A stretch of DNA of 61,768 nucleotides from a virus. Taxonomy: Duplodnaviria > Caudoviricetes. The stretch is taken from positions 1 through 61,768 of the IMG/VR virus record IMGVR_UViG_3300033388_002585. One strand, written 5' to 3'. Under the pieces are notes generated by a model. That model did no database searches. It worked only from the letters and a program-made list of their open reading frames with translations, and was not told where the DNA came from. Below are positions 1-61,768 of this stretch, piece by piece. Each line of letters opens with the position of its first letter. Within the stretch, counting starts at the first letter, position 1. Made by a program: the position numbers and the translations under genes.

Positions 1-114
1 CACCGGCTTTTCGTTGTCCCTTCTCCCAAACAGTTCTTCATTCATTGCCTGTCCATTTACACACAGGGGATAATATTCACATTCAAATGGGGAAGTGCAG
101 GAGCCATGACGCTG
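1..114. repeat. Direct terminal repeat, left copy (circular-contig overlap)
   Basis: Bases 1-114 (caccggcttt...catgacgctg) are identical to 61655-61768, and a minus-strand ORF reads through the join in frame. Confidence 0.97.
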
Positions 115-996
115 TGGCCAAAAATTTCTTTGAGCTGCTAATTTAATATCTTCGCCTATATACTGGAATTTCTTTTCAAGAAGACTGAGATCAAACTCAT
201 TACGGTAATACGTTCGACCCCATGATTTCTTTGTCTTATTCCAGCCTGTAAAATAATGAGATGGGCGCGATATGATGTCCTTATAACAACGTTGACCATA
301 TTCCTCATCAGTCTCATCATTCTTGCCCTTTAGTTTTCTTAAATCAGGAAACCGGGTAATGATCATCGTGCATTTCTTCAAATTCTCATCTGACATGAAA
401 TAAGTCCCCACCTGATCGTGGATGTTAAACAACTTATCATACCAATCAGGCCTCCCCGACAACTTGAATTCAAAGAACCCGCTACCTAACTTAGCATCTA
501 TGTACCCCAGTATATTCACAACACCCGGCACATAATACCTTGCCTCACTCTGGGCTTCACATTTCGGTGGCTTAACTCCTAAATCCAAAACTGCTTGAAC
601 CAGCGCCCTCAACTTATACCGATTCTTATCATCCAAATCCAGCTTCTTGCTCTCCGCATCCAGTATCTCATACGACTTCCTGGGATCAAACTCACCCACC
701 TGAAACGCTTTGGACATAACTTTATCCCATATAGATCCAGCCTTGAGTGGTACACTCCCCATCTTAGACTTGGATTTAATTCCTCGGATAGAGTAGAGGT
801 AGTAGGCAAACGGACACTTGATCCATGCTTCAACTTGGGAATGGGATAACCTCATGGCTTTTGCTTTGGCTGCTTCGATACATCGAAAATACTCAGGCAG
901 ACGACAATACCCCACACCGCCATCTTCATCAGGAATATAATAGAAACATGGACTTCCCTGGGTTTTGATTCTTCTCGGACATTTACTTTGATTCAT
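1..996 (-). CDS. Cas4-like PD-(D/E)XK nuclease, 5' part; continues across the join at 61654-61622 (about 342 aa total)
   Basis: Manual translation, absent from the ORF track: ATG at 996 after AAGGAG; LSHSQVEAWIKCPFAYY, ILGYIDAK...FFEFKLSG, HDQVGTY, and C-terminal SCTSPFECEYYPLC (1+3 Cys layout of Cas4/AddB nucleases). Confidence 0.85.
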   Translation of the reverse strand, partial: MNQSKCPRRIKTQGSPCFYYIPDEDGGVGYCRLPEYFRCIEAAKAKAMRLSHSQVEAWIKCPFAYYLYSIRGIKSKSKMGSVPLKAGSIWDKVMSKAFQVGEFDPRKSYEILDAESKKLDLDDKNRYKLRALVQAVLDLGVKPPKCEAQSEARYYVPGVVNILGYIDAKLGSGFFEFKLSGRPDWYDKLFNIHDQVGTYFMSDENLKKCTMIITRFPDLRKLKGKNDETDEEYGQRCYKDIISRPSHYFTGWNKTKKSWGRTYYRNEFDLSLLEKKFQYIGEDIKLAAQRNFWPQRHGSCTSPFECEYYPLCVNGQAMNEELFGRRDNEKPV

Positions 997-1033
997 CGTG
1001 CAATAACTCCTTCCCCTTTTTTATTTTATTTTG

Positions 1034-1369
1034 TTACGAATTGTTAATCAGCGAGAGGACATCATCCTCGGTTCTTTCTCCCCAATTCAACAACTGCTGT
1101 TCATCCAACTCGACTGTATCGGCCACAGGAGTAGTTAAGCTCGGAATAAATTCCTTGTCAATCTCCTTGCGAAACTTCATATCAGCAAGCCCATCATCAT
1201 ACTCGCCACACCAATCATTGTACAACGTAGAAGGCCAGATAGCCTCATCTCCCGGTCTTGGCGCATATCTCCTGCAAGTACCTTTCTTTTTGGCTTTATC
1301 TGATTGCCAGTATACGCATGTTAAGCATGCCCTTTCTCTCTCTTTTTTATTCAGCATTACAACCTCCAC
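1034..1369 (-). CDS. Hypothetical Cys-rich protein
   Basis: ORF with CLTCVYW...GTCRRYAP...WCGEY, a common small phage protein pattern. Confidence 0.7.
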   Translation of the reverse strand: MEVVMLNKKERERACLTCVYWQSDKAKKKGTCRRYAPRPGDEAIWPSTLYNDWCGEYDDGLADMKFRKEIDKEFIPSLTTPVADTVELDEQQLLNWGERTEDDVLSLINNS

Positions 1370-1571
1370 GTTTTAATTTTTCCTCCAACGCTTGTAAAAT
1401 CAATTCTCGCAGGGTAATATCCTCATCTATACAATATTTCTTGGCCATTTTCCATAATTTTATCGGAATAGCCCTCAGTATATATGATACCTCGTTGGAA
1501 TGTATATCTCTTTTTACTTGATCCATATCTTGTTTTATCTTATTATCGGCTTTATTAGAATTACCAGACAT
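1347..1571 (-). CDS. Probable ribbon-helix-helix regulator
   Basis: GGAGG RBS; SYILRAIPIKLWKMAKKYCIDEDITLRELILQALEEKL fits a beta-helix-helix pattern. Confidence 0.65.
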   Translation of the reverse strand: MSGNSNKADNKIKQDMDQVKRDIHSNEVSYILRAIPIKLWKMAKKYCIDEDITLRELILQALEEKLKRGGCNAE

Positions 1572-1599
1572 TTGAACCTCCTCTCTTTAAGTTACCTCG

Positions 1600-1628
1600 A
1601 TAATACATGTAATCAAGGTACATGTCAA
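1600..1628 (-). promoter_or_regulatory. Sigma70-type promoter with two TACATGT boxes
   Basis: Minus strand TTGACA-17 nt-TATTAT; TACATGT at 1604-1610 and 1619-1625. Confidence 0.75.
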
Positions 1629-1953
1629 GTAAAAAAAGAATAAAAATAAAAATAAATAAAAAAATAAATAAAAAGTAGAATAAAAGTAAATAAAATCACA
1701 CAAAATCATGTGAAACTCATGTGAACTTAGGGGGGTAATAGCATAAAATTTGCCTCGCCCGGCTCGAAAAAAAAGAATCCCATTTTTTAAAAGCATGTCC
1801 GCCCCCACCGCGCCCGACCACCCTAAAAATTTGCCGACTTCTTACGCCCTGAAGTTTTACTTCGACCTGACTTGATTCTTAGCCTAATTTCTGACCTGTC
1901 TCTAACCTGTCCTTGACCTAATCCCCCAAACAATAACCAGCTATATAATACAT

Positions 1954-1992
1954 AAAAAAAGCGGCTACGAGAACTTAATCCCATAACCGCTT
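1954..1992 (-). terminator. Rho-independent terminator
   Basis: Minus strand AAGCGGTTATGGGA-loop-TCTCGTAGCCGCTT followed by a T-run, downstream of the 8863-2063 gene string. Confidence 0.75.
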
Positions 1993-2062
1993 AATTCGCT
2001 TATGCTTTATTCGCTTATGTTACTTTTTGTTTAACTGATATGCGTCTGATACCTGGATTTCT

Positions 2063-2197
2063 TTATCTTATCTTGACCACGATAACCCGGTTCCAGATGT
2101 TCAACACGATCCTTTCCACCCTGCCATCATGCACATGAAAAGACACTCCAAAACAATACAAGTGCTTCCATGGCCCGTGAATAGATATTCTACGCAT
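2063..2197 (-). CDS. Small hypothetical protein
   Basis: GGGGAG RBS before MRRISI; internal start of the 2063..2257 ORF. Confidence 0.5.
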   Translation of the reverse strand: MRRISIHGPWKHLYCFGVSFHVHDGRVERIVLNIWNRVIVVKIR

Positions 2198-2219
2198 AGT
2201 ATCTCCCCCTTGTTTCCTT

Positions 2220-2408
2220 TTAATAAATTTCAGGCAGCCCCTTGACTTCAGCCTCAAGTCTCTGCAATTCTTCTAAGGATCCCCCATCACCAAATTCTAC
2301 CAAATCATAATCCAACACGTTGACATTTACTTCAACATCTCTATGAGCATCGGCATATACAGCCGTTATTGCTCCGCCTCTGATCTCAATGTATATATTC
2401 GCTTCCAT
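2220..2408 (-). CDS. Hypothetical protein
   Basis: ORF preceded by the conserved GGAGCGTAAAAGC-ATG junction motif. Confidence 0.7.
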   Translation of the reverse strand: MEANIYIEIRGGAITAVYADAHRDVEVNVNVLDYDLVEFGDGGSLEELQRLEAEVKGLPEIY

Positions 2409-2495
2409 GCTTTTACGCTCCTTTTTTATCTTCTTTTTTTCTTTAAGTACAAATGGTTATTATATACGTTTATCCAACCTTTATTCAACCTTGAC

Positions 2496-3239
2496 TTAAA
2501 TCCACGCCGGTTCTTTATCTGCATCCGGCCATGATTTAATTTGACTTAACACACTTTCCGGTACATCTTCATGCAACCGCGTGGAACCATACTTGTACCC
2601 ACAGACCGGACAAGCCTTCATTAAGACCCCCTCTAAATGCTCTGTTTCACGTACACAGTTTGATGTCTTTGTTTCCCTGGACTTTTCTTTGTAGCATTCT
2701 GGAAACGGTAAATCTTTTTGTTCATAGGGTAAAGACAGGATTAAAATCTCATCTTTTGTTAACTCTATTTTTTCACCCTCAATAAGTCTTTTTATTGCAA
2801 GGTCTTTAATAGCTTTCCTTTTTTCCATAACTTCAGGCGTCAATTGATAAGTTGCCACTTCCAGTCTTTTCTTACCCCAACCTTCAGCTCTCTGATGCTT
2901 ACATCCGGCCCTCATATCGTTTAAATGCCATTGTTCCCAAATATCCAGTAAGTCAAGCCATGACTCCCGATCCCATCCCGGTGCGAATTTAATATCTTCA
3001 GGTTTAATCAACTTATCATGCCTGCTATCATCATCAGCCGGATCTCTATGCTCAAATTCCATGTCAATCTGACCACAGCCCCCTCTTGTATCCCCATTTC
3101 TCAACGGGCCAATAACCCCCGTAAAAGATAACCTGTTATTATTGAATTCTGTCTTAATAAAGATATTACCCCCGTGACGTTCTTTGATCTTGCCAATTCT
3201 CATTACTTTGCTTATCTTTACTTCATTTGTCTTTTCCAT
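2496..3239 (-). CDS. Hypothetical phage protein (WHLNDM motif, CPVCGYKYG Zn ribbon)
   Basis: 247-aa ORF with GGAG RBS and the motifs named. Confidence 0.8.
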   Translation of the reverse strand: MEKTNEVKISKVMRIGKIKERHGGNIFIKTEFNNNRLSFTGVIGPLRNGDTRGGCGQIDMEFEHRDPADDDSRHDKLIKPEDIKFAPGWDRESWLDLLDIWEQWHLNDMRAGCKHQRAEGWGKKRLEVATYQLTPEVMEKRKAIKDLAIKRLIEGEKIELTKDEILILSLPYEQKDLPFPECYKEKSRETKTSNCVRETEHLEGVLMKACPVCGYKYGSTRLHEDVPESVLSQIKSWPDADKEPAWI

Positions 3240-3243
3240 GCTT

Positions 3244-3582
3244 TTACGCTCCTTCCCCTGACTCTTTGTTTATATTCTTTATCAACACTACTTCACGCCT
3301 GATTTTCTTGACGCTAATCCAATCGGTCTGAAAAAATGAACCCGCATAATCTTTAACCCAGTATGAATGAAGGAAGCCAACTTCAACCGGCTCACCATCT
3401 GGCCCATTTACGTAGACTTTATTCCTGCCCTTCGGCATTTTGCCATAGTGATCTACCAGAAAACCATTGACGGCTCCAACCGACTCACACTCTTCTTTAA
3501 TTTGCTGTAAATAGTGCGGGGTCTCTGCTAAACTTTTCCTGTAGGTCTCATCAATTTTTACTTCATAATATACTTCTTCCAT
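3244..3582 (-). CDS. Hypothetical protein
   Basis: 112-aa ORF with the conserved junction motif. Confidence 0.7.
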   Translation of the reverse strand: MEEVYYEVKIDETYRKSLAETPHYLQQIKEECESVGAVNGFLVDHYGKMPKGRNKVYVNGPDGEPVEVGFLHSYWVKDYAGSFFQTDWISVKKIRREVVLIKNINKESGEGA

Positions 3583-3618
3583 GTTTTTACGCTCCTTTCG
3601 CTTCTATTATACAACTGG

Positions 3619-3831
3619 TTAATGTTTACTCCTGACATGCCTCTCAAGCGCCCGAAAGTTTTCCTGATAAAATACCTCGAAGGCAACGGGATCATTTCTT
3701 CTTAACCATGTCCCGTATCTATCGACCATGTTCCACGGAACCCGGCCCCCTGCTTCAGGGTGATCATCTACCGGGCATCCGATTTCATTAAGGTCTTCTT
3801 CGGCTCTCTTTTTCGTGTATTTTTCTTCCAT
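3619..3831 (-). CDS. Hypothetical protein
   Basis: Start MEEK after GGGGAAAG; YGTWLRRNDPVAF motif. Confidence 0.65.
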   Translation of the reverse strand: MEEKYTKKRAEEDLNEIGCPVDDHPEAGGRVPWNMVDRYGTWLRRNDPVAFEVFYQENFRALERHVRSKH

Positions 3832-3832
3832 T

Positions 3833-4216
3833 TTACTTTCCCCCTTTCTTCTTATCTTCCGGGTAACTAACACCACTCACCATCCCGTGTCTTTTCATCT
3901 CGACCACCATCCCATCTTCAAAAACATAGGGATCATCCGGGCCACCACACATCAGGAACCAGCGCCCCTTGAAATTAAATACAGTCCCCTGTGGCATAAA
4001 ATCATTCAACCGGGCCTGTGTAACCCGTGTCCGCCATCCATTTGAATCCAGTTTAAAGCTCCCATCTGGATAAATTGTAACTATATCAGTCTCATGGAAC
4101 CTTATCGCTCTGTTTCCATTTGTATACCGTATGCTCAAGGTGTTACGTCTTATAAATCTTGAATCCTTGACTTGGCTCCCCACGTTTTCTAAAATCTCTT
4201 CCTGTGTTTTTCTCAT
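3833..4216 (-). CDS. Hypothetical phage protein
   Basis: IRFHETDIV...LDSNGWRTRVTQARLN; GGAG RBS. Confidence 0.75.
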   Translation of the reverse strand: MRKTQEEILENVGSQVKDSRFIRRNTLSIRYTNGNRAIRFHETDIVTIYPDGSFKLDSNGWRTRVTQARLNDFMPQGTVFNFKGRWFLMCGGPDDPYVFEDGMVVEMKRHGMVSGVSYPEDKKKGGK

Positions 4217-4882
4217 TTACGCTCCCCTTTCTTTCTTTTTATTTGAATTATACGTACTCCAGTCAACCCGCTTTTTTAACGTTTGATCACCCTCTTTCAT
4301 TCCATCATATAACCTGTCATAGTTTAATTGACTTTCACTCTTTTTAACATACAGCGCAACTCCCGCGAATCCTGGAGATACGCTTGCCGGCCTGTATATC
4401 GCAATGGTTTTATACGACCAGTTCATGAATGCCGCCGTATCTGTGCCTTGACTTCGACTATCACTCAGATCAATAAATCTGGTTCCGCATTTAGCATGTA
4501 TATCCTGGGCAAACTGTACGTATCTATACTTAGGTAATGGTGTTAGTCTACACTGAGACGGTCTGAAATTACCTCTCACGGATCTTGCATCCTTTTTTTG
4601 TATAATTGCTCGCAACTCTGTTATAAATTGTTTAAAACTCCCCCGATAATAAACTTTACTGTATGCCTTGTAGAGATTTTCTTGCTGGTTATTATCAGGT
4701 AAAAACATGTTCTCAATATACTCCACCGGCCTTGCTTTCGCCCAACGCTTACCCTTTAACCTTATCACCCGTTTAAACCTCTTGACTTCAGATGTTATCC
4801 GGTTATCCCTTATACCAATAGAATCATTCAGTATCCTGAGAACCAGCAAGACTACATCTATGTTTTTCACAATATCGCTCAT
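4217..4882 (-). CDS. Hypothetical protein
   Basis: Long ORF; likely start MSDIV after AAAGGT. Confidence 0.65.
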   Translation of the reverse strand: MSDIVKNIDVVLLVLRILNDSIGIRDNRITSEVKRFKRVIRLKGKRWAKARPVEYIENMFLPDNNQQENLYKAYSKVYYRGSFKQFITELRAIIQKKDARSVRGNFRPSQCRLTPLPKYRYVQFAQDIHAKCGTRFIDLSDSRSQGTDTAAFMNWSYKTIAIYRPASVSPGFAGVALYVKKSESQLNYDRLYDGMKEGDQTLKKRVDWSTYNSNKKKERGA

Positions 4883-4889
4883 ATACTTA

Positions 4890-5528
4890 TTACCTTTCTC
4901 TGTAATACCGTAGCGTAAAAAAGATGAAATCATTGTCTACAGTTCTATCAACATAACAAAAGGATGTTGAATAAAAGTCTTCAGAATTATAATCCGGCCT
5001 GTACTTGTCACTATACTTGTTAACCGTTAAAGAATCCAATGGCACCCCATCTGCATCTTTATCGCATACCCCTTCAAACTGCATTTGCTCTGCAAATCTT
5101 CTATATTTATCCTGACTCAACGGGAAAATCCGAATCTTGTTAAACTTATTAATCGGCATATGATCCCTGTATCTATACGGTCTATCCCGAATCTTTTTAT
5201 AAATCCACGTTAACTTATCATTAGTTAACCCCGGTAAAAATTGCTTTGAGGCTTTAAACATCTGAAGAAACACGCCCTGATTTAATCGTCTGATATAAAT
5301 AAAAGGCGTCGTATACCAACCCCTGCCCGTACCCTCTTTCATGTCCTTTAACAGATAGCTTGTGAAGCATCTGTTTTTAGTTTTCCAACCCCCGGTATAA
5401 TCCCTGCCCTGCAACTTTTCCATTAGTAACGCCGAATCTACAGTAGCTAATAAATGACGCAATTCATAAACCGCTTCTTTTTTTTCCTGTCTTGTTTTAG
5501 GTATCCTTCGCTTGCTTCGCTTGCCCAT
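4890..5528 (-). CDS. Hypothetical protein
   Basis: 212-aa ORF in the same-strand gene string. Confidence 0.65.
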   Translation of the reverse strand: MGKRSKRRIPKTRQEKKEAVYELRHLLATVDSALLMEKLQGRDYTGGWKTKNRCFTSYLLKDMKEGTGRGWYTTPFIYIRRLNQGVFLQMFKASKQFLPGLTNDKLTWIYKKIRDRPYRYRDHMPINKFNKIRIFPLSQDKYRRFAEQMQFEGVCDKDADGVPLDSLTVNKYSDKYRPDYNSEDFYSTSFCYVDRTVDNDFIFFTLRYYRER

Positions 5529-5710
5529 TTCAACACCTATATAACCCTTTCTGGCTTCCGCCCGGTCTTATCTTCCAAACCATGATTTTGCTTTAAGTCA
5601 AATCCTCTGTACTGCAACTGGTTATTATTCAGATTTCTATTATTCAGATTTCTATTATTCAATTTTCTATTCAGCTTATTGTTTAACATCCTTTTTATCT
5701 AACATCCTTT

Positions 5711-6949
5711 TTATCCGATATCCTTAATCCTAATTACATCCCCCACTTTGGGAGTTAATCTGGAATCCCATCTATACTTATCATATTGAACCCATAAAAC
5801 TGGATAATCCGGGTCTCCTATATCATCAAAGTCACCCTCAAGATCCGTGAAATAAACTAAACACAAGGGGCTCAAATCATTCTCTTTAACATAATCGAAC
5901 ACTGGCTTGAATTTCGTACCGCCATGACCTCTCGGATTTAACTTTACCGGCAAGTCGTATCTGGAATAATGCTCAATTGCGTCCTCATAAACTCTGGTAT
6001 CACAGTATATGACCATCGCATCCTTGTGAAATTCCTCAAGCGTATCCGTGATTATTGCCGCGTATTGATTTAACTCATCTTTACCTACACTTCCACTTGT
6101 GTCTACGGCAAAAATAATATTGTTTAATCCATCCGCTTGCAGGGAAGGCATTATAAATTCTGCGCTGTATCTCAAATTTGGCCGTATAAACGTGTAGTCT
6201 GTCTGACATGACCGATCAATAAACTGTCTCAAGTAACTGCTCAATGATATTGCCGGGTCTAAAATTCCATTGATTACTCTGCTTAATCCAGCGGGTATAA
6301 TCCCTGCGGCTCGCGCGCTCATTGCAGCTTGAGCAATCATGACCTTGATTTCAGCCTCATGTTGATTGATTTCTGCTTGACTTGCTTCTTGATCCCCATC
6401 ATCTCCCGGATAGTCCCGAACCTCACCGAATTCCACGCCTTGGTTACCCTGATCTGTGTCCTGACTTGTGTCCTGATCCTTATCCTGCTTGTCTTGTTGC
6501 TGTTTATTCTGCTTAACCTTTTCTTGTTGCAGGGTATCGTAAACAACCTCTGTGCTTGCTCCCCGATAATCATCTGATAACAATGGTTCTGGCGGCAAAG
6601 TTAATCCAGAGTCCCTGACAATCAAATTTATTACATAGTCCCCGGCCTCATTCCACGTTTTATAATCCCTGTTTCCGCGCCTTAAGTGGTGCATAAATAA
6701 CACGTGACCAACTTCATGAGCTATTAGCCCCTCACATTCCTTGACATTCAATTCATCAATCCACGCTGGATTATACCCTATATTTTTCCCGTCAATCCAA
6801 GCTGTTTCGCAATTATAGTCCTCAATCATCGGGAACCTGACAGCTAATCCGCCCCAAAACGGAGCATTTAACATTAGTCTCATTTTGGCCTGTGACATCT
6901 TCTTGGCGGCTCTTTCATTCTTTAACACGTTATTGTTTGCCTTACTCAT
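5711..6949 (-). CDS. DUF2201-type putative metallopeptidase with C-terminal vWA domain
   Basis: HEVGH (HExxH), N-x-A-x-D-x-x-I-N, acidic linker, MIDAS DTSGS, GGTKF, YFTD. Confidence 0.9.
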   Translation of the reverse strand: MSKANNNVLKNERAAKKMSQAKMRLMLNAPFWGGLAVRFPMIEDYNCETAWIDGKNIGYNPAWIDELNVKECEGLIAHEVGHVLFMHHLRRGNRDYKTWNEAGDYVINLIVRDSGLTLPPEPLLSDDYRGASTEVVYDTLQQEKVKQNKQQQDKQDKDQDTSQDTDQGNQGVEFGEVRDYPGDDGDQEASQAEINQHEAEIKVMIAQAAMSARAAGIIPAGLSRVINGILDPAISLSSYLRQFIDRSCQTDYTFIRPNLRYSAEFIMPSLQADGLNNIIFAVDTSGSVGKDELNQYAAIITDTLEEFHKDAMVIYCDTRVYEDAIEHYSRYDLPVKLNPRGHGGTKFKPVFDYVKENDLSPLCLVYFTDLEGDFDDIGDPDYPVLWVQYDKYRWDSRLTPKVGDVIRIKDIG

Positions 6950-6963
6950 GATTACGTCCCCCT

Positions 6964-7845
6964 TTATCCAAGTATCCCGGTCATTTTTTTAAGTATATCT
7001 TCAGCTTCCTTTATCTTATCACGCCTTAAATCATCATCATTTCTTAAATCATCCGGGTCTACGTTAGCTAAGCTCCGCTCAACTTCACGCCTCATATCCT
7101 CAAGCGCCGGATCATCAGATACATTTAACGTCGGTAATATCTCACATAACTCGTATATGTTACCCACAAGCGAATTCCTAAAAACCGAATTATCCTTCAA
7201 CTTAACCTCAAAACTCTTAATCACACTAAACAACCGACCCCAAATATCCTTCATGGCTGCTTTTTCAGCTTCCTGTACCCGGCCCTGAATTTGTTCCTGA
7301 ATCTCCTTTATATTCTCATCCCCAATATCGCACCGAAAATCACCTGACGCAGGTACAGGGCTAAAAACGATATCAAAGGAAAATTTATTACGGATACATT
7401 CTGCAATAGGATAATCACCCTGACTAAACAACCGTCCTAATCGCTTCCGCTCCCCTTCCACGATATGCTCATAAGCATTAACAAACTCATCGATAGCATT
7501 TGTTAAATTACCCTTATACGTCCCCATGGCCTCAACGTAATTCCAATACGCCTTGGCCGTTAAAATCCGGGCGCCGTCATCCAGCCAAGGTAACGTATGC
7601 CCGTAATGGTATGTACGAATCTTGTTAACACTTTTCCCGATAGCCTTAAAACTTTCATGGTCGATTAACAGCTTATGATAATTCCCTGCGTGGCCCTCTG
7701 TTTGGTATACTCTTTCAATGTTGCTACTTATCTTTTTATCCAACTTTCGACCGCGCCATTGACTAATTTTTAACGTCACCAGCATGGCGCGGCTATTTAA
7801 ACTCGTTTGACCTTTTGTCTTATCATTGCTTATTCGCTTTTCCAT
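6964..7845 (-). CDS. Helical protein of the MoxR-vWA cluster (DUF3150-like)
   Basis: Lies between the AAA and vWA genes; TLPW..DGARIL and DYP..IR.KFSF motifs. Confidence 0.65.
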   Translation of the reverse strand: MEKRISNDKTKGQTSLNSRAMLVTLKISQWRGRKLDKKISSNIERVYQTEGHAGNYHKLLIDHESFKAIGKSVNKIRTYHYGHTLPWLDDGARILTAKAYWNYVEAMGTYKGNLTNAIDEFVNAYEHIVEGERKRLGRLFSQGDYPIAECIRNKFSFDIVFSPVPASGDFRCDIGDENIKEIQEQIQGRVQEAEKAAMKDIWGRLFSVIKSFEVKLKDNSVFRNSLVGNIYELCEILPTLNVSDDPALEDMRREVERSLANVDPDDLRNDDDLRRDKIKEAEDILKKMTGILG

Positions 7846-7855
7846 AACCTCCCCC

Positions 7856-8863
7856 TTAATCCATTAAGACGTTTGCATTTCTACGCGCCCAATTCAAAAA
7901 TTCATTGCAAGCCATTAGCTCTGGATTTTTCTTGGTAGCACTTAATAAACAAAAAATCCCAAACTCATCCGGCAATCTATTACAATATAACACGATATTA
8001 TCGAAATTTTTCTTGTTTGCCCTGAATGCTAATGCAGAGCATATCGAGTATATTATATCCCCTTTATCACTACCCGGAACCATAGCATTTAAAGGATCAC
8101 TTATAAGCGCATCTATGTCCGGTAAACTCTTGAAAACCTTAATGAATCCGGTAAATTTAACGGCAAACTCTTCCCCTGCGGCGCCTTTTATCAATTCATA
8201 CGCCAACCTGTCTGCGTGTCCGAATTTATAATGATTGTCTGCATTGACTACTGTCCGGGGATTAGGAGAGTTGACGATATCTGTAGTGGGGTTATGTTTT
8301 AACAGCATATCAGGCGCCCACTTAATGAAGGCTATCATTTCAGCGCTAACACCATGATTCAAGGCCCATTCAATCCATGAATCCGTGTCCACGTGTAGTT
8401 CAATAATACTTGTGAACCGGGTTTTAACGGCCTCTGAGATTCCCATCACGTTGCTTTTATCACCCTTACGATTTGACGCGGACATAAAGACAACATGTTC
8501 TGATATCCTGTGACCATTTAACCGGCCTCCCCAGATTAGTTGCATTAGGGCATTTTGTACCGACGGCAAGGCCTGTCCTAAATCATCGATAAAGCATACG
8601 GTTGGTTTATCGGCCTTGATCAGCTTTAATAAATCCCCATAGGGTAAAAACCCGGCTTCCGTATCACTGATCTTTGCAGGGTATCCTTTATAATCTGTGG
8701 GGTCTGCTATTACCGGATGAGTCAAGATAAGGTCCACCCCGGTATTATAGCAGGTCTGGCTCATTATGTCAGTTTTGCCGACACCTGGCGGTCCTATGAT
8801 TAATAATGATTGTTTCGATATAATACTGGCCTCTGTCACTTTTAATAAGTCTTTTGCATTCAT
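7856..8863 (-). CDS. MoxR-type AAA+ ATPase
   Basis: Walker A GPPGVGKT, Walker B CFIDDL, SASNR, RF arginine finger, PNPRT. Confidence 0.9.
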   Translation of the reverse strand: MNAKDLLKVTEASIISKQSLLIIGPPGVGKTDIMSQTCYNTGVDLILTHPVIADPTDYKGYPAKISDTEAGFLPYGDLLKLIKADKPTVCFIDDLGQALPSVQNALMQLIWGGRLNGHRISEHVVFMSASNRKGDKSNVMGISEAVKTRFTSIIELHVDTDSWIEWALNHGVSAEMIAFIKWAPDMLLKHNPTTDIVNSPNPRTVVNADNHYKFGHADRLAYELIKGAAGEEFAVKFTGFIKVFKSLPDIDALISDPLNAMVPGSDKGDIIYSICSALAFRANKKNFDNIVLYCNRLPDEFGIFCLLSATKKNPELMACNEFLNWARRNANVLMD

Positions 8864-9590
8864 GCTTTTTATCTCCCTTCTACGGTTTTTTGATTTACGC
8901 CACTTTGATTTAAATAGTGAGTTTGTTTGACAGCCTCATTCTCATTATTATATGTCCATGTTTCCGCCCCAAATTCCTGTGTGTCAACATCTTGAATTAA
9001 CACGCAATAATTTTTCCCAAGTTTGACAACGACTGCTTTTTTTCTCATCTCTTTTATCCCCCCTTTTCGGTAATTTAATTAGCAAGCCAAAGCCTCAATT
9101 AAACCCGCCCGGCCCGCCATCCCTGTATATCAGAGACAGTATATGTATTGCATATCAAAAAGGCAGTGTAAAGCAATTTTTGACACTTTATTTAAATCCC
9201 TCGTAACATACTGGAATCATTGTTATAAATCTTTGCTTCAAACTCTCCTAAAGCTCCCTGAACACGTTATATATACCCTTTTTTTCCCGCACTTGGATAA
9301 CTACTTGATATGACTGGATAACTGCGTGAAAAAATGAATATACGAGGTTTATACTGGGATTATACTGAGATTAGGCTGGTGGTATCCTTTTTGCATGTGT
9401 TTTTTGCTCAACCTCTTGAACCTCAGCTTCCTTTCAAATCTTAACTCCAGCCCCTTGACCAGAATCCCAGAAACACCCTTGTTGAATTCTTTTTTATACA
9501 CCTATACACATACATGTTATACTCAACTGTTGAACCTTAATACACCCGTTATGAAGGGTGTCCCCCAACTGGAAATAATAGGGGCTAAGT

Positions 9591-10102
9591 AGAATCTGAG
9601 AATCTGAGAATTATAGAATCGTATAAGTAGGAAGTTGAGGTATAGCTGTTTAATGTGACCGTGTAGAATCTGAGAATCTGAGAATTATAGAATCTCTTAA
9701 GTAGTTTGTTTTATCTATAGCCAAGAATCTTTATCTATATGCAAAAGGCATAGAATTCGACAAACTATTTGGGGACTCTTACGCGCGTAATAATATATAA
9801 GGGACGGCTCGGATTAGGGGGATTAAAGTAAACTGTAGAATGTTGTGTATTAGGTGTTATGTTGAGTATTTGTGTAGGTGTTTATATTGGTGTTTATATT
9901 AGGTGTTTATGTCATATATTTATATAATGTGTTATGCTAAGGTGTTTATGTTGAATGTTAGAAACATACTTTACTCATACATCTTTACTCATACATCTTT
10001 ACTCATACATCTTTTGTCTACACCTCATTTCATGTTCCCGGCTCCCTTGGCGCCTTCAGATCCCTCTTATCCTGCTTATTGATCTTTAGCCTGCTTATTG
10101 AT
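9591..10102. repeat. Cluster of direct repeats in the divergent non-coding region
   Basis: AGAATCTGAGAATCTGAGAATTATAGAATC twice (about 9591 and 9665); GTGTTTAT units; CATACATCTTT(ACT) three times at about 9976-10014; CCTGCTTATTGAT twice. Confidence 0.8.
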
Positions 10103-10692
10103 TTTTAATCCCAGTTCCCCGGACTCGAATTCACCCGGATTAATCCCGGAATGAGTAAAAGGGGCCTGAATGAGTATAAAGGATAATGCTGTGGCTCACA
10201 GAATGGCCCCTTAAAGCGACTTTTACCCTTTACCCTATACTTGTATATGCCTTTTTTCTCTTCTTTTAACCTTGCCTTCATATTTCTCATTCTCATATCT
10301 ATATAATAACTGGTTGTAGTGGAGGGATCATTCAGCGAATCAAACTCCCGGCAACCGGATCAATCATATCTCCACAGCCCCCGGCCACACATCCCTCTCC
10401 CACTTCCCCGGCTTCACTCTCCGGCTTTACTCCCCCGCTTCTATCCCTCCCCTTTCATTCCCTTTACCAGCCTATACAGCAGCAGGAACAGCGCGGCGCT
10501 CGCTCCCACGCATACACCCCCCCCCTATAGTGCCAACGGGCCGGCGGCAGGGATATACCCCCCCCTTAAAAAAAGTCTAAGCCTGTGCAAGCATACCTCC
10601 CCAAAAAAAATAAAAAAAATAAAAAAATCACCCTTACACTCAACTGTTTACCTATATCTTGTTACTTTTTTCTATTATCTAATAAAAAGAAC

Positions 10693-10721
10693 TTGACATA
10701 AAGATTAAGGTTAGATACGAT
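10693..10721 (+). promoter_or_regulatory. Sigma70-type promoter for the rightward arm
   Basis: TTGACA-17 nt-TACGAT upstream of GGAGG and the ATG at 10766. Confidence 0.75.
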
Positions 10722-10765
10722 GGGATAAATCAAAAAAATAAATATGAGATTGGAGGTTATGTGAC

Positions 10766-11233
10766 ATGGAGGAAATGAAGATTGAAGCAAATGTCAATGG
10801 GCGATATTATACGCTTGAGGAGCTGGAAGAAGAAGCACGATTAGATGCACAGGAAAAAGAAATTTTGGCAAGGAAGGGGATGAGAAAAGATGACACCACA
10901 ATTAACGCACGGGTGAATAGAGAAAAATGGGAAATGTTAAAATTAATGGTGCAGTTAGGTTGGGTGAAGAATTTGAGAACCGGGTTAGATGAAGCGTTAG
11001 AAATGTATATCCAGGATGTACAACTCAGAAAACGCAAAGAACGATACGTAAGCCCGGAATATGCGGTGAAGCTTGCAGAAGTGGCAGTCGAGGAAACAGA
11101 GGAAGCAGGGGGCGTAGATGAAGCAGAGGTTACAGGGGGTAAAGGTGAGGAACCCTTAGCCGTTACCAGCGCCGCAGATAAGGAGGGGGAAGAAAAGGTC
11201 AAGGCAGCAGGAGAAAACGAGGAGGGATGGTAG
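10766..11233 (+). CDS. Hypothetical protein, possible RHH-like core with acidic tail
   Basis: GGAGG RBS; TTINARVNREKWEMLK...LDEALEMYI. Confidence 0.7.
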   Translation: MEEMKIEANVNGRYYTLEELEEEARLDAQEKEILARKGMRKDDTTINARVNREKWEMLKLMVQLGWVKNLRTGLDEALEMYIQDVQLRKRKERYVSPEYAVKLAEVAVEETEEAGGVDEAEVTGGKGEEPLAVTSAADKEGEEKVKAAGENEEGW

Positions 11234-11234
11234 G

Positions 11235-11429
11235 ATGAAGAAACCAGTGATAGCCTGGAGATTACATTCTGGAGACATGACTTTTTGTGGGACTAAAATT
11301 AAAACCATGCTCCCTGTCGGTTGTATCGGTGTTTGTTTTGTATTTGAGAGCAAAAAAGCCGCTCGTAAATATTGGGGAAAAGAGGTTTCTCTGCACGAGA
11401 TTGAGATTGGGACAAAAAAACCCGAGTAA
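11235..11429 (+). CDS. Hypothetical protein
   Basis: ORF abutting the upstream stop. Confidence 0.55.
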   Translation: MKKPVIAWRLHSGDMTFCGTKIKTMLPVGCIGVCFVFESKKAARKYWGKEVSLHEIEIGTKKPE

Positions 11430-11485
11430 AAAATCTCTTGACACAGGCTTTTTTGGGTGTTATGGATAGGAAAAAGGAGGGAATT

Positions 11486-11737
11486 ATGTTGGAGAACAAG
11501 CGCAGGGGAAGGTTTAAGATAAGCATTAGGTCTATAAATGAAGATAGTTACGCAGTTCAAACAGTCTTGAGCGAGGTTATTGTTATCGAGGCGTATGTAT
11601 CTGCGATGGATGAGTGCATTCATTACGCCGGCATTTCCTCCCACTTTAGTCCCGTTGATCTTGGCGCGATAATACCAGAGTATGAGGTTGAGTTTACCAA
11701 ACACACTGGTGAGGTTAAGTTTACAAAGGTGAGGTAA
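11486..11737 (+). CDS. Hypothetical protein
   Basis: AGGAGG before MLENKRR; internal start of 11438..11737. Confidence 0.65.
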   Translation: MLENKRRGRFKISIRSINEDSYAVQTVLSEVIVIEAYVSAMDECIHYAGISSHFSPVDLGAIIPEYEVEFTKHTGEVKFTKVR

Positions 11738-11770
11738 TAGAAAGAAATAGTAAAGAGAAAGGAGTTTTGT

Positions 11771-12649
11771 ATGTATTGCTTTTATCATTCGGCAGATGCA
11801 GATGGATGTTGCTCGGGCGCGATAGTTAAGCGTGTGTTTCCTAAAGTGAAGTTAAGAGGAATTGATTATGGTCAGCAGTTTCCGTGGGAAGAAGTTGCAC
11901 CTGAAGAAACTGTGTTCATGGTCGATTTCACGTTACAGCCGTTTGAAGACATGATCAGGCTTATTAAGTACGCTGATGTTATCTGGCTTGATCATCACAT
12001 AGCGGCGATCAGAGAGCGGGATGCGTGTGAAGAAGGTTTAATATACTACGGTGAGCAAGAAACAGGGTTAGCCGGATGTGAGTTAACCTGGAATTATCTG
12101 TATCCTAATAAAACAATGCCAATGGCGGTTTATCATACGGGAAGATTTGATGTTTGGGACCATTCTCACGAGTACACTCTTCCCTTTCAATCAGGTCTAA
12201 AGCTGTACAATTCAAATCCAAATAATAACGAGTTGTGGGATGAATTGCTGGAATCCGGTGAGAATAAGTTGTTTTATGAGATTCTTGATAAGGGGCGTGT
12301 GGTTTTGGATTACATAATAGCAGATAACGAGAGATACGCGGCAGCCTGTGCGTTTGAGACCAGCTTTGAAGGATATCGTGTGTTAGCTGTCAATAAGATG
12401 CTTACTAATTCCCAGTTATTTGATTCAATGTTTGAGGAGAGTAACTGTGATTTTATGATGACGTTTGGATGGCGCCGGGGTAAGTGGCTGGTGTCTTTGT
12501 ATTCCCCTGAAGGTGGAGTTGATGTGTCTGTGATAGCAGTGAAGCTTGCCAATAAATATGGTAAAGCCGGAACTGGTGGTGGCCATGCTAATGCTGCTGG
12601 CTGTCAAGTAAATTCAGTGGAGTTTATATTAAAAAATGCAAAAAAATAA
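11771..12649 (+). CDS. DHH-family phosphoesterase (DHH/DHHA1)
   Basis: YHSADADG, VDF, LDHH, VSLYS, GGGHANAAG. Confidence 0.9.
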   Translation: MYCFYHSADADGCCSGAIVKRVFPKVKLRGIDYGQQFPWEEVAPEETVFMVDFTLQPFEDMIRLIKYADVIWLDHHIAAIRERDACEEGLIYYGEQETGLAGCELTWNYLYPNKTMPMAVYHTGRFDVWDHSHEYTLPFQSGLKLYNSNPNNNELWDELLESGENKLFYEILDKGRVVLDYIIADNERYAAACAFETSFEGYRVLAVNKMLTNSQLFDSMFEESNCDFMMTFGWRRGKWLVSLYSPEGGVDVSVIAVKLANKYGKAGTGGGHANAAGCQVNSVEFILKNAKK

Positions 12650-13058
12650 ATGCAAAGATTGCGGCGCAGATTGTAACTATAGAGCCATTAGGTGTAGGGC
12701 TTGTAGTGATAAGAGGCCGAAAAGGATTGGGCCGCATTCACAGATAACAAAAGACAAGATTTCAAAGTCTTTAATGGGAAATGTTCCTTGGAATAAGGGA
12801 ACTGCGAAAATAAAGAAAACGAGAACCCAAAAAGAACTATCAGAAGAAATAAGGTTAAGAATGACTGGAGACAAAAATCCAGCAAAACGACCAGAAGTTA
12901 GAGAAAAAATTAGGCAATCTCTCTTGAAAGCATATATTAACAATCCAGAGATACTTGAAAATAGACGGGCATCTGGGATTAATCAACATTCTGATGTTTA
13001 TACTTCAATTGAATCTCCGATAGCAGAAGTTCTTTTCTTGCCTTCTCTCACACTTTAG
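12636..13058 (+). pseudogene. NUMOD3-type DNA-binding region of a homing endonuclease, apparently lacking the nuclease
   Basis: HSQITKDKISKSLMGNVPWNKG and GDKNPAKRPEVREKIRQS; the ORF stops shortly after YTSIESPIAEVL. Confidence 0.6.
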
Positions 13059-13061
13059 AAA

Positions 13062-13135
13062 TGAGGGGAGTATCTTAATTTTAGAGGGCGGGTCGATATA
13101 CTGACCCGTAGTGCAGAGAACCCTGCCTCCCCTCA
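13062..13135 (+). ncRNA. tRNA-sized cloverleaf-like element, non-canonical
   Basis: TGAGGGGAG/CTCCCCTCA closing stem, CGGGTC/GACCCG and GCAG/CTGC hairpins; no TTCRA loop. Confidence 0.45.
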
Positions 13136-13145
13136 CATTAATAAC

Positions 13146-13221
13146 CGGGGTGTAGCGCAGATGGTAGCGTACCTGATTTGGGATCAGGGGGTCGCGCGTT
13201 CGAATCGCGCCATCCCGACCA
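13146..13221 (+). tRNA. tRNA-Pro(TGG)
   Basis: CGGGGTG/CATCCCG acceptor stem, CCTGA-TTTGGGA-TCAGG anticodon arm, GTTCGAATC T-loop, encoded CCA. Confidence 0.95.
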
Positions 13222-13266
13222 GTTGATAGAAGTAAAAATATAAGGGAATATAAGGAAGGAAGTGTT

Positions 13267-13779
13267 ATGAAATTAATTGAAGCGTTAAAAAAGGTAAAAG
13301 ATTTGCAAAGGAAGGCAGGCGATTTAAGATTACTTGTACGGGATCATTGTGCGATTTCATCATTTGAAACTCAAAAATACCCAAACCAGACCAAACAAGT
13401 AGCAGAATGGATACAAGCACATTCAGATGTATTGAAGGAAATTCTTAAACTCAGGGTTGCAATCCAGAAAACAAACCTTTTTACGGAAGTTGTAATTGAA
13501 ATCGGAGACAAGCAAGTCACAAAAACAATTGCGGCGTGGATACACAGAAGGCGCGATCTGGCGAATGAAGAATTACAGATGTGGAATCAATTAACTGACA
13601 GAGGTATTCAAGAGGGTTTAGCAAAGGGGCCTACTGGCGATCCAGTTGAAATCAGGGTCAATAGATTTTATGATCCCTCAGAAAGAGATACAAGATGTGA
13701 ATTGTTTGCGAGTGAACCATCGATCATAGATGGCCGAATGGAAGTGGTTAACGCAATAACTGATTTAATTGAAGACTGA
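13267..13779 (+). CDS. DIP1984-like helical protein
   Basis: MKLIEAL..KDLQRK, LRVAIQKTN, TIAAWI.RR and a C-terminal N resemble the DIP1984 family by eye; AAGGAAGG RBS. Confidence 0.65.
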   Translation: MKLIEALKKVKDLQRKAGDLRLLVRDHCAISSFETQKYPNQTKQVAEWIQAHSDVLKEILKLRVAIQKTNLFTEVVIEIGDKQVTKTIAAWIHRRRDLANEELQMWNQLTDRGIQEGLAKGPTGDPVEIRVNRFYDPSERDTRCELFASEPSIIDGRMEVVNAITDLIED

Positions 13780-13785
13780 TCTTTG

Positions 13786-14073
13786 AAAGTCCTACAAATA
13801 GAGATAAAAATTGGCAAAAGGGAACGTGGCTACAACGATAAGTTAGCAAGCTCGCAAGGGCAACCAAATGTGAATTGGCGGTGGAGACCATATACTCAAA
13901 CCCTAAAGGCTCAAGGTTCAAGGTGAAAGGCAGTAAGGATCAAGTTGAGCAAGATAGCAAGGGGCAAGAAAGCAAGGTTAATCTCGAAGGAAACGGAGAG
14001 AACGACCTGAAACAAGTTATGTTTTTCTCTTTATCATCCAAAACTTCTCAGGCTTCCTGTTTGGGAGGACTTT
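13786..14073 (+). ncRNA. Candidate structured ncRNA or 3' element with periodic AAG repeats
   Basis: AAAGTCCT-A-CAAATAG pairs with CTGTTTG-GG-AGGACTTT; GCTC-GCAA-GGGC tetraloop hairpin; about 11 spaced AAG units. Confidence 0.6.
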
Positions 14074-14110
14074 TTACAGTATAAAGCATAACAGGAAAAG
14101 GAGCATTAAG

Positions 14111-14287
14111 ATGGAAGATAAGATACAGCAAAGACTCGAAGAAATGGCAGAGAAGGCTGGAATTGATCTCGCACTTCTTAACGAACATCAGTCTTACGAA
14201 CTGTATGTCAAGGCCGAGCAGAGCGTTTTGAATGATTTGGCTGCATTTGGGGATATGATGAGAGACAGGACAAAAGAGGAAGAATAG
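14111..14287 (+). CDS. Small hypothetical protein
   Basis: AGGAG RBS; MEDKIQQRLEEMAEKAGID..., below the ORF-track cutoff. Confidence 0.6.
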   Translation: MEDKIQQRLEEMAEKAGIDLALLNEHQSYELYVKAEQSVLNDLAAFGDMMRDRTKEEE

Positions 14288-14317
14288 GAATGAAAGATAT
14301 ATGGCGGAGGAACAACC

Positions 14318-14641
14318 ATGAACTTAACGCTTAATTTAGAATGGTCAAAGAAGTTGCATGAAGCGGGGATTGAGGGAAAATATAAATATTGCCAATACGA
14401 GGGATTAGATGGAAAATCAGTTGTATGCCCTTCATGGAATTTAATTCATAATACAACAAAGTATCCATCATATACCCTTGAGGAACTCCTTGATATGGTG
14501 GAGGGAGAAGTTAAGGTTCTTCATCTATATAGAGGTATTTGGTATTTCGATTATGGAGGCAGAGTAGAAGAGTTTGAGTCCCTCGATCCTAAAATTTGCG
14601 TGTGCGAGGCATTGCTTTGGCAGAAGGGAGAAGGAAGATGA
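14318..14641 (+). CDS. Hypothetical phage protein
   Basis: GGAGG RBS; LEWSKKLHEAG...PSYTLEELL motif. Confidence 0.7.
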   Translation: MNLTLNLEWSKKLHEAGIEGKYKYCQYEGLDGKSVVCPSWNLIHNTTKYPSYTLEELLDMVEGEVKVLHLYRGIWYFDYGGRVEEFESLDPKICVCEALLWQKGEGR

Positions 14642-14944
14642 TTTCATTAAGAAAACTTAAAATGAAAAAAATTAAAGGATTATTTAAAACCAAGCAAGAT
14701 GTCAGAAAAGCTCGAATAGACCTTGAAGTAAAAACTGAAAAAGTCTTTAAGGAATACGACAGAAACAGGCAGAAAAGATGAAATACAAAGAGGCTTTAGA
14801 ATGGTTTGAAGGAAAACGATTTATGACAAATATCATTCCTCAAGAGCCGTTCGAAACATGGGAAGTACGCATAGCACAAGCAGATGCTGCTATGATACAA
14901 CAAGCATATTGGATTATTAAGGCTCATAAGGAAGGAGAAGGAGG

Positions 14945-15361
14945 ATGACTAAAAGTGTATTTTTAGGAGGTACGTGCAATGAAAGCACTTGGCGTAACAG
15001 GATGATGATTTATTTACATGAAGAGGGAGTAAACTACTTTAATCCAGTTGTTGATGATTGGACGGAAGATTGTATGATACAAGAAATTCAGAAGCGGGAG
15101 ACTTGCGATTTCGTTCTCTATACTATCACGCCAAAGATGACTGGAGTTTATTCAATAGCTGAGGTTGTAGATGATTCTAATAAGAGACCGGGAAGAACAA
15201 TTCTTGTACTTTTACGAGATGATGGAGATCTTCGGTTTACAGAAGGGCAATGGAAATCTCTTGGAGCTGTGGCAAAAATGGTGAAGAAAAATGGTGGACA
15301 AGTTTTTGATCACTTAAAGTCCGCCGCTCGGTATATTGGAGAATGTGAAAGAACTACTTGA
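14945..15361 (+). CDS. Nucleoside 2-deoxyribosyltransferase-like protein
   Basis: VFLGGTC..STWR, YFNPVVDDW, E...CD.VL, SIAE. Confidence 0.8.
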   Translation: MTKSVFLGGTCNESTWRNRMMIYLHEEGVNYFNPVVDDWTEDCMIQEIQKRETCDFVLYTITPKMTGVYSIAEVVDDSNKRPGRTILVLLRDDGDLRFTEGQWKSLGAVAKMVKKNGGQVFDHLKSAARYIGECERTT

Positions 15362-15441
15362 CTTTGGTGGTAGAGAGGAGAAGGAAAATAACAACGGGCT
15401 AACTAACTAACTTAAATAAGCAAAGGAGAAGAAGGATTCAG

Positions 15442-15672
15442 ATGAATAAGATTGTGTTTCTGATATTTATTGTCATGGCAGTGCTGATCTTCCCGGTTAG
15501 TACCCAGACTGATTTACCAAACGACTTGAATCCCCAGGCTTTTTTTAGTCTACACGATTATTTCAGATTCGAGTGGATTCAGTATAAGCATGGGGATGTC
15601 ATGGTTGCTTCTGATTTTAGTCACTTCATAAGATTAAATGGGGAGGTTTGTTATTGTCATGGCAGGTGGTGA
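15442..15672 (+). CDS. Hypothetical protein with signal-peptide-like N-terminus
   Basis: Hydrophobic N-terminus and upstream RBS. Confidence 0.55.
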   Translation: MNKIVFLIFIVMAVLIFPVSTQTDLPNDLNPQAFFSLHDYFRFEWIQYKHGDVMVASDFSHFIRLNGEVCYCHGRW

Positions 15673-15758
15673 GATACATGAGCAGACAATAAGACGAGGA
15701 GAAAAAGATGTACGATCAGATAAGGCAACATAAATTAAAGAAAAGAGAGGAGAGAAAT

Positions 15759-15953
15759 ATGCCGGGGTATAAAGGTGAGTCGCTGGGAATCATACCATTT
15801 GGGAAGTATGAAGGAAAAGGGGTAGAGGAGATTGAGACTAATTATCTCATATGGCTGCTGGGTCAAGAATGGTTCGAGGAAAAGTTTGAGGATTTGTTTA
15901 AAGCGGTTGATGATGAGATAAACTACCGAGATAAGTTTGGGAAACATTTTTAG
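15759..15953 (+). CDS. Small PFGKY-motif protein (DUF3820-like)
   Basis: IPFGKYEGK..EEI..NYLIW; GGAG RBS before MPGY. Confidence 0.7.
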   Translation: MPGYKGESLGIIPFGKYEGKGVEEIETNYLIWLLGQEWFEEKFEDLFKAVDDEINYRDKFGKHF

Positions 15954-15971
15954 AGAAAGGGGTAGAATAGA

Positions 15972-16304
15972 ATGAGTGAGATTGTTTATGAAAAAGAAGA
16001 GAGTACGCCAGAAGTGATGAAAGCACCCATATATTTACAGTTCGTGGGAATCATCGAGAAAGCCGTAGTGACATCATCAGGCCCGATATATGCGTTTTTG
16101 ATGGCAGATAGCAACAATCAACGTTATATCGCCGAGTTTCAGTGTCAGCCTAACTATATGAAGGGAATTATGAAGGCTATGTCGAGGATGAGGTTTGTTC
16201 CCCTGGAGGTAGATGAGGTAGTTGAAAAAAAGACTGAAGAAGAGGTTAAGATAAGCAACATCAAGGTTCCGAAGATACTTAGCGCGGGGGATAATGATGA
16301 GTGA
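15972..16304 (+). CDS. Hypothetical protein
   Basis: 110-aa ORF in the gene string. Confidence 0.65.
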   Translation: MSEIVYEKEESTPEVMKAPIYLQFVGIIEKAVVTSSGPIYAFLMADSNNQRYIAEFQCQPNYMKGIMKAMSRMRFVPLEVDEVVEKKTEEEVKISNIKVPKILSAGDNDE

Positions 16305-16683
16305 GGAATTAAGTAACATAAAAGAAGATGATAAGGAATATATAGTAAAGAGGATAACCGAGCTCCTGGGGGACTGCTACCATGACTGGAAGTGGGAAGG
16401 AACATATTGGAGATGTATTAAATGTAACAATCAACGTGTTATTATTAAAAAGCCCTTGAGTGGTGTAGTCTTGAGCAGCTGGTATACATTTGGAAAGCTG
16501 GTGGAGTATATCCAGAGACAACCATGGAAGGATAATTTTTTTCTGGCTCTGTGTACCGATAGAACTTTATGCTGCTATACTGATGCGCATGTTCCTTTTC
16601 ACTATATAGATCCACTTAGATTTGCTATGGCAGTGTGGTTGTTTGTGGGGGGCGAGAAGATAGATAAAAGGATTGAGCAATGA
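16294..16683 (+). CDS. Hypothetical protein (CxH...CxxC)
   Basis: 129-aa ORF overlapping the upstream stop. Confidence 0.65.
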   Translation: MMSEELSNIKEDDKEYIVKRITELLGDCYHDWKWEGTYWRCIKCNNQRVIIKKPLSGVVLSSWYTFGKLVEYIQRQPWKDNFFLALCTDRTLCCYTDAHVPFHYIDPLRFAMAVWLFVGGEKIDKRIEQ

Positions 16684-16769
16684 TTCCGCCAGAAGTTTGT
16701 ATATGGATAATTATTGTGTTCTTTTGTATAATGGTGTTAACGTATTTTAAGAAGTTTTAGAAAGGATGT

Positions 16770-17216
16770 GTGAGGATGGAAGATCAAGAAAAGGGTAAAA
16801 TAAAGGATGAAGCAAAAAAGAAAGAAGATTTGGATGGTAATATAATTTACACGACTACCCGAGAACATTTTGAATATTTTAAGAAGCAATGTGAGTTTTG
16901 GGTAAATGAGCTGGGGATTAATTATTATAAGTTCAGGTATACTCATGAAGAATGTGAAGGAGCGATAGCGAACTGTTATTTGGAACATGCTGGTGGTGCT
17001 GCATTTATTGGATTTGCTACAAAATGGAGAAACATAGAACCCACGGAGAAGGAAATAGAAGAGGTAGCCTTGCATGAAGTTATTGAAGTCTTGTTTGGCT
17101 CCATAGACAGCTTGATGAAGATGTGGTTTTCAGGTTCACTGGTTAATGAAGAACGTCACCGGGTTATCCGGGTTATTGAGAATTATATAAAAAGGAAGTG
17201 GTTCGAGGAGGTGTGA
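16770..17216 (+). CDS. Hypothetical protein with zincin-like HE motif
   Basis: VALHEVIEV...EE; the HExxH motif is degenerate. Confidence 0.6.
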   Translation: MRMEDQEKGKIKDEAKKKEDLDGNIIYTTTREHFEYFKKQCEFWVNELGINYYKFRYTHEECEGAIANCYLEHAGGAAFIGFATKWRNIEPTEKEIEEVALHEVIEVLFGSIDSLMKMWFSGSLVNEERHRVIRVIENYIKRKWFEEV

Positions 17217-17375
17217 TGTGGATTTTAAATTAGAAATAAAACCAGCGGTTTTGCCGGCAGTAAGACATAAGATAGAGGATGTCTTAAAGGCTGAAGGGTA
17301 TAATGTTTGGGGTGGGGGAACCAACACAGATATGTCGAGTTGTGATATATCATTTGGAGATAAGGAAAATAAGAC

Positions 17376-17585
17376 ATGGAAAAAGAAGAAGCAATAACCA
17401 ATCTAAGAAAAAACTCAATTGATGTTGACGTGGATGATAGGATTATTTCATTGCAATCTGATACAAAAATTGGTAACAAGGTATGGAGCTACATTGATTG
17501 TCTTGTAAATTATCACGGGTTCATTTTAACAAGGCATGGAGTAGGCGGAAAAAGAGCGAAGTATAAAAAGGGAGCCTTGAGATAA
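17376..17585 (+). CDS. Hypothetical protein
   Basis: AAGGA RBS; IGNKVWSYIDCLVNYHG. Confidence 0.6.
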   Translation: MEKEEAITNLRKNSIDVDVDDRIISLQSDTKIGNKVWSYIDCLVNYHGFILTRHGVGGKRAKYKKGALR

Positions 17586-17587
17586 GC

Positions 17588-18082
17588 ATGGGCGATAAAA
17601 TAATCAGCAAGACAAAGAAAATTAAAACAGCAGCACAAAAAAAAGAAAGTGCGTTGACTCTTCGAGCCTTTGAGTATTATTATGGGCTTGGAGATTCACG
17701 CACACTATCCAAGGTTGCCAAGAAGTTTAACAGGACTTTAGGTTCTGTTGAAGGTTGGTCGAGTAAATTAAAATGGCGTGATCGAGTACGTCAGCGTGAG
17801 TTAGATGTAGCTGCTAATATTGCAAAAGAGGGGTTTGAGCAGGCGACCGAGGTAAACAAGCGGATACTCAGTATTATTAAAGCCTCAGTAGATGTAAAAG
17901 TAGTAAAGGGAGAAGATGGAGAAGAAGAGATTGTACCGTTACCGATTAAAAACTTTTCAGACGCACAGAAGGCACATGAGTTACAGGACAGAATATTGCA
18001 CCCGGAGAGGTACAATAGAGCAGGAGACGATGACGAGGGAGGAAATAAAGTTGCTGTTGTCGTTAATATAACAAAGAGTTAA
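17588..18082 (+). CDS. terS: Terminase small subunit (probable)
   Basis: AFEYYYGLGDSRTLSKVAKKF...WSSKLKWRDRV HTH; abuts the large subunit. Confidence 0.75.
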   Translation: MGDKIISKTKKIKTAAQKKESALTLRAFEYYYGLGDSRTLSKVAKKFNRTLGSVEGWSSKLKWRDRVRQRELDVAANIAKEGFEQATEVNKRILSIIKASVDVKVVKGEDGEEEIVPLPIKNFSDAQKAHELQDRILHPERYNRAGDDDEGGNKVAVVVNITKS

Positions 18083-20530
18083 ATGCCTCAAAAACAAAGT
18101 ATTCAGAAACAGCATTCAGTTAATTTTTCTTACAAGTACGCACCCACGTTACAAGCATTCAATGAGTGTAAGAAGCGGATCAGGGCGGTTATAGGGCCGT
18201 TCGGCTCAGGAAAATCATCTGCAATGGTTATGGAGTTGTTCCAGGCTGGATGTAATCAGCTTCCCGATTCACATAACGTTCGCAGGTCTCGCTGGCTTGT
18301 GGTTCGTAATGTATATCGCCAATTAACAGACACCACTATCCCTACCTTTTTTGATTGGTTTCCCCCGTATTACTTTGGTTCATATAATAAAACAGAACAT
18401 CGGTATAACATGTCCATGCCTCTTTCTGATGGTACGGTATTAGACATGGAGGTATTGTTTCGAGCGCTGGATAAAGAAGAGCACGTATCGAATCTTTTGT
18501 CGCTTGAAGTATCCGGGGCATGGCTTAACGAATACCGGGAAATCCCCAAGATAATCTTTGACGCGATTGATGGTCGTATTGGTCGGTATCCTCCCCGCCG
18601 TGAAGTGGGCTGCACCTATCCTTTCACAATTATGGATTCTAACCCTCCTGACCATGAACACTGGTCGTATAAATTGTTTGAAGAAGAAAGAATGAATGAT
18701 GTGGCCCTTTATGAGAAGTATCAGATATTCCATCAGCCTTCTGGTTTATCTAATGAAGCTGAGAATTTACCTTATCTTCCAGAAGGATATTATGAAAACC
18801 TGGCTGCTGGAAAGACTCCTGATTTTGTTCGTGTGTATGTAGATGGTCAGTATGGTTATGTTCGCAGTGGCAAGCCTGTCTACCAAAACTACTCCGATGT
18901 ATTACATTTAGCCTTAAAACCTTTGTCTCCCGTAAAATCAGTTCCGATAATAATTGGTATGGACTTTGCGCTTAATCCGGCGGCTGCTTTTACCCAATTT
19001 ACTCCATCTGGAAACTTTAATGTATTGAGAGAGATTACAGGCGAGGGAATGCCTTTGCGTACTTTTGTAACTGAATTATTAATGCCTATAGTTCATGCGT
19101 ATTACCGTGGGTTCCGTATTATAATTATAGGAGATCCCAGTGGAGTTAAGAGAGCGGATACAGATGGTAGAACATGCTTCCAGGAGTTAATTGATTCAGG
19201 ATTTCATGCGATTCCAGCTAAGACTAACGCAATCCAGGCCAGGTTCGCTGCCATAGATTCTCTCCTTACCAGGATTCAAGGGGGCAAGGCAGTATTTCAG
19301 CTTGATCCCTCTTGTACTATGCTGCGGAAAGGATTTCTGGGTGAATACAAGTTCCCGGAGATTCATTCACGGCATGGATTGATGTATGCGGAGAAGCCTC
19401 TTAAGAACGAATTTTCTCACTGTTTCACAAAAGATACGTTAATAAGATTAGTTGACGGACAAAAAAGAATAAAAGACGTGATAGTCGGGGATATAGTTAA
19501 AACCCCATGGGGAAACAGGAAAGTGTTAAAGGCATGGATGACAAGAAGTAACGCAGAAATAATGGAAATAAACTTATCGGATGGTAGAAAAATTAAGTGT
19601 ACTCCTGATCATAAATTTATTTTAGCTAACAAAAGTGTTGCGTATTGCAGGTCATTGCAGTATAAGGATGTTTTATGTGATTATCATTTAAATTTAAAGG
19701 AGATAGAGACATGGAACATCCAAAGTTTATTGAATTTAAAGGAAAGAAATACAGATTATCCGACGGGGGATATTACAGGGTTGAAAACTGGGGAAAAGCC
19801 ACATGTAATTTACACAGGGCTGTTTGGGAAGATTATACTGGGAATAAAGTTCCTGAAGGATACGTTGTCCACCATATTGATAAAAATGTTTTTAATAACG
19901 ATATCACCAATCTTGAGATTATGCCCAACGGGAAACACGCATCAATGCACACCAGAGAAAGACTTGCCCATGATCCTGAATCATTTCAGCGAGCAATTAA
20001 AATTGCAAGAGAAGCTGCGAAAAAATGGCATGGATCTCCAGCCGGAATTGAGTTTCACAAAAAGCTTGGAAAGCAGGTATGGATCGGTAAAAAGAAGTAT
20101 ATTAAGATTTGTGAAGTATGTGGAGAGGAGTATTCAACGTATTTCCCAACGAGAAGCAAATGGTGTTCTCCTAAATGTCAACAAAAAGCAAGAAGGTTGC
20201 GGGGGGATGACAATGTGGAAAGAATATGTTCTGAATGTGGTGAATCGTTTATTACCAATAAATATAGTGCAACAAAAACCTGCTCTTCACGTTGTGGCGG
20301 TAAACTTGCTGCAAGAAACAGAAGATGTGTATAATATAACAGTAGATGTTGATCATGTATATTTCGCTAATGATGTTCTTGTCTTTAATTGTCATGATGC
20401 TTTACAATATGCCGGGTTAGGTTACGAGGTTATGGATCAGGCTAAAGGCTTAACGGATCTCACAGGAACAATAGTAACACGAAAAAGAGAAGGTGTTGAA
20501 AAAAAGAGAGTGATGGCTGCGTATACATAA
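18083..20530 (+). CDS. terL: Terminase large subunit with intein
   Basis: Walker A GPFGSGKS, Walker B AWLNE, DSNPP, RNase H-like IGMDF and HDALQY. Confidence 0.95.
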   Translation: MPQKQSIQKQHSVNFSYKYAPTLQAFNECKKRIRAVIGPFGSGKSSAMVMELFQAGCNQLPDSHNVRRSRWLVVRNVYRQLTDTTIPTFFDWFPPYYFGSYNKTEHRYNMSMPLSDGTVLDMEVLFRALDKEEHVSNLLSLEVSGAWLNEYREIPKIIFDAIDGRIGRYPPRREVGCTYPFTIMDSNPPDHEHWSYKLFEEERMNDVALYEKYQIFHQPSGLSNEAENLPYLPEGYYENLAAGKTPDFVRVYVDGQYGYVRSGKPVYQNYSDVLHLALKPLSPVKSVPIIIGMDFALNPAAAFTQFTPSGNFNVLREITGEGMPLRTFVTELLMPIVHAYYRGFRIIIIGDPSGVKRADTDGRTCFQELIDSGFHAIPAKTNAIQARFAAIDSLLTRIQGGKAVFQLDPSCTMLRKGFLGEYKFPEIHSRHGLMYAEKPLKNEFSHCFTKDTLIRLVDGQKRIKDVIVGDIVKTPWGNRKVLKAWMTRSNAEIMEINLSDGRKIKCTPDHKFILANKSVAYCRSLQYKDVLCDYHLNLKEIETWNIQSLLNLKERNTDYPTGDITGLKTGEKPHVIYTGLFGKIILGIKFLKDTLSTILIKMFLITISPILRLCPTGNTHQCTPEKDLPMILNHFSEQLKLQEKLRKNGMDLQPELSFTKSLESRYGSVKRSILRFVKYVERSIQRISQREANGVLLNVNKKQEGCGGMTMWKEYVLNVVNRLLPINIVQQKPALHVVAVNLLQETEDVYNITVDVDHVYFANDVLVFNCHDALQYAGLGYEVMDQAKGLTDLTGTIVTRKREGVEKKRVMAAYT
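19421..20389 (+). mobile_element. Intein in TerL nuclease domain (about 323 aa)
   Basis: SH|CFTKDTLI, block B KCTPDHKF, block F DVYNITV, end LVFN|C. Confidence 0.9.
19711..20334 (+). CDS. HNH homing endonuclease nested out of frame in the TerL intein
   Basis: AAGGAG RBS; LHRAVWE, VHHIDKNVFNNDITNLE...H; two CxxC...CS..C Zn modules. Confidence 0.85.
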   Translation: MEHPKFIEFKGKKYRLSDGGYYRVENWGKATCNLHRAVWEDYTGNKVPEGYVVHHIDKNVFNNDITNLEIMPNGKHASMHTRERLAHDPESFQRAIKIAREAAKKWHGSPAGIEFHKKLGKQVWIGKKKYIKICEVCGEEYSTYFPTRSKWCSPKCQQKARRLRGDDNVERICSECGESFITNKYSATKTCSSRCGGKLAARNRRCV

Positions 20531-20672
20531 GGATAAGCGAAGACACAAACAATAACCTGTTAATATTTACATTGACTTTTGAATTTTTTTTATTTATCTT
20601 TGATAAGTCTTTGGGAAGTTTTTGGGAAGTCTTTGATAAACTTTTAGCAAACATTGTACGGGGGATAGACTC

Positions 20673-23600
20673 ATGTTGATAAATGTGCAGACTAATGAAC
20701 AGATAGAGAAAGAAAAGAAAATAGAAACCAAGGCTGTTGATGTTGCCGAGAGTGCTGAACTGATAACCAGTCTTTCCGCGTATGTTGATACATGCTGGAG
20801 TGAAGCTAAAGCAGAAAAAATAGAATTCGAAAAGCAGCTTTTAATCAATAAACGGCAAATAGATGGTATATATGATCCTGATAAACTTGCTGCCATAAAA
20901 GAATTTGGATCATCAGAAATATTTGTTTTTATCACAGATACCAAGTGTCGTAATGCGGATGCGTGGGTAAAAGATATCTTATTCCCTCCCAATGAAAAAT
21001 GTTGGGGTATCCGCCCAACTCCACAGGCGGAAATTCCTTCCAACATTCGTGGAAAAATCCTTGAAACTGTTGCTCGGGATGTATTGCAGGGTGCTATGAA
21101 TAATGCTTCTCAAGGTCAGCCTTCCGATCCACTCCAAATTTATAAATCCATTATGTCCAAGATGCCTGAGATAGAAGAACACCTTAAAACGTTTATTCAG
21201 AAAAAGGCTAAAGAGATTGCCGCACAGATGGAGGTTAAGATTAACGATCAGTTGACTGAAGGTGACTGGTATGATGCTGTATTGGGTGTTTTGCCGGATG
21301 TTATAATGGGTACGGGCTTCGTGAAGGGTCCTATATTAAGAAAGCAGAGGGCTAAAAAGGTTGAGGTAGACCCTGAATCAAGTAAGTTTAGTGTGAAGAT
21401 TATGGAAAAAGCAATCCCCAAGTATGAGATTCGGCCTCCGTTTAATATTTATCCATGTCCGGGAAGTACGGGTATCAACGATGGCTATTTGTTTGATCGG
21501 ATTCAAATAACGCCACGGGGGTTACAGGAACTTATAGGGATTCCGGGGTTTGATGAAAAAGAGATTAGATTAGTGTTACAGGAATATGAACAGGGAAGTT
21601 TGCACGACTGGCTTAATCTGGAGATTGATCGTAACCTCAAGGCTATGGATAAGATTGTTACCGGGAGTGTGAATGTATCTTACAATTCTCACAAGATAGA
21701 TTGTTTGGAGTTTTGGGATGCCATACAGGGCAAGAAGTTAAAGGAATGGGGTGTTACAAAGAAAGATATGACTTTCGATGATGATCTTTTTTATGATTTG
21801 TGTGTATGGAAAATAGGCGGACATATTATCAAAGTAATGTTTAACCCTGATAAATTGGGGATGAAACCTTTTTCTAAAGCATCGTTTGAAGAAAAGTCAG
21901 GAAGCTTCTGGGGGCGCGGTTTACCTCAAGTAATAAAAGATGCTCAGCAGGCTGCTAACGCATGTGGTCGAGCCATTATAAATAATGTTGCGATAGGCAG
22001 TGGACCCCAAGTAGAAAGAAACATTGACAGAGTACCGCGTTCAGATATAGCCGATAATATTTTGTACCCATGGCGAGTATGGGATGTAACTAACCAGCAG
22101 GCAATATCCAATGCTCCCGCTCTCAAGTTTTATCAACCCCCTATGGTAGTAGATAAGATTCTCACAGTTTTTGATCGATTTATAAAGATAGCTGATGAAC
22201 ATTCTGGGGTGCCTGCGTATGCTCATGGAGATGTAAGGGTAGGAGGAGCTGGTCGTGCTCTTGCTGATTATGAGAAAGTTTTAACGCCTCAAGGTCCTGT
22301 ATGTATAAGTCAACTTAAAGCAGGTGATTTGGTCGTTAATTCATACGGGTCTGCTTCTACAGTAACAGGAGTATACCCACAAGGTGAATCTGATATCTTC
22401 CGCTTAAAATTTAATAACGGTAAGCATGTTGATTGTGATATGGAGCATCGCTGGTCAGTAAGGACACATCATAATCGTAAATTTAGAACTATGACGACTG
22501 AGGAAATTCTGGATGCGGGGTTATTTAGAAAAACAAAGAAAGATTACAGGAATCCGAGTGGCTGGCGGGCTAAGTGGATGTTACCGTTATTTGATTATAT
22601 AGAGTTTGAAGAAAGGGAAGTAAAGATTGATCCGTATACAATGGGTGCTTTAATAGGAAATGGAGATGCTCGGTGCAGGCTTACGTGTCGAGATAAAGAA
22701 GTTTTCGAGAGGATTCCGTATCCATTAGGAAAAGTTGATCGCAAAGGAGATAGTGCTGCATGGACGCATACGGTTAAAGGAATTAAGTTGGATTATTTGT
22801 CGTATGGATTAAAGTGTAAGTCTGTTGATAAATTTATTCCTGAAGATTACTTATTTAATTCAAGACAGATACGATTGGAGTTGCTTCGAGGCTTAATGGA
22901 TACTGATGGTTGTTGTTCGAAGGAAGGTGGAACTGATTATTCTTCGTCGTCGTTCAGGTTAATTAATGATTTTAGAATACTGGTTGAATCTCTTGGCGCA
23001 ACGGTAGGAAGTATAGGCGAATGTGAGGGTGGCGAATTTGAAGTTAATGGTAGGAAAAGTGTCAGACAAAAGGCATATAGAATTAAATTTAACCTTCCTG
23101 GAGAAAAATTGTTTTACGTTCCAAGAAAGCATAAGAGGGTATTTGATCGGAAGAAAACCCACACATACATAACAGGAATTGAATATATCGGGAAACATAC
23201 AGCAACGTGTATTACCGTGGATTCCCGAGATAGCTTGTTTCTTTGTGCTAATTTAATACCCACGCATAATACAGCCTCAGGGCTCTCCATGTTGATGCAT
23301 GGAGCGGCGAGAGGCATTAAATCTCTTATCAAGACTATCGATGAAAAAATCATATCTTCCACAGTAGAACGTCAGTATTACTGGAATATTGAACAGAAAG
23401 AAAACTTCGGGCTTATATGTGATTTTCAGATTGAGGCTCGGGGAAGTGCTGCTATGCTGGCTAAAGAACAGCAGTTAACCCGGATGGTAGAATTCGCGCA
23501 GGCAACTGCTAATGAATATGATATGAAACTAATGGGAGCTGCTGGGCGGGCTTATATAATAAGTGAGATAGCAAAGCAATTCGGGTTAGATGTTGATAAG

Positions 23601-23795
23601 GCTTTCCCGATGCTTGATGCGATTATGAGGCAAGCTGAGCAACGGGAATTAGGGAGTGAAAGTGGAGTAGAAGGCAGAGGAGAGGAGAGTGCTGGTGCTA
23701 TGGGAGGTCAGGGACCGGCAGCGAGAACTCTTGACATGGCTGGAAATCCTGCTCAGGGTACTGATATGAATGAGTTTTCAGCAGATAGAGGATAA
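20673..23795 (+). CDS. Portal protein with intein
   Basis: Follows terL; GTGFVK, FWGRGLP, SGVP...TASGLSML portal-like motifs. Confidence 0.85.
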   Translation: MLINVQTNEQIEKEKKIETKAVDVAESAELITSLSAYVDTCWSEAKAEKIEFEKQLLINKRQIDGIYDPDKLAAIKEFGSSEIFVFITDTKCRNADAWVKDILFPPNEKCWGIRPTPQAEIPSNIRGKILETVARDVLQGAMNNASQGQPSDPLQIYKSIMSKMPEIEEHLKTFIQKKAKEIAAQMEVKINDQLTEGDWYDAVLGVLPDVIMGTGFVKGPILRKQRAKKVEVDPESSKFSVKIMEKAIPKYEIRPPFNIYPCPGSTGINDGYLFDRIQITPRGLQELIGIPGFDEKEIRLVLQEYEQGSLHDWLNLEIDRNLKAMDKIVTGSVNVSYNSHKIDCLEFWDAIQGKKLKEWGVTKKDMTFDDDLFYDLCVWKIGGHIIKVMFNPDKLGMKPFSKASFEEKSGSFWGRGLPQVIKDAQQAANACGRAIINNVAIGSGPQVERNIDRVPRSDIADNILYPWRVWDVTNQQAISNAPALKFYQPPMVVDKILTVFDRFIKIADEHSGVPAYAHGDVRVGGAGRALADYEKVLTPQGPVCISQLKAGDLVVNSYGSASTVTGVYPQGESDIFRLKFNNGKHVDCDMEHRWSVRTHHNRKFRTMTTEEILDAGLFRKTKKDYRNPSGWRAKWMLPLFDYIEFEEREVKIDPYTMGALIGNGDARCRLTCRDKEVFERIPYPLGKVDRKGDSAAWTHTVKGIKLDYLSYGLKCKSVDKFIPEDYLFNSRQIRLELLRGLMDTDGCCSKEGGTDYSSSSFRLINDFRILVESLGATVGSIGECEGGEFEVNGRKSVRQKAYRIKFNLPGEKLFYVPRKHKRVFDRKKTHTYITGIEYIGKHTATCITVDSRDSLFLCANLIPTHNTASGLSMLMHGAARGIKSLIKTIDEKIISSTVERQYYWNIEQKENFGLICDFQIEARGSAAMLAKEQQLTRMVEFAQATANEYDMKLMGAAGRAYIISEIAKQFGLDVDKAFPMLDAIMRQAEQRELGSESGVEGRGEESAGAMGGQGPAARTLDMAGNPAQGTDMNEFSADRG
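22257..23270 (+). mobile_element. Class 3-type intein with LAGLIDADG endonuclease in the portal (about 338 aa)
   Basis: Ala1 (ALADYEKV), block B EHRW, block F TCITV, PTHN|T; MGALIGNG and LRGLMDTDG motifs. Confidence 0.88.
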
Positions 23796-23830
23796 GAGAG
23801 GAGTAAGAGAGGAGTAAGAGAGGATAAGAG

Positions 23831-24112
23831 ATGATACAACCAGATGAGAAAACTTTACGTGCGGTGTATAATTTAAAGCATGCGTCACCTATCCAGTTTA
23901 GCTTATTGGTTGAATGGATTAAAGAATCAAGAAGAACTGATATGCTTAATTTTATGGGACTTGAATCAGATCAGAAGTTACACTGGATTCAAGGGCGGAT
24001 GCAGACGTATGATGTTTTGATTGATGTAATGGAATCACCGGAGCAGCATATTAAAGAAGCGGAAGCATCGGTGAGAAAACAGAAAAAGGCAAAAGAATTA
24101 TCTACGTTGTAA
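23831..24112 (+). CDS. Small protein after the portal
   Basis: QG motif (HWIQGRMQ) typical of small portal-adjacent helical proteins. Confidence 0.65.
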   Translation: MIQPDEKTLRAVYNLKHASPIQFSLLVEWIKESRRTDMLNFMGLESDQKLHWIQGRMQTYDVLIDVMESPEQHIKEAEASVRKQKKAKELSTL

Positions 24113-24157
24113 TATAATATAATGCAATAAAATTTAGCTACATACAGGAGGTTTGTC

Positions 24158-24523
24158 ATGGCTTTCACAGTAACTTCACCAAAAAATACGTGTGCTGTAA
24201 CTGCTACAACGGCGATAGCAAATGTGCAGAATCATGGGGCTGGGGTTAATATATACATACAATACACAAAAGATTCGGAAACAGCGTTGAAGATTGAGTT
24301 ATCCGTGTTGAATCCTGGGGCTCATGCAACTACTTATTTTGACATGGTTCATGCAGATTCTAACTATGATTTATCCACGATGTTTTACACTATCACCGGA
24401 TCAGATAATTTCAGGATTCCTGTTACTCTTGGATTGGGTGAGACTAAACTTAAGCTTACTTTTTCTTCTACTGCTGGTGATATGGGTGGATCAATTGCGG
24501 TTGATGTGTTGGGCGGAGATTAA
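24158..24523 (+). CDS. Beta-rich virion-type protein
   Basis: AGGAGG RBS; Thr/Ala-rich composition. Confidence 0.65.
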   Translation: MAFTVTSPKNTCAVTATTAIANVQNHGAGVNIYIQYTKDSETALKIELSVLNPGAHATTYFDMVHADSNYDLSTMFYTITGSDNFRIPVTLGLGETKLKLTFSSTAGDMGGSIAVDVLGGD

Positions 24524-24613
24524 GTCGAGGAGTGTTGGGTTGTATATTTAGGTTGCATATAAGATATACAGTTAAGTTCAAGATACAACACGTTATTATA
24601 TGGGTGATGAAAA

Positions 24614-26584
24614 ATGGCTGACATAAAGGACCGTTTACTGCATTCTATATATCATGTTCCGTATTCGGAGTTTAGGAGACCTTGGGTAGTTTTCAAGGAA
24701 AGTTTTACGGGAGATGGCGTTACCAAGACGTTTACCTTGGATGGAACTATCCTTAATGCTACTTTTTTGTCTGGAGCATGGATAGTGGAGGATGTCCAGA
24801 TCACCAAGAGTGTTTCAATTACCAAAACAAACGGCAAAGCTATTTATGATTCTCTGAATGTGTTTACTCGGCATAGAATAGCAAGTGAAAGCGTAAGTGC
24901 TGCCGGGGTAGTGACTTTAAACTATGCTCCACGGAATGAGGCAGTTTTTTATATTTATTACTGGTATGAACTTTCTAATACCGCAAGGCTGAAAGATTAT
25001 TATCGCGATGATATTGTTTCTAAATTTGAATCCGATGAACCTTCAATCGCAAGTTCAGTTAACGTAAACACTACAGATTTTGGTGACATTCTTTCAGTTA
25101 GCGAAGATACTGTCCAGAAGGCCCTTGATATTCTTGACGATCATGGGCATCCTGATACCGATATAACTATTTACGGGACTGACTATACAGCCCGAGATGG
25201 ATTTGACGCAGCACTCAGAAATGGTATTGGTTCGGGACTCACTGTTACCGATGAAGGTGGCCTTAACGTTAGCTGGACTGAAGGAGTAGCTTTTGTTGAT
25301 GGCTCTGTATTTAGTGTGAATGCTGCTGGGGCGACTGGTCTAACAGATAACGCAACTAATTATCTTTATGTCTTGAAGAATAACTCTACGCTTCAAATTT
25401 CAACTACTGAGCCTGATACAGATGTTGTTGGAGAGTTTGCGTTAGTAGCAAAGTACAATACTTATGATGGAGATATAGCTCATTCTTGTAGTTTTCCTCT
25501 TATGTCTGGAGGATTGCGTTTTATAATTTGGTATTTCCTTCAGAAAATAGCTCCTGCGGCGGTTGTCTCTGGATGTGCTTGTTCCATCGACACAGATGCT
25601 ACAAATCCTAATGATTTTAAGATAGGAACTGGGGAGTATTTTCTAAATCCCTTTTGTAGTAAAAAGATAGAAAATGTCATTTACTCAGCAGGTTCAGGGC
25701 ATGGAGCGAATAATGTCCAAGCTCATTTTCATACAGCAAGTGCTTGGGATACAGCATTAGAGAATGGAGTTAGTTTTAGTTACTGGGATAACGGAGTTCA
25801 AAAGACAGCAGTTACTGGGAATAAGTGGTATTGTGGCTGGGTGTATGTTTTAGGCGATAATACGATTCTATACGTCTATCCTCAAACAGAACATGCTAAG
25901 GAAGCAGATGCTCAAGAAGAGGAAATAGTCTATCCACCTTATCACTATGGTTATGTACTTCCAGTAGCAAGGTTTGTGTTTAGAGGAAGTGCCACAGCTT
26001 TTGCTTATAATGCTTATTTCGCAGATATCCGACCTTTCTTGGGAGCAGTAGGTAATGGAGCTTCGATTCAGAATATCTACCAAACTATCACCGGAGATAC
26101 TGGTTCAACTATGGCGACTGAGAGTGATGATTCGCTGGCGATTGAAGGAGCTGCTCCTGTTTCGGTTGCGGTAACTGCTGATAAAGCAGAAGTGTCTTTA
26201 CCAGCCGCAACCAATTCTCAGGATGGATATGCAACCTCAATGCAGATAACTAAACTTGATGGGATTGAAGAAGGCGCAGATGTTACCGCAACCCATGAAA
26301 CATCCCATGCTGATGTTTTAGTTGATGGTGATATTGGTGTAACAGTAGCGGCCGCTCTTGGTGCAGATGATAACTATGTAACTAATGCAGAAAAGGCGGC
26401 TTTGCATGCGGCAGGTGGGGATACTACTCTTGGAGCACAGACAGAAAACCTTGACATGAATACACATAAGATAGTTGGAGTTGTTGATCCTACTGCTGAT
26501 CAAGATGTTGCGACTAAGAAATATGTAGATGATAATGCAGGTGGAGTAGCTTTTGCAACTGCTGCTGCTTTGGGAACTTTATAG
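24614..26584 (+). CDS. Tail fibre-like protein
   Basis: FTGDG, TVQKALD, KLDGIEEGAD and DPTADQDVATKKYVD fibre motifs. Confidence 0.75.
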   Translation: MADIKDRLLHSIYHVPYSEFRRPWVVFKESFTGDGVTKTFTLDGTILNATFLSGAWIVEDVQITKSVSITKTNGKAIYDSLNVFTRHRIASESVSAAGVVTLNYAPRNEAVFYIYYWYELSNTARLKDYYRDDIVSKFESDEPSIASSVNVNTTDFGDILSVSEDTVQKALDILDDHGHPDTDITIYGTDYTARDGFDAALRNGIGSGLTVTDEGGLNVSWTEGVAFVDGSVFSVNAAGATGLTDNATNYLYVLKNNSTLQISTTEPDTDVVGEFALVAKYNTYDGDIAHSCSFPLMSGGLRFIIWYFLQKIAPAAVVSGCACSIDTDATNPNDFKIGTGEYFLNPFCSKKIENVIYSAGSGHGANNVQAHFHTASAWDTALENGVSFSYWDNGVQKTAVTGNKWYCGWVYVLGDNTILYVYPQTEHAKEADAQEEEIVYPPYHYGYVLPVARFVFRGSATAFAYNAYFADIRPFLGAVGNGASIQNIYQTITGDTGSTMATESDDSLAIEGAAPVSVAVTADKAEVSLPAATNSQDGYATSMQITKLDGIEEGADVTATHETSHADVLVDGDIGVTVAAALGADDNYVTNAEKAALHAAGGDTTLGAQTENLDMNTHKIVGVVDPTADQDVATKKYVDDNAGGVAFATAAALGTL

Positions 26585-26593
26585 GAGAATAAT

Positions 26594-27592
26594 ATGTTAT
26601 GTCTTAATTCGACAGATGTCATAGAAGGTGGTGCAAGTGTAGCTTCGGTAGTTGATTATCACATGAGCGGGCTTGTAGGAACTACGTTTACACAACTTGC
26701 AGCTGGAACATTAAGTGATACATTGACAACCGCTTTATATACCGCTGGTGCTGCGGTTTCAATCGTCAACATCACTTTGGTTAATACTCATAATGCAGCG
26801 GTGAATGTTACTTTAAGGCTTGATCCTGCTAATGGAGGGAATCCTCGATATATTATTCCTGAGACTATTTCTCTTGGGGCAGGTTATTCGCTTCATACGG
26901 ATGGGACTAAGATTACGGTGATGGATACTAATGGAGGTCTTGTTACGGGTGTTAACGTCTCTGATGCTGCCTATGACGCAACTTCATGGGACGGAGTAAC
27001 AACAATAGCTCCAAGCAAGAATGCGGTGAGAGATGAGTTTGAGAAGAAAGTGGATGCTTCCGCTGTTATCACCGATAATCGAATAGTTCGTGGTGATGGT
27101 GGTGCAAGGGGAGTTCAGGAATCTACTATAAGTGTTGATGATAGCGGGAGAATGACGAATCCAAGTCAACCAGCATTCTTAGCAATTGTTACCACAGCAC
27201 AATTAAATGTAACTGGAGATGGTACAATATATAATATAACAGGAGCGTTTTGGACAGAAGTTTTTGACCAAGGTAATGATTTCTCAAATGGAACGTTTAC
27301 TGCCCCTATTACTGGCAGATATATATTAGCAGGAAATGTTTATTTAGCAGGAATTACTGCATCCCATACGCTTGTTTCCATATATGTAATTACTTCAAAC
27401 CGAAATTATAATGTAGTATATATGAACGCTGCAAATATCAAGGGTGGTGATATTTTTATGCTTCCTTATTCTACAATTGTAGATATGGATACAAATGACA
27501 CTGCATATTTGCGGATAAATGTATATTACGGTACAAAAGTCGTTGATGTCCAAATTGTTAACACGGCTTTTGGAGGGACTTTGCTTTGCTAA
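26594..27592 (+). CDS. Tail fibre protein with C1q-like C-terminal domain
   Basis: APSKNAV; QPAFLA...EVFDQGNDF..GTFTAPITGRY...DMDTND...FGG. Confidence 0.75.
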   Translation: MLCLNSTDVIEGGASVASVVDYHMSGLVGTTFTQLAAGTLSDTLTTALYTAGAAVSIVNITLVNTHNAAVNVTLRLDPANGGNPRYIIPETISLGAGYSLHTDGTKITVMDTNGGLVTGVNVSDAAYDATSWDGVTTIAPSKNAVRDEFEKKVDASAVITDNRIVRGDGGARGVQESTISVDDSGRMTNPSQPAFLAIVTTAQLNVTGDGTIYNITGAFWTEVFDQGNDFSNGTFTAPITGRYILAGNVYLAGITASHTLVSIYVITSNRNYNVVYMNAANIKGGDIFMLPYSTIVDMDTNDTAYLRINVYYGTKVVDVQIVNTAFGGTLLC

Positions 27593-27602
27593 AGGAGAAT
27601 AA

Positions 27603-27852
27603 AATGGAGATCATAATAACAATACCAGACGAAGGAAAAAGAATTTTGGAATCGTGGCTTGGAGAAGGGCAAATCCAGCCGTGGCTACAACACGTAATCG
27701 ACAATAAGCTCAGGCAGCGACTTGATGCTTCTATTCTTGAACACACAGACAAGAATCCTAAGAAACTGACAGAGGCTGATAAGTTAGCTGCCTTACAGAG
27801 TGTTACACTACCTTCAAGAGAAGAACGAGATGGTAAAATAGGAGCAAACTAA
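27603..27852 (+). CDS. Small fibre-associated protein
   Basis: AAGGAG before MEIII; internal start of 27586..27852, start coordinate approximate. Confidence 0.6.
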
Positions 27853-28469
27853 TGAGAACAGGAAAATTAGAAAATCCATTAAGTATTGATGTAGGCTCAG
27901 ATGCTGATGGAGATATTTATCAAAGGTCTTCTGGTAAGTTAGTTCGGCTTGCTAAGGGTGATGCTCTTGCCCTACTCAAAATGAACTCAGCTGGAACCGC
28001 AGTAGAATGGGGAACAGCAGGTCAAATCGCCTTCCCCGCCACAGCCGTACCAAGTTCTGACCCTAATACGCTGGATGATTATGAGGAGGGGACTTGGACA
28101 GCAGCTTTTGTTGCTTCTACCAGCGGTACTATTACAGCAGGAAGTAATGTAACTTGTAGATATGTAAAAACTGGGAGTCAAGTATCTTTCAGTGGACATA
28201 TAAATGTTGCTTCCGTTTCATCTCCAGTTGGAGAGTTTGAGATTTCTGGGCTGCCTTTTACAGTGGGAAGTGGAGAGCCTTACAGGTTTGGTTTTTCGGT
28301 GTATAGTGATGGACTTGCTGCTGCCGCAACTACATCATTACAGGGATATTGTACTGCTGGAGGAACTAAATTAACAATACGAAAATTTGCTGCTGGTAGT
28401 TCCGCTATGTTAGCAAGTGATGTACAGGCAAATACCTTATTTATAATTGGAGGGGTTTATTTTATATAG
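27852..28469 (+). CDS. Short tail fibre / receptor-binding protein
   Basis: NTLDDYEEGTWT, YVKTGSQV, ISGLPF. Confidence 0.75.
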   Translation: MRTGKLENPLSIDVGSDADGDIYQRSSGKLVRLAKGDALALLKMNSAGTAVEWGTAGQIAFPATAVPSSDPNTLDDYEEGTWTAAFVASTSGTITAGSNVTCRYVKTGSQVSFSGHINVASVSSPVGEFEISGLPFTVGSGEPYRFGFSVYSDGLAAAATTSLQGYCTAGGTKLTIRKFAAGSSAMLASDVQANTLFIIGGVYFI

Positions 28470-28507
28470 AAAAATAAAATACAAAAACAATAGGCAGGAG
28501 ACTCAAA

Positions 28508-29017
28508 ATGAAAAAAGAAATGAAATATCACCACTCGGTAACCGAAAACGGCAATCTTCAACTTAGAATTGTCACCGAATACCAAGATGGTGAAGGTAAG
28601 ATGCTTGACCGGAAATATTCAGACCCCGTAACTCCTGCCGACACAAAAGACATGACAGGCTGGGATGATATTTCAAAGGATATTGTTGAGGCGATAACTG
28701 ATAGCAAGGTCAAGGCAGATTTTGCAGTTGAGAAAAAAGAGTCAGCCGGACAAGGACTTGAGGAAATAGTAACCTATGACCGAACCCTTGATGACCTTGG
28801 CAGAATATCAGTCAGGCGGATAACCAGAATCTTTGATGACGGTGTTGAAGTAAGTAAGAAATATCACCGAAGTTGGATAATGCCGGGAGATGATCCATCA
28901 AAGGCGGATGTGATAAGTAAGGCTGTTGCGGATAAGTTGCACACTCAAGATGTTATAGACGCATATAATACCAAAATGGCAGAGTTAGAAACGGAACTGA
29001 ATATCAAAGAAAAGTAA
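28508..29017 (+). CDS. Fibre-associated protein with internal duplication
   Basis: Two similar halves: GNLQLRIVTEYQDG...KDIVEAI and GRISVRRITRIFDDG...KAVADKL. Confidence 0.65.
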   Translation: MKKEMKYHHSVTENGNLQLRIVTEYQDGEGKMLDRKYSDPVTPADTKDMTGWDDISKDIVEAITDSKVKADFAVEKKESAGQGLEEIVTYDRTLDDLGRISVRRITRIFDDGVEVSKKYHRSWIMPGDDPSKADVISKAVADKLHTQDVIDAYNTKMAELETELNIKEK

Positions 29018-29029
29018 CGGAGCAGAAAA

Positions 29030-29233
29030 ATGACAACTGAAATCGAACTGGCAGAAATAAGAAAAGACCTCAAATACATTAAGGAAACTGTGGGGGAGAT
29101 TAAAACCTCAGTTTACGGTAACGGCTCAAAAGGGTTAAAGGCAAGGATGATTGAAGTCGAGATCAAGTATTGGATCATCTTAGTTTTGTTGATACCAGTA
29201 GAAATCTGGATGATAAGAGGGGTGCTGCAATAA
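29030..29233 (+). CDS. Holin-like or single-TM lysis protein
   Basis: Coiled N-terminus, GNG..GL motif, C-terminal TM; upstream of the endolysin. Confidence 0.55.
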   Translation: MTTEIELAEIRKDLKYIKETVGEIKTSVYGNGSKGLKARMIEVEIKYWIILVLLIPVEIWMIRGVLQ

Positions 29234-29315
29234 TACGAATAGACTGGGGGTTGGTGGTGGTATGGTCCTTGTTGTAGTCTTACTGGAGATATATGTATTG
29301 AGAGGATAATTTAAT

Positions 29316-29417
29316 ATGGCGACAGACAAAAAGCATCATAAAGCTAAGGTTCGTAAACATGTATTATCTAAACGGCGTAAGGCTAATCGCCATAAATCAA
29401 AGAGAAGGGGGAGATAA
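29316..29417 (+). CDS. Very basic 33-aa peptide
   Basis: GAGGA RBS; MATDKKHHKAKVRKHVLSKRRKANRHKSKRRGR. Confidence 0.5.
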   Translation: MATDKKHHKAKVRKHVLSKRRKANRHKSKRRGR

Positions 29418-29418
29418 T

Positions 29419-29862
29419 ATGCCTAAGTATTCCAAGAGATCCATGGAACGATTAAAAACATGTAATATGAAGTTACAGATGATATTCTTGCGTGTTGTAG
29501 AATTCTTTGACAATACAATAATTTATGGGCGCCGGGGAAAGATACTCCAGAACAAGTTATACAGGGAAAAGTTATCACAGAAACAATACCCGGACAGCAA
29601 ACACAACTCGCCCCCGGATGAAGATGGTAACGAAACCTTTGAGCTGGTAAATGCTGTGGATGCGGTTCCTTATCCTGTTGATTGGCGGAATATTCCGCGC
29701 TTCATATACTTCGCTGGATTTGTGATGGGAGTAGCCTTCACATTAGGGATAGGATTACGTTGGGGCGGGGATTGGAACCAGAATACCAAGCTCCAGGATG
29801 AGAATTTCCGAGATTACGGACATTTTGAGTTAACTGAAAAAGAAATAGCAAAAGGAGATTAA
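29419..29862 (+). CDS. Endolysin, M15-family peptidase
   Basis: SKRS..RL, GRR...Q, SKHN, AVDA, LRWGGDW, DYGHFEL. Confidence 0.9.
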   Translation: MPKYSKRSMERLKTCNMKLQMIFLRVVEFFDNTIIYGRRGKILQNKLYREKLSQKQYPDSKHNSPPDEDGNETFELVNAVDAVPYPVDWRNIPRFIYFAGFVMGVAFTLGIGLRWGGDWNQNTKLQDENFRDYGHFELTEKEIAKGD

Positions 29863-29905
29863 GGAAAGAAAACGTTGTATAAATATAGGTTAAAAGGAGT
29901 GTAGG

Positions 29906-30436
29906 ATGGATTTTAAAAATATTGCAGCACAAATTACAAATGTTGCTCCCTTGTTAGGATCGTTGCTTGGAGGACCTGTAGGAGGTGCGGCTGGTACAGC
30001 AATTAAACTCATAGCTGATTCATTAGGTGTTGAGGCAGACTCAGCCTCAGTAGAATATGAATTGAGAAACAATCCAGATGCTCTCTTGAAAATCAAGGAA
30101 CTGGAAATAAACAGCAAAGTGGAACTGGAAAAGCTGGTTGTTCAACAAGAAGTGATCAGATTACAAGATGTAGCTGATGCAAGAAAGCGTCAAATAGAAC
30201 ACGAGAAAGTTACGGGAAAGACAGACAAGAATTTATATGTATTGGCATGGACTGTGGTTTTTGGGTTTTTTGGGTTAATGGGCTTACTTTGTTTTCGTCC
30301 ATTGCCTGTTGATTCCAGTGGTGTTGTCTTCATGTTATTTGGCGCTCTTGCCACAGGGTTTGGGCAGGTACTTCAGTATTTCTTTGGAAGTTCTAAGTCC
30401 AGTGCTGATAAAACAAGTGCGTTAATGAAAAAGTAA
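29906..30436 (+). CDS. Holin-like membrane protein
   Basis: APLLGSLLGGP, DVADAR, two TM segments, YFFGSS. Confidence 0.75.
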   Translation: MDFKNIAAQITNVAPLLGSLLGGPVGGAAGTAIKLIADSLGVEADSASVEYELRNNPDALLKIKELEINSKVELEKLVVQQEVIRLQDVADARKRQIEHEKVTGKTDKNLYVLAWTVVFGFFGLMGLLCFRPLPVDSSGVVFMLFGALATGFGQVLQYFFGSSKSSADKTSALMKK

Positions 30437-30451
30437 TATGATAAAAAAACC

Positions 30452-30480
30452 TTGCATTGTGAATAATAACCTATTATAGT
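30452..30480 (+). promoter_or_regulatory. Sigma70-type promoter for head genes
   Basis: TTGCAT-17 nt-TATAGT. Confidence 0.6.
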
Positions 30481-30567
30481 TTGAAACACATAAAATCATG
30501 GCTCGCTGTATCATGAATATCTTAACAGACTCATGAAGGAAGAGCGAAGACCACAAAGGAGAATATT

Positions 30568-31575
30568 ATGGCTCGTAAATCAAGAAAGGTCGAAAAGATA
30601 GAAGAGGATGTTAATAAGTTACAGGAAGAGTATATTAAAGAACTTGAAACTCCCCCGGCAGATACATTGACCGAGGAAGAAATGATTGCGTTGGGCAATA
30701 TGCCGGTAGGTGATGAGCCTCCGGTAATGGATCAGCCGGTTGTAGACCAGCCGGTTGTAGATCAGCCAGTAGCAGATCCTCCTCCTGTAAAATCTGATGA
30801 TTGGGAGCATAAGTATAGTGTTCTCCAGGGTAAGTACGACAGTGAGGTTCCTGCTCTTTCAGCGCAGATAAGAACACTTACTGCGGAGGTAAGTAATCTT
30901 CAGGGTGTTATTGCCGCAATGGATATACCCACAGAAAATACTACTCCGACCCCAAGCTCTTTTGAGATTGGCGATGAAGGTGTCGCATCTTTAGCTAAAT
31001 TTAAAGATGAGTATCCACAAGTCGCTGAATATGTTGATGTGTTTGTAAAAAATTCACTCAGGGGCTTTGCCGATGATTTTATTACCCCTGTTGCTACTAA
31101 GATAGATGGATTTGCGCAAACAGCTAATACCGACAGGCTTAAACGATTTGAAGATGACATGACTAATGCTGTAAACAACTGGAGGACAATCAATGTAGAT
31201 CCTGAGTTTATGAAGTGGCTGTCTGTTGTTGAACCATTTTCGGGACAGACACGCCTTAGTTTATTGCAGAGGGCTCATGCTTCACGTAATTCGGAAACAG
31301 CCATTGGTATTTTTAAAGCATTTCTTAATGAAAAGCAACCGGAACAGGTTCCCGGAGCTATTGTCGCCGAAGAAGATTTGTCGGCGTTAAATCCTCCTGC
31401 TGCACCGTCTCCGGCTGTTAAGATTGAACAGGGAGAGAAAAAGTTTGTATCCAGAGCTTTCATTAAGGCATTTTATAATGATGTTGCTCTGGGTAGATAC
31501 GAAGACAGGCCTCAAGAAGCCGATGCAATAAGCAGGGGAATCGATAAAGCCATTAAGGAAAATCGAGTAACCTAA
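30568..31575 (+). CDS. Capsid scaffolding protein
   Basis: Acidic, WEHKYSVLQGKYDSEVP coiled coil, IDKAIKENRV end; directly before the capsid gene. Confidence 0.75.
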   Translation: MARKSRKVEKIEEDVNKLQEEYIKELETPPADTLTEEEMIALGNMPVGDEPPVMDQPVVDQPVVDQPVADPPPVKSDDWEHKYSVLQGKYDSEVPALSAQIRTLTAEVSNLQGVIAAMDIPTENTTPTPSSFEIGDEGVASLAKFKDEYPQVAEYVDVFVKNSLRGFADDFITPVATKIDGFAQTANTDRLKRFEDDMTNAVNNWRTINVDPEFMKWLSVVEPFSGQTRLSLLQRAHASRNSETAIGIFKAFLNEKQPEQVPGAIVAEEDLSALNPPAAPSPAVKIEQGEKKFVSRAFIKAFYNDVALGRYEDRPQEADAISRGIDKAIKENRVT

Positions 31576-31652
31576 GAGGTCTATAAGATTCAGGGAAGAT
31601 TTAATTTTATACGACTTCTTAAGCTTATTAAATTAACTTAGGAGGTCTTATC

Positions 31653-32579
31653 ATGGGAGTTGCAAGAGCCGCTGGCTATCCTGATTATACAAATTCAGGC
31701 ACAAGTCGCTTCATACCTGAAATTTGGAGCGGCAGGATGATTGTAAAGTTTTACAAGGCAACGTGCCTGGCTGAAATTTCAAACACGGATTATGAGGGCG
31801 AGATCAAGGAAATGGGCGATACGGTCATTATTCGATCTACCCCCACAATAACTATCAATGATTACTCCAAGGGGCAGAAGCTGGATTATGAGAATCCCGA
31901 GTCCACCCCCCTTGAATTGCTTATCGACAAAGCCAAATATTGGGCATTTGAGTGTGATGACATTGATTTATACCAGTCCGACATTAAGTTGCTGGACAAC
32001 TGGTCTGGTGATGCCGCACAGCAAATGAAGATCACCATTGAAACGAAGGTCTGGGAAGATATTTACGATGATATGGATTCGAGTAATACTGGCGCAACTG
32101 CTGGTAAAGAATCTTCATCGTTTGATATCGGCACTTCTGGTTCTCCTGTTCAGATCACAAAGGCCAATGTTCTCGATTATATCGTGGATTGCGGTACTAT
32201 TCTTGATGAGCAGAATGTTCCCGAGACCGAAAGATGGTTTGTCATTCCGGCGTGGATGGCTGGTCTTATCAAAAAGTCTGATTTGAAAGATGCTTCCCTT
32301 ACTGGAGATCCTCAGTCTCCGATTCGTAATGGGCGCCTGGGTGTAATTGACAGGTTTACCCTCTATTCTTCTAACACTCTCTATTCGGTATCCGATACAG
32401 TAACCTGTTATTACTCAATGTTCGGGCACATTTCTGCGCTTACTTTTGCTTCCCAGATTACCAAAACAGAACAGCTCAGAGCAGAAACAACGTTTGCGGA
32501 CCTTGTTCGAGGTCTTCAGGTTTATGGGTATAAAGTTATAAAACCCGAAGCTCTTGGCACGCTGTATTGCAGGAAGTAA
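31653..32579 (+). CDS. Major capsid protein
   Basis: FIPEIWS, NTDYEGEI..GDTV.I, LDEQNVP..RW, RNGRLG.IDRF, F.D.VRGLQVYGYKV. Confidence 0.9.
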   Translation: MGVARAAGYPDYTNSGTSRFIPEIWSGRMIVKFYKATCLAEISNTDYEGEIKEMGDTVIIRSTPTITINDYSKGQKLDYENPESTPLELLIDKAKYWAFECDDIDLYQSDIKLLDNWSGDAAQQMKITIETKVWEDIYDDMDSSNTGATAGKESSSFDIGTSGSPVQITKANVLDYIVDCGTILDEQNVPETERWFVIPAWMAGLIKKSDLKDASLTGDPQSPIRNGRLGVIDRFTLYSSNTLYSVSDTVTCYYSMFGHISALTFASQITKTEQLRAETTFADLVRGLQVYGYKVIKPEALGTLYCRK

Positions 32580-32655
32580 GCAGGAAGTAAACGAGATGAG
32601 TGGAGTGAATAAGAAGTAAAACAGAAAGTTAAACGAAAACGAGGAGGTAAATAAC

Positions 32656-33129
32656 ATGGCTACGACACATGATTATACGTTTGATTCAGATACCCCTAAT
32701 AAGGGTGCTGGTGTTGGAAAACCTTGGGGCGGAGTACCTGTCAATGTGAGTAAAATCCATATTGATATGCCTGCTGCCAAGACAGCGTTAGGAGCAACTA
32801 TTGATGGAAGTTCTTCTGATGTAATGCAGATATGGGATATTCCGTATCCCTGCTGGATTCTGGCATGCTGGGTTCATGTCACCACAAAAGAGGATGCTGC
32901 TTGTACAATAGCGATTGGTACAGGGGATTCTGCTGCTGGTTTTATGGTTGCCACTTCTATTGCCGCGACTGGATGGCTTGTTCCGGCAATAACTGATGCT
33001 TATATGGCCACTAATGGTATCTTTTACAATTCCGCTGATACGCTGGATCTTACCTTTGCAACCGATTCAGATGTCTCGAAGGCTGTTTTTGATGTCTACG
33101 TGGCATGGATTGATTGTGATTATGATTAA
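32656..33129 (+). CDS. Capsid cement/decoration protein
   Basis: Position after the capsid gene; beta-rich; GGAGGT RBS. Confidence 0.65.
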   Translation: MATTHDYTFDSDTPNKGAGVGKPWGGVPVNVSKIHIDMPAAKTALGATIDGSSSDVMQIWDIPYPCWILACWVHVTTKEDAACTIAIGTGDSAAGFMVATSIAATGWLVPAITDAYMATNGIFYNSADTLDLTFATDSDVSKAVFDVYVAWIDCDYD

Positions 33130-33136
33130 ATGGCAT

Positions 33137-33182
33137 GGGGAGGAGGAGTTCCATACCCTTTTCTTCTTCTCCCCTTTTTTTT
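33137..33182 (+). terminator. Rho-independent terminator
   Basis: GGGGAGGAGGA/TCTTCTTCTCCCC followed by a T-run. Confidence 0.7.
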
Positions 33183-33241
33183 CATTAACCTGGTAGGGTG
33201 TGAGCAAGCAGATACCACCCGAATAACAAGGAGGTTTTAAA

Positions 33242-34198
33242 ATGAGACACGAAGAATTGAGTGTAGGTATTCTTAACGTTGATTCAATTATTGGTGGAGG
33301 CGCACCGGGTGTTCCCACGAGTGGAAGAAAAGTGTTTATGAATGCGGCCCTTGGGTCTGATGGTAATGATGGATCTGCCAAGACACCGCTAAAGTCCCTT
33401 GCGGCAGCTTATGCCTTGACGACATCGCTTAAGAACGACCAGATGTTTTTGTATCCGAGTGCGTCAGCTCTTAGTCTGGCCGCAAATCATGATTTCTCCA
33501 AGCATTTGGGTAGCTTCATAGGTACTCACTGGGGAATAAATGAGCATCACAGATCACGTATTGGTATGAGTACGGCTTTTTCTCCGTTTCTGACGGTATC
33601 TGGATACGGCAATCAATTTGCTAATTTATATACTCAACATGGAACTGCCGAGGCTGATTATGTTGGATGGCTGATTTCTGGCGTAAGAAATTCATTCCAC
33701 AATGTTCATTTCGGTGGACCGTTTAATGCTGACCAGGCCGATCATGCGTCTTATGTTGGTGTGGATATTACTGGCACAGAAGCATATTTCAAAGGCTGCA
33801 TGTTTGGCGATTCTTCTATTGCCCGTAATGCAGCTAACTACAATGTGCAATTGGCCGCTGGAGTAACGGCAACGTTTGAGGATTGTACCTTCAGGATGTT
33901 TGTGGATGGTTCTGATTCGATGTTTGTGAACTTCAAGAATACCTCAAGCGTTACCATGGCCTACTTCAAGAATTGCAGGTTCATAGTGTTGAGCGCAAAT
34001 ATGGCAACTTCTATTGACGAGGCATTTAATTTTACCTCTGGGTCTACCGCGCTTGCAATGCTTGATAGCAGATGTGAGTTTCATAAGGTTACAGCCATTA
34101 CGAATGCGGCTGATGATGTTTATGTCTATCTGGCAAGACCGCATGTTACCACTACTATTGGTGAGGGTAATCTTTCCGAGGTCTTGGTGATAACTTAA
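33242..34198 (+). CDS. Beta-helix virion protein
   Basis: GSDGNDGS..PLKSL motif and F.NC.F / F.DC.F repeats. Confidence 0.7.
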   Translation: MRHEELSVGILNVDSIIGGGAPGVPTSGRKVFMNAALGSDGNDGSAKTPLKSLAAAYALTTSLKNDQMFLYPSASALSLAANHDFSKHLGSFIGTHWGINEHHRSRIGMSTAFSPFLTVSGYGNQFANLYTQHGTAEADYVGWLISGVRNSFHNVHFGGPFNADQADHASYVGVDITGTEAYFKGCMFGDSSIARNAANYNVQLAAGVTATFEDCTFRMFVDGSDSMFVNFKNTSSVTMAYFKNCRFIVLSANMATSIDEAFNFTSGSTALAMLDSRCEFHKVTAITNAADDVYVYLARPHVTTTIGEGNLSEVLVIT

Positions 34199-34224
34199 AA
34201 AAGATAGCGTAAAGGAGGTTTATT

Positions 34225-34449
34225 ATGGACGAATCTATTGATATTGTTGATAAAGATGTTAGTAGAGATGCCGACAGGGAATGTATCGTGTGCGGCAAAA
34301 TCGTTAAGACTCACAACGGAAGGGGCGTCGCTATACAGGAATGTCCTTCGTGTACTGGTACATTAATAACCAAAGGTGCTTTTGACAGCGTTCCGAAGCC
34401 TAAACCAAAGGCTAAGGTTATGTCAGAAAGCAAGGTCAAAAAAGAATAG
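34225..34449 (+). CDS. Small Zn-ribbon protein
   Basis: CIVC...CPSC; GGAGG RBS. Confidence 0.65.
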   Translation: MDESIDIVDKDVSRDADRECIVCGKIVKTHNGRGVAIQECPSCTGTLITKGAFDSVPKPKPKAKVMSESKVKKE

Positions 34450-34477
34450 CCTTGAAATAGTGCAGAGTTACCACACA

Positions 34478-34515
34478 AAGGGGGATGGGATATTGTGTCC
34501 CCTCCCTCTTTTTTC
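34478..34515 (+). terminator. Rho-independent terminator
   Basis: G-rich/C-rich inverted repeat followed by a T-run. Confidence 0.55.
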
Positions 34516-34574
34516 ATTGAAAGATAGTATGTAAAAGAGATCATGCAGAAGAGAGTATATAACGGAGGCTGGAT

Positions 34575-35264
34575 ATGACAGGACAAGAGATATTGGATGA
34601 AGTCAGGAGGATGCTTGATGATGAGGTCAGGCCGTATAAATGGACTGATACCGAACTTGTTAATCATCTGAACACGACTCTCGATGATGTTGACCGAGTG
34701 ACTGAGAATATAAGGGATGTATCAACGGCTGATGTTGTTGATATCACGCTGGTTGAAGATCAGATTGATTATGCTTTGGATTCTCGAATACTTGAAGTTA
34801 AAACAGCGCGGATAGATGGAAAGACTACCTTTTTGAAAAAGAGATTTACTGAATATATGGACAGGGCTTACCCGTTATGGCGTACTGATGATGTTGTTTC
34901 TGATATTCCTACAAAATATGTGTTGGATTATAAGGCTGATACTATTAGCTTTTATCCTCCCCCTGATGCAGATATAGCCGGAACTGATGTTAATCTGACT
35001 GTGATACGTACCGAAGTTACTCCCTTCACAACTGCTAATCTTGGCGCCACGACTCCTGAGCTTCCTTCCCGGTATCACAATGAGTTACCGTATGGGATAT
35101 TGAAACGTGCGTATCTTAAGGCAGGGGAAACTACATTCGATGAAAAGAGAGCAGCTACGTTTGGAGCTTTGGCTGAGATACTTATAGATAAGGTTCAGCG
35201 AGACTTCATTCGGCTTAACAGCATAAATCGACCTCATATAGCACCTAACAAAGCGTTTATGTGA
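34575..35264 (+). CDS. Head-tail adaptor, paralog 1
   Basis: ILDEVRRMLDD..WTDTELVNHLN, FYPPPD, PELPSRYH. Confidence 0.8.
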   Translation: MTGQEILDEVRRMLDDEVRPYKWTDTELVNHLNTTLDDVDRVTENIRDVSTADVVDITLVEDQIDYALDSRILEVKTARIDGKTTFLKKRFTEYMDRAYPLWRTDDVVSDIPTKYVLDYKADTISFYPPPDADIAGTDVNLTVIRTEVTPFTTANLGATTPELPSRYHNELPYGILKRAYLKAGETTFDEKRAATFGALAEILIDKVQRDFIRLNSINRPHIAPNKAFM

Positions 35265-35412
35265 GGTATGTGAGGTATGTGAGGTTTATGAGGGAGACAA
35301 GAAGGGAGGATGTTATGAAATCATTGTCAGCGCTTATATTAATAATGATGGTGTTAACGATTTTATGCCTTTTGTGGCCATTGCTTAGATTAATATAGAG
35401 GAGGAGAATAAT

Positions 35413-35616
35413 ATGCCGTATAAAGTAATCGGGAACAAAGTTTATCATCAGAAGGGTGGTACATGGAAAGTTAAACAAACGTGCGGGTCAAACGATGCCG
35501 CGAAGAAAGCTATGAAGTTGCTGTATGGAATTGAGACGGGATCAATAAAAAAACCACGCAGCAAAACATCACGCAGCAAAACACCACGCAGCAAATCAAC
35601 AAAAAAAAGGAGGTAA
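35413..35616 (+). CDS. Small basic protein with repeated PRSKT-type tail
   Basis: GAGGAG RBS; MPYKV...AKKAMKLLYGIE; three CACGCAGCAAA units. Confidence 0.65.
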   Translation: MPYKVIGNKVYHQKGGTWKVKQTCGSNDAAKKAMKLLYGIETGSIKKPRSKTSRSKTPRSKSTKKRR

Positions 35617-35622
35617 GTAGCG

Positions 35623-35763
35623 ATGGCCAAAAAAGGTATACCAAAAAGAGATGGATCTGGAGGTGGAGTCAGAAAGAATAAAGGGCGTGGAGGATGCAAG
35701 GTTCCTCGAAAAACAGGACGACAGAGTAGGCGAGTGATTCCTGTCCAGGGTGTAAGAGGCTGA
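35623..35763 (+). CDS. Small Gly/Arg/Lys-rich peptide
   Basis: AGGAGGT RBS; MAKKGIPKRDGSGGGVRKNKGRGGC. Confidence 0.6.
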   Translation: MAKKGIPKRDGSGGGVRKNKGRGGCKVPRKTGRQSRRVIPVQGVRG

Positions 35764-35818
35764 ATAATATACCACAATACACAATACGTTATAATATAAC
35801 ACACAGAGGGAGATTAAG

Positions 35819-36457
35819 ATGGCTTGGCCTGATTTTTCAGATATACGATTAAGGGTGCGGGATAAATTAAATGAATCAACCGCCTCATTTTTTTCTGATG
35901 CCCAGATTAATCGATGGATTAATGATGCTGAACTGGATATAGCCACGAAGGGGTTGTGTCTTGAGAGTATTCAGTCTAAATCCACAACAGCTAATCAGCG
36001 GACAGTCTCAGTAACATGTATTAAAGTATTCCATGTTGAATATATTCCGGCTACAGGAGACCCCATTGGTCTTGTGAAGATTAACCCTCTATTATTAGGA
36101 CACGGCAAGACAGATGGTAACACTCCTCAATACTGGTTTAAGTGGGGTGGAGTCATCGGCATAGAACCTAAACCTACAGCCATATACAACTTAAACATAT
36201 ATACCTCAATAATTCCTACCTCGGAAATGGCTCTTGATACAGATGAGCCTGAGATTCCTGCGTCTTTTCACGATCTTATCATAAGTTTTGCTACTCAACG
36301 GGGATTCTTGCGGGATAACTTATTCTCCCTTGTCACCGGATTATACATGCCCTACTTATCTCAGTTACAAAAAGCCCGGAATGATGTGATAGCGCGTTAC
36401 TCTAACATACGTAAAGATGTGAAGATCCCGGATGTTGTACTTTATGGAGGCAGATAA
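35819..36457 (+). CDS. Head-tail adaptor, paralog 2
   Basis: IRLRVRDKLNE..FFSDAQINRWINDAE, IEPKP, PEIP..FH. Confidence 0.8.
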   Translation: MAWPDFSDIRLRVRDKLNESTASFFSDAQINRWINDAELDIATKGLCLESIQSKSTTANQRTVSVTCIKVFHVEYIPATGDPIGLVKINPLLLGHGKTDGNTPQYWFKWGGVIGIEPKPTAIYNLNIYTSIIPTSEMALDTDEPEIPASFHDLIISFATQRGFLRDNLFSLVTGLYMPYLSQLQKARNDVIARYSNIRKDVKIPDVVLYGGR

Positions 36458-36469
36458 TGGAGGCAGATA

Positions 36470-37102
36470 ATGGGTAGATTTAATCTTGGTAATTTGAGGA
36501 CTCGAATACGTGATTTGTTAAATGAAGATTCTCCTGATTTCTGGACTGATGCTCAGATAGATCGTTTAATAAATGATGCTGAACGAGATATAGCAATGCA
36601 TGGTCAGTGTATAAACAATATAGATGCTGCCACCACTGTAATAGATACCAGGACAGTAGCTTTTGCCGGGTACAACGTTCTTTATGTGGAATATGTTACG
36701 GCTGGATTAGGATTGCCAGAGATATTACCCAATCAACTCGGGCGCATTACTCCTGATGGAGCAACTCCCCAGAAATGGTTCGAGAATGGATCAAGCGTGG
36801 GGATAGATCCTTTGCCTGATGCTGCTTATCCTCTCAACCTGTATATAGCTGATTATCCTACAAGCGAGATGGCTGCTGATGCGACTGAACCTCAGATTCC
36901 CGAACACTTTCAGCTACTCATAGTTCTCCATGCTTACGGGAATGCTCTCAAGAAAGAAAAAAGAATCCAGCAGGCTGCTCAAGTGCTGGGGATGTATAAT
37001 AACGAGTTGATGTTTACTCGGGCGGATATCATAGAGTTTCAGTCAGAATCCAAAGGTGAGTATGTCTCTGATCGATCTGCTTCAAGAAGCATAAATAAAT
37101 AG
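36470..37102 (+). CDS. Head-tail adaptor, paralog 3
   Basis: LRTRIRDLLNE..FWTDAQIDRLINDAE, IDPLPD, PQIP.HF. Confidence 0.8.
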   Translation: MGRFNLGNLRTRIRDLLNEDSPDFWTDAQIDRLINDAERDIAMHGQCINNIDAATTVIDTRTVAFAGYNVLYVEYVTAGLGLPEILPNQLGRITPDGATPQKWFENGSSVGIDPLPDAAYPLNLYIADYPTSEMAADATEPQIPEHFQLLIVLHAYGNALKKEKRIQQAAQVLGMYNNELMFTRADIIEFQSESKGEYVSDRSASRSINK

Positions 37103-37124
37103 GAGTTAAATAAATAGGAGCAGG

Positions 37125-39455
37125 GTGAAAATGGACGAGAAGATTCAAAAACAAGAAGTAATAGCTGTATTGAACCCTGATATTCCAATTGCGCCTAACT
37201 ATGAGCAGGCTATGCAAATTGGTAACATAGAAGCGTTTCCATTTCAGGGAGGGTGTAATACTGCTCTCGAAGCACAGCAAATTCCCCTTGGTATGTATTC
37301 AATGGTTCAGAACATGCGTCCGACTCATCCTGGGTTCAAGAAACGCAAGGGTCAGAGAAAGTTGCATTCAACGGCCGATGAATCTAATTCCGCAATGACT
37401 ATGTATCAGTTTAGTAAGGGTAGTCGGGATGAAAAACACTTTTACGCTCAAATGTCTGATGGGGATGTTCTTGAGGCTACGAATCCACCACCCATCGTGA
37501 CTACCGGAGTATTTGGATCAGAAAAGTTTAACGGTGATGCTGCTTCAAGCCCTGCTGCATGGTCAATTATTAAGGACCAGATGTTGTTTTCGAATGGAAA
37601 AGATCAGCATCAGATTTATGCAGGGGATGTAACCTACGTGAATAAGCTGATAAAATACGATGGTACGGGAGCTCCTCCTACCATTCCAACGTTAGGATTT
37701 GACTACACAGAGAAGGTTGTAGATGGGCTCACCACCACAGCGGCAATACTTGATTCCCTGAATACATACGCTAATCATGAGTGTCTGTTTGTGATGACTG
37801 AAATGGTCGCTAATGGATTCACGGTTACAATATCTCTTCCCAACGGCACAGCCTCAGTCATATCCATATACTACTGGAACGGTGCATGGACTCAGGTATC
37901 GGGATTATTTGATGGTACTGATGTGGGTGGTGCAACGTTAGCCAAGACTGGATCAATTACGTTCACCATGCCCACGGACGCAATCCCCAATTACATGTAT
38001 GGAGTCAACGGATACTGGTGGCGCATTCAAGTGTCAACCCAATTAGATTCCGAAGTTGAGGTAACATCCCTCACGTATTCATCTGATTGGCAAGAAATGA
38101 AGAATGTGTGGGATGGTGTTTTGGTGGATGCAATAGAAACTCAGTTTTATGATGCTTCTGCTGATGTTTATTATACGTTACCTTCATCCTCAGTAGAAAT
38201 AGACAGCATGACCGCATCCGATAAACTATACCTGTCTTCTTTTTACCCCATATGCGGAATATATATCGATGTCGGATCAAAACCTAACACCACCGCAACC
38301 ACTGCTATCAATGCCATATATTACTGGAGCGGAACAGAATGGGTGAGTGTAGGTACAATATCAGACGGTACTAATGGTTTAAGTAACTCGGGATGGGTAA
38401 CATTCGCCAGATGTGCATCTGAGAAAAGACAGGTAAATGAAAACCAGTATTACGCTCACTGGTATTATTTTACCGTAGATAAGACTTTAAGCGATGATGT
38501 TATTCTTAGCATGTCCACGATGCCTTACTTTGACATTGATGAATTAGGACGAGGATACTGTAACGCTGCGTGGAAAAATCGTGCTGTATATGCCTTTGAT
38601 CGTGATCATTTTATCCACGTATCTGCTGCTGATAAACCCCAGTCTCTCAATGGAAGCGATTATGCTATTCTTGAACCGGGCGATGGACGCTCAAACAAGG
38701 TCGTGGCTATGAAGAAATTCCATAACGAATTAATGGTTTGGCAGGAAGAGAAAGGTGTTGAGGGTGGGTGCTTAACCTTATTCGAGGGGTATTCACCGGC
38801 TACATTCGGGAAACTTCTTCTTTCTACCAAGATAGGAACCCTTAACGCTAAATGTGTTGAGGTTGTGGATGGTGTTTATTTCTCCACAAAGACGGATGAG
38901 GTTGTTTCAACTATGGCTTACTTCTTGAGTCATTACGGGGTCTTTGCTTCTAATGGTAAGTATGTTGTGAAGATATCCGATGATATAGGTAATTACTTTG
39001 ATCCCACAAAATCTGAATGTATAAGAGATGGTTACGAGAACCAAATGTGGCTTAAGTATGATTCGGCACATGATGTTTTACGTCTTGGTTTGGTGTCCGG
39101 GGAATCTGCTACCTCATGCAATATCTTTCCCATATATGATTTAAAAGACAAGGGCTGGATGTTTGATGTATTCGAGCAAAACTTAACCTGTATGACTGAA
39201 GTTGAGGCTGATAGTGGTGATGTATCGGTGTTACAGATAGTCGGGGGAACGGGTGATGGTTTCATATACCAGTCTAACTACGGAAACGATGACGTTGACA
39301 CGGCCATAGACTCATATACATTATTAGAAATCAATGGGAAGGGTCGTGAAATGTTGTTGAGAGAATTTATAATAAGGCTTAGAAAAAATGAAGGTGGCTG
39401 TACCGTGACTCCATATATTGATGGAATCGCTCAAACAGCAATAACAATTGATTAG
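37125..39455 (+). CDS. Tail nozzle / packaged-DNA stabilization protein (P22 gp10-like)
   Basis: Follows the adaptors; FQGGCNT...NMRP...KKRKG start, beta-propeller-like blades, IGTL, YFLSHYGVF. Confidence 0.7.
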   Translation: MKMDEKIQKQEVIAVLNPDIPIAPNYEQAMQIGNIEAFPFQGGCNTALEAQQIPLGMYSMVQNMRPTHPGFKKRKGQRKLHSTADESNSAMTMYQFSKGSRDEKHFYAQMSDGDVLEATNPPPIVTTGVFGSEKFNGDAASSPAAWSIIKDQMLFSNGKDQHQIYAGDVTYVNKLIKYDGTGAPPTIPTLGFDYTEKVVDGLTTTAAILDSLNTYANHECLFVMTEMVANGFTVTISLPNGTASVISIYYWNGAWTQVSGLFDGTDVGGATLAKTGSITFTMPTDAIPNYMYGVNGYWWRIQVSTQLDSEVEVTSLTYSSDWQEMKNVWDGVLVDAIETQFYDASADVYYTLPSSSVEIDSMTASDKLYLSSFYPICGIYIDVGSKPNTTATTAINAIYYWSGTEWVSVGTISDGTNGLSNSGWVTFARCASEKRQVNENQYYAHWYYFTVDKTLSDDVILSMSTMPYFDIDELGRGYCNAAWKNRAVYAFDRDHFIHVSAADKPQSLNGSDYAILEPGDGRSNKVVAMKKFHNELMVWQEEKGVEGGCLTLFEGYSPATFGKLLLSTKIGTLNAKCVEVVDGVYFSTKTDEVVSTMAYFLSHYGVFASNGKYVVKISDDIGNYFDPTKSECIRDGYENQMWLKYDSAHDVLRLGLVSGESATSCNIFPIYDLKDKGWMFDVFEQNLTCMTEVEADSGDVSVLQIVGGTGDGFIYQSNYGNDDVDTAIDSYTLLEINGKGREMLLREFIIRLRKNEGGCTVTPYIDGIAQTAITID

Positions 39456-39461
39456 GAGGAT

Positions 39462-40031
39462 ATGATGAATAAAGTAAAGATGGGAGACAAGGTTGAGGCT
39501 CAGCTTGTAACTTCTCCGCAAATGAAGCCTAAGTTTCTTGTAAGCACACACTGGGAATGGGAGCAGTATCGTGATGGGAAACTCATAGATACATGGGAAG
39601 AGGATAACGTGTGTACTGATGAAGGATTAAACGCCCTGCTTGATATTATGTTTCACGGTGCTACTCAAATTACAACATGGTATGTGGAGTTGTTTGAATC
39701 TGATACTACTCCAGATGGGGACACAACTTATGCTGTACCTGTTTACACTCCATGCACAGCCTATGATGGAGGCGCAAGACCGGCGTATAATGAGGCGGCA
39801 GCATCGAGTAAGGTTATGACTAACTCAGCGAACAAGGCTGTGTTTACCATGAATGCTACCAAAACTATATATGGAGCTTCTCTTGTCGGTGGTGGGAGTG
39901 CGGCTACTACTCCAGGTGATACGGCTGGTGGCGGAAAATTATATTGTGCCTCTAAATTCAGCGCGAGTAAATCAGTTGTGGATAATGATGTCCTTAACGT
40001 GACAATTCAAATAACAGGCTCGGATGTATAA
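39462..40031 (+). CDS. Virion structural protein
   Basis: N.CT.EG.N.LL, TIYGA.L, KSV.D.DVLNVT pattern. Confidence 0.65.
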   Translation: MMNKVKMGDKVEAQLVTSPQMKPKFLVSTHWEWEQYRDGKLIDTWEEDNVCTDEGLNALLDIMFHGATQITTWYVELFESDTTPDGDTTYAVPVYTPCTAYDGGARPAYNEAAASSKVMTNSANKAVFTMNATKTIYGASLVGGGSAATTPGDTAGGGKLYCASKFSASKSVVDNDVLNVTIQITGSDV

Positions 40032-40040
40032 GGATTAATT

Positions 40041-41726
40041 ATGGCTTGGCTTTCTGGCTGGAATAAACGTGTAAAGATTACCCTTAGCAATACGAATGTA
40101 GATGATACGTTATCTAACTTTCCTGTGTTGGTGTATCTTTCTACGTCTTCTGGGACAGGCAGCACGGATGTATCCTGTATATTTGATGAACTGACTTCGG
40201 ATGCGAATAGATTCAAGATAGCCGTTACGACTTCAGACGGTGAAACTGAATGCTATGTAGAGATCGAACGGTGGGATGATGCGAATGAAAAGGCTTGGTT
40301 ATGGGTTAAAGTCCCAAGTGTAGTTGCTTCAGCCGTGACTGAGTTGTATATTTATTATGACTCTGCCCACGCTGATAATACGGCAAAGGTAGGTGACATA
40401 GGTTCAACTCCTGGGCACAATGTATGGGATGCTAATTTTAAAGCTGTGTATCACATGCGTGATGCTACCACTTCTACGATTAAAGATTCAACGAGTGGTA
40501 GTCACGATGGGACTAAGGTAGGGGCAAATGAACCGATTGAGGCAACAGGGAAAGTAGACAAGGGTCAGGATTTTGATGGAGATAACGATAAAATAACAGT
40601 AGCCGATCATGCTGATTTTGATTTTAGTGGGGCTTTTACTTTAGAGGCAATTGTTAAACCTAACAGTAATTTAGTGCAGCATAGATATGTTTACCGATAT
40701 GACCCGACAAGCACAGATGGTTATTTTACTGGCGGATATTATACTTTAACTCCATATAAGCACTGTTTTGGTGTTTATGTTGGTGGTGAATCTAAATTTG
40801 TATTTTCAAACGAAGCGATTGATACTGCAAATTATGTACATATTGGGTGCACAAGAGATGCTTCTGGAAACATGACTATGATTTTAGATGGCGCTTCTCA
40901 GAGTGATACTGATGTACTTAGTGGTGCTATTGATTCATCCGATCCGCTATATTTGGGTATTGATAGAGTCGGTGCTCATACTCTGGATGGAATACTGGAT
41001 GAGATTCGTGTGTCCAATACGAATCGTTCCGCCGCTTGGCTTAAAGCTACCAAACATTCTCTCTGGGATAACATAGCATCTTATGGAACTGAAGAGACAA
41101 CTGGCGGCGAAGATGTATCTTTTTCCGAAGCATTCAGCATGAGTGATACAGTTGAAGTAACTTGGAGCGCACAAGGAGTAATAGAAGAAGCTTTCAGTTC
41201 TGATGATTATGTTAGTCTCCCGATAGACGTCATAATCGAAGAAGCATTTTCAAGTAATGATAGTGTTTTGGGTGGGAAAGTGTTCTCCGTTACAATCGAA
41301 GAAGCATTTAACTCCGATGACGTGATTCTGGTAAACTGGAACGCACAAGAAATTATAGCTGAAGCATTAAGTCTCAACGATGATATTTCTGTAAACTGGA
41401 ATGCGATATGCGATGTTATGGAGGAATTATCTCTCGATGATTACTTTTGGGCAAGTGCTTCTAATGTATATGGGCGCTTTCGTAAGCCTGTTAATTTGGC
41501 CGGAAACCGTATAAGCCTAAAAATCCAGAACAATTCTCTTGATCAAGTTTTATGGCTTCAGGATCTCGGGTTGCTTTTATTCGGGCGTGAGGAATACTTC
41601 GAGAACAACAAGCCCGTGAATCTTAAATCTCAGCATATCCAGCTAAAGATACAGAACAACACGTTGTCAGAAACCTTACACTTATTTGATGTGGGGTTAA
41701 GACTTACAGGATACGATCAGAGGTAG
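40041..41726 (+). CDS. DUF2341 + LamG-like protein with acidic repeats
   Basis: W..GW..R.KI, L.NFPVLV, EIERWD..A.LWVKVP, GILDEIRVSN..RS..W; EEAF.S.D repeats. Confidence 0.8.
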   Translation: MAWLSGWNKRVKITLSNTNVDDTLSNFPVLVYLSTSSGTGSTDVSCIFDELTSDANRFKIAVTTSDGETECYVEIERWDDANEKAWLWVKVPSVVASAVTELYIYYDSAHADNTAKVGDIGSTPGHNVWDANFKAVYHMRDATTSTIKDSTSGSHDGTKVGANEPIEATGKVDKGQDFDGDNDKITVADHADFDFSGAFTLEAIVKPNSNLVQHRYVYRYDPTSTDGYFTGGYYTLTPYKHCFGVYVGGESKFVFSNEAIDTANYVHIGCTRDASGNMTMILDGASQSDTDVLSGAIDSSDPLYLGIDRVGAHTLDGILDEIRVSNTNRSAAWLKATKHSLWDNIASYGTEETTGGEDVSFSEAFSMSDTVEVTWSAQGVIEEAFSSDDYVSLPIDVIIEEAFSSNDSVLGGKVFSVTIEEAFNSDDVILVNWNAQEIIAEALSLNDDISVNWNAICDVMEELSLDDYFWASASNVYGRFRKPVNLAGNRISLKIQNNSLDQVLWLQDLGLLLFGREEYFENNKPVNLKSQHIQLKIQNNTLSETLHLFDVGLRLTGYDQR

Positions 41727-41742
41727 GCGAAAAGGTAGAAGC

Positions 41743-42930
41743 ATGGCTAAAGATGACAACAAGATAACCAACAAAGAATATGGCCGCAAGCCTTATATGT
41801 CTCAAGATTACGATGAATTAATGCGTAAGACTACCAATAAATCCATGTGGGATCAGGAGGTTAGCAAACACTCAGAGTTTGAAAAGCCGTATGAAGAAGG
41901 TGATTACAGTGACATGCAGCATGATTGGCCGGGGTTTCCTGGTATAAATGATGATGATGATCCAAGCTGGGATTTCCCGTGGAATACTGGTGATCCGGTT
42001 CCTGATGTAACCATTCCTCCGGGTGGTGGTGGGGTAAGTTTTGCCTGTTGTCTTCTTGATTGCGACAAAGACAAACCAATACCTGGGGATATTGTAAAAG
42101 TGTTTATGCACGAGTGGTGTTGGTCTTATGATATTCGTGGAGTTAAGCTAATAGACGATCCGGTTGTGAGTTGGGCATTGGATTCTGGATTTAGTGATAC
42201 CGCTGTTGGTACCATAATGGAACAATCTAACGCTGAATGTAAGATTCAGATAAACAATGATTCAGGATATGGTGATCATTTAAAGGTTACTGCAACTACT
42301 CGGAGTGGGAGTACATGTTTTAAGACATTAGATATTGATATAGCATCGGGATGTGGTGGAGGAAAGATAAGCTATACCACAAACCAGATGAGCATTAATG
42401 AGCAACAAACGTTGGCTGTTGATAATCCTAATCCATACACTACATATAATTGGAGTATTGCAAGCGGTGGGGGAAGTTTAAGTGTTGATCATGGATTAAC
42501 TACAAGATATACTGCACCAGCAGCGAATCCAAATTGTACTTTAAACCCCGTGATTATTTTGAGTTCGTATGGGGCACAATGTGATTCGCTTGCTATTGCG
42601 ATAAACGAATGGACGGGAGAAGAACGAGCAGGTTATGTGTGTAATGAATTAATTTGTGAGGATTGGTGGTATTGGCCTACGTGTATTTGTAGTAGAAAGT
42701 ATGATACTTTTGACTGCGAAGGCGCATTTATAAGTAATCATTTGGAGATTTGCAAGATCGGTTGTAGTTATCTTGGGCCATACTGTGTTGTTCGGTGTGG
42801 TTATAAGCCTTGTCAAACACAACCATCTGCTGCTTGCATAAATGGTTGTGGCATGGAACCTGGTAGTGTAGGAGATAACCGGACAACCGAAATGAAAGCA
42901 GGTGGTTGTTGTCCTCCACAATTAATGTAA
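41743..42930 (+). CDS. Protein with Ig-like middle and Cys-rich C-terminus
   Basis: YNWSIASGGGSL..YTAP; many Cys in the C-terminal ~100 aa. Confidence 0.7.
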   Translation: MAKDDNKITNKEYGRKPYMSQDYDELMRKTTNKSMWDQEVSKHSEFEKPYEEGDYSDMQHDWPGFPGINDDDDPSWDFPWNTGDPVPDVTIPPGGGGVSFACCLLDCDKDKPIPGDIVKVFMHEWCWSYDIRGVKLIDDPVVSWALDSGFSDTAVGTIMEQSNAECKIQINNDSGYGDHLKVTATTRSGSTCFKTLDIDIASGCGGGKISYTTNQMSINEQQTLAVDNPNPYTTYNWSIASGGGSLSVDHGLTTRYTAPAANPNCTLNPVIILSSYGAQCDSLAIAINEWTGEERAGYVCNELICEDWWYWPTCICSRKYDTFDCEGAFISNHLEICKIGCSYLGPYCVVRCGYKPCQTQPSAACINGCGMEPGSVGDNRTTEMKAGGCCPPQLM

Positions 42931-42939
42931 GGATATAAT

Positions 42940-43332
42940 ATGAAAAACTTAAACTATACAGAATTTCAATCAAGAATAAACGAAGTTGCAAAAGCTCGTA
43001 AGATATTCATTAAATCCGGCATAACAAAGAATATCACCGAAGCATTTCAGTTATACCAAGATATTTTGGCTGATGAAGAAATGGAAGTGATGATCACTAA
43101 GACTCAGACGCCTTTTGAAAACATAGAACGTCCGAGGTGTGAAGAATGCGACAGTGAGTTGAAGTTAAGCCCACGGCCACAGAGAATAGATGGGAAACTA
43201 TACCCCACTACATGGGTATGTGAAAACTGTGGCATGGAATATTATACTGAGAAAACCGCTGAAGAATGGTATGAAGAATTAAGAAAGGATAAGAATGAAG
43301 ATAAACGGCAAAACAATAAAGACGAAGACTAA
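42940..43332 (+). CDS. Zn-ribbon protein
   Basis: RPRCEEC...WVCENCG. Confidence 0.7.
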   Translation: MKNLNYTEFQSRINEVAKARKIFIKSGITKNITEAFQLYQDILADEEMEVMITKTQTPFENIERPRCEECDSELKLSPRPQRIDGKLYPTTWVCENCGMEYYTEKTAEEWYEELRKDKNEDKRQNNKDED

Positions 43333-43474
43333 TATAAGTAAAGAAAAGTGTCCGGCGTGTGGTAAGAATTTACGCATCAAGTCTCCCTGCTGCGGTAATC
43401 CCGAAGCCTATCTAATGTGTTCTTGCGGGTACAAGGAGTTGATCGGGGAGGTGACTAATGATAACACTGGGTAA
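43295..43474 (+). CDS. Small Cys-rich protein (59 aa)
   Basis: AAGGA RBS; CPACG..PCCG..CSCGY, manual translation. Confidence 0.6.
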   Translation: MKINGKTIKTKTNISKEKCPACGKNLRIKSPCCGNPEAYLMCSCGYKELIGEVTNDNTG

Positions 43475-43787
43475 GCTGTTATTCCTTATTATCCTCACAG
43501 AAGCTCTCGTGGAACTAATCTGCAAGGCTGAAATATTAGAGCGCCCACGTAACTATGTGAAATCATGGGGATGGTTTACACGAAATTTGTTAGAATGCTA
43601 TTACTGCACATCTGTTTGGGTAGGATTAATCGTGGCTCCCTTGTATTTTATGATAAGCAACACGTTATTATTTGTATTTTGTATAGGAATCGTGATACAT
43701 AGGTTATCAAACTACTTGCATTTATTGTTTAGCATACTACGGGATCATCAGATAACCACAAGAATAAATCGTAGTTACAGGAGGTAG
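43458..43787 (+). CDS. Membrane protein, DUF1360-like
   Basis: LLECYYCTSVWVG with TM segments; GGAGG RBS. Confidence 0.7.
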   Translation: MITLGKLLFLIILTEALVELICKAEILERPRNYVKSWGWFTRNLLECYYCTSVWVGLIVAPLYFMISNTLLFVFCIGIVIHRLSNYLHLLFSILRDHQITTRINRSYRR

Positions 43788-43791
43788 GATC

Positions 43792-44781
43792 ATGGGATGG
43801 ATGGATGAATATAACCCGAATTTTTATAGTCAGTCGATTGTGGACTGGGGTCAAGATGCTGATAAAACTCCACAATATAGCGAGGATATCCTTCCGTCAT
43901 TTGGTGGCGGTGGTGGTATACCATCAACTCCACAGACATCTTCATGGGGTACACCATATACCGGATTCAATAATTTCGGGGATATGGGTGGCTTTTCTAC
44001 GTTGCAAGATACTACTCCTACCCCATACGCAGGATTTCGAGGAGCATTCGGCGGTGATATCGGAACTGAAACTGGCTTTAGACAACCATGGGAAGGATTC
44101 AAGACAAGTAATATGCCTGGTATGCCTGCTCCTCAAACGTTTGCAGTTGATCCAAGGCTTACTCCCAATTTTGGTATTCCAGGTGGTGGTCGTGGCTTTA
44201 CTCAACCCCCCAGACCCTCAACAGGCGGAGGTGTAGGTGGAAGAGGTAGACGCACGGGTACGATTGCTCAACCAGCAGCTACAATGAGACGATTACCTGG
44301 TAGTCGAGGAGGCGGGATACCTGCTGAAAAAACTCCCGAAGAAAAAGCTGCCGATAAGACAAGATTATTCAACCTGTTCGAATCTCAACATGCCATGCCC
44401 ACGTATACGGCTCCTCGATTTGAAGCTCCTGAATGGGATGAAGAAGCTCGGCGTGGGTATATTCGTGAAGCCTACACCCCATACGTAGGTGAACTAAGGT
44501 CTGCTATCCGTGACGCAATTGCCAAGGCTGGATATTCCACAAGCCCTACAGCACGTAAATTCGCCATGGAGGGAGCGTTAAAAGGATTCGGAGAACAGCT
44601 TGGTCCCACGAGAGGTCGAGCAGTACAGGAAGGTTCCCGAACGTATGAGAAAAAACATGAGAAGGAATGGGATGCGGCGTTGATGAAACACCAGACTAAT
44701 CTTGCGGAGGTTAAGGCTAACTATAGTTCCGCGATGAACCGATGGAAAGCCTTATTCAATGTATACATGGGAGGTAAATAA
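43792..44781 (+). CDS. Internal virion / ejection protein (probable)
   Basis: Gly/Pro-rich N-terminus with helical C-terminus; position. Confidence 0.6.
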   Translation: MGWMDEYNPNFYSQSIVDWGQDADKTPQYSEDILPSFGGGGGIPSTPQTSSWGTPYTGFNNFGDMGGFSTLQDTTPTPYAGFRGAFGGDIGTETGFRQPWEGFKTSNMPGMPAPQTFAVDPRLTPNFGIPGGGRGFTQPPRPSTGGGVGGRGRRTGTIAQPAATMRRLPGSRGGGIPAEKTPEEKAADKTRLFNLFESQHAMPTYTAPRFEAPEWDEEARRGYIREAYTPYVGELRSAIRDAIAKAGYSTSPTARKFAMEGALKGFGEQLGPTRGRAVQEGSRTYEKKHEKEWDAALMKHQTNLAEVKANYSSAMNRWKALFNVYMGGK

Positions 44782-44782
44782 T

Positions 44783-45850
44783 ATGCCAGCCTTTAAAGTG
44801 AAAGAAGAATTAGGGAACGTGGGGGGAGCAAGACGCAAGCCTGCTCCTACTCCAAGATTAAATCAAGGATTGGATACACGAGCTTTCCAGAAATACCTCG
44901 GGGCGTTACCTTCTGGCCAGGGTCCTTCCATCACAAATATTCCCGGAGAAATAGGTCCCGAGACTTATTACATGGGACCCGGAACTCAAGGTGCTGGTGG
45001 AGCAGCTATACCTATGTCACTTGAAGAATCTTATGGTCAGATGTGGGGAGGCGGAGGTGCTATGGGTGGAAGAGGTAGAGACGTGAGCGGTGGTCCCGAA
45101 GGTGGCATAGGCCGGGGGTTTCCTGATATAGACCCTGAGCAAGGTCGCGCAATGTTTGCCAACGAAGTCTTTAAAGAAATAGGGATGAATCCGTTTGAGT
45201 TCGATCCCATAATTGAAGCTGACCGATCCATACAGGTTGATATTCCGAGATTTTTTCAGCATATATTTGGCGGAGAAGTAGACCCGCGAAACATGACCCC
45301 AGAGGATAGACAATACTGGATTAAAAGTTTAGCTGACTTGAAGAAGGAAAGAATAATGGAGATGGAAGCTAAGCGAGCACGGGGGATGGAACAGTTTAAG
45401 GTTATGATGGAAATGTTTGACAGAGAAGCACGGCCCAGCCCAGTCAAGATGGGTGCAGGAAGAATTTACTTGCCTGGTAGAGGTGGGACACGAGGTGAAG
45501 TGTTAGGTGGATCAACTCAGCAAACAGCTATAGGTAAAATCACGGCTTTGTACTCCAAGTTGACTAAGAATGGTCAGGAAGAAATGACCCCCGAGGGATT
45601 GGAAGCATATAAAACTTTAGCCAAATCATGGGGATATGATATTGATCCTGATACATTGCAGCCTATTGAAGCTGGTGGAGGAGCTATGGGAACAAGCGGA
45701 GCAGGAAGATCAGCAACGATACAAGAGGCTTCCGATAAATTGGCAAACGATTATCCTCCGGCTCAGTATAAAGGTAAAACAATAACAGCTCATAAGATGG
45801 GAGGAATAATGTTTAGATCAGATGGCACACAATGGGTTCCGTTGCAATAG
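44783..45850 (+). CDS. Internal virion / ejection protein (probable)
   Basis: GGAGG before MPAF; C-terminal GKTI...FRSDGTQW motif. Confidence 0.6.
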   Translation: MPAFKVKEELGNVGGARRKPAPTPRLNQGLDTRAFQKYLGALPSGQGPSITNIPGEIGPETYYMGPGTQGAGGAAIPMSLEESYGQMWGGGGAMGGRGRDVSGGPEGGIGRGFPDIDPEQGRAMFANEVFKEIGMNPFEFDPIIEADRSIQVDIPRFFQHIFGGEVDPRNMTPEDRQYWIKSLADLKKERIMEMEAKRARGMEQFKVMMEMFDREARPSPVKMGAGRIYLPGRGGTRGEVLGGSTQQTAIGKITALYSKLTKNGQEEMTPEGLEAYKTLAKSWGYDIDPDTLQPIEAGGGAMGTSGAGRSATIQEASDKLANDYPPAQYKGKTITAHKMGGIMFRSDGTQWVPLQ

Positions 45851-45911
45851 GGAGAGAAACAAGCTACTTAAATAATAACGTGTTGTGTATAGAATAATAG
45901 TGTAAACGAGG

Positions 45912-48900
45912 ATGAACATGGATAAATTTGGATTTTCCGAACCTTTTGACCAGGAACAGCCTAACTACAATCCACCTGCCTCTGATGATCCTTTTGGTTT
46001 CTCTGAGCCTGAAGATGATTTGTCTCTTCCTATGACTTCTACTCGAGAACCTCGTGAGCCTCATGGAGTAACTCGTAGCTTTGGTGATGATTATACTCCT
46101 CCAGATGATTATACTTCTCCAATGGGTGCAATACCCATGGGTGAAGAAGGTAAATATGGCTGGGGTTTCTCGGATGAGGATCAACAAGCTGATAAATTCG
46201 GGGACAGGTTTGGATTTTCTGAGCCTGAAGCCATACCTGCGAGCGCCATACCTGTAGCCAAAAAACCCTCTTTTTTTGAGCATATAAAACAACTTCCCTC
46301 GGACATTATGGGTGGTTTAATCGATTATACTGAAATGGTTCCGCGTGAATTGCGTGCATTGCCTGGTGGCCCCAAAGCTGGCCAAGATAAAGAAGGCTTA
46401 ATGGGTCGTATGGTTACCGGGATTGAAAAATACAAAGAAACTCACCCTCAATATAAAATGCCGGAGAGCAAAGGTATATGGGGAGCAATTCATGGTGGCC
46501 TTAGAGCTGCTGCTACATCTATGGCTGCTGGTCTTCCGGGTATGGCTGCCGGGGCTGCTACTGGCGCTGCTTTGGGTGGTGGTGTTTTCTCTCCGGTTAC
46601 TGCGTTTATTGGCGGTGTCCTTGGATACGCTACCAGTGGAGCATTACAATTTGGGTTAAGTCAATATGATTCAGCCATGGAGGAAGCCCTTGATGCTGGT
46701 AAATCAATGAAACAAGCTGAATCTTATGCGTTAAAAACCTCTATATATGAAGGTGTGTTTGAGTTCGGTGCAGACCTTCTCGAAGGCGCTACGTTCAAGT
46801 TAGGTAGCATTTTTACAGCCCCCGTTAAGAATATAGTCAAAGCATCGTTGAGAGACTTATTTACCCACAATCTCAAGAATGCGGTTAAGCGTACAGCCAT
46901 GATAGCAGCTATCGAGACCCCTTCAGAAATGTTAACGGGGGGAATGCAGGCCGAGGCTGCTCATGATATAAATCTGGGCGACATGAGATTCTGGGATGCG
47001 GCTAAACAAGCTTTCGGACCTGCATTTGTGGCTTCTCTTATTTTCGGTGGAATAGGTGCTGCTGGAGTGTATAAGTATAAGAAAGGAGTCAAAGCTGCGT
47101 TAACTGATCCAAGCAAATCCTTTGAAGAACGCATGACGGCGATTAAAACTATATCAGAAGTCATTAAACCATATTCACCTGAAGCTGCCAATGCGTGGGA
47201 CATTGTAGGCTTTGATGCTGTAGCTCAGAATAAACCCATAGACCTCGATATGAAGTTTGATAGAGAAAGCGATCAAGACTACAAGGTAGCAGAGGAAAAA
47301 TTGAGACAAACTCGGCTACAACTTAATGTGCCAGAACAAAAAGTTACCAAGGAACAAAGGCAGGAATTTATAAATGAAGACTTTAAGGGTAAGACCCCTG
47401 TGGCAAAAGAAGACACCCAGCAGTTTATTGCAGTTGGTGGTCCTGCTGGAGCGGGGAAATCCACATCTATCGACAATATAATGAAGGATAATAAGCTGGA
47501 TATCGATACTTTTGTCATTATTAATCCTGATGCATACAAGGAGCGAGCTGGATATACCGGAGATCGGGCAACATTATTCCACGCAGAAAGTTCTCAGATG
47601 GCAAGAGAAGCTTTAAAACGAGCTGTGGATCAGGGATATAACGTGTTATATGATAGCCAGATGAGAAATTTTGATGTTGTCAGCGATGCTGCTGATACTG
47701 TTATTAATAATGGTGGGAATGTTGGTATAAGTTTTACTGATACTGATTATGTAACCTCTCGCGCCAATACTGAAATACGGAGAGTCAGTGGCAGGGAAGA
47801 CAGATATGTTCCTGATACCGCGATAGTTAATGGAATTAACGGAGGAGTTCCAACGCTCATTGAATTGGTAAGGAAATATGTTGACAATCCTGCTGTGATG
47901 TTTAACATTGAGTCTAATAACGTAGAGTTTGGAAATCCTGTTCCCATTGTTGTTAATGACAGGATTGTAAATCAAGAAATGCTTCATAGGCTCATGTCGA
48001 CTCCCTATGATTCGATACTAACACCGGAAGGAGGAATAAAATATGAAAGGTCCATTACTGGCGGACGAATTAATACGGAGACTATCCAACAAGCCTCAGA
48101 GGAGGTTGAAAGTAGGGTCAATGCTCGGAGAGTTGTCAAAGGCACTAAGGAAAGTCGCGCAGTCGGAAAACTCCTTGCAAGAAGAACAACCGATACCCTC
48201 GAAGACTACGTTGCCAAGATAATTGATGAAAAGCATGGCGGTATATTTGTATCTCCGAATGTAGCTGAACCGGTTGAAGGTGAATCGCGGGTAGATAGCC
48301 TTGAGAAAGCATTAAAGTATATCAAATCCACGGGGCAAGCTTCATTTGCTTCTATCATGAAGGATATAGGTAAGCGTGTAGATGTTACCGTTAAGACTTT
48401 TCCAGCTCTTGGGACATGGGGGCAAACAGTAGAGAATTCTTTATTCGCTGTTATCCCCCATGTAAATAGCTTTGATAAGCTTCGATACATGGCGGCTGCT
48501 CAAGGATTAATCGGAAGACAAAAGGCTGTCATTGCCTTCATGATGGATCGTGACGGAGATCAAAGATTGTATGAGGTAGATACTGGCAGCACAGATATAC
48601 GTGAAGTTCACGCTACATTTGATGAAATAGGCATAGAAAGCCATACCTTTGCGCTTAACAATGATGGAACTGTGAAGGCATTGGTATATGATTATGCTGG
48701 AACTGAAATAGAAAACATACAGGAGGTAGGGAAACGTTATGGCAAAGAAATTAAAATCCACAAAGGGCAAGGCGAATATCTCGCGTCCCCCGAAGAAACA
48801 AGACCCCAAAGTGCAAAGTTTTTCAGAGAGATTACAGATCGCTATGAAGAAGAATCCGAATATGGTTTGGGCCGATTCAGAAAATGGGAAAGGACTGCTC

Positions 48901-51900
48901 ATATAAGTCCACCTATTCTTCCTGTTAGCTTAAACAATAACGTGCGATATCTTAAGACAACTCCGGGTGAAGGTGAAATTCCGCCTATGTATCAGTTTTG
49001 TGATGTGTCTTCTGGCATGGGGTTTTCTATTCCTTATATGCTGAAGGGTAAGGAATTAAATAAAGCGATCAAGGATGAGCTGGATAAGATTAACGAGAAG
49101 GTTGATAAAATATCAGTAACGGCATTTGATTTGAAGCCTAAAATATCTCCTCCCACTCCCGCATTCAAGGCATGGTTCGGTGATTCAAAGATAGGAACCC
49201 CCAACAACCCCGAGATGCTATTCCACGGGACCTTCGAAACCTTTGATACATTCATCTGGGGTGACTTGGGCTTCCATTTTGGTACTGCTGAACAGGCGAT
49301 GGATCGGATACGGGGAAAACGCCAAAACCTTCCCGCAAATACATGGGAAGAAATGGTAAACCGCAAGGATACCTATATGCCTGTGTATCTGAAGATGGAA
49401 AATCCCCTTGAAATGGATGACTGTAATTGGGACGACTTCTCGCGGGTGTATGAAGAAGTCCGGGATGTCTTAAGGCGAAAGGGTGAGTTTTTTACTGAGG
49501 CTGATGCTGATTTATTGTACAATATATTTTATCGTGGTTCTACTGCTGGTAAAAACGCCATGCAGTCGAGCGATGTAAAGGTTAAGAATGAGGCCGAGAC
49601 CGAGGGGCTAAACGCTCTCCGCCAGGCTCTCCAAAACATAGGATACGATGGGATCAAGTATATTAATAGGTACGAGGGATACCGGGAGACTGGCGTAAAA
49701 AATATCCCTGAATTCCTAAAACACAAAACAAGACCAGATTACTCATACATAGTCTTCGACGCCAATCAAGTGAAGTCTGTATACAATCACGGTTCATTCT
49801 CTGATTCCAAGAACATATACCTTCAAGTTCAGCATAAGAGCGAACAGGAAATATTAAACCGTATGCGTGCTGGTGAGTTGAACCCTTCCGAAACTTTAAC
49901 AGCATATCTCCGCGGGATAGAAGAAACCAACCATATATACAAAACCATGCAGAGTTGTTTTAATCGTGTGCTTGATAAGGAAACTCGGGATCGTGTTACC
50001 CTTGAACTACAAGACGTTATAAATCTTTCTGATACGACCATTAATGTAGGTCGCAGCTTACAGGATCATGGCATAACTGAAGCTGAATTAAAGGACTATG
50101 ATATCGCCGGTCTCACCTCTATATCTATGCCTAACCTTGGTGCGTCAATTCAAATAGCCTACGATACAAACGCTGGAATAGTTGCCAAAACCACATACCA
50201 TGAATGCTTTCATCTAACCTCAGCGTGGTTACTTCCTGAGAATGATCGAAACTTCTTGTTAAGAACATACGGAAATGAAGAAGCAACGGCTGATGCATTT
50301 GCCGCATATGCTCGGTCTCATCCTGATTTTAAAGCTCCTAACTCACGTATAGAGGCAATATTCAGAACACTCAAGCGATACCTTGATTACGTTTACCATT
50401 ACTTACAAGGTCACGGATTCAACAGACCGGAAGATATATTTGGGACCATATTAACTCATGGATACCGCATGCAGCCTGACTCTATTATCAAAGCACGTAT
50501 GCTTGAGAATCTTGATACGGCCTTAGATATTAAAGCTACGCAGACAATTAATGACAGGGAATGGATAGAATCCCCCGAGAGTGCAGCATCCAAACCTCCT
50601 CTCGATGATGATCTATCTCCACGTATATTCTACAACGGTATTCAGAAAGGGTTCGGCTCTATGCCTGATCACTATATGTTTATTGATAAGCTTGTTTCTG
50701 GCTCTACTTTTCTTGTTCCAATGGTTAGCGGACAAGAAGTAAACAATCTGATACGCAAGAAGTTGGAATCATTAAGTAAACAAGCAGCTACCTTCACCAA
50801 ACCTGACATTAATAAGATACTGGATACGATACACAAGACTACCGGGAAATTAAGTATATCGAAAAAAGAAGAACAAAACAGGTTGCAGGCAGAAACTGAT
50901 GCGGCGAGAGTTAAGAGAGCAAACCAGGATACCCCTATCGTTGCATTGGATGGGACTCCCTATAAAACAAAATCTGCTGCTATGTTAGCTCGATCAAACC
51001 TCACAAAACAATACGGTCACGACTACGATGTTATAGAGCATCAAGGTGGATATGCACTACAACGTGTTGTGGATTACCAGGACCCCATTTCAAAAGATGC
51101 TGCGATAAGAGAGGCTGCGAGAACCCAAGACAAGATTAACATAGCTACGGGAGTCCAGAAGATTGGTCAGCTTATAGTAGAAGGCGAAACATTAGATATC
51201 GCTATGGCCAAAGCTGAAAAAGAATCCGCTCATGCTGAAAAGATAGGTAAAGCAGAGGGTAAGGAGGTTGAAAAAGAGAAGACCAAAAAGGCCAAGGAAA
51301 AGGCTAAAATCAAAAAGGCTGCGCTAAAAGAGATCCGGGACATGATTGACGATTTGAAAAAGGCTGGAAAAAAGGTTGATAGAATGCCTCGGAATCAGGC
51401 TAAAGCTGTACGTGAATTGTTAGCCGATATTGATCTCAAGAAACCTACAAAGAAAACGTTGAGCAGACTAAACAACACCAGGAAATTCTTAGAGGATAAT
51501 CCGGAATATTCAACCATGCCTCCTCATGTCATTGAGGAATTACGGAGACTTGAGTTAAAGGCTTTCAGGGACTTGGATATAGATGATATGAGGCTGATCC
51601 ATGACGCTATATTACACCACATTCACTTAGCCTCAACCATAAACAGGATAAAAGTAAACCAGAAGAATCGAACTTTTACTGAAACCGTATCAGACATACT
51701 TGGATCACTGAAACCATCTAAAGAAATACATAGCGAACTAATGGCGCAAACTGAAAAGCCTACCCCATACAAAAACTTATGGGATTCAATAACTTACCTG
51801 TTTGGGCTGGCTCAAGAACATTATGATTTTATTATCGAAAAGGTTGCTGGAATTAACAGCACTTTTCATTATGTTTTTTACAAGGATGTTAAAAGAGGCG

Positions 51901-54002
51901 ATGATAAACGAGTCGAGCATGAGTATGCGACATGGGATTTATTAAAGCAACGCCTCAAGGAAAATGGTTTTGATCCAGCAAAAGTGGGTGGTGATGTAAG
52001 CGCATGGATGAATGAGAGAATAACCACAGCAGGGTTTGAATTAACTCGTGGACATCGTATGGCCTTATATCGTCATTGGTTAAATGCGGACAACCATAGG
52101 TCTCTCACAGATATAGCAGGAGGTTTCACTCTTCCAACCAATAAAGACCCTAACAAGATATACAATATGACGGAAGGTCAACTTGAAGAAATTATTGGAG
52201 ATTTAAGCGAGCAGGAAAGGATATTTGCTGGTGATGCTGTTACTAAATTGTTTGAGGAACAGGGCAAGGCTATGGCCGAGGTATTCTATAAACTAAACGG
52301 ATATGAATTAAAACTCGTTGACTATTATTACCCCAAACAAGTTGCTCCCCTTGCCCGTGGACTGGATATTTCTCAAGAAGAAGCTCGGAAGGAATTTGAA
52401 AGGAAATATTTAAGAGTAGGTGTACCAAAGGGAATGACCAAAGAACGCCAAGGAGTAATAGTTCCCATAAAACTTAACTCGTTACCATATGATATCAACA
52501 AGAGTGTAATGCAGGCCTCAGCGTATATCAATTTGGAAATCCCCATATCCAATGCCGCGAGAATACTGTTTGACAAAGGAAAGGTAGATAAGAAGACAAA
52601 TAAACGTACGCTGGGATTCAGACAGGAATTCATAAACAGATACGGGGAAAAAATGTTCAAGGAAATAGAAAAGGGTCTCCGTGATATCTCGGGTGAATGG
52701 GAAAGTTATACCATAGTTGAAGAAGGGTTAATGAAAATGAAGAACCACTTGTCAACTGCAATCCTGGGACTCAATCCGTTTGTTATGTTAAAGCAGCTTA
52801 TGTCCTTCCCTTTATATCTTCCTTACGTTAACTTTAACCATTTATCTCAAGGGTTAATGGACGCCATAGTGAACCCCACACAAACTAACAATGAGATTAA
52901 AGTGTTTTCTCCTGAATACCGCCGCCGAGTTGAGGGTGGATTTAGTCGTGATGTTATGGATATCTTCAAGACAGGTATGGTTAAGCAGATGTACGGGGGT
53001 AAGGCTTCAATCCCTGAACGAGTTATGGGCGGCATTAAGATGTTCGATCAAGCGGCTGTTATGTCTGGAATGAGAGGAGCGAGAAACCAGGTATTGGCAG
53101 AATTTGAACAGGGTAAGTTAAGCAAAGAAGTGAAGGAAGGGTTGGATCTAACCGATGCTGATATCCCCAACCTCACACCCGAAGAAAAAATGAAGTATGC
53201 TTATGAGTACGGAGATTATGTTACCGAGCGATCACAGCCCATGTTTTCTCCTGAACATCGTTCAGCTTTATCTCGTGGAGGTCCCTGGGTTCAGCTATTC
53301 ACCATGTTTGGTTCCTTCACTAACCAAGCCTATAACCTCATCCGTCGAAGTGTAGCTGAATGTTCTCGAACAGGAAGCAAGGAATCGTACAGTAAGCTGG
53401 CTAAAGTTTTGTTCCTGCTCCTTGTTGTTAATACTCTCGGAATCATGGCGATTGATTGGCTTCGTGATGAACTATACCAGCGTAAGAAACAATACCGGAG
53501 ATCATTATGGCGTGGTGTTCTCGATAACTGGGCCGGATACATGTTCTTCGTCCGTGACCTTGAAAAAGCTATATCGAGTAAGATTGAGAAAGGTCCGTGG
53601 TATGGATACGATGTCAGCTTACCCATAAATAAAGTACCTGAATTATTTGTAGGTGCAGTGAGCAGCGGCGTGGGTGCGTTAATAGATAAATCTGCTGGGC
53701 AGAGAAAAAAGAAGGCGTTAAGATTTGTGGATGACTCTCTATCCCTCTGGGCAATGAGTAAGGGAATCCCATACCAGACCCCCAAGAACCTGGTGCAGTC
53801 TGGCTACAAGGGATTCAAAAAAATTGAACGTCGTAAAAAGATGCAGGATATTCTTAGAGGTAAACGGAAACAAGTAGCTCCAACGGATAAGTCCGGGTTC
53901 TCTGAACCAGTCTTTATGGAATCTCAGCAACCAGCACAGCGACAACCAGCGCGGGGAACACCAGAAACAGAAGACAGGTTCGGGTTCTCTGAGCCACGGT
54001 AA
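45912..54002 (+). CDS. Giant polyvalent ejection protein (zeta-like P-loop kinase, SAM-lyase-like, ART-like, HExxH peptidase)
   Basis: GGPAGAGKST/INPDAYK/FHAESS; GTW...ENS...QKAV; FKAWFG/FHGT/GFHFG/VYL...NPL/GYDGI/YIVF...QVKS; HECFH; large helical C-terminus. Confidence 0.85.
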   Translation: MNMDKFGFSEPFDQEQPNYNPPASDDPFGFSEPEDDLSLPMTSTREPREPHGVTRSFGDDYTPPDDYTSPMGAIPMGEEGKYGWGFSDEDQQADKFGDRFGFSEPEAIPASAIPVAKKPSFFEHIKQLPSDIMGGLIDYTEMVPRELRALPGGPKAGQDKEGLMGRMVTGIEKYKETHPQYKMPESKGIWGAIHGGLRAAATSMAAGLPGMAAGAATGAALGGGVFSPVTAFIGGVLGYATSGALQFGLSQYDSAMEEALDAGKSMKQAESYALKTSIYEGVFEFGADLLEGATFKLGSIFTAPVKNIVKASLRDLFTHNLKNAVKRTAMIAAIETPSEMLTGGMQAEAAHDINLGDMRFWDAAKQAFGPAFVASLIFGGIGAAGVYKYKKGVKAALTDPSKSFEERMTAIKTISEVIKPYSPEAANAWDIVGFDAVAQNKPIDLDMKFDRESDQDYKVAEEKLRQTRLQLNVPEQKVTKEQRQEFINEDFKGKTPVAKEDTQQFIAVGGPAGAGKSTSIDNIMKDNKLDIDTFVIINPDAYKERAGYTGDRATLFHAESSQMAREALKRAVDQGYNVLYDSQMRNFDVVSDAADTVINNGGNVGISFTDTDYVTSRANTEIRRVSGREDRYVPDTAIVNGINGGVPTLIELVRKYVDNPAVMFNIESNNVEFGNPVPIVVNDRIVNQEMLHRLMSTPYDSILTPEGGIKYERSITGGRINTETIQQASEEVESRVNARRVVKGTKESRAVGKLLARRTTDTLEDYVAKIIDEKHGGIFVSPNVAEPVEGESRVDSLEKALKYIKSTGQASFASIMKDIGKRVDVTVKTFPALGTWGQTVENSLFAVIPHVNSFDKLRYMAAAQGLIGRQKAVIAFMMDRDGDQRLYEVDTGSTDIREVHATFDEIGIESHTFALNNDGTVKALVYDYAGTEIENIQEVGKRYGKEIKIHKGQGEYLASPEETRPQSAKFFREITDRYEEESEYGLGRFRKWERTAHISPPILPVSLNNNVRYLKTTPGEGEIPPMYQFCDVSSGMGFSIPYMLKGKELNKAIKDELDKINEKVDKISVTAFDLKPKISPPTPAFKAWFGDSKIGTPNNPEMLFHGTFETFDTFIWGDLGFHFGTAEQAMDRIRGKRQNLPANTWEEMVNRKDTYMPVYLKMENPLEMDDCNWDDFSRVYEEVRDVLRRKGEFFTEADADLLYNIFYRGSTAGKNAMQSSDVKVKNEAETEGLNALRQALQNIGYDGIKYINRYEGYRETGVKNIPEFLKHKTRPDYSYIVFDANQVKSVYNHGSFSDSKNIYLQVQHKSEQEILNRMRAGELNPSETLTAYLRGIEETNHIYKTMQSCFNRVLDKETRDRVTLELQDVINLSDTTINVGRSLQDHGITEAELKDYDIAGLTSISMPNLGASIQIAYDTNAGIVAKTTYHECFHLTSAWLLPENDRNFLLRTYGNEEATADAFAAYARSHPDFKAPNSRIEAIFRTLKRYLDYVYHYLQGHGFNRPEDIFGTILTHGYRMQPDSIIKARMLENLDTALDIKATQTINDREWIESPESAASKPPLDDDLSPRIFYNGIQKGFGSMPDHYMFIDKLVSGSTFLVPMVSGQEVNNLIRKKLESLSKQAATFTKPDINKILDTIHKTTGKLSISKKEEQNRLQAETDAARVKRANQDTPIVALDGTPYKTKSAAMLARSNLTKQYGHDYDVIEHQGGYALQRVVDYQDPISKDAAIREAARTQDKINIATGVQKIGQLIVEGETLDIAMAKAEKESAHAEKIGKAEGKEVEKEKTKKAKEKAKIKKAALKEIRDMIDDLKKAGKKVDRMPRNQAKAVRELLADIDLKKPTKKTLSRLNNTRKFLEDNPEYSTMPPHVIEELRRLELKAFRDLDIDDMRLIHDAILHHIHLASTINRIKVNQKNRTFTETVSDILGSLKPSKEIHSELMAQTEKPTPYKNLWDSITYLFGLAQEHYDFIIEKVAGINSTFHYVFYKDVKRGDDKRVEHEYATWDLLKQRLKENGFDPAKVGGDVSAWMNERITTAGFELTRGHRMALYRHWLNADNHRSLTDIAGGFTLPTNKDPNKIYNMTEGQLEEIIGDLSEQERIFAGDAVTKLFEEQGKAMAEVFYKLNGYELKLVDYYYPKQVAPLARGLDISQEEARKEFERKYLRVGVPKGMTKERQGVIVPIKLNSLPYDINKSVMQASAYINLEIPISNAARILFDKGKVDKKTNKRTLGFRQEFINRYGEKMFKEIEKGLRDISGEWESYTIVEEGLMKMKNHLSTAILGLNPFVMLKQLMSFPLYLPYVNFNHLSQGLMDAIVNPTQTNNEIKVFSPEYRRRVEGGFSRDVMDIFKTGMVKQMYGGKASIPERVMGGIKMFDQAAVMSGMRGARNQVLAEFEQGKLSKEVKEGLDLTDADIPNLTPEEKMKYAYEYGDYVTERSQPMFSPEHRSALSRGGPWVQLFTMFGSFTNQAYNLIRRSVAECSRTGSKESYSKLAKVLFLLLVVNTLGIMAIDWLRDELYQRKKQYRRSLWRGVLDNWAGYMFFVRDLEKAISSKIEKGPWYGYDVSLPINKVPELFVGAVSSGVGALIDKSAGQRKKKALRFVDDSLSLWAMSKGIPYQTPKNLVQSGYKGFKKIERRKKMQDILRGKRKQVAPTDKSGFSEPVFMESQQPAQRQPARGTPETEDRFGFSEPR
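48043..48222 (+). CDS. Nested +1-frame ORF A (59 aa), candidate antidote
   Basis: AGGAGG at 48029-48034, 8-nt spacer, ATG; MKGPLLADELIRRLSNKPQRRLKVGSMLGELSKALRKVAQ... Confidence 0.55.
   Translation: MKGPLLADELIRRLSNKPQRRLKVGSMLGELSKALRKVAQSENSLQEEQPIPSKTTLPR
48739..48906 (+). CDS. Nested +1-frame ORF B (55 aa), candidate antidote
   Basis: AGGAGGT at 48721-48727, 11-nt spacer, ATG; MAKKLKSTKGKANISRPPKKQDPKVQSFSERLQIAMKKNPNMVWAD... Confidence 0.5.
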   Translation: MAKKLKSTKGKANISRPPKKQDPKVQSFSERLQIAMKKNPNMVWADSENGKGLLI

Positions 54003-54144
54003 ATGAGAGTAAGTAAGAAGAAATGGAAGACAAGAAAAAAATGGAAGACAAAATGAAGAATAAATAAAAAAAAGCTTGACAATTAATAACTGGTTATATT
54101 ATACATAATCATCGTGCAAAGAGTTCTGTCTGTTTCTTCTCCTT

Positions 54145-54189
54145 CGGGGCCACGTGGAATCTTCCCTCCATATGGCCCCTCCTTTTTTT
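54145..54189 (+). terminator. Hairpin/terminator at the convergence of the two arms
   Basis: GGGGCCA-C-GTGGA/TCCAT-A-TGGCCCC followed by a T-run. Confidence 0.65.
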
Positions 54190-54197
54190 ATAACTTC

Positions 54198-55055
54198 TTA
54201 TAACTTTTCTATTTGGTTAATAATGTTATCAGATATTTGGATTAACTGCTTGATGGCTATATTAATTATTCTTTCGGCTGTTTCATCTTGGACTTCCGGA
54301 ACGGGAACTGCAATAATCTTCTTGGCAAAATCAATTAACTTCTGCTTATCCGGTTTTAATGCTTCTTGCCGAATCTTCTCTGCTATTTCCGCTTCTTCAC
54401 GTTCCTTCTTCTCTCTTTCTTCTTGTTTGATCTTCTCTGCGACATCTTTCTCGGCCTGGATGCGGGCTTCTTCCTTTGCCTTTTTCTCAAAGGCTTTCCT
54501 TTGTTCCGTTTCCTCCGCTTCTCGTCTAACCCTCTCTAACGCCTCACGTTCCCTTATAATCGCCTTTTCTGTTTCTTCCTGCGCTTTGGCCTTCTCTTCC
54601 TGTTCTTCTCGAATACGGTCAAGCTCAGCCCTCTCAGCGGCTAATCTTTCTTCTTCAGCTCTCAACCTCTCTTCTTCCTCGGCCTTAATCCTATTCTCTT
54701 CCTCAATCCTTATCCTTTCTTCTTCAGCTTTAATTCTTTCCTTTTCCTTCCCGACTATGTCCTCTTGTTCCTGGAGATGAGCCTCGATAGGTTCAAGCAA
54801 CTTCACAATTGCCTTTTCTCTCGCAATAACAGCCTTCTGAAAATCTTTAGCATCTTTCCGAATATCTTTTCCCGTTTTTATTACTTTAACTCTGCGGGTC
54901 TTAATATCCAACCGAGCTGTTCGGACAGCCTGGTACCCCTCTATATCGTCAACACCCTCAACCTTTAACGACATATACTTCTCGTGCAACATTGCGATAC
55001 TTGCCCTTGTGATATCAAACCTTGCCAGCTCTGCCTTAACCATTTGTTCATCCAT
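54198..55055 (-). CDS. Coiled-coil protein (DUF1351-like N-terminus)
   Basis: AAGGAG before MDEQ; GY.AV..AR..IK..RV; E/K/R-rich; PDKQKL. Confidence 0.75.
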   Translation of the reverse strand: MDEQMVKAELARFDITRASIAMLHEKYMSLKVEGVDDIEGYQAVRTARLDIKTRRVKVIKTGKDIRKDAKDFQKAVIAREKAIVKLLEPIEAHLQEQEDIVGKEKERIKAEEERIRIEEENRIKAEEEERLRAEEERLAAERAELDRIREEQEEKAKAQEETEKAIIREREALERVRREAEETEQRKAFEKKAKEEARIQAEKDVAEKIKQEEREKKEREEAEIAEKIRQEALKPDKQKLIDFAKKIIAVPVPEVQDETAERIINIAIKQLIQISDNIINQIEKL

Positions 55056-55132
55056 CTGTTTTTCTCCTTTCACTCCATTAAATTATCATCACTCCATTAA
55101 ATTATTGTATAAAAACCAGTGTAAAAAATAGG

Positions 55133-55161
55133 TTGACACTCCTAACTTTACCATATATATT
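55133..55161 (+). promoter_or_regulatory. Promoter for a probably leaderless HTH regulator mRNA
   Basis: TTGACA-17 nt-TATATT ending 6 nt before the ATG at 55168; no SD sequence. Confidence 0.65.
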
Positions 55162-55167
55162 ACTCAC

Positions 55168-55458
55168 ATGGAACTAAGACATTACATAGATAATTATCAT
55201 CGTGGCGGGGTTCGTGGATTTGCTAAAAAACTAAATGTAAGCCGCCAGACTGTTCATAATTGGTTAGCTGGTAAGAACTATCCATCCCCCCAATATATCC
55301 TCAGCATTGAAAACATAACACATGGAAAGGTTAAAGGTTCTGATATATCCAAGACTTATCGTTATCACCGCGAATTACTTCAAATAGAAAACGCCAACCT
55401 TGATATAAACTGGGAATCACTCAAAAACCATAGCGTCTCTGAACCATATTGGGAATAG
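55168..55458 (+). CDS. Cro/CI-type HTH regulator
   Basis: FAKKLNVSRQTVHNWLAGKNYPS...IENITHGKV. Confidence 0.85.
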   Translation: MELRHYIDNYHRGGVRGFAKKLNVSRQTVHNWLAGKNYPSPQYILSIENITHGKVKGSDISKTYRYHRELLQIENANLDINWESLKNHSVSEPYWE

Positions 55459-57024
55459 CTTTGGGTTCTTCATTATTAATTCTATAGCCTTTTCATCCAG
55501 CACATATGTAATGCACCAATCATCCTCGTGCCTGACTCCTCTCCCTGCTCCTTGTACCAATGATTGGGCGGTCTCACTTTTATACCACAGGTTCCCCCAT
55601 TGCCCGGAGAATGCTCGCGCCTTGGTTACATCGTCTCCCAGGTTTAAGAAAGGAGCCTTGGCCCATATAATGAAACGGCATAAATCATCCTTCAAGTTAA
55701 CTCCACGCATAATAGTAGGTGATACCAAAACATAAGGTTTCTCAGAAGCAACAAAAACATCCATGACCTGATTCTTAAACTCCTGATCATGTAACAATAA
55801 CCTGTTACTGTTTGTATCCATAACTATTTTGGCCAGATTATATGATATGGTATGGATAATACCTTTTTCAGTAGGGTGATCATCCAATATTTCTTTAATC
55901 GACCGCTTAATATCAGGAACGGATGTATTTATGGTATCTTTCGTTAACGAATACGATGGCCTGAGTATGATCTGTCTGTTTTCTATTGGGAATGAACTCT
56001 TAGCCTCCATGTACTCAAAATCACCAGCAGGAATATCAAATACTTTAGAAGTAATTTGTAACGGAGGCTGAGTACCTGACATAAAAATAAACCTCTTGCC
56101 ATATTGCAGGAAGAAATCATTAGACATCTGTTCAGTCAACCATACAGGTTTGAACTCCCAGTATTTTTCGTTACGTTCCCACAACCATGTATCATCAGCA
56201 TATTTTAAAAGATTAGTAAGCCCGGTGATAGTAGAGTTGAGGGTATTTTTTCTTCTCGTTTGTGTTCTTATCTCATCTTCACACTTCTCAACATTACCAC
56301 TGTTTTCTAATTCCTCATAAAGCCCGACAAGTTGATTCTGGATTTTCCCGGTATATTGCTGCAATTTTTCTCTTGTTGAGGCGGCCCATGCTTTCCATGC
56401 TTCAATTCCCCCAGCAGCCTTACTCGTCTTGAACTTTGGAGCCCCCAGCTTAAACTGCTTCACGATCCCTGTGTAGATTCTAAGCTTCACAAACCCCACG
56501 ATAATATTCTCAAGCACATCAGCCTCATCACATATCACAAGAGGTTGATCTTTAAATTCCCCCACATAGTTTACTTCAGTAATATAGTAGGCATAGTTGA
56601 GGATTTTAAACTTAGCCCTCACAACCCTTTCTTTTTGCAACCTGTACGGACATTTATCATAAAACTCACAGTCTTTTTTATTGGGGATACATTCAGCAGC
56701 CGTTAAGAATCGATTGCGTAAACACGGATAATTGGATCGACCTCTGATTTTTTCTGCCTCGGGAAATTCTTCTTCAAGCTGGTCTTGGAGAGCCTTGGAT
56801 GAACATAAATACACACACCCTCCTGCCAGATATCCCATTACCATACCTATTAGACTTTTACCTGATCCGGGTGGCGCATTTAAGAGCCTGATCCTTCTAT
56901 CCGATTCATACAACTCCTCAATAGCTGCTTTTTGTGTTTCCCTGTATCTCTTATCTTGAAAAAATGAAAAGTAATCCTTTGCTTTGTTTAATAGTACATC
57001 AAGTTCTGTCTTTTTTTCTTTCAT
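55417..57024 (-). CDS. DinG/XPD-like SF2 helicase
   Basis: APPGSGKS, GRSNYPC with Cys cluster, DEAD, MSGT, QGAGRGVRH..DW, LD. Confidence 0.9.
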   Translation of the reverse strand: MKEKKTELDVLLNKAKDYFSFFQDKRYRETQKAAIEELYESDRRIRLLNAPPGSGKSLIGMVMGYLAGGCVYLCSSKALQDQLEEEFPEAEKIRGRSNYPCLRNRFLTAAECIPNKKDCEFYDKCPYRLQKERVVRAKFKILNYAYYITEVNYVGEFKDQPLVICDEADVLENIIVGFVKLRIYTGIVKQFKLGAPKFKTSKAAGGIEAWKAWAASTREKLQQYTGKIQNQLVGLYEELENSGNVEKCEDEIRTQTRRKNTLNSTITGLTNLLKYADDTWLWERNEKYWEFKPVWLTEQMSNDFFLQYGKRFIFMSGTQPPLQITSKVFDIPAGDFEYMEAKSSFPIENRQIILRPSYSLTKDTINTSVPDIKRSIKEILDDHPTEKGIIHTISYNLAKIVMDTNSNRLLLHDQEFKNQVMDVFVASEKPYVLVSPTIMRGVNLKDDLCRFIIWAKAPFLNLGDDVTKARAFSGQWGNLWYKSETAQSLVQGAGRGVRHEDDWCITYVLDEKAIELIMKNPKLFPIWFRDAMVFE

Positions 57025-57028
57025 AGCC

Positions 57029-57265
57029 TTACCTCCATTCTTCCTCTCTTTGAGCCCTGTCTTCCAACATCCCCCACAACAACAGGTAATAGTTTACTGA
57101 ATCTGTCATTTTCTCCACGTAATTACTCGGCACCTGCTCTCCCCTCTCTATCTTCTCCACGATGTCTATCACGCTAACTAAAGGCTTCACATACATGCCC
57201 CATAAAGCCTTCTCCCATATTCCAATTGCTGTGTTCAAGAATGATTCAAATTGTTTGTTATTCAT
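57029..57265 (-). CDS. Small hypothetical protein
   Basis: EKMTDSVNYYLLL resembles the C-terminal half of dATP/dGTP diphosphohydrolase-like proteins; possibly a fragment. Confidence 0.55.
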   Translation of the reverse strand: MNNKQFESFLNTAIGIWEKALWGMYVKPLVSVIDIVEKIERGEQVPSNYVEKMTDSVNYYLLLWGMLEDRAQREEEWR

Positions 57266-57267
57266 AA

Positions 57268-57861
57268 CTACACTCCCCCTCCCATCACACTCCCCTTATC
57301 GCTCATTTTCGGATGTATCCTGCACGCCAGTAAATGTGATATATCCCTGCCTTTAGCCCTCAAACTTCTTACTTCAGCAGCTTTACTCTTGGCTATACTC
57401 TGACAATCACTCGGAACGCTCGCCAAAATATCATCTATCTGTTTATTAACTTCCATAATATTCACATTCTCAGACTTTGCGTATTCCAACAACCGGTTAA
57501 CTTCAATGACTACCGTATCGATAGCCTGGACTTGCTCATAGAAGAGGGTATTTCTCCTGACCTGTTCATATAGATTCTTACCATACTGATTCGTAACCTC
57601 ATCTTCCTGCATTTTAAACAATATGGGGATACCTATGTAAATCGCAGCCCTTATAACATCTGATACGGTTTTATATCTCGCCGATGAATCTCTTAATATC
57701 TCAGCCATCCGGCGCATTCTCTGAAAAAACGAAACCGAAGTCTTGGTTGTCAACTCATCTTTGGGGATATTGGTGACAATGGGAATACCCGCTTCTTCAA
57801 AGTTTATCTTATCAACCCATTTTTCTTTTACATTAACATGTTTGGATTCATTTAATTTCAT
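57268..57861 (-). CDS. Hypothetical protein with RHH-like segment
   Basis: GGAGG before MKLNES; YKTVSDVIRAAIYIG. Confidence 0.65.
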   Translation of the reverse strand: MKLNESKHVNVKEKWVDKINFEEAGIPIVTNIPKDELTTKTSVSFFQRMRRMAEILRDSSARYKTVSDVIRAAIYIGIPILFKMQEDEVTNQYGKNLYEQVRRNTLFYEQVQAIDTVVIEVNRLLEYAKSENVNIMEVNKQIDDILASVPSDCQSIAKSKAAEVRSLRAKGRDISHLLACRIHPKMSDKGSVMGGGV

Positions 57862-57916
57862 TCCCTGCCTCCTGTATGGCTCTCCAACACAACACAACCC
57901 GTTATAATATAGTTTG

Positions 57917-58219
57917 CTACTGTTTAGTGGAAGCCATTGCTTTCATTTGTTCAACCATCAATATGTTTTTAATTGAGTTAGTTATACATATTCCGATAGC
58001 TACTCCAAGTTTAAGCTGATCTTCAGTTGTTTCTATGGCTTTCTTAATTGTTGGTGTATTTGTGATAATGTCAAGGAGTTCAGGCATTTCACCTATCTCT
58101 TTAAATACCTTTTCTATATTTTTAGCAAACCCCTCAAAACCATCCCGACTGTTTACATCAATAAAGATATCCGCCACATTTATTACTTTTATATTCTCAT
58201 CCTTTATTTGTTCACCCAT
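57917..58219 (-). CDS. Hypothetical protein
   Basis: GGAG RBS; 100 aa. Confidence 0.6.
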   Translation of the reverse strand: MGEQIKDENIKVINVADIFIDVNSRDGFEGFAKNIEKVFKEIGEMPELLDIITNTPTIKKAIETTEDQLKLGVAIGICITNSIKNILMVEQMKAMASTKQ

Positions 58220-58239
58220 AGATATTCTCCCATTTACAT

Positions 58240-58431
58240 TTATTTTGTATTGAATCCTGCACCATGTTCAATTAAAGCTATCCCCAGCATCATACCCTTT
58301 AAAAAATCTGGGGCAGGATGTTCTTGTAAGTATTGGGTGATATCCTCATGATCATATAATTCGCTCAATGAAACTTGAGCCAATAACCCTTCCGCTCTCT
58401 TGATTACTTCTTTTCTGTTTTCTGCTTTCAT
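58240..58431 (-). CDS. Hypothetical protein
   Basis: AAGGGA RBS; 63 aa. Confidence 0.55.
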   Translation of the reverse strand: MKAENRKEVIKRAEGLLAQVSLSELYDHEDITQYLQEHPAPDFLKGMMLGIALIEHGAGFNTK

Positions 58432-58474
58432 GTTTCTGTCCCTTTCTTGTTTATCTTTTACATCTATTGTACAT

Positions 58475-58957
58475 CTAATTGATTCTCAAATATTTCCCCC
58501 TTAAATTACAGTTTTTCAATATCTTTGCATTATTTTCTCCGTAAGCAATAAGACATGATGGTGCTCCAGCACTATTTTCAGGTTTAGTTCCATCAACGTT
58601 ATAAAAAGTAAGCCGACCCTTGAGAAACATAATCGCTGTAGCTTTAGGCCAAATATAATTAAAGAAGTTTCCAGTTTCAGTACGTGCAAATATAAGGGCA
58701 ATACCATTTCCATGTTCAGCCATTTTTTTTAACCATTTACTGGTTTCCCTGCCATACGGCGGATTGCACCATATTCGCCCTTCCCACGGTTGTATCAATC
58801 CATTATCTATTAACGTATAATGCTTTTTTGCAGTATCCCACGGACGGTTAATCGGAGCACAGGGATCGAGATCAAACTCTCCTAACTCTGTGAATATTTC
58901 TGGTGGAGTTAACCATTCATCTTTGCCTCTAACTGTTCTTTCAAAGGATACATCCAT
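58475..58957 (-). CDS. Phage DNA N6-adenine methyltransferase (Dam-like family)
   Basis: DEWLTP, FDLDPCA, WCNPPYG, ARTET, GRLTF. Confidence 0.9.
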   Translation of the reverse strand: MDVSFERTVRGKDEWLTPPEIFTELGEFDLDPCAPINRPWDTAKKHYTLIDNGLIQPWEGRIWCNPPYGRETSKWLKKMAEHGNGIALIFARTETGNFFNYIWPKATAIMFLKGRLTFYNVDGTKPENSAGAPSCLIAYGENNAKILKNCNLRGKYLRIN

Positions 58958-58958
58958 T

Positions 58959-59453
58959 CTACGCCTCCCTCATTATCTTCACAAACTTAATACATCTATC
59001 CAAAATCCAGCGTTCAATGTCTTTACGACTCCTTGAATAGTAAACATTCAACCCAAACCTGATCTCCAGCGACACCAAATTCTGTCTCACCTGTTCCGGG
59101 GTGGCTTGTGTAAACATCTGTGGAGACAATACATCCGCCTCAGATGCTTCGATAACCAGTCCCTTGAACAAGAAATCCTTACACTTGTCTAACTTTACTC
59201 TGGTTTTATCATGATCTTTAACTAAATATGGAATGAGATCCGAGATTTGTTTACGTTCTATAAAAAATTTATCCTCGAATCCTTTGATTGAATAGTCCCC
59301 GTGGTGTAACGTGTCCCTCGTTAACACTAACCCTTTGGGAAGCTTATGAAACAGCGGCATTTGTTCACGAGTATCCACAACAAGAACCATACCTTCCGGA
59401 AACTTATACGGCTTCAATGTTGATCTTGATGTTGTAGGTGTAGGCAGCTTCAT
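58959..59453 (-). CDS. ERCC4-domain nuclease
   Basis: VDTREQ, GDYS, IERKQISDL, LVIEAS. Confidence 0.9.
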   Translation of the reverse strand: MKLPTPTTSRSTLKPYKFPEGMVLVVDTREQMPLFHKLPKGLVLTRDTLHHGDYSIKGFEDKFFIERKQISDLIPYLVKDHDKTRVKLDKCKDFLFKGLVIEASEADVLSPQMFTQATPEQVRQNLVSLEIRFGLNVYYSRSRKDIERWILDRCIKFVKIMREA

Positions 59454-59686
59454 AAGAATTCCACCGTCATTGGTTCTGGCGCTGAGTGATCCTGACCCAA
59501 ATATTCAACCCCCTCACGCCATAAACTAAACGGAAACCACGCATTACCGTCTTTTCTTACTTCACAAAAAATATCCTTCTCATCAAACCATTCGATCCAT
59601 TCATCAAAGTCCGTGATACGTTTTTGAAACTTGCTGAACCGAAACATTGGAATACCGCTATCAGTTTCTTTCCCATTTTTTCTCAT
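59450..59686 (-). CDS. Hypothetical protein
   Basis: GGAGG RBS; stop overlaps the next start. Confidence 0.6.
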   Translation of the reverse strand: MRKNGKETDSGIPMFRFSKFQKRITDFDEWIEWFDEKDIFCEVRKDGNAWFPFSLWREGVEYLGQDHSAPEPMTVEFL

Positions 59687-59799
59687 TGATCGTTTCCTCC
59701 CTTGTGGAATTAAAAAAAAGAGAGAGAGTAAGAGAATTGATACCCTCTCCCTTTTTGCATGTCAGGCTAATCAGGTTAAAATATTACCATTAAGCCTGT

Positions 59800-60348
59800 T
59801 TACCAGCCTTGTTCCTGTTCTGGCTCACCACTATCCTCGCCATCCATAACTTCAGGCACAAGCGCAGGCTTAACCGCAGCTTTTCCAGCACCACCAGTAC
59901 CAACAGGAGCCTTTTTGTCTACCATAAACCTCACAATATCGGCTCTCTCTTTGCCTGTCTTGGGATTCTTGGATATTTCCACATCTCCCTTCATGGTACG
60001 TTCAGGCAAGTCAATGATAAGTTGCTGGATAACCCTTGGATCGTCCGCTTCAATGTCTCCTGGAAACTTTTTCATATAAGCGTTATACAGTCCAGCGGCG
60101 TTGATAAGTCCACCAAGTAACTTGCGCGTAAACTCTTTACCAGACAATGTAACAAAGATGCCGATAGGAATATTCTCAAACTCATCATGATCAATGATTT
60201 TCGTGGGCACATAAAACGATTCATGTTTATCACCCTTATCATTTGTATACTCCGTCAGCCTTGCGCCTTCCTGGAATTCAAGACGATACGTTCCTTTTTC
60301 GGGAAGCGGAAAACTTAAATCAAACTCATCTCTTTTTTCTATCTTCAT
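59800..60348 (-). CDS. Probable ssDNA-binding protein (DUF669-like)
   Basis: LPEKGTY start, OB-like beta pattern, acidic tail ending in W; follows the AAA_24 gene. Confidence 0.6.
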   Translation of the reverse strand: MKIEKRDEFDLSFPLPEKGTYRLEFQEGARLTEYTNDKGDKHESFYVPTKIIDHDEFENIPIGIFVTLSGKEFTRKLLGGLINAAGLYNAYMKKFPGDIEADDPRVIQQLIIDLPERTMKGDVEISKNPKTGKERADIVRFMVDKKAPVGTGGAGKAAVKPALVPEVMDGEDSGEPEQEQGW

Positions 60349-60448
60349 AACTATACTCCTTTACTTTAATTTTTTGGTTTATACTTCTTGAACATTAAAA
60401 TACAACATGTTATTATTTAACCCTACCAATTAACCTTACCATTTAACC

Positions 60449-61393
60449 CTACCAATCATCATTTGCTGGCTCTATCTCTTTTTTATCCTCCTTTTCTTTA
60501 TTTTCTTTTACCTTAATCTTACTTTCTCCAGCATCCTTCTTGGCCTGAATCTGTGCTGCACCAGATACCGTCCCCATCTTCTTAACAAGTTCGATAGTCT
60601 TTGACCCCCCTAATATCTTATTGAAATCGAGAATCCCCTGCATCACTTTTACTCCAACCGGACGTGGCCCGGAATACTTACACAGAAATCCACCATCACC
60701 TTCAAAGGATATCTTGGGTGGAAATACCCGTTCCATCGAATAGGTTCCATCAGACTGAACCACTCTTTGATATCTCGGAGTAACCAGACCAATCATATCC
60801 ACGAATCCTGGAAAGTTACGCGGAAATTCCCTGCCAGCCAATGCCGGACCTGCCGACAACTCCCTGTCCCATTTAGGTTTTTCATCCAGCAAACATGTAA
60901 CCACTACAACCTTGCCTGAAGCAGATACCAGACCCAACAACTTCATAAGGCGACCCATTTGTGATGACATGCCCCCGTATCCCTCAAGCGACATCTTGGC
61001 CATATTAATGATAGGCTTGATTTTTTGCTCGGCTATTGTTTTGGCATCATATGTTTCGTTTTCAATTTCAGATGACAGGGATACGTTCATGAGAAATGAT
61101 AACGAATCTAAGAACAGCGATCCATATTCTTTATAGTCATCAGGATTAGCAAGGATATCAGACAAATAATCAAGAAGACTGAACCAGTCTGTATACCTGA
61201 TCACATCAATATCATCTGGATTTCTGCCTGAAGCCTCGATTGCTCCTGCTGGATTTCGGGGTTCTGTTACAATGTTAAGAATTCTGCCCGGTAACGATTG
61301 ATAACACGAAGTCGTTTTTCCTTCTCCTGTCTCTGAGTATATTACGATAAAACGACCCATTGACGAAAGATTTGTTGCCTTAACTATTTCCAT
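60449..61393 (-). CDS. AAA_24 / Sak4-like ATPase
   Basis: YSETGEGKTT, LFLDSLS, PALAG...PGFVDMIG; GGAGG before MEIVK. Confidence 0.8.
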   Translation of the reverse strand: MEIVKATNLSSMGRFIVIYSETGEGKTTSCYQSLPGRILNIVTEPRNPAGAIEASGRNPDDIDVIRYTDWFSLLDYLSDILANPDDYKEYGSLFLDSLSFLMNVSLSSEIENETYDAKTIAEQKIKPIINMAKMSLEGYGGMSSQMGRLMKLLGLVSASGKVVVVTCLLDEKPKWDRELSAGPALAGREFPRNFPGFVDMIGLVTPRYQRVVQSDGTYSMERVFPPKISFEGDGGFLCKYSGPRPVGVKVMQGILDFNKILGGSKTIELVKKMGTVSGAAQIQAKKDAGESKIKVKENKEKEDKKEIEPANDDW

Positions 61394-61464
61394 TTTCTGT
61401 TTTCCTCCCTTTCTTTTATATAACTTATTATTATTTAACCACCTGTTACTATTCAATTACCTGC

Positions 61465-61596
61465 TCAGCCACCAAACAACCATCCGCTTATAGTCCAGAT
61501 ACCGACAATCCACGGCGTAACAACAAGAGCAAGTAGGGCTATGGGAATAAACACATCTTTTCCCTCTACTACACGTTTATCTAACCATTTATTCAT
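61465..61596 (-). CDS. Small membrane protein (43 aa)
   Basis: AAGGAG RBS; MNKWLDKRVVEGKDVFIPIALLALVVTPWIVGIWTISGWLFGG. Confidence 0.55.
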   Translation of the reverse strand: MNKWLDKRVVEGKDVFIPIALLALVVTPWIVGIWTISGWLFGG

Positions 61597-61654
61597 TATG
61601 CATTCTCCTTAAACATCCTCCTTATCCCCCTTCTTCAACCTCAACTTCATCAAC

Positions 61655-61768
61655 CACCGGCTTTTCGTTGTCCCTTCTCCCAAACAGTTCTTCATTCATT
61701 GCCTGTCCATTTACACACAGGGGATAATATTCACATTCAAATGGGGAAGTGCAGGAGCCATGACGCTG
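61655..61768. repeat. Direct terminal repeat, right copy
   Basis: Identical to 1-114. Confidence 0.97.

Follow-up and report, generated by a model that had tools for sequence, protein, structure and literature searches.

A phage terminase intein probably overprinted by an I-HmuI-like HNH endonuclease gene

The gene for the large terminase subunit (terL) of the phage studied here contains an intein, and the DNA in the middle of this intein is open in two frames, one of which continues terL while the other encodes an HNH protein. This raises the question of whether the same DNA is read twice and, if so, which of the two readings is held to a protein sequence. The source is a complete 61.8-kb phage genome (the window, 61,768 nt in full), and all coordinates are positions in it. 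According to our analysis, the DNA between splicing blocks B and F is very probably read twice, as a stop-free spacer in the terL frame and as an I-HmuI-like HNH_3/zinc-ribbon gene with its own start.

The terL intein and the nested HNH gene

The reading frame at 18083-20530 was assigned to TerL by its profile matches (phrog_2, 1.1e-31; Terminase_3, weak), and its parts are as follows.

18083..20530, + strand: terL precursor ORF, 815 aa (446-aa N-extein, 323-aa intein and 46-aa C-extein)
18083..19420, + strand: N-extein, ending in "...KNEFSH", the first half of the conserved nuclease motif (D/S)H-xx-DAxxY
19421..20389, + strand: intein, TerL residues 447-769, with Cys1, penultimate Phe, terminal Asn and +1 Cys
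19421..19705, + strand: N-terminal splicing region, intein residues 1-95, blocks A and B ("TPDH"), pLDDT 94-98
19706..20287, + strand: TerL-frame spacer overprinted by the HNH gene, intein residues 96-289, no stops, no recognised domain, pLDDT mostly <50
20288..20389, + strand: C-terminal splicing region, intein residues 290-323, blocks F and G ("...VYNITVDVDHVYFANDVLVFN"), pLDDT 94-98
20390..20530, + strand: C-extein "CHDALQYAGLGY..." and stop; the nuclease motif is complete once spliced

TerL residues 447-769 match the Pfam family Intein_splicing with 53 bits (cut-off 35.8 bits). The intein begins with "CFTKD", its Cys1 being Cys447 of TerL, carries "TPDH" as block B and ends in "VLVFN" followed by Cys; His64, the histidine of the block B TxxH, is invariant in 48 aligned sequences. 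The N-terminal Cys, the TxxH of block B and a Hint profile match above the curated threshold are features of class 1 inteins. The terminal Asn and the Cys at +1 are present, and the penultimate residue is Phe, the usual His being absent; splicing is still possible in inteins that lack this His. The terL frame is unbroken from 18083 to 20530, with neither a stop after the N-intein nor a separate C-intein start of the kind found in split inteins. Judged by these features, the insert is a contiguous class-1-type intein that is predicted to splice. It interrupts terL inside the conserved nuclease motif, at (D/S)H|xx-DAxxY, and splicing would restore a TerL of 492 aa.

The middle of the intein had been described, from the sequence, as free of stops and devoid of a recognisable endonuclease in the TerL frame. 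This description holds: there are no stops, a Pfam search of this part returned no endonuclease family, and in the AlphaFold2 model of the TerL-frame intein both splicing regions exceed a pLDDT of 94, with the middle mostly below 50. The original prediction of a complete HNH ORF in another frame, with its own AAGGAG, ATG and TAA, was likewise confirmed in every element.

19697..19702, + strand: Shine-Dalgarno-like AAGGAG, 8 nt upstream of the HNH ATG
19711..20334, + strand: HNH endonuclease ORF, 207 aa, +2 frame relative to terL, between splicing blocks B and F, ending in TAA

The HNH ORF stops 55 nt short of the intein end. Its product matches Pfam HNH_3 with 46.2 bits (cut-off 24.8) and phrog_15471, "HNH endonuclease," with 3.7e-37, and combines an HNH_3 His-Me finger at its N-terminus with a helical "WHxSxEGxxWH" region and a pair of CxxC...C...C zinc ribbons. 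Across 48 sequences, residues H54, H55, N67 and H76 are invariant and N63 nearly so, as are C134/137/152/156 (invariant) and C173/176/191 (nearly invariant) of the zinc ribbons; nested copies and free ones do not vary at the catalytic and zinc-binding residues. The AlphaFold model of the protein reaches a pLDDT of 95.3, with the zinc ribbons above 95. For the N-terminal 120 residues the best structure match, by sequence profile as well as by fold, is I-HmuI (1u3e; Foldseek probability 0.98, E 0.011; profile E 1.2e-3; identity 19-22%), although the match is modest (Z 7.5 by VIA, rmsd 9.0, 108 residues aligned). Our protein differs from I-HmuI, an HNH homing endonuclease encoded within a Bacillus phage intron, both in this genetic setting and in its C-terminal DNA-binding part. 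Enzymes of the HNH_3 type, I-HmuI among them, nick DNA and are not double-strand cutters. On the conserved residues and the model, the nested HNH looks functional and is a predicted nuclease.

Across the HNH ORF the terL frame contains no stop, where 5.7 would be expected under codon shuffling (P of zero = 1e-4) and 7.0 under synonymous resampling with the codon usage of the window (P = 5e-5); the same relative frame in 18 other long ORFs of the genome has a mean of 13.2 stops per 208 codons. Each of 52 family representatives (see below) has an expectation of 1.3-7.0 stops and a count of zero, which gives a summed log10 P of -124, an upper bound on the strength of this result because related sequences are not independent. 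Non-nested HNH homologues have on average 6.1 stops in the terL-equivalent frame and 17.6 in the third frame. The +2 frame is the only one seen for nested HNH genes, probably because keeping it open costs least.

Spread of the layout and proposed mobility of the element

The layout recurs in other phages. Of 571 confirmed relatives, the locus survey took the best 80 in order of similarity to the nested query, and is biased to that extent; within it, the nested layout was found in 66 of the 95 other loci with an HNH homologue. The nested loci form 52 clusters at 90% host-protein identity, our phage counted as one. A Hint or intein Pfam match (E<=1e-3) was obtained for 50 of the 51 representatives besides our phage, and terminase domains were found in most of them as well. 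Cys1 and the +2 offset of the HNH gene are present in all 52 representatives, and the terminal Asn in 51; the +1 residue is Cys in 47 and Ser in five, and the penultimate intein residue is His in 19, Ser in 16, Phe in three and another residue in 14. Five nested loci come from GenBank: Clostridium phiCDHM19, Acinetobacter Highwayman, Tetrasphaera TJE1, Rhodobacteraceae LS06-2018-MD07 and the gut contig MT838676. The nested HNH is unannotated in the GenBank records of phiCDHM19, Highwayman, TJE1 and LS06-2018-MD07, as is the C-intein ORF of the Lactobacillus phage CL2.

The same endonuclease occurs in two further settings. In 12 of the 29 non-nested loci, including that of phage CL2, terL is split, with the N-terminal part of terL and the N-intein followed by the HNH gene and then by the C-intein with the C-extein; the 3′ end of the HNH gene overlaps the C-intein ORF in these relatives. 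Free-standing copies of the same HNH exist beside intein-free terL. On the HNH tree the nested, split and free forms are interleaved, and the invasion of a mini-intein by a free-standing HNH gene, which had been put forward as the origin of the nested form, is not established by it.

The element is patchily distributed among related terL genes. In 29 of 30 relatives of the N-extein of our phage, including the closest (64% identity), the intein and the HNH gene are missing and the "SH-xx-DAxQY" junction is uninterrupted. Tracts of identity centred on the intein, with diverged terL on both sides, were found in the pairs of loci L033/L035, L044/L048 and L084/L086. Ordinary phage-phage recombination could also give such identity tracts. 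We propose that the HNH protein would nick or cut intein-free terL, at the insertion site or close to it, in co-infecting relatives, and that repair of the cut allele would copy the intein and the HNH gene together, which amounts to homing.

The position of the gene can also be read in another way. HNH proteins have a role in HK97-type packaging, and every HNH homologue examined sits within or adjoins terL, terS or the portal gene. Many phages encode a zinc-ribbon HNH beside cos and the terminase genes, according to the available text of PMC3592412. The protein might accordingly be mainly a packaging accessory of the terminase, whose place in terL secures co-expression and does not serve homing. 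Against this stand the lack of the gene at the terL junction in nearly all of the close TerL relatives, the mosaic identity tracts around the element, the identity of the nearest solved relative, which is a homing enzyme, and the assignment to HNH_3, a family typical of free-standing homing genes. We consider a packaging role improbable, albeit the least improbable of the alternatives to a separately read homing gene.

Start signals, predicted splicing and frame-specific selection

A separately read HNH gene would start internally on the late terL transcript. A start codon lies at the N-terminus of the HNH homology in all 52 representatives, and a Shine-Dalgarno core precedes it in 23 of them, compared with 15.5% of random start triplets in N-exteins. 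A sigma-70-type scan of 17400-20800 yielded 16 sites against 9.3 +/- 3.1 expected, none of them convincing as an internal promoter upstream of 19711. In our phage the start region also contains a predicted secondary structure.

19666..19721, + strand: predicted RNA hairpin with the HNH AUG in its 3′ arm (111-nt fold, z = -3.26; 1 of 200 shuffles folds as well)

Free initiation would be hindered, since the AUG lies inside this predicted hairpin. A translating ribosome could open the hairpin, the HNH gene lies in the -1 frame relative to terL, and 29 of the 52 representatives have no obvious Shine-Dalgarno site; the HNH protein might therefore be made by a -1 frameshift or by terL-coupled re-initiation, possibly fused to the N-extein and N-intein. 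In the minimum-energy folds of 16 relatives (from 51), the Shine-Dalgarno site or the AUG is in a stem in many. As a trait of the family, however, a conserved start hairpin was rejected: the pairing probability over the Shine-Dalgarno site and start codon was 0.58 vs 0.54 with shuffled flanks (n = 23, Wilcoxon p = 0.20), which speaks against coupling. A start codon placed at the beginning of the homology throughout the family, and an HNH-frame open stretch that opens just 3-98 codons upstream of the homology, argue against both frameshifting and coupling. This route to the protein appears improbable, slightly more so than a packaging role.

The insert could alternatively stay in TerL unspliced. 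A precedent is the ShiLan insert of a phage methylase, which does not splice and conceals an out-of-frame HNH (available text of PMC11855218), and the terL intein lacks the penultimate His. We regard this as very unlikely in view of the Hint-domain matches above the Pfam cut-off, the conservation of Cys1, the block B TxxH, the terminal Asn and the +1 Cys/Ser, and an insertion that breaks a nuclease motif left whole in intein-free relatives. The splicing blocks are, moreover, under constraint in the terL frame. In substitution counts from eight independent close pairs, mismatches at terL codon positions 1/2/3 numbered 31/27/102 in the splicing blocks (102 of 160 at position 3) and 177/110/913 in the exteins, so that position 3 of terL takes 1015 of the 1360 substitutions outside the overlap.

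Within the overlap the pattern is different. There the mismatches at terL positions 1/2/3 are 51/169/76, and terL position 2 is HNH position 3, which takes 169 of 296 substitutions. The changed codons of the overlap are mostly synonymous in the HNH frame (147 synonymous, 104 nonsynonymous) and mostly nonsynonymous in the terL frame (45 and 209). As changes gather at HNH position 3 in the overlap and at TerL position 3 elsewhere, it is on the HNH frame that protein-level selection acts. By the same substitution counts, the terL-frame middle is selected only against stops. The AlphaFold models are in line with this reading, with a pLDDT of 95 for the HNH protein and mostly <50 for the TerL-frame middle. 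The spacer would serve to carry the ribosome on through the C-terminal splicing blocks into the C-extein, and would then be discarded with the intein.

These counts bear on the possibility that the intein alone matters, the HNH ORF having arisen by chance or being a relic in decay. Decay of the endonuclease after fixation is what a homing-cycle model expects (available text of 10.1101/2025.01.02.630785), but the bias of overlap substitutions toward HNH position 3, the retention of the catalytic His/Asn and eight zinc-binding Cys in the copy of our phage, the confident model and an intact ORF in all 66 nested loci make a relic still less credible than an unspliced insert. The remaining objection, that two compensating indels in assembly or sequencing threw an in-frame HNH out of frame, had been named beforehand as a result that would overturn the original prediction, and we find it scarcely tenable: the source is a metagenome-derived virus record, and public reads leave most of the intein uncovered (one DNA run with 9% of the sampled words, no RNA run, and three short contig pieces that cover only 20232-20312 and 20367-20500 and are uninformative on indels or expression), but the same +2 offset occurs in 52 of 52 lineages from independent assemblies and isolated sequenced phages, the ORF has its own ATG, Shine-Dalgarno site and TAA, and no HNH in frame with the intein was found among the 95 loci.

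The idea that the HNH is read separately while the TerL frame tolerates the overprinting is thus sustained by the layout in 66 other loci, the frame-specific substitutions and two structure predictions, and remains our preferred reading.

Relation to known systems and significance

The architecture had been proposed as new. It is in fact already known from preprints of 2025-2026 on out-of-frame intein endonucleases (bioRxiv 10.1101/2025.01.02.630785; bioRxiv 10.64898/2026.09.14.751524), cited here from their available text. [quoted passage not shown] As in our phage, the splicing blocks enclose the endonuclease, whose frame is given as "reading frame 3 relative to the intein," corresponding to +2, the terminase large subunit is among the host genes, and the in-frame reading is without recognisable structure while the other frame folds; free-standing endonuclease genes are proposed there as the source (10.1101/2025.01.02.630785). 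The actinophage enzyme is assigned to IPR004211 with 1E7D as best match, whereas ours combines HNH_3 with two zinc ribbons and best matches I-HmuI; the two are set apart by description and may be one family. T4 endonuclease VII was absent from the fold-match lists of our HNH. The actinophage survey covers PhagesDB only, as far as its available text states, and our loci span phages of Clostridium, Acinetobacter, Tetrasphaera and Rhodobacteraceae and many uncultured lineages. In tblastn searches of GenBank phages with our HNH and the TJE1 HNH, no PhagesDB-type actinophage occurred among the 36 and 60 matches listed, with 50 and 395 further records beyond these.

The second preprint (Phillips, DeSimone and Gogarten, bioRxiv 10.64898/2026.09.14.751524) concerns a cyanobacterial dnaX intein with a LAGLIDADG homing endonuclease in the +2 frame, a case for which it cites Gorbalenya 1998. 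This system shares with ours the overlapping +2 ORF in an intein and, in the available text, a low dN/dS in the endonuclease frame with loss of extein-frame synonymous changes over the overlap; it differs in its LAGLIDADG enzyme, its cellular host gene and its bacterial carriers. Fractured genes, in which a free-standing endonuclease gene lies between the halves of a split intein (Dassa et al., 2009, PMC2677866), correspond to the split relatives of our element, whereas our intein is contiguous and has no terL-frame stop. The enzymes found there, according to the available text, are GIY-YIG and Vsr-like, and gene fracture by HNH is only predicted. The ShiLan domain, a hidden HNH in a mycobacteriophage methylase (Arsenault et al., 2025, PMC11855218), is likewise an out-of-frame HNH ORF within a stop-free host ORF and is an actively mobile element; its available text indicates neither a splicing domain nor a detectable ribosome-binding site, whereas our element has a full Hint domain and AAGGAG. 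TerL inteins or HNH genes are mentioned in PMC8228797 and PMC12403621, with no nested ORF in the text available.

The architecture is known, and our literature search found no published report of the large TerL/HNH_3 nested family. Whether we are dealing with a hitherto unprinted, large pan-phage family, in which inteins of the TerL nuclease motif are overprinted, always in +2, by one I-HmuI-like HNH/zinc-ribbon gene that also occurs between split terL intein halves and free-standing, is a judgement that we regard as evenly poised. If this is true, the loci would form a natural series for testing the acquisition of endonucleases by inteins and the origin of split inteins, and many new natural split inteins would be on offer.

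Overall, about 620 bases of an essential phage gene appear to be read in two frames, one held to protein sequence and the other to stop avoidance, and the nested gene is missed by gene callers and intein databases. With one mobile element in three states (contiguous overprinted, split and free-standing), the models "endonuclease invades intein" and "gene fracture" become directly testable, and the family may serve as a source of natural split inteins and of predicted site-specific nickases.

The terL intein and the gene within it

The window, at 61,768 bases, covers a complete virus record. It has direct terminal repeats, and the HNH endonuclease gene is present in it once. The features concerned lie on the strand given:

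18083-20530: precursor ORF of terL (terminase large subunit), 815 aa; phrog_2 at 1.1e-31 and a weak Terminase_3 match
19421-20389: intein, TerL residues 447-769; Pfam Intein_splicing at 53 bits (cut-off 35.8)
19711-20334: HNH ORF in the +2 frame relative to terL, 207 codons; Pfam HNH_3 at 46.2 bits (cut-off 24.8) and phrog_15471 "HNH endonuclease" at 3.7e-37

The intein has Cys at residue 1, "TPDH" as its block B and a C-terminal "VLVFN" ahead of the +1 Cys; the HNH ORF has AAGGAG 8 nt 5' of its ATG and ends in TAA. A Pfam scan of the window found no endonuclease family in the terL-frame reading of the HNH DNA. The original prediction had described this intein, the nested HNH gene with its AAGGAG, ATG and TAA, and a terL frame devoid of endonuclease; coordinates and description proved exact, and ORF, Pfam and PHROGs searches agree with them. 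Terl-frame readings of such inteins have already been built into PHROGs families: phrog_30251 spans TerL residues 445-772 of the window, and phrog_35162 ("unknown function") aligns with residues 584-773 in the spacer and C-terminal blocks.

The open terL frame over the HNH gene is more than chance. It contains no stops, against a mean of 5.7 in codon-order shuffles of the HNH ORF (zero in 2 of 20,000) and 7.0 under synonymous resampling with the codon usage of the window (zero in 1 of 20,000). Resampling with the ORF's own usage gave a mean of only 3.3 (P = 0.024), which indicates that HNH codon choice is already adapted. The same relative frame holds 13.2 stops per 208 codons in 18 other long ORFs of the window; in non-nested HNH homologues (n = 27), the terL-equivalent frame has 1–13 stops (mean 6.1) and the third frame 2–36 (mean 17.6).

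Two further observations concern the window. The portal gene (20673-23795; weak SU10_portal match) contains an intein from roughly 22257 or 22302 to 23270, in which residues 734-776 form an in-frame LAGLIDADG_3 domain and which ends in "PTHN", followed by T. Its start is either Ala529 ("ALADYEKVLT", block-A-like but without Cys) or Cys544, and the presence of Cys in its block F ("TATCITVD") points to class 3. A 2696-aa polyvalent protein (45912-54002) combines Zeta_toxin-like kinase (3e-16) and ART-PolyVal (5e-7) domains.

Nested, split and free-standing relatives

In tblastn searches of GenBank phages, the matches of the intein and HNH queries coincided in position but differed in frame in four records: Clostridium phage phiCDHM19, Acinetobacter phage Highwayman, Rhodobacteraceae phage LS06-2018-MD07 and the gut contig MT838676; the HNH query also matched within terL of Tetrasphaera phage TJE1. 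A weaker homologue (24% identity) in Vibrio phages 1.245.O, 1.238.A and 1.238.B sits under features annotated "hedgehog/hint domain protein" and "terminase large subunit", and may be another nested or split example. An IMG/VR scan seeded with a profile confirmed 571 HNH relatives, the best 80 of which were used, and two closer ones were added from a single-sequence scan. The host frame is open over the entire HNH and continues on both sides in 66 of 95 loci, although the sample was ranked by likeness to the nested copy and its proportions are therefore not representative. The third frame is open across the HNH in none of the 95 loci, and in none is the HNH in frame with its host.

The 66 nested loci and the window formed 52 clusters at 90% host-protein identity, each represented once. 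A Hint or intein Pfam match (E ≤ 1e-3) was found in 50 of the 51 non-window representatives, most of which also have terminase domains; the exception (L022) lacks such a match, yet Cys1 and "...ANC" are visible in its alignment. All 52 have Cys1 and the +2 HNH offset, 51 the terminal Asn (Gln in L072); at +1, 47 have Cys and 5 have Ser. The HNH stop lies 4–88 nt ahead of the intein end, most commonly 55 nt, the value of the window. The insertion point falls within the nuclease motif (D/S)H-xx-DAxxY, directly after the His, and is the same across very different TerL families with an extein identity of only 19–23%; the motif is unbroken in intein-free TerLs. This conserved architecture settles the question of compensating indel errors that place an in-frame HNH out of frame: the family-wide +2 layout practically rules them out. 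One locus (L094, 680-3898) encodes a 1073-aa TerL with two inteins, the first (residues 266-564) between the ATPase and nuclease domains and the second, HNH-overprinted, at the nuclease motif.

The 29 non-nested loci comprise 12 split inteins, 15 free-standing HNH genes, phi CD119 and one locus cut by a contig end. In the split form, a terL ORF ending in the N-intein is followed by the HNH as its own ORF and by a short ORF with the C-intein and C-extein ("...HN", then "C.DA.RY"). It occurs in Lactobacillus phage CL2 (L011, KR905067.1; ORFs 455-1951, 1967-2590 and 2487-2771), whose record has no annotation for the last ORF, the one overlapping the 3' end of the HNH, and also in L045, L051/L053, L060, L064, L071, L076, L078/L080 and L087. 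The free-standing genes have an intein-free terL as neighbour and mostly lie between it and portal.

Clostridium phage phi CD119 (L014, AY855346.1, 715-2592) has its terL annotated as a pair of genes; the intein halves share a frame that is broken by stops between 1743 and 1852, and HNH homology begins only at query residue 47. Either the element has decayed or the old sequence contains errors; the related phiCDHM19 has the intact nested form. In Exiguobacterium phage vB_EauM-23 (L010, MH844558.1, about 2200-3300) the annotated terL breaks off precisely where the insertion motif lies ("...NNHSMAA"). Next comes the HNH and, 3' of it in another frame, a C-extein-like stretch ("CDATRYAM..."). No intein blocks were detected in this locus, which may be a terL fractured without an intein or with a decayed one.

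On the unrooted HNH tree (82 distinct rows from 96 sequences, leaving out identical rows and the short L018), nested and non-nested states are interleaved. Parsimony requires 9 changes of state, at least 4 of them forced by well-supported branches, against 20.3 for shuffled labels. Being unrooted, the tree gives no order of events; invasion of a mini-intein by a free-standing HNH gene, put forward in the original prediction, is one possible route.

Mobility, selection and translation

The window N-extein matched 34 relatives in IMG/VR, of which 30 reach the junction; in L121, L124, L125 and L127, which were left out, the match ends short of it. The junction is uninterrupted ("...SH-xx-DA.QY...") in 29 of the 30, including the closest (64% identity), and the remaining one, with intein and HNH, shares a contig with L022. 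Several close pairs have an identity tract centred on the intein, with diverged terL on either side: L033/L035 show 0 mismatches across 2307-3606, with 2–14 per 100 nt on the upstream side and as many as 39 on the downstream side, and L044/L048 and L084/L086 resemble them. The pattern fits gene conversion with co-conversion of flanks; ordinary recombination is a possible alternative source of such tracts.

Selection was examined in 8 phylogenetically independent pairs out of 67 close pairs, leaving out identical and path-overlapping pairs. Mismatches at terL codon positions 1/2/3 numbered 51/169/76 in the overlap (total 296), 177/110/913 in the exteins (total 1200) and 31/27/102 in the intein splicing regions (total 160), HNH position 3 corresponding to terL position 2. 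Read in the HNH frame, the changed overlap codons comprised 147 synonymous against 104 nonsynonymous; read in the terL frame, 45 against 209. These counts indicate that the HNH protein is conserved, as are the splicing blocks in the terL frame, and that the terL-frame spacer is constrained solely against stops. They support the predicted dual coding, in which an HNH gene overprints a terL frame that tolerates it.

Other results point the same way. Whether nested or free, HNH copies keep the catalytic His/Asn, the "WH.S..G..H" motif and eight Cys unchanged or almost so. AlphaFold2 models (48-row alignments) reached a mean pLDDT of 95.3 for the HNH and 94–98 for intein residues 1-95 and 290-323; residues 100-285 were mostly below 50, with one patch at 62–80. 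Among solved proteins, the homing endonuclease I-HmuI comes nearest to the HNH (Foldseek probability 0.98, E 0.011; profile search E 1.2e-3); the match is modest (VIA Z 7.5, rmsd 9.0 over 108 aligned residues).

A start codon stands at the beginning of HNH homology in all 52 nested representatives, and a Shine-Dalgarno core in 23 (background 15.5%), sites of this kind possibly being unused by some hosts. The HNH would be made from its own internal start; a -1 frameshift or coupled re-initiation is a possible alternative. A predicted hairpin in the window (19666-19721) takes in the HNH AUG (z = -3.26; 1 of 200 shuffles folds as well), and several relatives have similar predicted pairings. Family-wide, the probability that Shine-Dalgarno site and start codon are paired did not differ significantly from that with shuffled flanks (0.58 vs 0.54, p = 0.20, n = 23).

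Relation to described systems

The original prediction held that this would be a distinct architecture, but earlier reports show it to be known. Actinophage inteins, some in terL, carry an endonuclease-VII-like gene "in reading frame 3 relative to the intein", for which invasion by free-standing endonucleases was proposed (Gosselin et al., bioRxiv 10.1101/2025.01.02.630785). A cyanobacterial dnaX intein holds a +2-frame LAGLIDADG gene with the same frame-specific selection signal as the terL/HNH family, and the idea is credited there to Gorbalenya 1998 (Phillips et al., bioRxiv 10.64898/2026.09.14.751524). Split inteins whose halves are separated by GIY-YIG or Vsr-like genes have been described, together with the prediction that HNH enzymes are capable of the same arrangement (Dassa et al. 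2009, PMC2677866), as has a non-splicing insert with a hidden out-of-frame HNH (Arsenault et al. 2025, PMC11855218).

The window family differs from these systems in its I-HmuI-like HNH_3 enzyme with two zinc ribbons, its insertion site and its breadth across phages of unrelated hosts. Actinophages of the kind reported by Gosselin et al. were not among the matches listed for the HNH searches, but their enzyme may still belong to this family. The literature searched yielded no description of the nested TerL/HNH_3 family or of terL inteins split around an HNH gene. Overall, the nested layout in the window is confirmed as real and its dual-coding interpretation is supported, and the element comes from a large family that appears to be under-described in the literature.

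Follow-up and report, generated by a model that had tools for sequence, protein, structure and literature searches.

The polyvalent gene and its kinase module

The window analysed here (the whole stretch of DNA, 61,768 nt) is the genome of a complete tailed phage of 61.8 kb, for which no DNA similarity to isolated phages was found. Downstream of genes for the terminase, the major head protein and other structural proteins (PHROGs context), the structural block contains a gene for a polyvalent protein, hereafter the host gene (Table 1). In the host protein, Pfam identified a Zeta_toxin domain (PF06414) at aa 498-646 (3e-16; bit score 59.9, cut-off 22.3) and an ART-PolyVal domain at aa 1100-1292. 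Other parts of the protein include a widespread unnamed module and a C-terminal region matching phrog_28077 and phrog_9880. This is a typical polyvalent protein, in which several conflict-related domains are combined.

Table 1. Coordinates of the host gene, its kinase module and the nested open reading frame in the window
Feature	Position	Strand	Remarks
Host gene, 2696-aa polyvalent virion protein	45912..54002	+	closes the structural gene block; ORF list and translation
Zeta/PezT/AvrRxo1-like kinase module as folded	47349..48176	+	host aa 480-755; AF2, Foldseek, alignment A7
Shine-Dalgarno (SD) sequence AGGAGG	48029-48034	+	formed by the host codons for E-G-G in the conserved host motif [KE]-G-G-x-[KR]-Y-E-R
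ORF A	48043..48222	+	59 codons, +1 frame relative to the host, TAA end at 48222; overlaps host aa 711-771

The kinase module extends past the Pfam match through a C-terminal strand-plus-helix sub-domain and was modelled by AF2 with a mean pLDDT of 91 and a pTM of 0.87. The best PDB matches of the model in Foldseek were zeta (3q8x/1gvn), AvrRxo1-ORF1 (4z8t) and PezT (2p5t), with E values from 4e-11 to 9e-9 (2.5e-9 and TMq 0.60 for AvrRxo1-ORF1), and the titles of these entries indicate that each protein was crystallised with its own small inhibitor. The kinase alignment (A7) contains the Walker-A G/K residues (invariant G31, G36 and K37), a near-invariant Asp 24 residues further on (D61) and conserved Arg residues (invariant R144, near-invariant R140 and R152), which would correspond to the Walker A, the catalytic Asp and the phosphate-binding Arg residues of zeta. 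By fold and Pfam assignment, the module belongs to the Zeta/PezT toxin kinase family. A tblastn search of phages and plasmids with the kinase module at 1e-8 and a single-protein scan of viral contigs returned no match, and a word-index protein search with host region 480-900 recovered its own cluster plus one weak match and nothing else. The same kinase subfamily also has stand-alone members (P0006, P0008, P0011, P0012 and P0030), of which P0011 and P0030 extend for some 25-30 residues past the Y-E-R motif.

A nested reading frame at the 3′ end of the module

The whole of ORF A is contained in the gene that encodes the kinase, where the module has its 3′ end. The first-pass annotation had described an AGGAGG run followed by an 8-nt spacer and an ATG that opens a 59-codon ORF in the +1 frame, where the host frame reads E-G-G-I-K-Y-E (aa 706-712), and each of these elements is present in the sequence, with AATAAAAT as the spacer between AGGAGG and the ATG at 48043. 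The +1 frame carries a TAA at 48037-48039, two codons upstream of this ATG. The spelling of E-G-G as GAA GGA GGA is unremarkable in the host gene, in which GGA makes up 33% of the Gly codons and GAA 68% of the Glu codons; GGAGGA is used for 2/21 Gly-Gly pairs. AGGAGG at a spacing of 4-9 nt is also found upstream of the ATG in five long ORFs of the phage (24158, 31653, 32656, 33242 and 43792).

ORF A had been said to cover the linker that follows the kinase domain, which is true for its last ~30 codons, overlapping a low-confidence helix and linker, whereas the first ~30 coincide with a strand and helices of the kinase module that were modelled with confidence (pLDDT of at least 90). The ORF A peptide is predicted by AF2 to consist of two helices (H4-15 and H24-45, pLDDT 69) and a disordered P/K-rich tail.

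In the window alone, ORF A was compared with 1000 synonymous-codon shuffles of the host gene. The gene contains 2 alternative-frame ATG ORFs of at least 59 codons against 2.05 expected, so that the length of ORF A is ordinary. An AGGAGG followed, after 5-10 nt, by an ATG and an out-of-frame ORF of at least 59 codons occurred in 1% of the shuffles, and the same arrangement with an ORF of at least 40 codons in 6.5%. As the thresholds of this test were chosen post hoc, the window-only signal is weak. Considered by itself, the window makes ORF A mildly unusual, and conservation is the decisive evidence. In DNA sequencing data, one run contained two short fragments identical to the window, with no variants.

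Conservation of ORF A among homologous kinase modules

Homolog scans yielded 23 non-window records, of which 10 distinct ones carry the full kinase module and form the assessable set (L021, L003, L026, L023, L027, L025, L024, L028, L032 and L022). Left out were two DNA-identical duplicates of L022, one record cut by a contig end (L034) and ten distant kinases. Pattern scans were run with narrowed alignments, some of the wider ones varying too much for this purpose; the metagenome scan yielded two loci and the genome scan three. For the assessable modules, protein identity is 26-39% and GC ranges from 0.36 to 0.65, and blastn detected no DNA similarity between loci in the ORF region.

A +1 ORF of 53-81 codons was identified at the homologous spot in all ten assessable homologs. 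For each locus, we calculated the probability that the +1 frame stays open for 50 codons, given the host amino acids and the stop rates at stop-capable L/I/V sites elsewhere in the gene. The individual values ranged from 0.002 to 0.74, and their product over the 10 non-window loci was 2.8e-9. This null proved to be calibrated over 18,394 control positions (0.107 predicted and 0.108 observed open, with agreement across probability bins). A composition artefact as the source of the open frames was rejected, the null being conditioned on the host sequence and calibrated. Four loci examined after the pattern was known (L024, L028, L032 and L022) served as a replication set, and the ORF was found in 4/4, with a probability product of 8e-4. 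When the position was scanned from -700 to +800 codons, offset 0 was open for at least 50 codons in 11/11 loci; in 10-codon steps, the maximum elsewhere was 4/11, except at offset +10 (8/11), and at single-codon resolution 22/1500 offsets reached 5 or more open loci. The +2 frame at offset 0 was open in 0/11 loci.

The initiation signals are conserved as well. The start codon is ATG in nine of the ten homologs and GTG in the remaining one (L021), and it falls on exactly the homologous host codon in 9/10, the start in L022 lying 7 codons upstream; under synonymous resampling, the product of the start probabilities over the 10 non-window loci is 1.2e-4. At the homologous Tyr codons, TAT is used in 8/8 cases, including L025 and L032, in which TAC accounts for 76-80% of the Tyr codons before G. 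A codon-context bias for TAT before G was considered as the cause of the ATG and rejected, given the preference of L025 and L032 for TAC in this context. A purine-rich SD-like run (AAAGGAG, AAGGGGG, GGGAGG, GAGGTG or GAGGAG) is present in 10/10 homologs, at a spacing to the start of 4-12 nt across loci, and synonymous resampling gives weaker SD hybridisation than is seen in the 10 non-window loci (Fisher p 0.002). Folding is also weaker in the initiation region than in background windows (Fisher p 2e-4), in a test that is unconditioned on the amino-acid sequence.

All ten homologous host proteins contain Zeta_toxin, and their other domains vary (RadC, Eco57I, ResIII and DUF7699, compared with ART-PolyVal in the window); ORF A travels with the kinase module through these differing domain architectures. 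In the ten distant kinase records, the C-terminal sub-domain is absent and there is no homologous position. No consistent nested ORF was found in nine of them (L015, the same match as L014, was omitted): some +1 ORF of at least 50 codons occurs near the end of the match in 4/9, with no common position or SD.

At the level of the product, the 11 ORF A peptides have a mean column identity of 23%, and Met1 is the sole invariant residue. Their composition was compared with 1500 synonymous sets conditioned on the open frame, in exploratory tests devised after the peptides had been seen. The hydrophobic fraction is 0.19-0.28 in 11/11 peptides against null means of 0.11-0.38, and its SD across loci is 0.028 against 0.091 in the null, with 0/1500 null sets this tight. 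The peptides also fall below the null in Pro+Gly, in net positive charge and in Cys+Trp (0/1500 each). Synonymous codon choice thus constrains the composition of the +1 peptide, which points to selection on the product. The earlier suggestion of a helical, amphipathic peptide fared unevenly: the predicted helices agree with it weakly, while the window peptide is not distinguishable from the null in amphipathicity (p 0.38), a property that over all loci is weakly above the null (Fisher p 0.02).

Similarity searches with the peptides gave no family assignment. When a profile built from the 11 peptides was run against all PDB chains, the top match (E 0.76) was an unrelated protein, as were any others at E<=10, with no Arc1 chain among them, and Pfam searches with the 11 peptides yielded no antitoxin family at E<=1, the matches being single-member with E values of at least 0.026. 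None of the 11 peptides, and no relative of 29-142 aa, was found among 5.8 billion predicted proteins, and the ESM Atlas gave no usable match.

The preservation of the ORF, the start and the SD-like run in 10/10 homologs makes a real nested gene tied to a zeta-like kinase well supported; conservation of the ribosome-binding site and of the ORF was among the tests that the first-pass annotation had set for its proposal, and this one came out in favour of it. Judged by its own start and predicted ribosome-binding site, and by a frame kept open beyond what the host sequence explains, ORF A is very probably a real same-strand overlapping coding gene. Demonstrations of out-of-frame nested genes are rare for bacteria and phages, and annotations almost never include such genes. 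The comparative support for ORF A is unusually clean, coming from unrelated DNA with a GC content of 36 to 65% and from a calibrated null, and its site, where a toxin-type kinase domain ends within an injected virion protein, is biologically meaningful.

Readings of ORF A and known systems

We propose that ribosomes would initiate on ORF A at its own SD and ATG within the polyvalent gene and that ORF A, as a functional part of the kinase module, would give rise to a small and mainly helical peptide, made from the late mRNA that also encodes the kinase. This peptide would bind the kinase module and hold the kinase inactive in the producing cell, and, not being covalently joined to the virion protein, would leave the injected kinase free to act in the next host. 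Taken in full, as an overlapping gene plus an antidote role for the kinase, this reading strikes us as plausible, if tentative, and the idea from which the analysis started, that a zeta-kinase toxin-antitoxin pair was absorbed into a virion protein, is possible. In favour of the antidote role, the three closest solved folds (zeta, PezT and AvrRxo1) are all paired with small helical inhibitors, and the gene for one of these, that of AvrRxo1, follows its toxin gene. Against it, low peptide conservation is unusual in a specific binder, although fast co-evolution would also produce such divergence; the toxicity of the kinase module is presumed, and that a lytic infection would call for an antidote is argued rather than observed. 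The peptide matched none of the known antitoxin families, which also speaks against the antidote claim, and no similarity to epsilon, PezA or Arc1 was found among the 11 peptides. If the antidote role is true, it would constitute a new neutralisation architecture, the antidote being overprinted on the very domain that it neutralises, and would explain how phages carry internal toxin domains in polyvalent proteins.

Alternatively, ORF A might be real, translated and kinase-linked while its product is something other than an inhibitor, such as a chaperone for folding, packaging or ejection, a modulator of substrate choice, or a hitch-hiking anti-defence or regulatory protein. We consider this a serious, though doubtful, possibility, which the conservation, the start and SD and the composition fit equally well, and with which peptides lacking similarity to known antitoxins are also in line. 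A more general role is hinted at by a second conserved nested +1 ORF (ORF B), located at the end of the next, non-kinase module in 6/7 assessable loci, with a hydrophilic, low-complexity product very unlike that of ORF A; the nested ORFs that occur where modules end may thus have some general role that is not the neutralisation of a kinase. However, ORF A follows the kinase module through unrelated architectures, zeta, PezT and AvrRxo1-ORF1 are each paired with a proteic inhibitor, and nothing positive emerged for any specific alternative role.

It is improbable that translation of the +1 ORF matters while its product does not, through effects on ribosome traffic, mRNA stability or coupling to a downstream start. 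The low sequence conservation of the peptides and the conserved length of the ORF would suit such a role, but the constraints on hydrophobic, Pro/Gly, charge and Cys/Trp content argue for selection on the product. Termination-reinitiation coupling at the ORF A stop was likewise rejected, no host-frame ATG being located near this stop (the next host-frame Met follows ~45 residues downstream).

Internal SD-like runs can stimulate frameshifting, as in prfB and dnaX, and ORF A begins at the module end. Programmed ribosomal frameshifting into the +1 frame would yield a truncated product comprising the N-terminal region and the kinase with an alternative C-terminal tail. We regard this as very improbable: a shift needs no start codon, whereas one is present in 10/10 homologs, far above the joint expectation; in most loci, a +1 stop precedes the start by 1-8 codons and leaves almost no space for a shift site; no slippery pattern of the X-XXY-YYZ type is common to the loci at the site, in the stretches of DNA inspected; and the SD-to-start spacing is typical of initiation. 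Equally hard to credit is a chance open frame, in which the motif E/K-G-G-x-K-Y-E happens to spell SD and ATG and a hydrophilic linker rarely yields +1 stops: the SD and ATG are indeed formed from conserved host residues, +1 stops are possible at L/I/V/M codons only and the ORF length in the window is ordinary, but the joint probability of about 3e-9 over 10 loci after conditioning on the host amino acids, the positional peak at the ORF A site alone, the use of TAT even in TAC-preferring genomes and the constrained peptide composition leave this reading strongly disfavoured on comparative sequence grounds.

The antidote reading of ORF A invites comparison with several known systems. In epsilon/zeta and PezA/PezT, the antitoxin is a separate gene upstream of the toxin. 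These pairs share with the present locus the kinase fold and a small helical protein (predicted here) encoded alongside the kinase. They differ in that candidate ORF A lies inside the kinase coding sequence, in the +1 frame and at the 3′ end, rather than being the first of two separate adjacent genes; in that ORF A shows no similarity to epsilon or to the C-terminal helical bundle of PezA in the PDB and Pfam searches; and in that the kinase is no free toxin but a single module within a virion protein of 2696 aa.

A partner on the 3′ side of the kinase is found in AvrRxo1-Arc1, in which avrRxo1 is followed immediately by arc1, the gene for the antitoxin of 81-98 aa (PMC4938570). AvrRxo1 is a zeta-like NAD kinase, with Arc1 as its antitoxin or chaperone, and is a delivered effector whose antidote stays in the producer, as would be the case here. 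However, Arc1 is encoded by a separate, non-overlapping ORF, whereas ORF A is nested and shows no Arc1 homology (peptide profile against PDB, E<=10), and AvrRxo1 is a type III secretion effector, whereas delivery here would be by the phage virion.

MuF polymorphic toxins of temperate phages are reported to have cognate immunity genes (PMC5576092). The resemblance lies in a virion-associated multidomain phage protein with a toxic domain and a small protective protein (putative in the present case) beside it. MuF proteins carry the toxin domain at their C-terminus, with the immunity gene located past the stop codon, whereas the kinase here is internal to the host protein, so that a downstream partner is possible only as an overlapping frame.

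Precedents for the gene arrangement itself are lambda Rz1 inside Rz and phiX174 E inside D, both out-of-frame nested phage genes. Like these, ORF A would be a complete small gene read in the +1 frame of a longer gene on the same strand, equipped with an SD and a start of its own and functionally linked to the host gene. Unlike Rz1 and E, ORF A represents a different protein family and role, lacking a lipobox or transmembrane segment, and is nested in a modular polyvalent gene, in which it travels with one module while a second nested ORF is located at the next.

Zeta-toxin-like kinase domains were reported among the polyvalent proteins of phages and conjugative elements by Iyer et al. 2017, and were proposed to weaken the recipient cell wall (PMC5512222). 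As far as its main text goes, that paper uses “overlapping,” “frameshift,” and “immunity protein” 0 times each and describes no nested gene, and none of the 8 displayed occurrences of “antitoxin” concerns the kinase. Likewise, a literature survey at the level of listings and abstracts brought up no antidote that is nested in, or overlaps, the gene of a zeta kinase or of a polyvalent protein.

The presence of ORF B at the adjacent module suggests that the phenomenon is general. In a bolder form, which we consider rather unlikely, polyvalent virion proteins would conceal a further set of small overprinted genes, every effector module having one that encodes its antidote or handler (ORF A for the kinase, ORF B for the next module), and the hydrophilic linkers between modules would be shadows of the other frame. 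Modules would have been captured as toxin-plus-downstream-partner cassettes via stop-codon loss, and a multi-toxin protein could be built in the producer and delivered unprotected to the next host. Nested ORFs at module ends are open to systematic search in polyvalent genes.

A nested frame in the kinase module of a polyvalent phage gene

The virus record is complete (61,768 bp), with direct terminal repeats, and PHROGs matches on the + strand to a terminase, a major head protein and structural proteins identify a tailed phage. The protein considered here (the host protein, encoded by the host gene) combines Zeta_toxin and ART-PolyVal domains in a single 2696-aa product, which makes it polyvalent as Iyer et al. 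2017 (PMC5512222) use the term. Near its N-terminus are three copies of the motif F-G-F-S-E-P, with two more at the very C-terminal end; one copy reads G-F-S-E-P. The relative P0005 carries N-terminal F-G-F-[KV]-E-[DE] repeats. The motif may act as a signal for processing, packaging or docking.

Over the end of the zeta-like kinase module, the first-pass annotation had described a perfect AGGAGG, an 8-nt spacer and an ATG opening a 59-codon ORF in the +1 frame (ORF A), and we confirmed both sequence and coordinates. The Shine-Dalgarno (SD) sequence is spelled by E-G-G of the host frame (GAA GGA GGA) and the ATG by Y-E (TAT GAA), in each case with common codon choices. AGGAGG at 6-8 nt also precedes the ATG of five long ORFs of this phage (24158, 31653, 32656, 33242 and 43792) and is thus a signal of the kind used by its host's ribosomes. 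In 1000 synonymous-codon shuffles of the host gene, 2.05 alternative-frame ATG ORFs of at least 59 codons were expected versus 2 observed, and AGGAGG followed after 5-10 nt by ATG and at least 59 codons arose in 1% of shuffles (6.5% for at least 40 codons). Because these thresholds are post hoc and the phage has ~7x more coding DNA, the window-only signal for ORF A is weak.

The host gene contains seven ATG-started alternative-frame ORFs of at least 50 codons, all in the +1 frame, versus 3.3 expected from synonymous shuffles, 1.1% of which reached this number. In another part of the phage (11156-11788), a 210-aa minus-strand ORF faces two small ORFs on the + strand, each with a perfect AGGAGG.

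Coordinates of the features discussed (window positions unless another record or host residues are named)
Feature	Position	Strand	Remarks
Host gene	45912..54002	+	8,091 nt; single gene after structural genes; 2696-aa product
Zeta_toxin domain	host aa 498-646		Pfam E 3e-16
ART-PolyVal domain	host aa 1100-1292		Pfam
F-G-F-S-E-P repeats	45912-46250; 53900-54002		host aa 1-110; 2660-2696
AGGAGG	48029-48034	+	then 8 nt, ATG at 48043
ORF A	48043..48222	+	59 codons, +1 frame of host gene, TAA at 48220-48222
Second module	48219-48900		host aa ~770-995; no Pfam name; widespread, separate HMMER matches
ORF B	48739..48906	+	+1 frame, 55 codons, host aa 943-998; over end of second module
Other alternative-frame ORFs	46087, 46492, 52891, 53197, 53467		+1 frame of host gene
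Small ORFs with AGGAGG	11235-11429; 11486-11737	+	64 aa; 83 aa
Small ORFs 3' of stand-alone kinases	L011/L029 3108-3290 (L011 coordinates); L012 3164-3418; L018 3193-3327	same strand	

When host aa 480-1000 served as the query of a full HMMER search against 1.84 billion representatives, 790 proteins matched at E<=1e-3. Matches to the kinase part extend to query residue 260-283 (host aa 739-762), well past the Pfam envelope, and the aligned relatives have in common the host-frame motif [KE]-G-G-x-[KR]-Y-E-R and the helix after it. In the confident AF2 model of host aa 480-756 (mean pLDDT 91, pTM 0.87), residues 230-234 (host I-K-Y-E-R) form a strand, and 243-248 and 250-276 form helices; pLDDT stays at 90 or above as far as residue 260, then falls to 66 (261-270) and 48 (271-277). 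ORF A starts at model residue 232, so that its first ~30 codons overlap the folded part of the kinase; only the second half covers the linker to which the whole ORF had been assigned. By Foldseek, the module groups with zeta (3q8x, 1gvn), AvrRxo1-ORF1 (4z8t and others) and PezT (2p5t), with E values of 4e-11 to 9e-9.

Recurrence of ORF A in homologous loci

Pattern scans returned 23 non-window records with a related kinase. We excluded two that are DNA-identical to locus L022, one (L034) cut by the contig end after 92 matched residues, and ten distant kinases in which the match stops short of the C-terminal sub-domain, so that a homologous position is lacking. In the remaining 10 distinct records, which range in GC from 0.36 to 0.65, the module is present in full and is 26-39% identical to that of the window; blastn between loci found no similarity in the ORF region, with two weak matches only, upstream, inside the kinase. 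All ten have a +1 ORF of 53-81 codons at the same spot, preceded at 4-12 nt by AGGAGG, AAAGGAG, AAGGGGG, GGGAGG, GAGGTG or GAGGAG, so the ORF and its SD-like signal recur in homologs. In eight, the ATG is formed from the homologous Tyr TAT and the G of the next codon; L021 starts with GTG at the same codon (Ser AGT + G), and L022, which lacks the host motif, with ATG seven codons upstream. Zeta_toxin is present in all ten homologous host proteins and the other recognisable domains vary (RadC/JAB in two, Eco57I-type methylase in two, ResIII helicase and DUF7699 in the homologs, ART-PolyVal in the window); thus, ORF A travels with the kinase module.

A +1 stop requires a host codon for L, I, V or M that ends in TA or TG and is followed by A or G, so even by default the frame stays partly open over a hydrophilic host stretch. 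We calculated P(open), the probability that 50 codons from the start are free of stops, from the host amino-acid sequence and from how often each class of stop-capable site carries a stop elsewhere in that gene. P(open) ranged from 0.002 to 0.74 per locus (0.032 in the window), with a product of 2.8e-9 over the 10 non-window loci. At 18,394 other positions in the same genes, this null predicted 0.107 open versus 0.108 observed, with agreement in every probability bin. In an offset scan from -700 to +800 codons, the frame was open for at least 50 codons at offset 0 in 11/11 loci and, in 10-codon steps, in at most 4/11 elsewhere, except at offset +10 (8/11); at single-codon resolution, at least five loci were open at only 22 of 1500 offsets. 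The +2 frame at offset 0 was open in 0/11.

Under synonymous resampling, the probability of a start codon was 0.24-0.68 per locus, giving a product of 1.2e-4 for 10/10. There is no general preference for TAT before G, and TAT is used at the start even in L025 and L032, where TAC makes up 76-80% of such codons. SD hybridisation energies beat synonymous resampling (Fisher p 0.002), and, compared with other windows from these loci, the -25..+20 region is less folded (Fisher p 2e-4, window left out and amino acids not conditioned on). These statistics come from only eleven lineages, each an uncultivated virus or a MAG contig. They were devised with the first six loci already in view, which is mitigated by the positional scan and by four later loci: L024, L028, L032 and L022, examined after the pattern was seen, have the ORF in 4/4 (product of P(open) 8e-4).

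The same 6.6-kb polyvalent-gene stretch, DNA-identical, is found as L019, L022 and L033 in three contigs (IMG/VR, 55 kb; metagenome, 371 kb; Syntrophorhabdus MAG, 188 kb), an indication that the element is integrated and a clue to the host of the L022 lineage. L032 sits in a Thermodesulfobacteriota MAG contig.

The 11 peptides align poorly, with Met1 alone invariant and a mean column identity of 23%. Their composition was compared with 1500 exactly sampled synonymous sets with the frame forced open. The hydrophobic fraction is 0.19-0.28, with null means from 0.11 (GC-rich loci) to 0.38 (AT-rich), and its spread across loci is 0.028 versus 0.091, none of the 1500 sets being as tight. Pro+Gly (0.114 versus 0.163), net positive charge (0.066 versus 0.151) and Cys+Trp (0.005 versus 0.034) lie below all 1500 sets. 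These tests are exploratory, having been designed after the peptides were seen, and argue that the peptide itself matters, rather than its translation alone. Of the helical and amphipathic character attributed to the product, two helices were weakly supported by AF2 (4-15 and 24-45, with a disordered tail; pLDDT 69), and amphipathicity exceeds the null only weakly (Fisher p 0.02-0.03). Pfam gave no credible match for any of the 11 peptides, nor did a PDB profile search or the ESM Atlas; among 5.8 billion predicted proteins, none of 29-142 aa matched, and none of the 11 ORFs is called as a gene in that collection.

Candidate roles of the product and a second nested frame

ORF A is best explained as a genuine overprinted gene encoding a small helical protein with the kinase module as its target, where it would most likely serve as an inhibitor in the producing cell. 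We hold this antidote role tentatively, at slightly less than even confidence. The argument for it is one of analogy: zeta, PezT and AvrRxo1-ORF1, the closest solved folds, were each crystallised with a small proteic inhibitor, according to PDB entry titles. AvrRxo1 is a delivered effector, and the gene of its antitoxin arc1 (81-98 aa) lies directly downstream of avrRxo1 (PMC4938570). For a toxin module internal to a longer protein, a downstream partner would be possible solely in another frame.

A real ORF A with a function other than kinase neutralisation is a serious alternative, to which we give a lower but still appreciable probability, because a second nested frame, ORF B, lies over the non-kinase neighbour module and equally allows a general role. 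This second module recurs in many of the 150 matches listed (of 790), where it is either part of a long polyvalent protein or makes up a stand-alone protein of ~230-250 aa, and its conserved motifs are S-P-N..E-N, G-D-W-x-D-G-A-E-N-S, N-Q-K-A-V and G-x-G-E-F-x-G..T-R. Nine loci were found for it, two of which encode the same protein and one of which is partial. A 60-79-codon +1 ORF with its ATG at exactly the homologous Tyr/His codon is present in six of the seven distinct assessable loci and absent in one; its SD is weak or absent in two. Over the six loci, the product of P(open) is 1.4e-5 and that of the start probabilities 0.0098, and the offset scan peaks at 7/8. The predicted products are hydrophilic and have in common, at the C-terminus, a motif resembling G-x-G-F-x-I, in a stretch over which the host frame shows no conservation. 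ORF B supports the view that modules of polyvalent genes may carry their own nested partners.

For this arrangement, Rz/Rz1-type nesting is the nearest structural analogue. The nearest functional analogue is found in MuF polymorphic toxins, whose immunity genes lie downstream (PMC5576092). In their main text, Iyer et al. 2017 (PMC5512222) discuss the kinase solely as a cell-wall-weakening domain and use 'overlapping', 'frameshift' and 'immunity protein' 0 times each. Literature listings and abstracts held nothing relevant on overlapping or embedded frames with zeta toxin, on phage antitoxin overprinting or on conserved alternative-frame phage genes; at that level, the arrangement is without precedent.

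Distant stand-alone zeta-like kinase genes on viral contigs have small same-strand ORFs of 44-84 aa downstream, in one case with an 11-nt overlap of the kinase stop and in two with TAGGAG or AGGAGGGG upstream. The toxin-first order of avrRxo1:arc1 is also that of these kinase and small-ORF pairs (L011/L029, L012 and L018).

Follow-up and report, generated by a model that had tools for sequence, protein, structure and literature searches.

The window, by which we mean the whole 61,768-bp stretch of viral DNA that was analysed, is a complete virus record with direct terminal repeats. One of its genes, here called the host gene, encodes a giant protein composed of a Zeta-toxin-like kinase, a conserved region termed domain X, an ADP-ribosyltransferase of polyvalent proteins (ART-PolyVal) and a large C-terminal part common to phage giant proteins. 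The features relevant to this study are as follows.

45912..54002, + strand: host gene, encoding a phage polyvalent protein of 2696 codons (ORF list, translation, Pfam and PHROG matches)
47403..47849, + strand: Zeta-toxin-like P-loop kinase domain, aa 498-646 (Pfam PF06414 Zeta_toxin, E 3e-16)
48043..48222, + strand: ORF A, the other +1-frame ORF, 59 codons, with AGGAGG 8 nt upstream (48029-48034)
48234..48896, + strand: domain X, aa 775-995 of the host protein (577 representative proteins at E<=1e-3; alignment; AF2 model)
48721..48727, + strand: Shine-Dalgarno (SD)-like AGGAGGT, from host codons CAG GAG GTA (Q-E-V), 11 nt before the ORF B ATG
48739..48906, + strand: ORF B, a nested +1-frame ORF of 55 codons plus TAA, predicted to encode a basic peptide, with homologous +1 ORFs in relatives
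48853..48903, + strand: C-terminal motif region of the ORF B product, NPNMVWADSENGKGLLI (alignments; family motif NP.F......SGKG[FY].I.G..P)
49209..49787, + strand: ART-PolyVal, aa 1100-1292 (Pfam PF18760; phrog_21376 at aa 1084-1315)

The combination of Zeta_toxin, ART-PolyVal and a phage-specific C-terminal part in a complete phage genome with direct terminal repeats identifies the host product as a polyvalent protein. ART-PolyVal is the next recognisable domain past domain X, and its match (E 5.1e-07) scores 31.0 bits, just below the Pfam cut-off of 31.2, while phrog_28077 covers aa 1726-2576 (E 4.3e-43). A second contig encodes a near-identical protein, with 100% identity over residues 690-1090, which indicates no more than an unchanged host protein there.

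ORF B starts at the ATG at 48739-48741, where the host frame reads the Tyr943 codon TAT (48738-48740) and then GGC, and it is separated from the SD-like sequence by the 11 bases at 48728-48738. The first-pass annotation of this DNA had described AGGAGGT, an 11-nt spacer and an ATG opening out of a Tyr codon (TAT-G), which is what the bases at 48721-48741 spell, and a 55-codon +1-frame ORF over the end of a domain, which corresponds to an ORF closed by TAA that covers the last ~50 residues of domain X. Its placement of ORF B at a domain boundary fails in the sense of a linker: the ORF overprints structured, conserved host residues (943-998 in the host translation), which form the last strand-helix-helix of the folded domain (AF2 model residues 169-224). 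Its caveat about the long spacer was right. SD cores of at least 5 nt precede 32 of the window's 78 ORFs, with spacers of 6-9 in 24 and of at least 12 in only 3, and the ORF B spacer (11-12 nt) exceeds that of 29 of these 32 ORFs in the same phage.

The shuffled-null comparison proposed earlier for such ORFs was run on alternative-frame ORFs of at least 50 codons with an ATG start and AGGAGG 5-13 nt upstream. The host gene contains two, ORF A (48043) and ORF B (48739), against a mean of 0.038 in 2000 amino-acid-preserving synonymous shuffles; the corresponding P values (0.0375 for at least one, 0.0005 for at least two) are optimistic because the criteria were set after the ORFs had been seen. 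Codon permutations of the host gene gave a mean of 0.0105 qualifying ORFs. Over 78 greedy-picked window ORFs, two were observed versus 0.12 expected, a count reached in 0 of 300 shuffles. When the spacer is restricted to 5-10 nt, ORF A alone passes. Considered singly, the window's ORF B is only mildly unlikely under an ORF-wide null (P 0.115) and unremarkable under a local-codon-set null (P 0.53). The case for ORF B from the window alone is moderate.

Domain X is a conserved alpha/beta domain of ferredoxin-like units (AF2 pLDDT 89.1, pTM 0.84). Host aa 775-995 gave no Pfam, PHROG-function or PDB sequence match, and Pfam scans returned no family for domain X in 8/8 stand-alone members or over the matching part of three longer ones. 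In a structural search of 48,161 chains, the phage SAM lyase 6zm9_A ranked top (Z 8.1, rmsd 2.4 A, 99/129 residues, 18% identity), where the tool's background best Z in the absence of a true match is 7-8. The top 15 structural matches also include 7ock_L (Z 5.9) and the SAM-AMP lyase 9gab_D (Z 5.8), and Foldseek gave 6znb at probability 0.99 (E 0.022). Among these entries, 6zm9 and 6znb are the phage SAM lyase Svi3-3, and 7ock chain L is T3 SAMase (cf. PMC7877911). Compared with these phage lyases, domain X has roughly double the length (~220 aa), with two ferredoxin-like units plus C-terminal helices, and it has no match to them at the sequence level, the likeness being one of fold at Z 8, the tool's background level. 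The earlier label 'SAM-lyase-like' thus survives weakly: the best match barely exceeds the background, and Pfam is silent on this part of the protein.

In its relatives, domain X together with its +1 ORF adjoins portal, MuF, Zeta, ART, Acb1, DUF7178 and other domains. Homologues of ORF B are scattered over most of the domain X tree, in carriers that range from 36 to 69% GC and whose domain X copies are only about 30% identical. The first-pass annotation had proposed a modular unit of an effector domain plus a nested partner, with ORF A and ORF B as two examples, and this idea held in part, the roles of effector and partner being putative. Whatever its flanks, domain X in distant phages is accompanied by a +1 ORF that begins at the same position, has a similar length and carries a similar C-terminal peptide motif. 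ORF A overlies the stretch from the Zeta domain to domain X, and its region had no significant homologue among 148 loci (best E 0.058).

The comparative set comprised 106 non-duplicate domain X loci, drawn from contigs of viral, metagenome and genome origin. In 83 of them, the +1 window homologous to the 55 codons of ORF B was stop-free, compared with 42.5 expected from amino-acid-preserving codon resampling, a null for which 37,543 other windows served as calibration (0.190 observed, 0.170 expected). Of the 106 loci, 57 have an ATG at the homologous position or one codon further on; in these, the +1 frame is open for at least 55 codons in 54 cases (25.8 expected), and it is open in 29 of the 49 loci without an ATG at either codon (16.7 expected). 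A replication set fetched later gave 37/56 open versus 21.8 expected, and at the level of 31 clusters at 50% identity, 21.3 were open versus 10.8 (z 4.9). The excess is smaller under a harsher null that retains the local codon set by permutation within the window (77/95 open versus 55.2). The +2 frame is closed in 57/61 loci, and the ORF is absent from 22/105. On these alignments, the +1 frame, the start codon and the C-terminal peptide motif recur with domain X in distant phages. This recurrence at the same spot in the same domain of dozens of distant phages is the reason to regard ORF B as probably a real small gene.

The main alternative, which we consider unlikely, is that there is no gene here, ORF B being a by-product of the host sequence and the shared 'motif' a shadow of the conserved host W..VRD.W. 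The +1 frame would then rarely meet a stop because T is scarce at position 2 of the codons for the hydrophilic end of domain X; only a host xTA or xTG can yield a +1 stop, and D, E, R, Q and G abound in this region. This reading also accommodates the unimpressive P values for ORF B in the window alone and the origin of the SD and ATG in host residues (Q-E-V, K-A, Y-G). Where the window has its SD, relatives show AAGG(C/T), from host K-A or K-G, and the SD-like 4-mer is found in 35/49 of them, with 25.7 expected by resampling, so the signal is partly host-derived. Similarly, dNN/dNS in 23 pairs added no signal, at 0.78 (0.67-0.89) in the overlap and 0.81 (0.76-0.88) in the upstream control. Against this, the main tests hold the host protein sequence fixed, and the excess of open frames appears nonetheless. 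At the nested start, the anchor Tyr/His codon is also T-ending in 30/40 loci, compared with 16.3 expected from each ORF's own usage.

The peptide motif can be weighed in the same way. Its first G is forced by a host Trp, as expected of a by-product. The host motif W..[VIL]R[DN], on the other hand, is present in 27/57 open high-GC loci but in only 1/22 closed loci, and this near-confinement to open loci looks as if the host motif depended on the nested frame and not the reverse. In the window, ORF B ends right after G-K-G-L-L-I. The ORF B product contains neither Cys nor a hydrophobic stretch, and its AF2 model is poor (pLDDT 65.9, one helix). Searches of families, PDB and databases for relatives of the product found none except two proteins that resemble accidental calls of the same nested frame.

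Host-frame composition provides a further line of evidence, in that the GC3 bias of the host frame disappears over the nested ORF in high-GC relatives. In 41 loci with the ATG and an open frame, host GC3 across the nested ORF is 0.80 of expectation (z -16.8). The ratio stays at 1.005 in the upstream domain, and among 8 loci in which the +1 frame is closed it is 0.92. The dip reaches its maximum depth 10-40 codons ahead of the nested stop, where GC at host position 1 (0.67-0.74) exceeds that at position 3 (0.48-0.58), and has vanished 10 codons beyond the stop. In 27 high-GC loci, A/T occupies the host third position in 85-96% of cases (19-34% expected) opposite nested F/Y, I/L or F, and host third bases match expectation opposite nested P, R, S or G. 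Both the GC3 deficit and these third-base choices argue against a host by-product. In distant pairs (<=35% identity), a shared residue is encoded by the same codon 1.144 times as often as expected in the overlap, compared with 1.005 times upstream; in 23 closer pairs, host-synonymous differences amount to 0.474 in the overlap versus 0.664 upstream, while non-synonymous rates are equal in the two. Among the relatives, host synonymous sites are most strongly constrained over the nested C-terminal motif region. Taken as a comparison of sequences, these data place the constraint on host synonymous sites exactly over the nested ORF.

Such constraint might be non-coding, and we judge this somewhat less probable than a by-product. 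A conserved cluster of rare codons, A/T-ending in high-GC hosts, or another nucleotide-level signal at the end of domain X, for example a translational pause for folding, would leave the open +1 frame incidental. The dip is indeed located at the end of a folded domain, and 9 closed-frame loci show a weaker dip too (0.78-0.80, at +40 to +59 codons). Excess alternative-frame peptide similarity is likewise not frame-specific, being raised in both +1 (z 7.4) and +2 (z 14.2), and third-base choices that fit nested F/Y and I/L are inseparable from a plain A/T preference, which a conserved rare-codon cluster would also give. However, extra A/T-ending codons should add +1 stops (xTA with A or G as the following base), and stops are depleted instead. 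The conserved ATG and the recovery of GC3 just past the nested stop are left unexplained, and loci that combine the ATG with an open frame show the larger dip. In addition, A/T and G/C at the third base alternate position by position in step with nested N-P-R-F-K and G-K-G-F/Y-x-I, and RNAalifold on 28 sequences found no consensus RNA structure (0 pairs).

The composition signal is absent from 11 low-GC loci, the window included (137 versus 130.7, z 0.7). A decaying remnant in the window of an otherwise real family gene, perhaps no longer expressed or needed, would agree with this, with an ORF B about 7 residues short of the usual ..G..P tail, with poor SD spacing (11-12 nt) and with the long branch of the window's domain X (1.53), but is the least probable of the alternatives. 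Against it, the window retains a full-strength AGGAGGT, an ATG placed exactly on the homologous codon, a frame free of stops and the NP...GKG..I core.

Our preferred reading is that ORF B belongs, with reasonable probability, to an undescribed family of overlapping small genes tied to the C-terminal end of domain X in phage polyvalent or virion-associated proteins, its translation being putative. Ribosomes would initiate internally on the giant-gene mRNA at the SD-like sequence and ATG, giving a basic protein of about 55-75 aa. The first two thirds of this protein may be a low-complexity by-product of the host frame, and selection would act on the last ~25 residues, predicted to form a helix followed by a G-K-G-aromatic-x-aliphatic strand. 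Because both are encoded by the same bases, domain X and the small protein would be inseparable by recombination and would be passed on together as a single module. As to function, our best guess is a partner of domain X that would work within the producing cell as its regulator, its chaperone or an antidote to it.

Embedded genes are familiar from phages, with lambda Rz1 lying within Rz in the +1 frame and phiX174 B, K and E within A, C and D. Like these, ORF B would be a small same-strand gene wholly inside a larger one, in another frame and with its own ribosome-binding site and start; one mRNA would serve both products, and the nested gene is of the kind overlooked by gene finders. Rz1, a lipoprotein of the outer membrane, is a spanin subunit that has both a signal sequence and a lipobox Cys, and its gene is nested in that of the inner-membrane spanin. 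ORF B was considered as an embedded spanin of the Rz1 type and ruled out, as its product lacks both Cys and a hydrophobic segment and the host is not a spanin. Unlike Rz1 and the phiX174 nested genes, ORF B is linked to a single domain within a mosaic multi-domain protein and travels with domain X among unrelated architectures. A literature search, including the available text of PMC5512222, found no description of a nested gene that is tied to a domain and travels with it.

Polyvalent proteins of phages and conjugative elements, with 131 domains, were described by Iyer et al. (2017; PMC5512222). As in that account, the host gene fuses unrelated enzymatic domains, a Zeta-like kinase and ART-PolyVal, and relatives fuse domain X with portal or MuF modules, as the same text describes for injected proteins. 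The terms 'overlapping' and 'frameshift' have 0 occurrences each in the main text of PMC5512222, and a second reading frame accordingly appears to lie outside the polyvalent concept as described there. De novo viral genes that arose by overprinting (reviews: PMC8227390 and PMC3494269) resemble ORF B, whose predicted product is short, basic, low-complexity and mostly disordered, and whose better-conserved portion overlaps that end of the older frame which is under less constraint. Documented cases of overprinting are mostly restricted each to one virus lineage, whereas the ORF B family is found across phages of 36-69% GC.

A broader proposal, which we put forward tentatively and with clearly less confidence than the gene family itself, is that domains of polyvalent (injected) proteins can come with a partner gene encoded in a second frame of the same sequence. 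The shuffled domain would then be a two-protein unit, in which the small protein controls, escorts or neutralises the domain in the producing cell; ORF B and domain X would represent a widespread and ancient case, and polyvalent genes could be seen as compressed operons.

Nested genes of phages are known mostly as single-lineage oddities, while here a hidden frame follows one domain through very different giant proteins. If translated, ORF B and its homologues would constitute a widespread small-protein family systematically overlooked by annotation pipelines, and polyvalent counter-defence proteins would exchange a modular unit made of a domain and its inseparable partner. Synonymous recoding or domain swaps in phage engineering would, in that case, silently ruin a second gene. 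ORF B and domain X thus offer a concrete, testable case for overprinting as a means of locking functionally linked proteins together.

At 61,768 bp, the window spans a complete phage genome bounded by direct terminal repeats, and the Shine-Dalgarno (SD) sequences of its genes are of the AGGAGG type. The nested ORF considered here, ORF B, lies within a giant host gene whose product is a polyvalent protein as understood by Iyer et al. (2017; PMC5512222). The features concerned are the following.

45912-54002 (+): host gene, a single ORF of 2696 codons
Host protein aa 498-646: Zeta-toxin-like kinase (Pfam E 3e-16)
Host protein aa 1100-1292: ART-PolyVal ADP-ribosyltransferase (Pfam E 5.1e-07; 31.0 bits against a cut-off of 31.2)
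48721-48727 (+): SD-like AGGAGGT of ORF B, 11 bases before the ATG at 48739
48739-48906 (+): ORF B, +1 frame, 55 codons, stop TAA ending at 48906

The C-terminal 850 residues of the host protein match giant phage proteins of unknown function (PHROGs). A motif, [DR]-[KR]-F-G-F-S-E-P, is repeated at both ends of the protein (45912-46300; 53900-54002), with four copies near the N-terminus and further copies in the final 60 residues.

The ATG of ORF B takes AT from the Tyr943 codon TAT and G from the following Gly codon. Every detail of the first-pass annotation (AGGAGGT, an 11-nt spacer, the TAT-G start and a 55-codon +1-frame ORF) is borne out by the sequence. Under criteria chosen post hoc (AGGAGG 5-13 nt before an out-of-frame ATG with at least 50 open codons), the host gene holds two such ORFs, ORF B and ORF A at 48043, against a mean of 0.038 in 2000 amino-acid-preserving synonymous shuffles (P 0.0375 for at least one, 0.0005 for at least two) and 0.0105 in codon permutations of the gene. 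Across all 78 window ORFs, two were seen against 0.12 expected, and at least two were reached in 0/300 shuffles. The shuffled null, which the earlier annotation had named as the yardstick, is thus exceeded, but by criteria set after the fact, and ORF A alone passes if the spacer is limited to 10 nt. An SD core of 5 nt or longer precedes 32 window ORFs, with spacers of 6-9 nt in 24 and at least 12 nt in three; the spacer of ORF B, already flagged in that annotation, is long by this phage's own SD spacing. Judged from the window alone, ORF B is suggestive as a gene but not compelling.

ORF A (48043-48222, +) has 59 codons and an AGGAGG with an 8-nt spacer, its ATG likewise arises from TAT-G, and it overlies poorly conserved sequence that separates the Zeta domain from the domain beneath ORF B. 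No homologue of the ORF A region (host aa 640-790) was found in 148 loci (best E 0.058), so the shuffle test is the sole evidence that the same architecture occurs twice.

The terminase large-subunit ORF (18083-20530, +; 815 aa) contains an intein (Pfam Intein_splicing, aa 471-769), and inside this stretch an HNH endonuclease (phrog_15471 E 3.7e-37; HNH_3 E 3.6e-12) is encoded by a 207-codon +2-frame ORF (19711-20334, +) that starts with AAAGGAG n8 ATG. The terminase frame itself has no stop across the same 624 nt. This arrangement resembles the 'hidden HNH' of a phage methylase insertion element (PMC11855218). Further, a portal/adaptor-like ORF (20673-23795, +; 1040 aa; phrog_332, weak SU10_portal) matches terminase, helicase and primase PHROGs together with LAGLIDADG_3 (aa 734-776) over an internal stretch, aa ~526-873. 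This stretch is probably another intein, equipped with a homing endonuclease.

ORF B overprints the C-terminal end of domain X, a host domain at aa ~775-995. In an exhaustive HMMER search, host aa 691-1100 matched 577 representative proteins at E<=1e-3, all of them over query positions ~85-305, which correspond to domain X; many stand alone at 210-350 aa. No Pfam family was matched in 8/8 stand-alone members scanned or over the domain X part of three longer proteins. The consensus reads F.SPN...IGDW.DGAENS...QKAV..F...G.GEF.G..TR..A..Y..I..YE, and an AlphaFold2 model from 30 sequences was confident (pLDDT 89.1, pTM 0.84), with beta-alpha-beta-beta-alpha-beta units followed by two helices. Model residues 169-224, which lie under ORF B, comprise a strand pair (pLDDT ~97) and two helices, a long one and a weaker last one; ORF B therefore overprints structured, conserved residues rather than a linker, in agreement with its first placement over the end of a domain. 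The top structural match among 48,161 chains was 6zm9_A, a SAM lyase of phage origin (99 residues aligned at rmsd 2.4 A, Z 8.1), other SAM-cleaving enzymes were within the top 15 (7ock_L, Z 5.9; 9gab_D, Z 5.8), and Foldseek against 6znb gave a probability of 0.99, yet an E of 0.022. Because best Z scores of 7-8 are common in this search without true kinship, the label 'SAM-lyase-like' used by the first-pass annotation stays plausible only.

Close relatives were scarce. A blastn search of window positions 47500-49500 against 50,697 phage records gave no match, a single-protein scan of viral contigs gave 15 pattern matches with none confirmed, and a search of long proteins gave only a near-identical one and a pair of relatives at 26-29% identity. 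As the collections held no close relative, the comparison asked whether the nested frame accompanies domain X. Of the two host-domain alignments, A1 was too diverse for the locus scan and was dropped for the narrower A2. Loci were fetched by patterns from the N-terminal half of domain X, so their choice was blind to its C-terminal end. The first set comprised 63 viral loci and a later replication set 5 genome and 80 metagenome loci; 106 remained once duplicates were removed, the window included. The position homologous to Tyr943 (the anchor) was placed in every locus by hmmalign.

The +1 frame following the anchor is depleted of stops. With every codon resampled from the synonymous usage of its own ORF, the host protein being fixed, the homologous 55-codon stretch was open in 83/106 loci against 42.5 expected (first set, 46/50 vs 20.9; replication set, 37/56 vs 21.8). 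Elsewhere in these ORFs the null proved calibrated (37,543 other windows; 0.190 open observed, 0.170 predicted), and counting by 31 clusters at 50% identity gave 21.3 against 10.8 expected (z 4.9). A harsher null, in which local codons were kept and permuted, left a smaller excess (77/95 loci vs 55.2 expected), and under it the window's own ORF B was unremarkable (P 0.53). The +2 frame was closed in 57/61 loci. In nearly all open loci, the nested frame ended 55-81 codons past the anchor.

The start codon is also kept. An ATG occurs at the anchor or the next codon in 57 loci, 54 of which are open (25.8 expected), while 29 of the 49 loci lacking it are open (16.7 expected). The anchor Tyr/His codon ends in T in 30/40 loci against 16.3 expected from own ORF usage, including phages at 60-69% GC. 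SD-like sequences precede the anchor ATG by 11-12 nt in the relatives, in a modest excess over what the host residues dictate (35/49 vs 25.7). In one metagenome relative (L080), the host ORF (L080:1147-2127) has an in-frame stop 27 codons past the anchor, in the conserved helix at the C-terminal end of domain X, after which the frame continues; its nested +1 ORF (L080:2048-2227; 59 codons) is intact with the full motif. This single host-frame stop may be an assembly error.

Synonymous choice in the host frame carries a position-specific signature. In 41 loci with ATG and open frame at GC>=0.52, host GC3 over the nested ORF was 0.80 times that of the same residues elsewhere in the ORF (z -16.8); the ratio was 1.005 in the upstream part of domain X and 0.92 in eight loci with a closed +1 frame. 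The dip is weak across the first 30 nested codons, deepest (0.59-0.63) 10-40 codons before the nested stop and gone 10 codons past it. In the deepest stretch, GC is 0.67-0.74 at host position 1 (the third position of the nested frame) and 0.48-0.58 at host position 3, against ~0.80 on both flanks. Exactly under nested F/Y, I/L or F, 85-96% of 27 high-GC loci had A/T as the host third base (19-34% expected); under nested P, R, S or G the share was as expected. Among pairs at <=35% identity, identical residues shared their codon at 1.144 times the expected frequency within the overlap and 1.005 times upstream. In 23 closer pairs, host-synonymous sites differed less within the overlap (0.474) than upstream (0.664), and non-synonymous differences were equal. 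Among loci with the ORF, the 11 of low GC (including the window) gave no composition signal (137 vs 130.7), and dNN/dNS on the nested protein did not differ between overlap (0.78; 0.67-0.89) and control (0.81). BLOSUM similarity of alternative-frame peptides was in excess in both frames, more so in the non-coding +2 (z 14.2) than in +1 (z 7.4), a test that shows synonymous constraint and not which frame causes it.

A conserved cluster of rare codons at the domain end could explain the A/T third bases. However, it would be expected to add +1 stops, where depletion is seen, and it leaves both the ATG at the anchor and the recovery at the nested stop unexplained. An RNA element as the cause is unsupported: RNAalifold, run on an imperfect alignment of 28 diverse sequences from the stretch under the strongest constraint, predicted 0 pairs. 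An overlapping gene remains the best reading because of the stop depletion, the kept start and the position-specific synonymous constraint ending at the nested stop, all tested with the host protein held fixed and replicated on the second set. On balance, these sequence comparisons make it probable that an overlapping gene family bound to domain X is real and that ORF B is the member carried by this phage. In the literature searched, including the main text of PMC5512222, polyvalent genes are not described as having a second frame.

The nested peptides, aligned in two sets (A3, A6), begin M-[AT]-[QK]-x-S and continue with about 40 residues in which S, T, P, A and K abound and where 'NSS' reflects the host G.GEF.G motif read in the other frame. 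The final ~25 residues are better conserved (..L..NPRFK....SGKG[FY]VI.GAKP or ..VD.TS...G.G..I.G..P). The ORF B product, MAKKLKST...AMKKNPNMVWADSENGKGLLI, fits this pattern and ends ~7 residues early. Pfam gave nothing under E 0.01 for 37 nested peptides, and PDB sequences gave 0 matches. The nested-peptide profile had two matches in the protein database, both on short contigs, which look like accidental calls of the same nested frame. AlphaFold2 of the ORF B peptide with 37 relatives was poor (pLDDT 65.9), with a single helix at residues 28-38. A likeness of the nested C-terminus to a HicA or AbrB-type hairpin had no tool support and was dropped.

In a tree of 105 loci built on the upstream part of domain X, the full ORF state is present in 54, scattered across most of the tree. 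One divergent clade of 10 is without it, several sub-clades appear to have lost it, and a low-GC clade of five with the ORF sits next to a clade of six with mostly closed frames. Neighbour domains, read from 49/105 host ORFs scanned, place domain X with its nested ORF after portal or MuF modules and elsewhere beside Zeta toxin, ART-PolyVal, ADP-ribosyl exotoxin-like, Acb1, DUF7178, kinase, phosphatase and protease domains. Among the fetched loci (L002-L149), domain X often follows straight after a portal (Phage_portal_3, Portal_Mu, Phage_portal) or MuF in one ORF, and in L044 it adjoins an Acb1 anti-CBASS domain. Such placement fits delivery with the virion. The nested product would be made by internal initiation on the giant mRNA, and its favoured role is that of a partner of domain X, because the shared bases would make the two inseparable.
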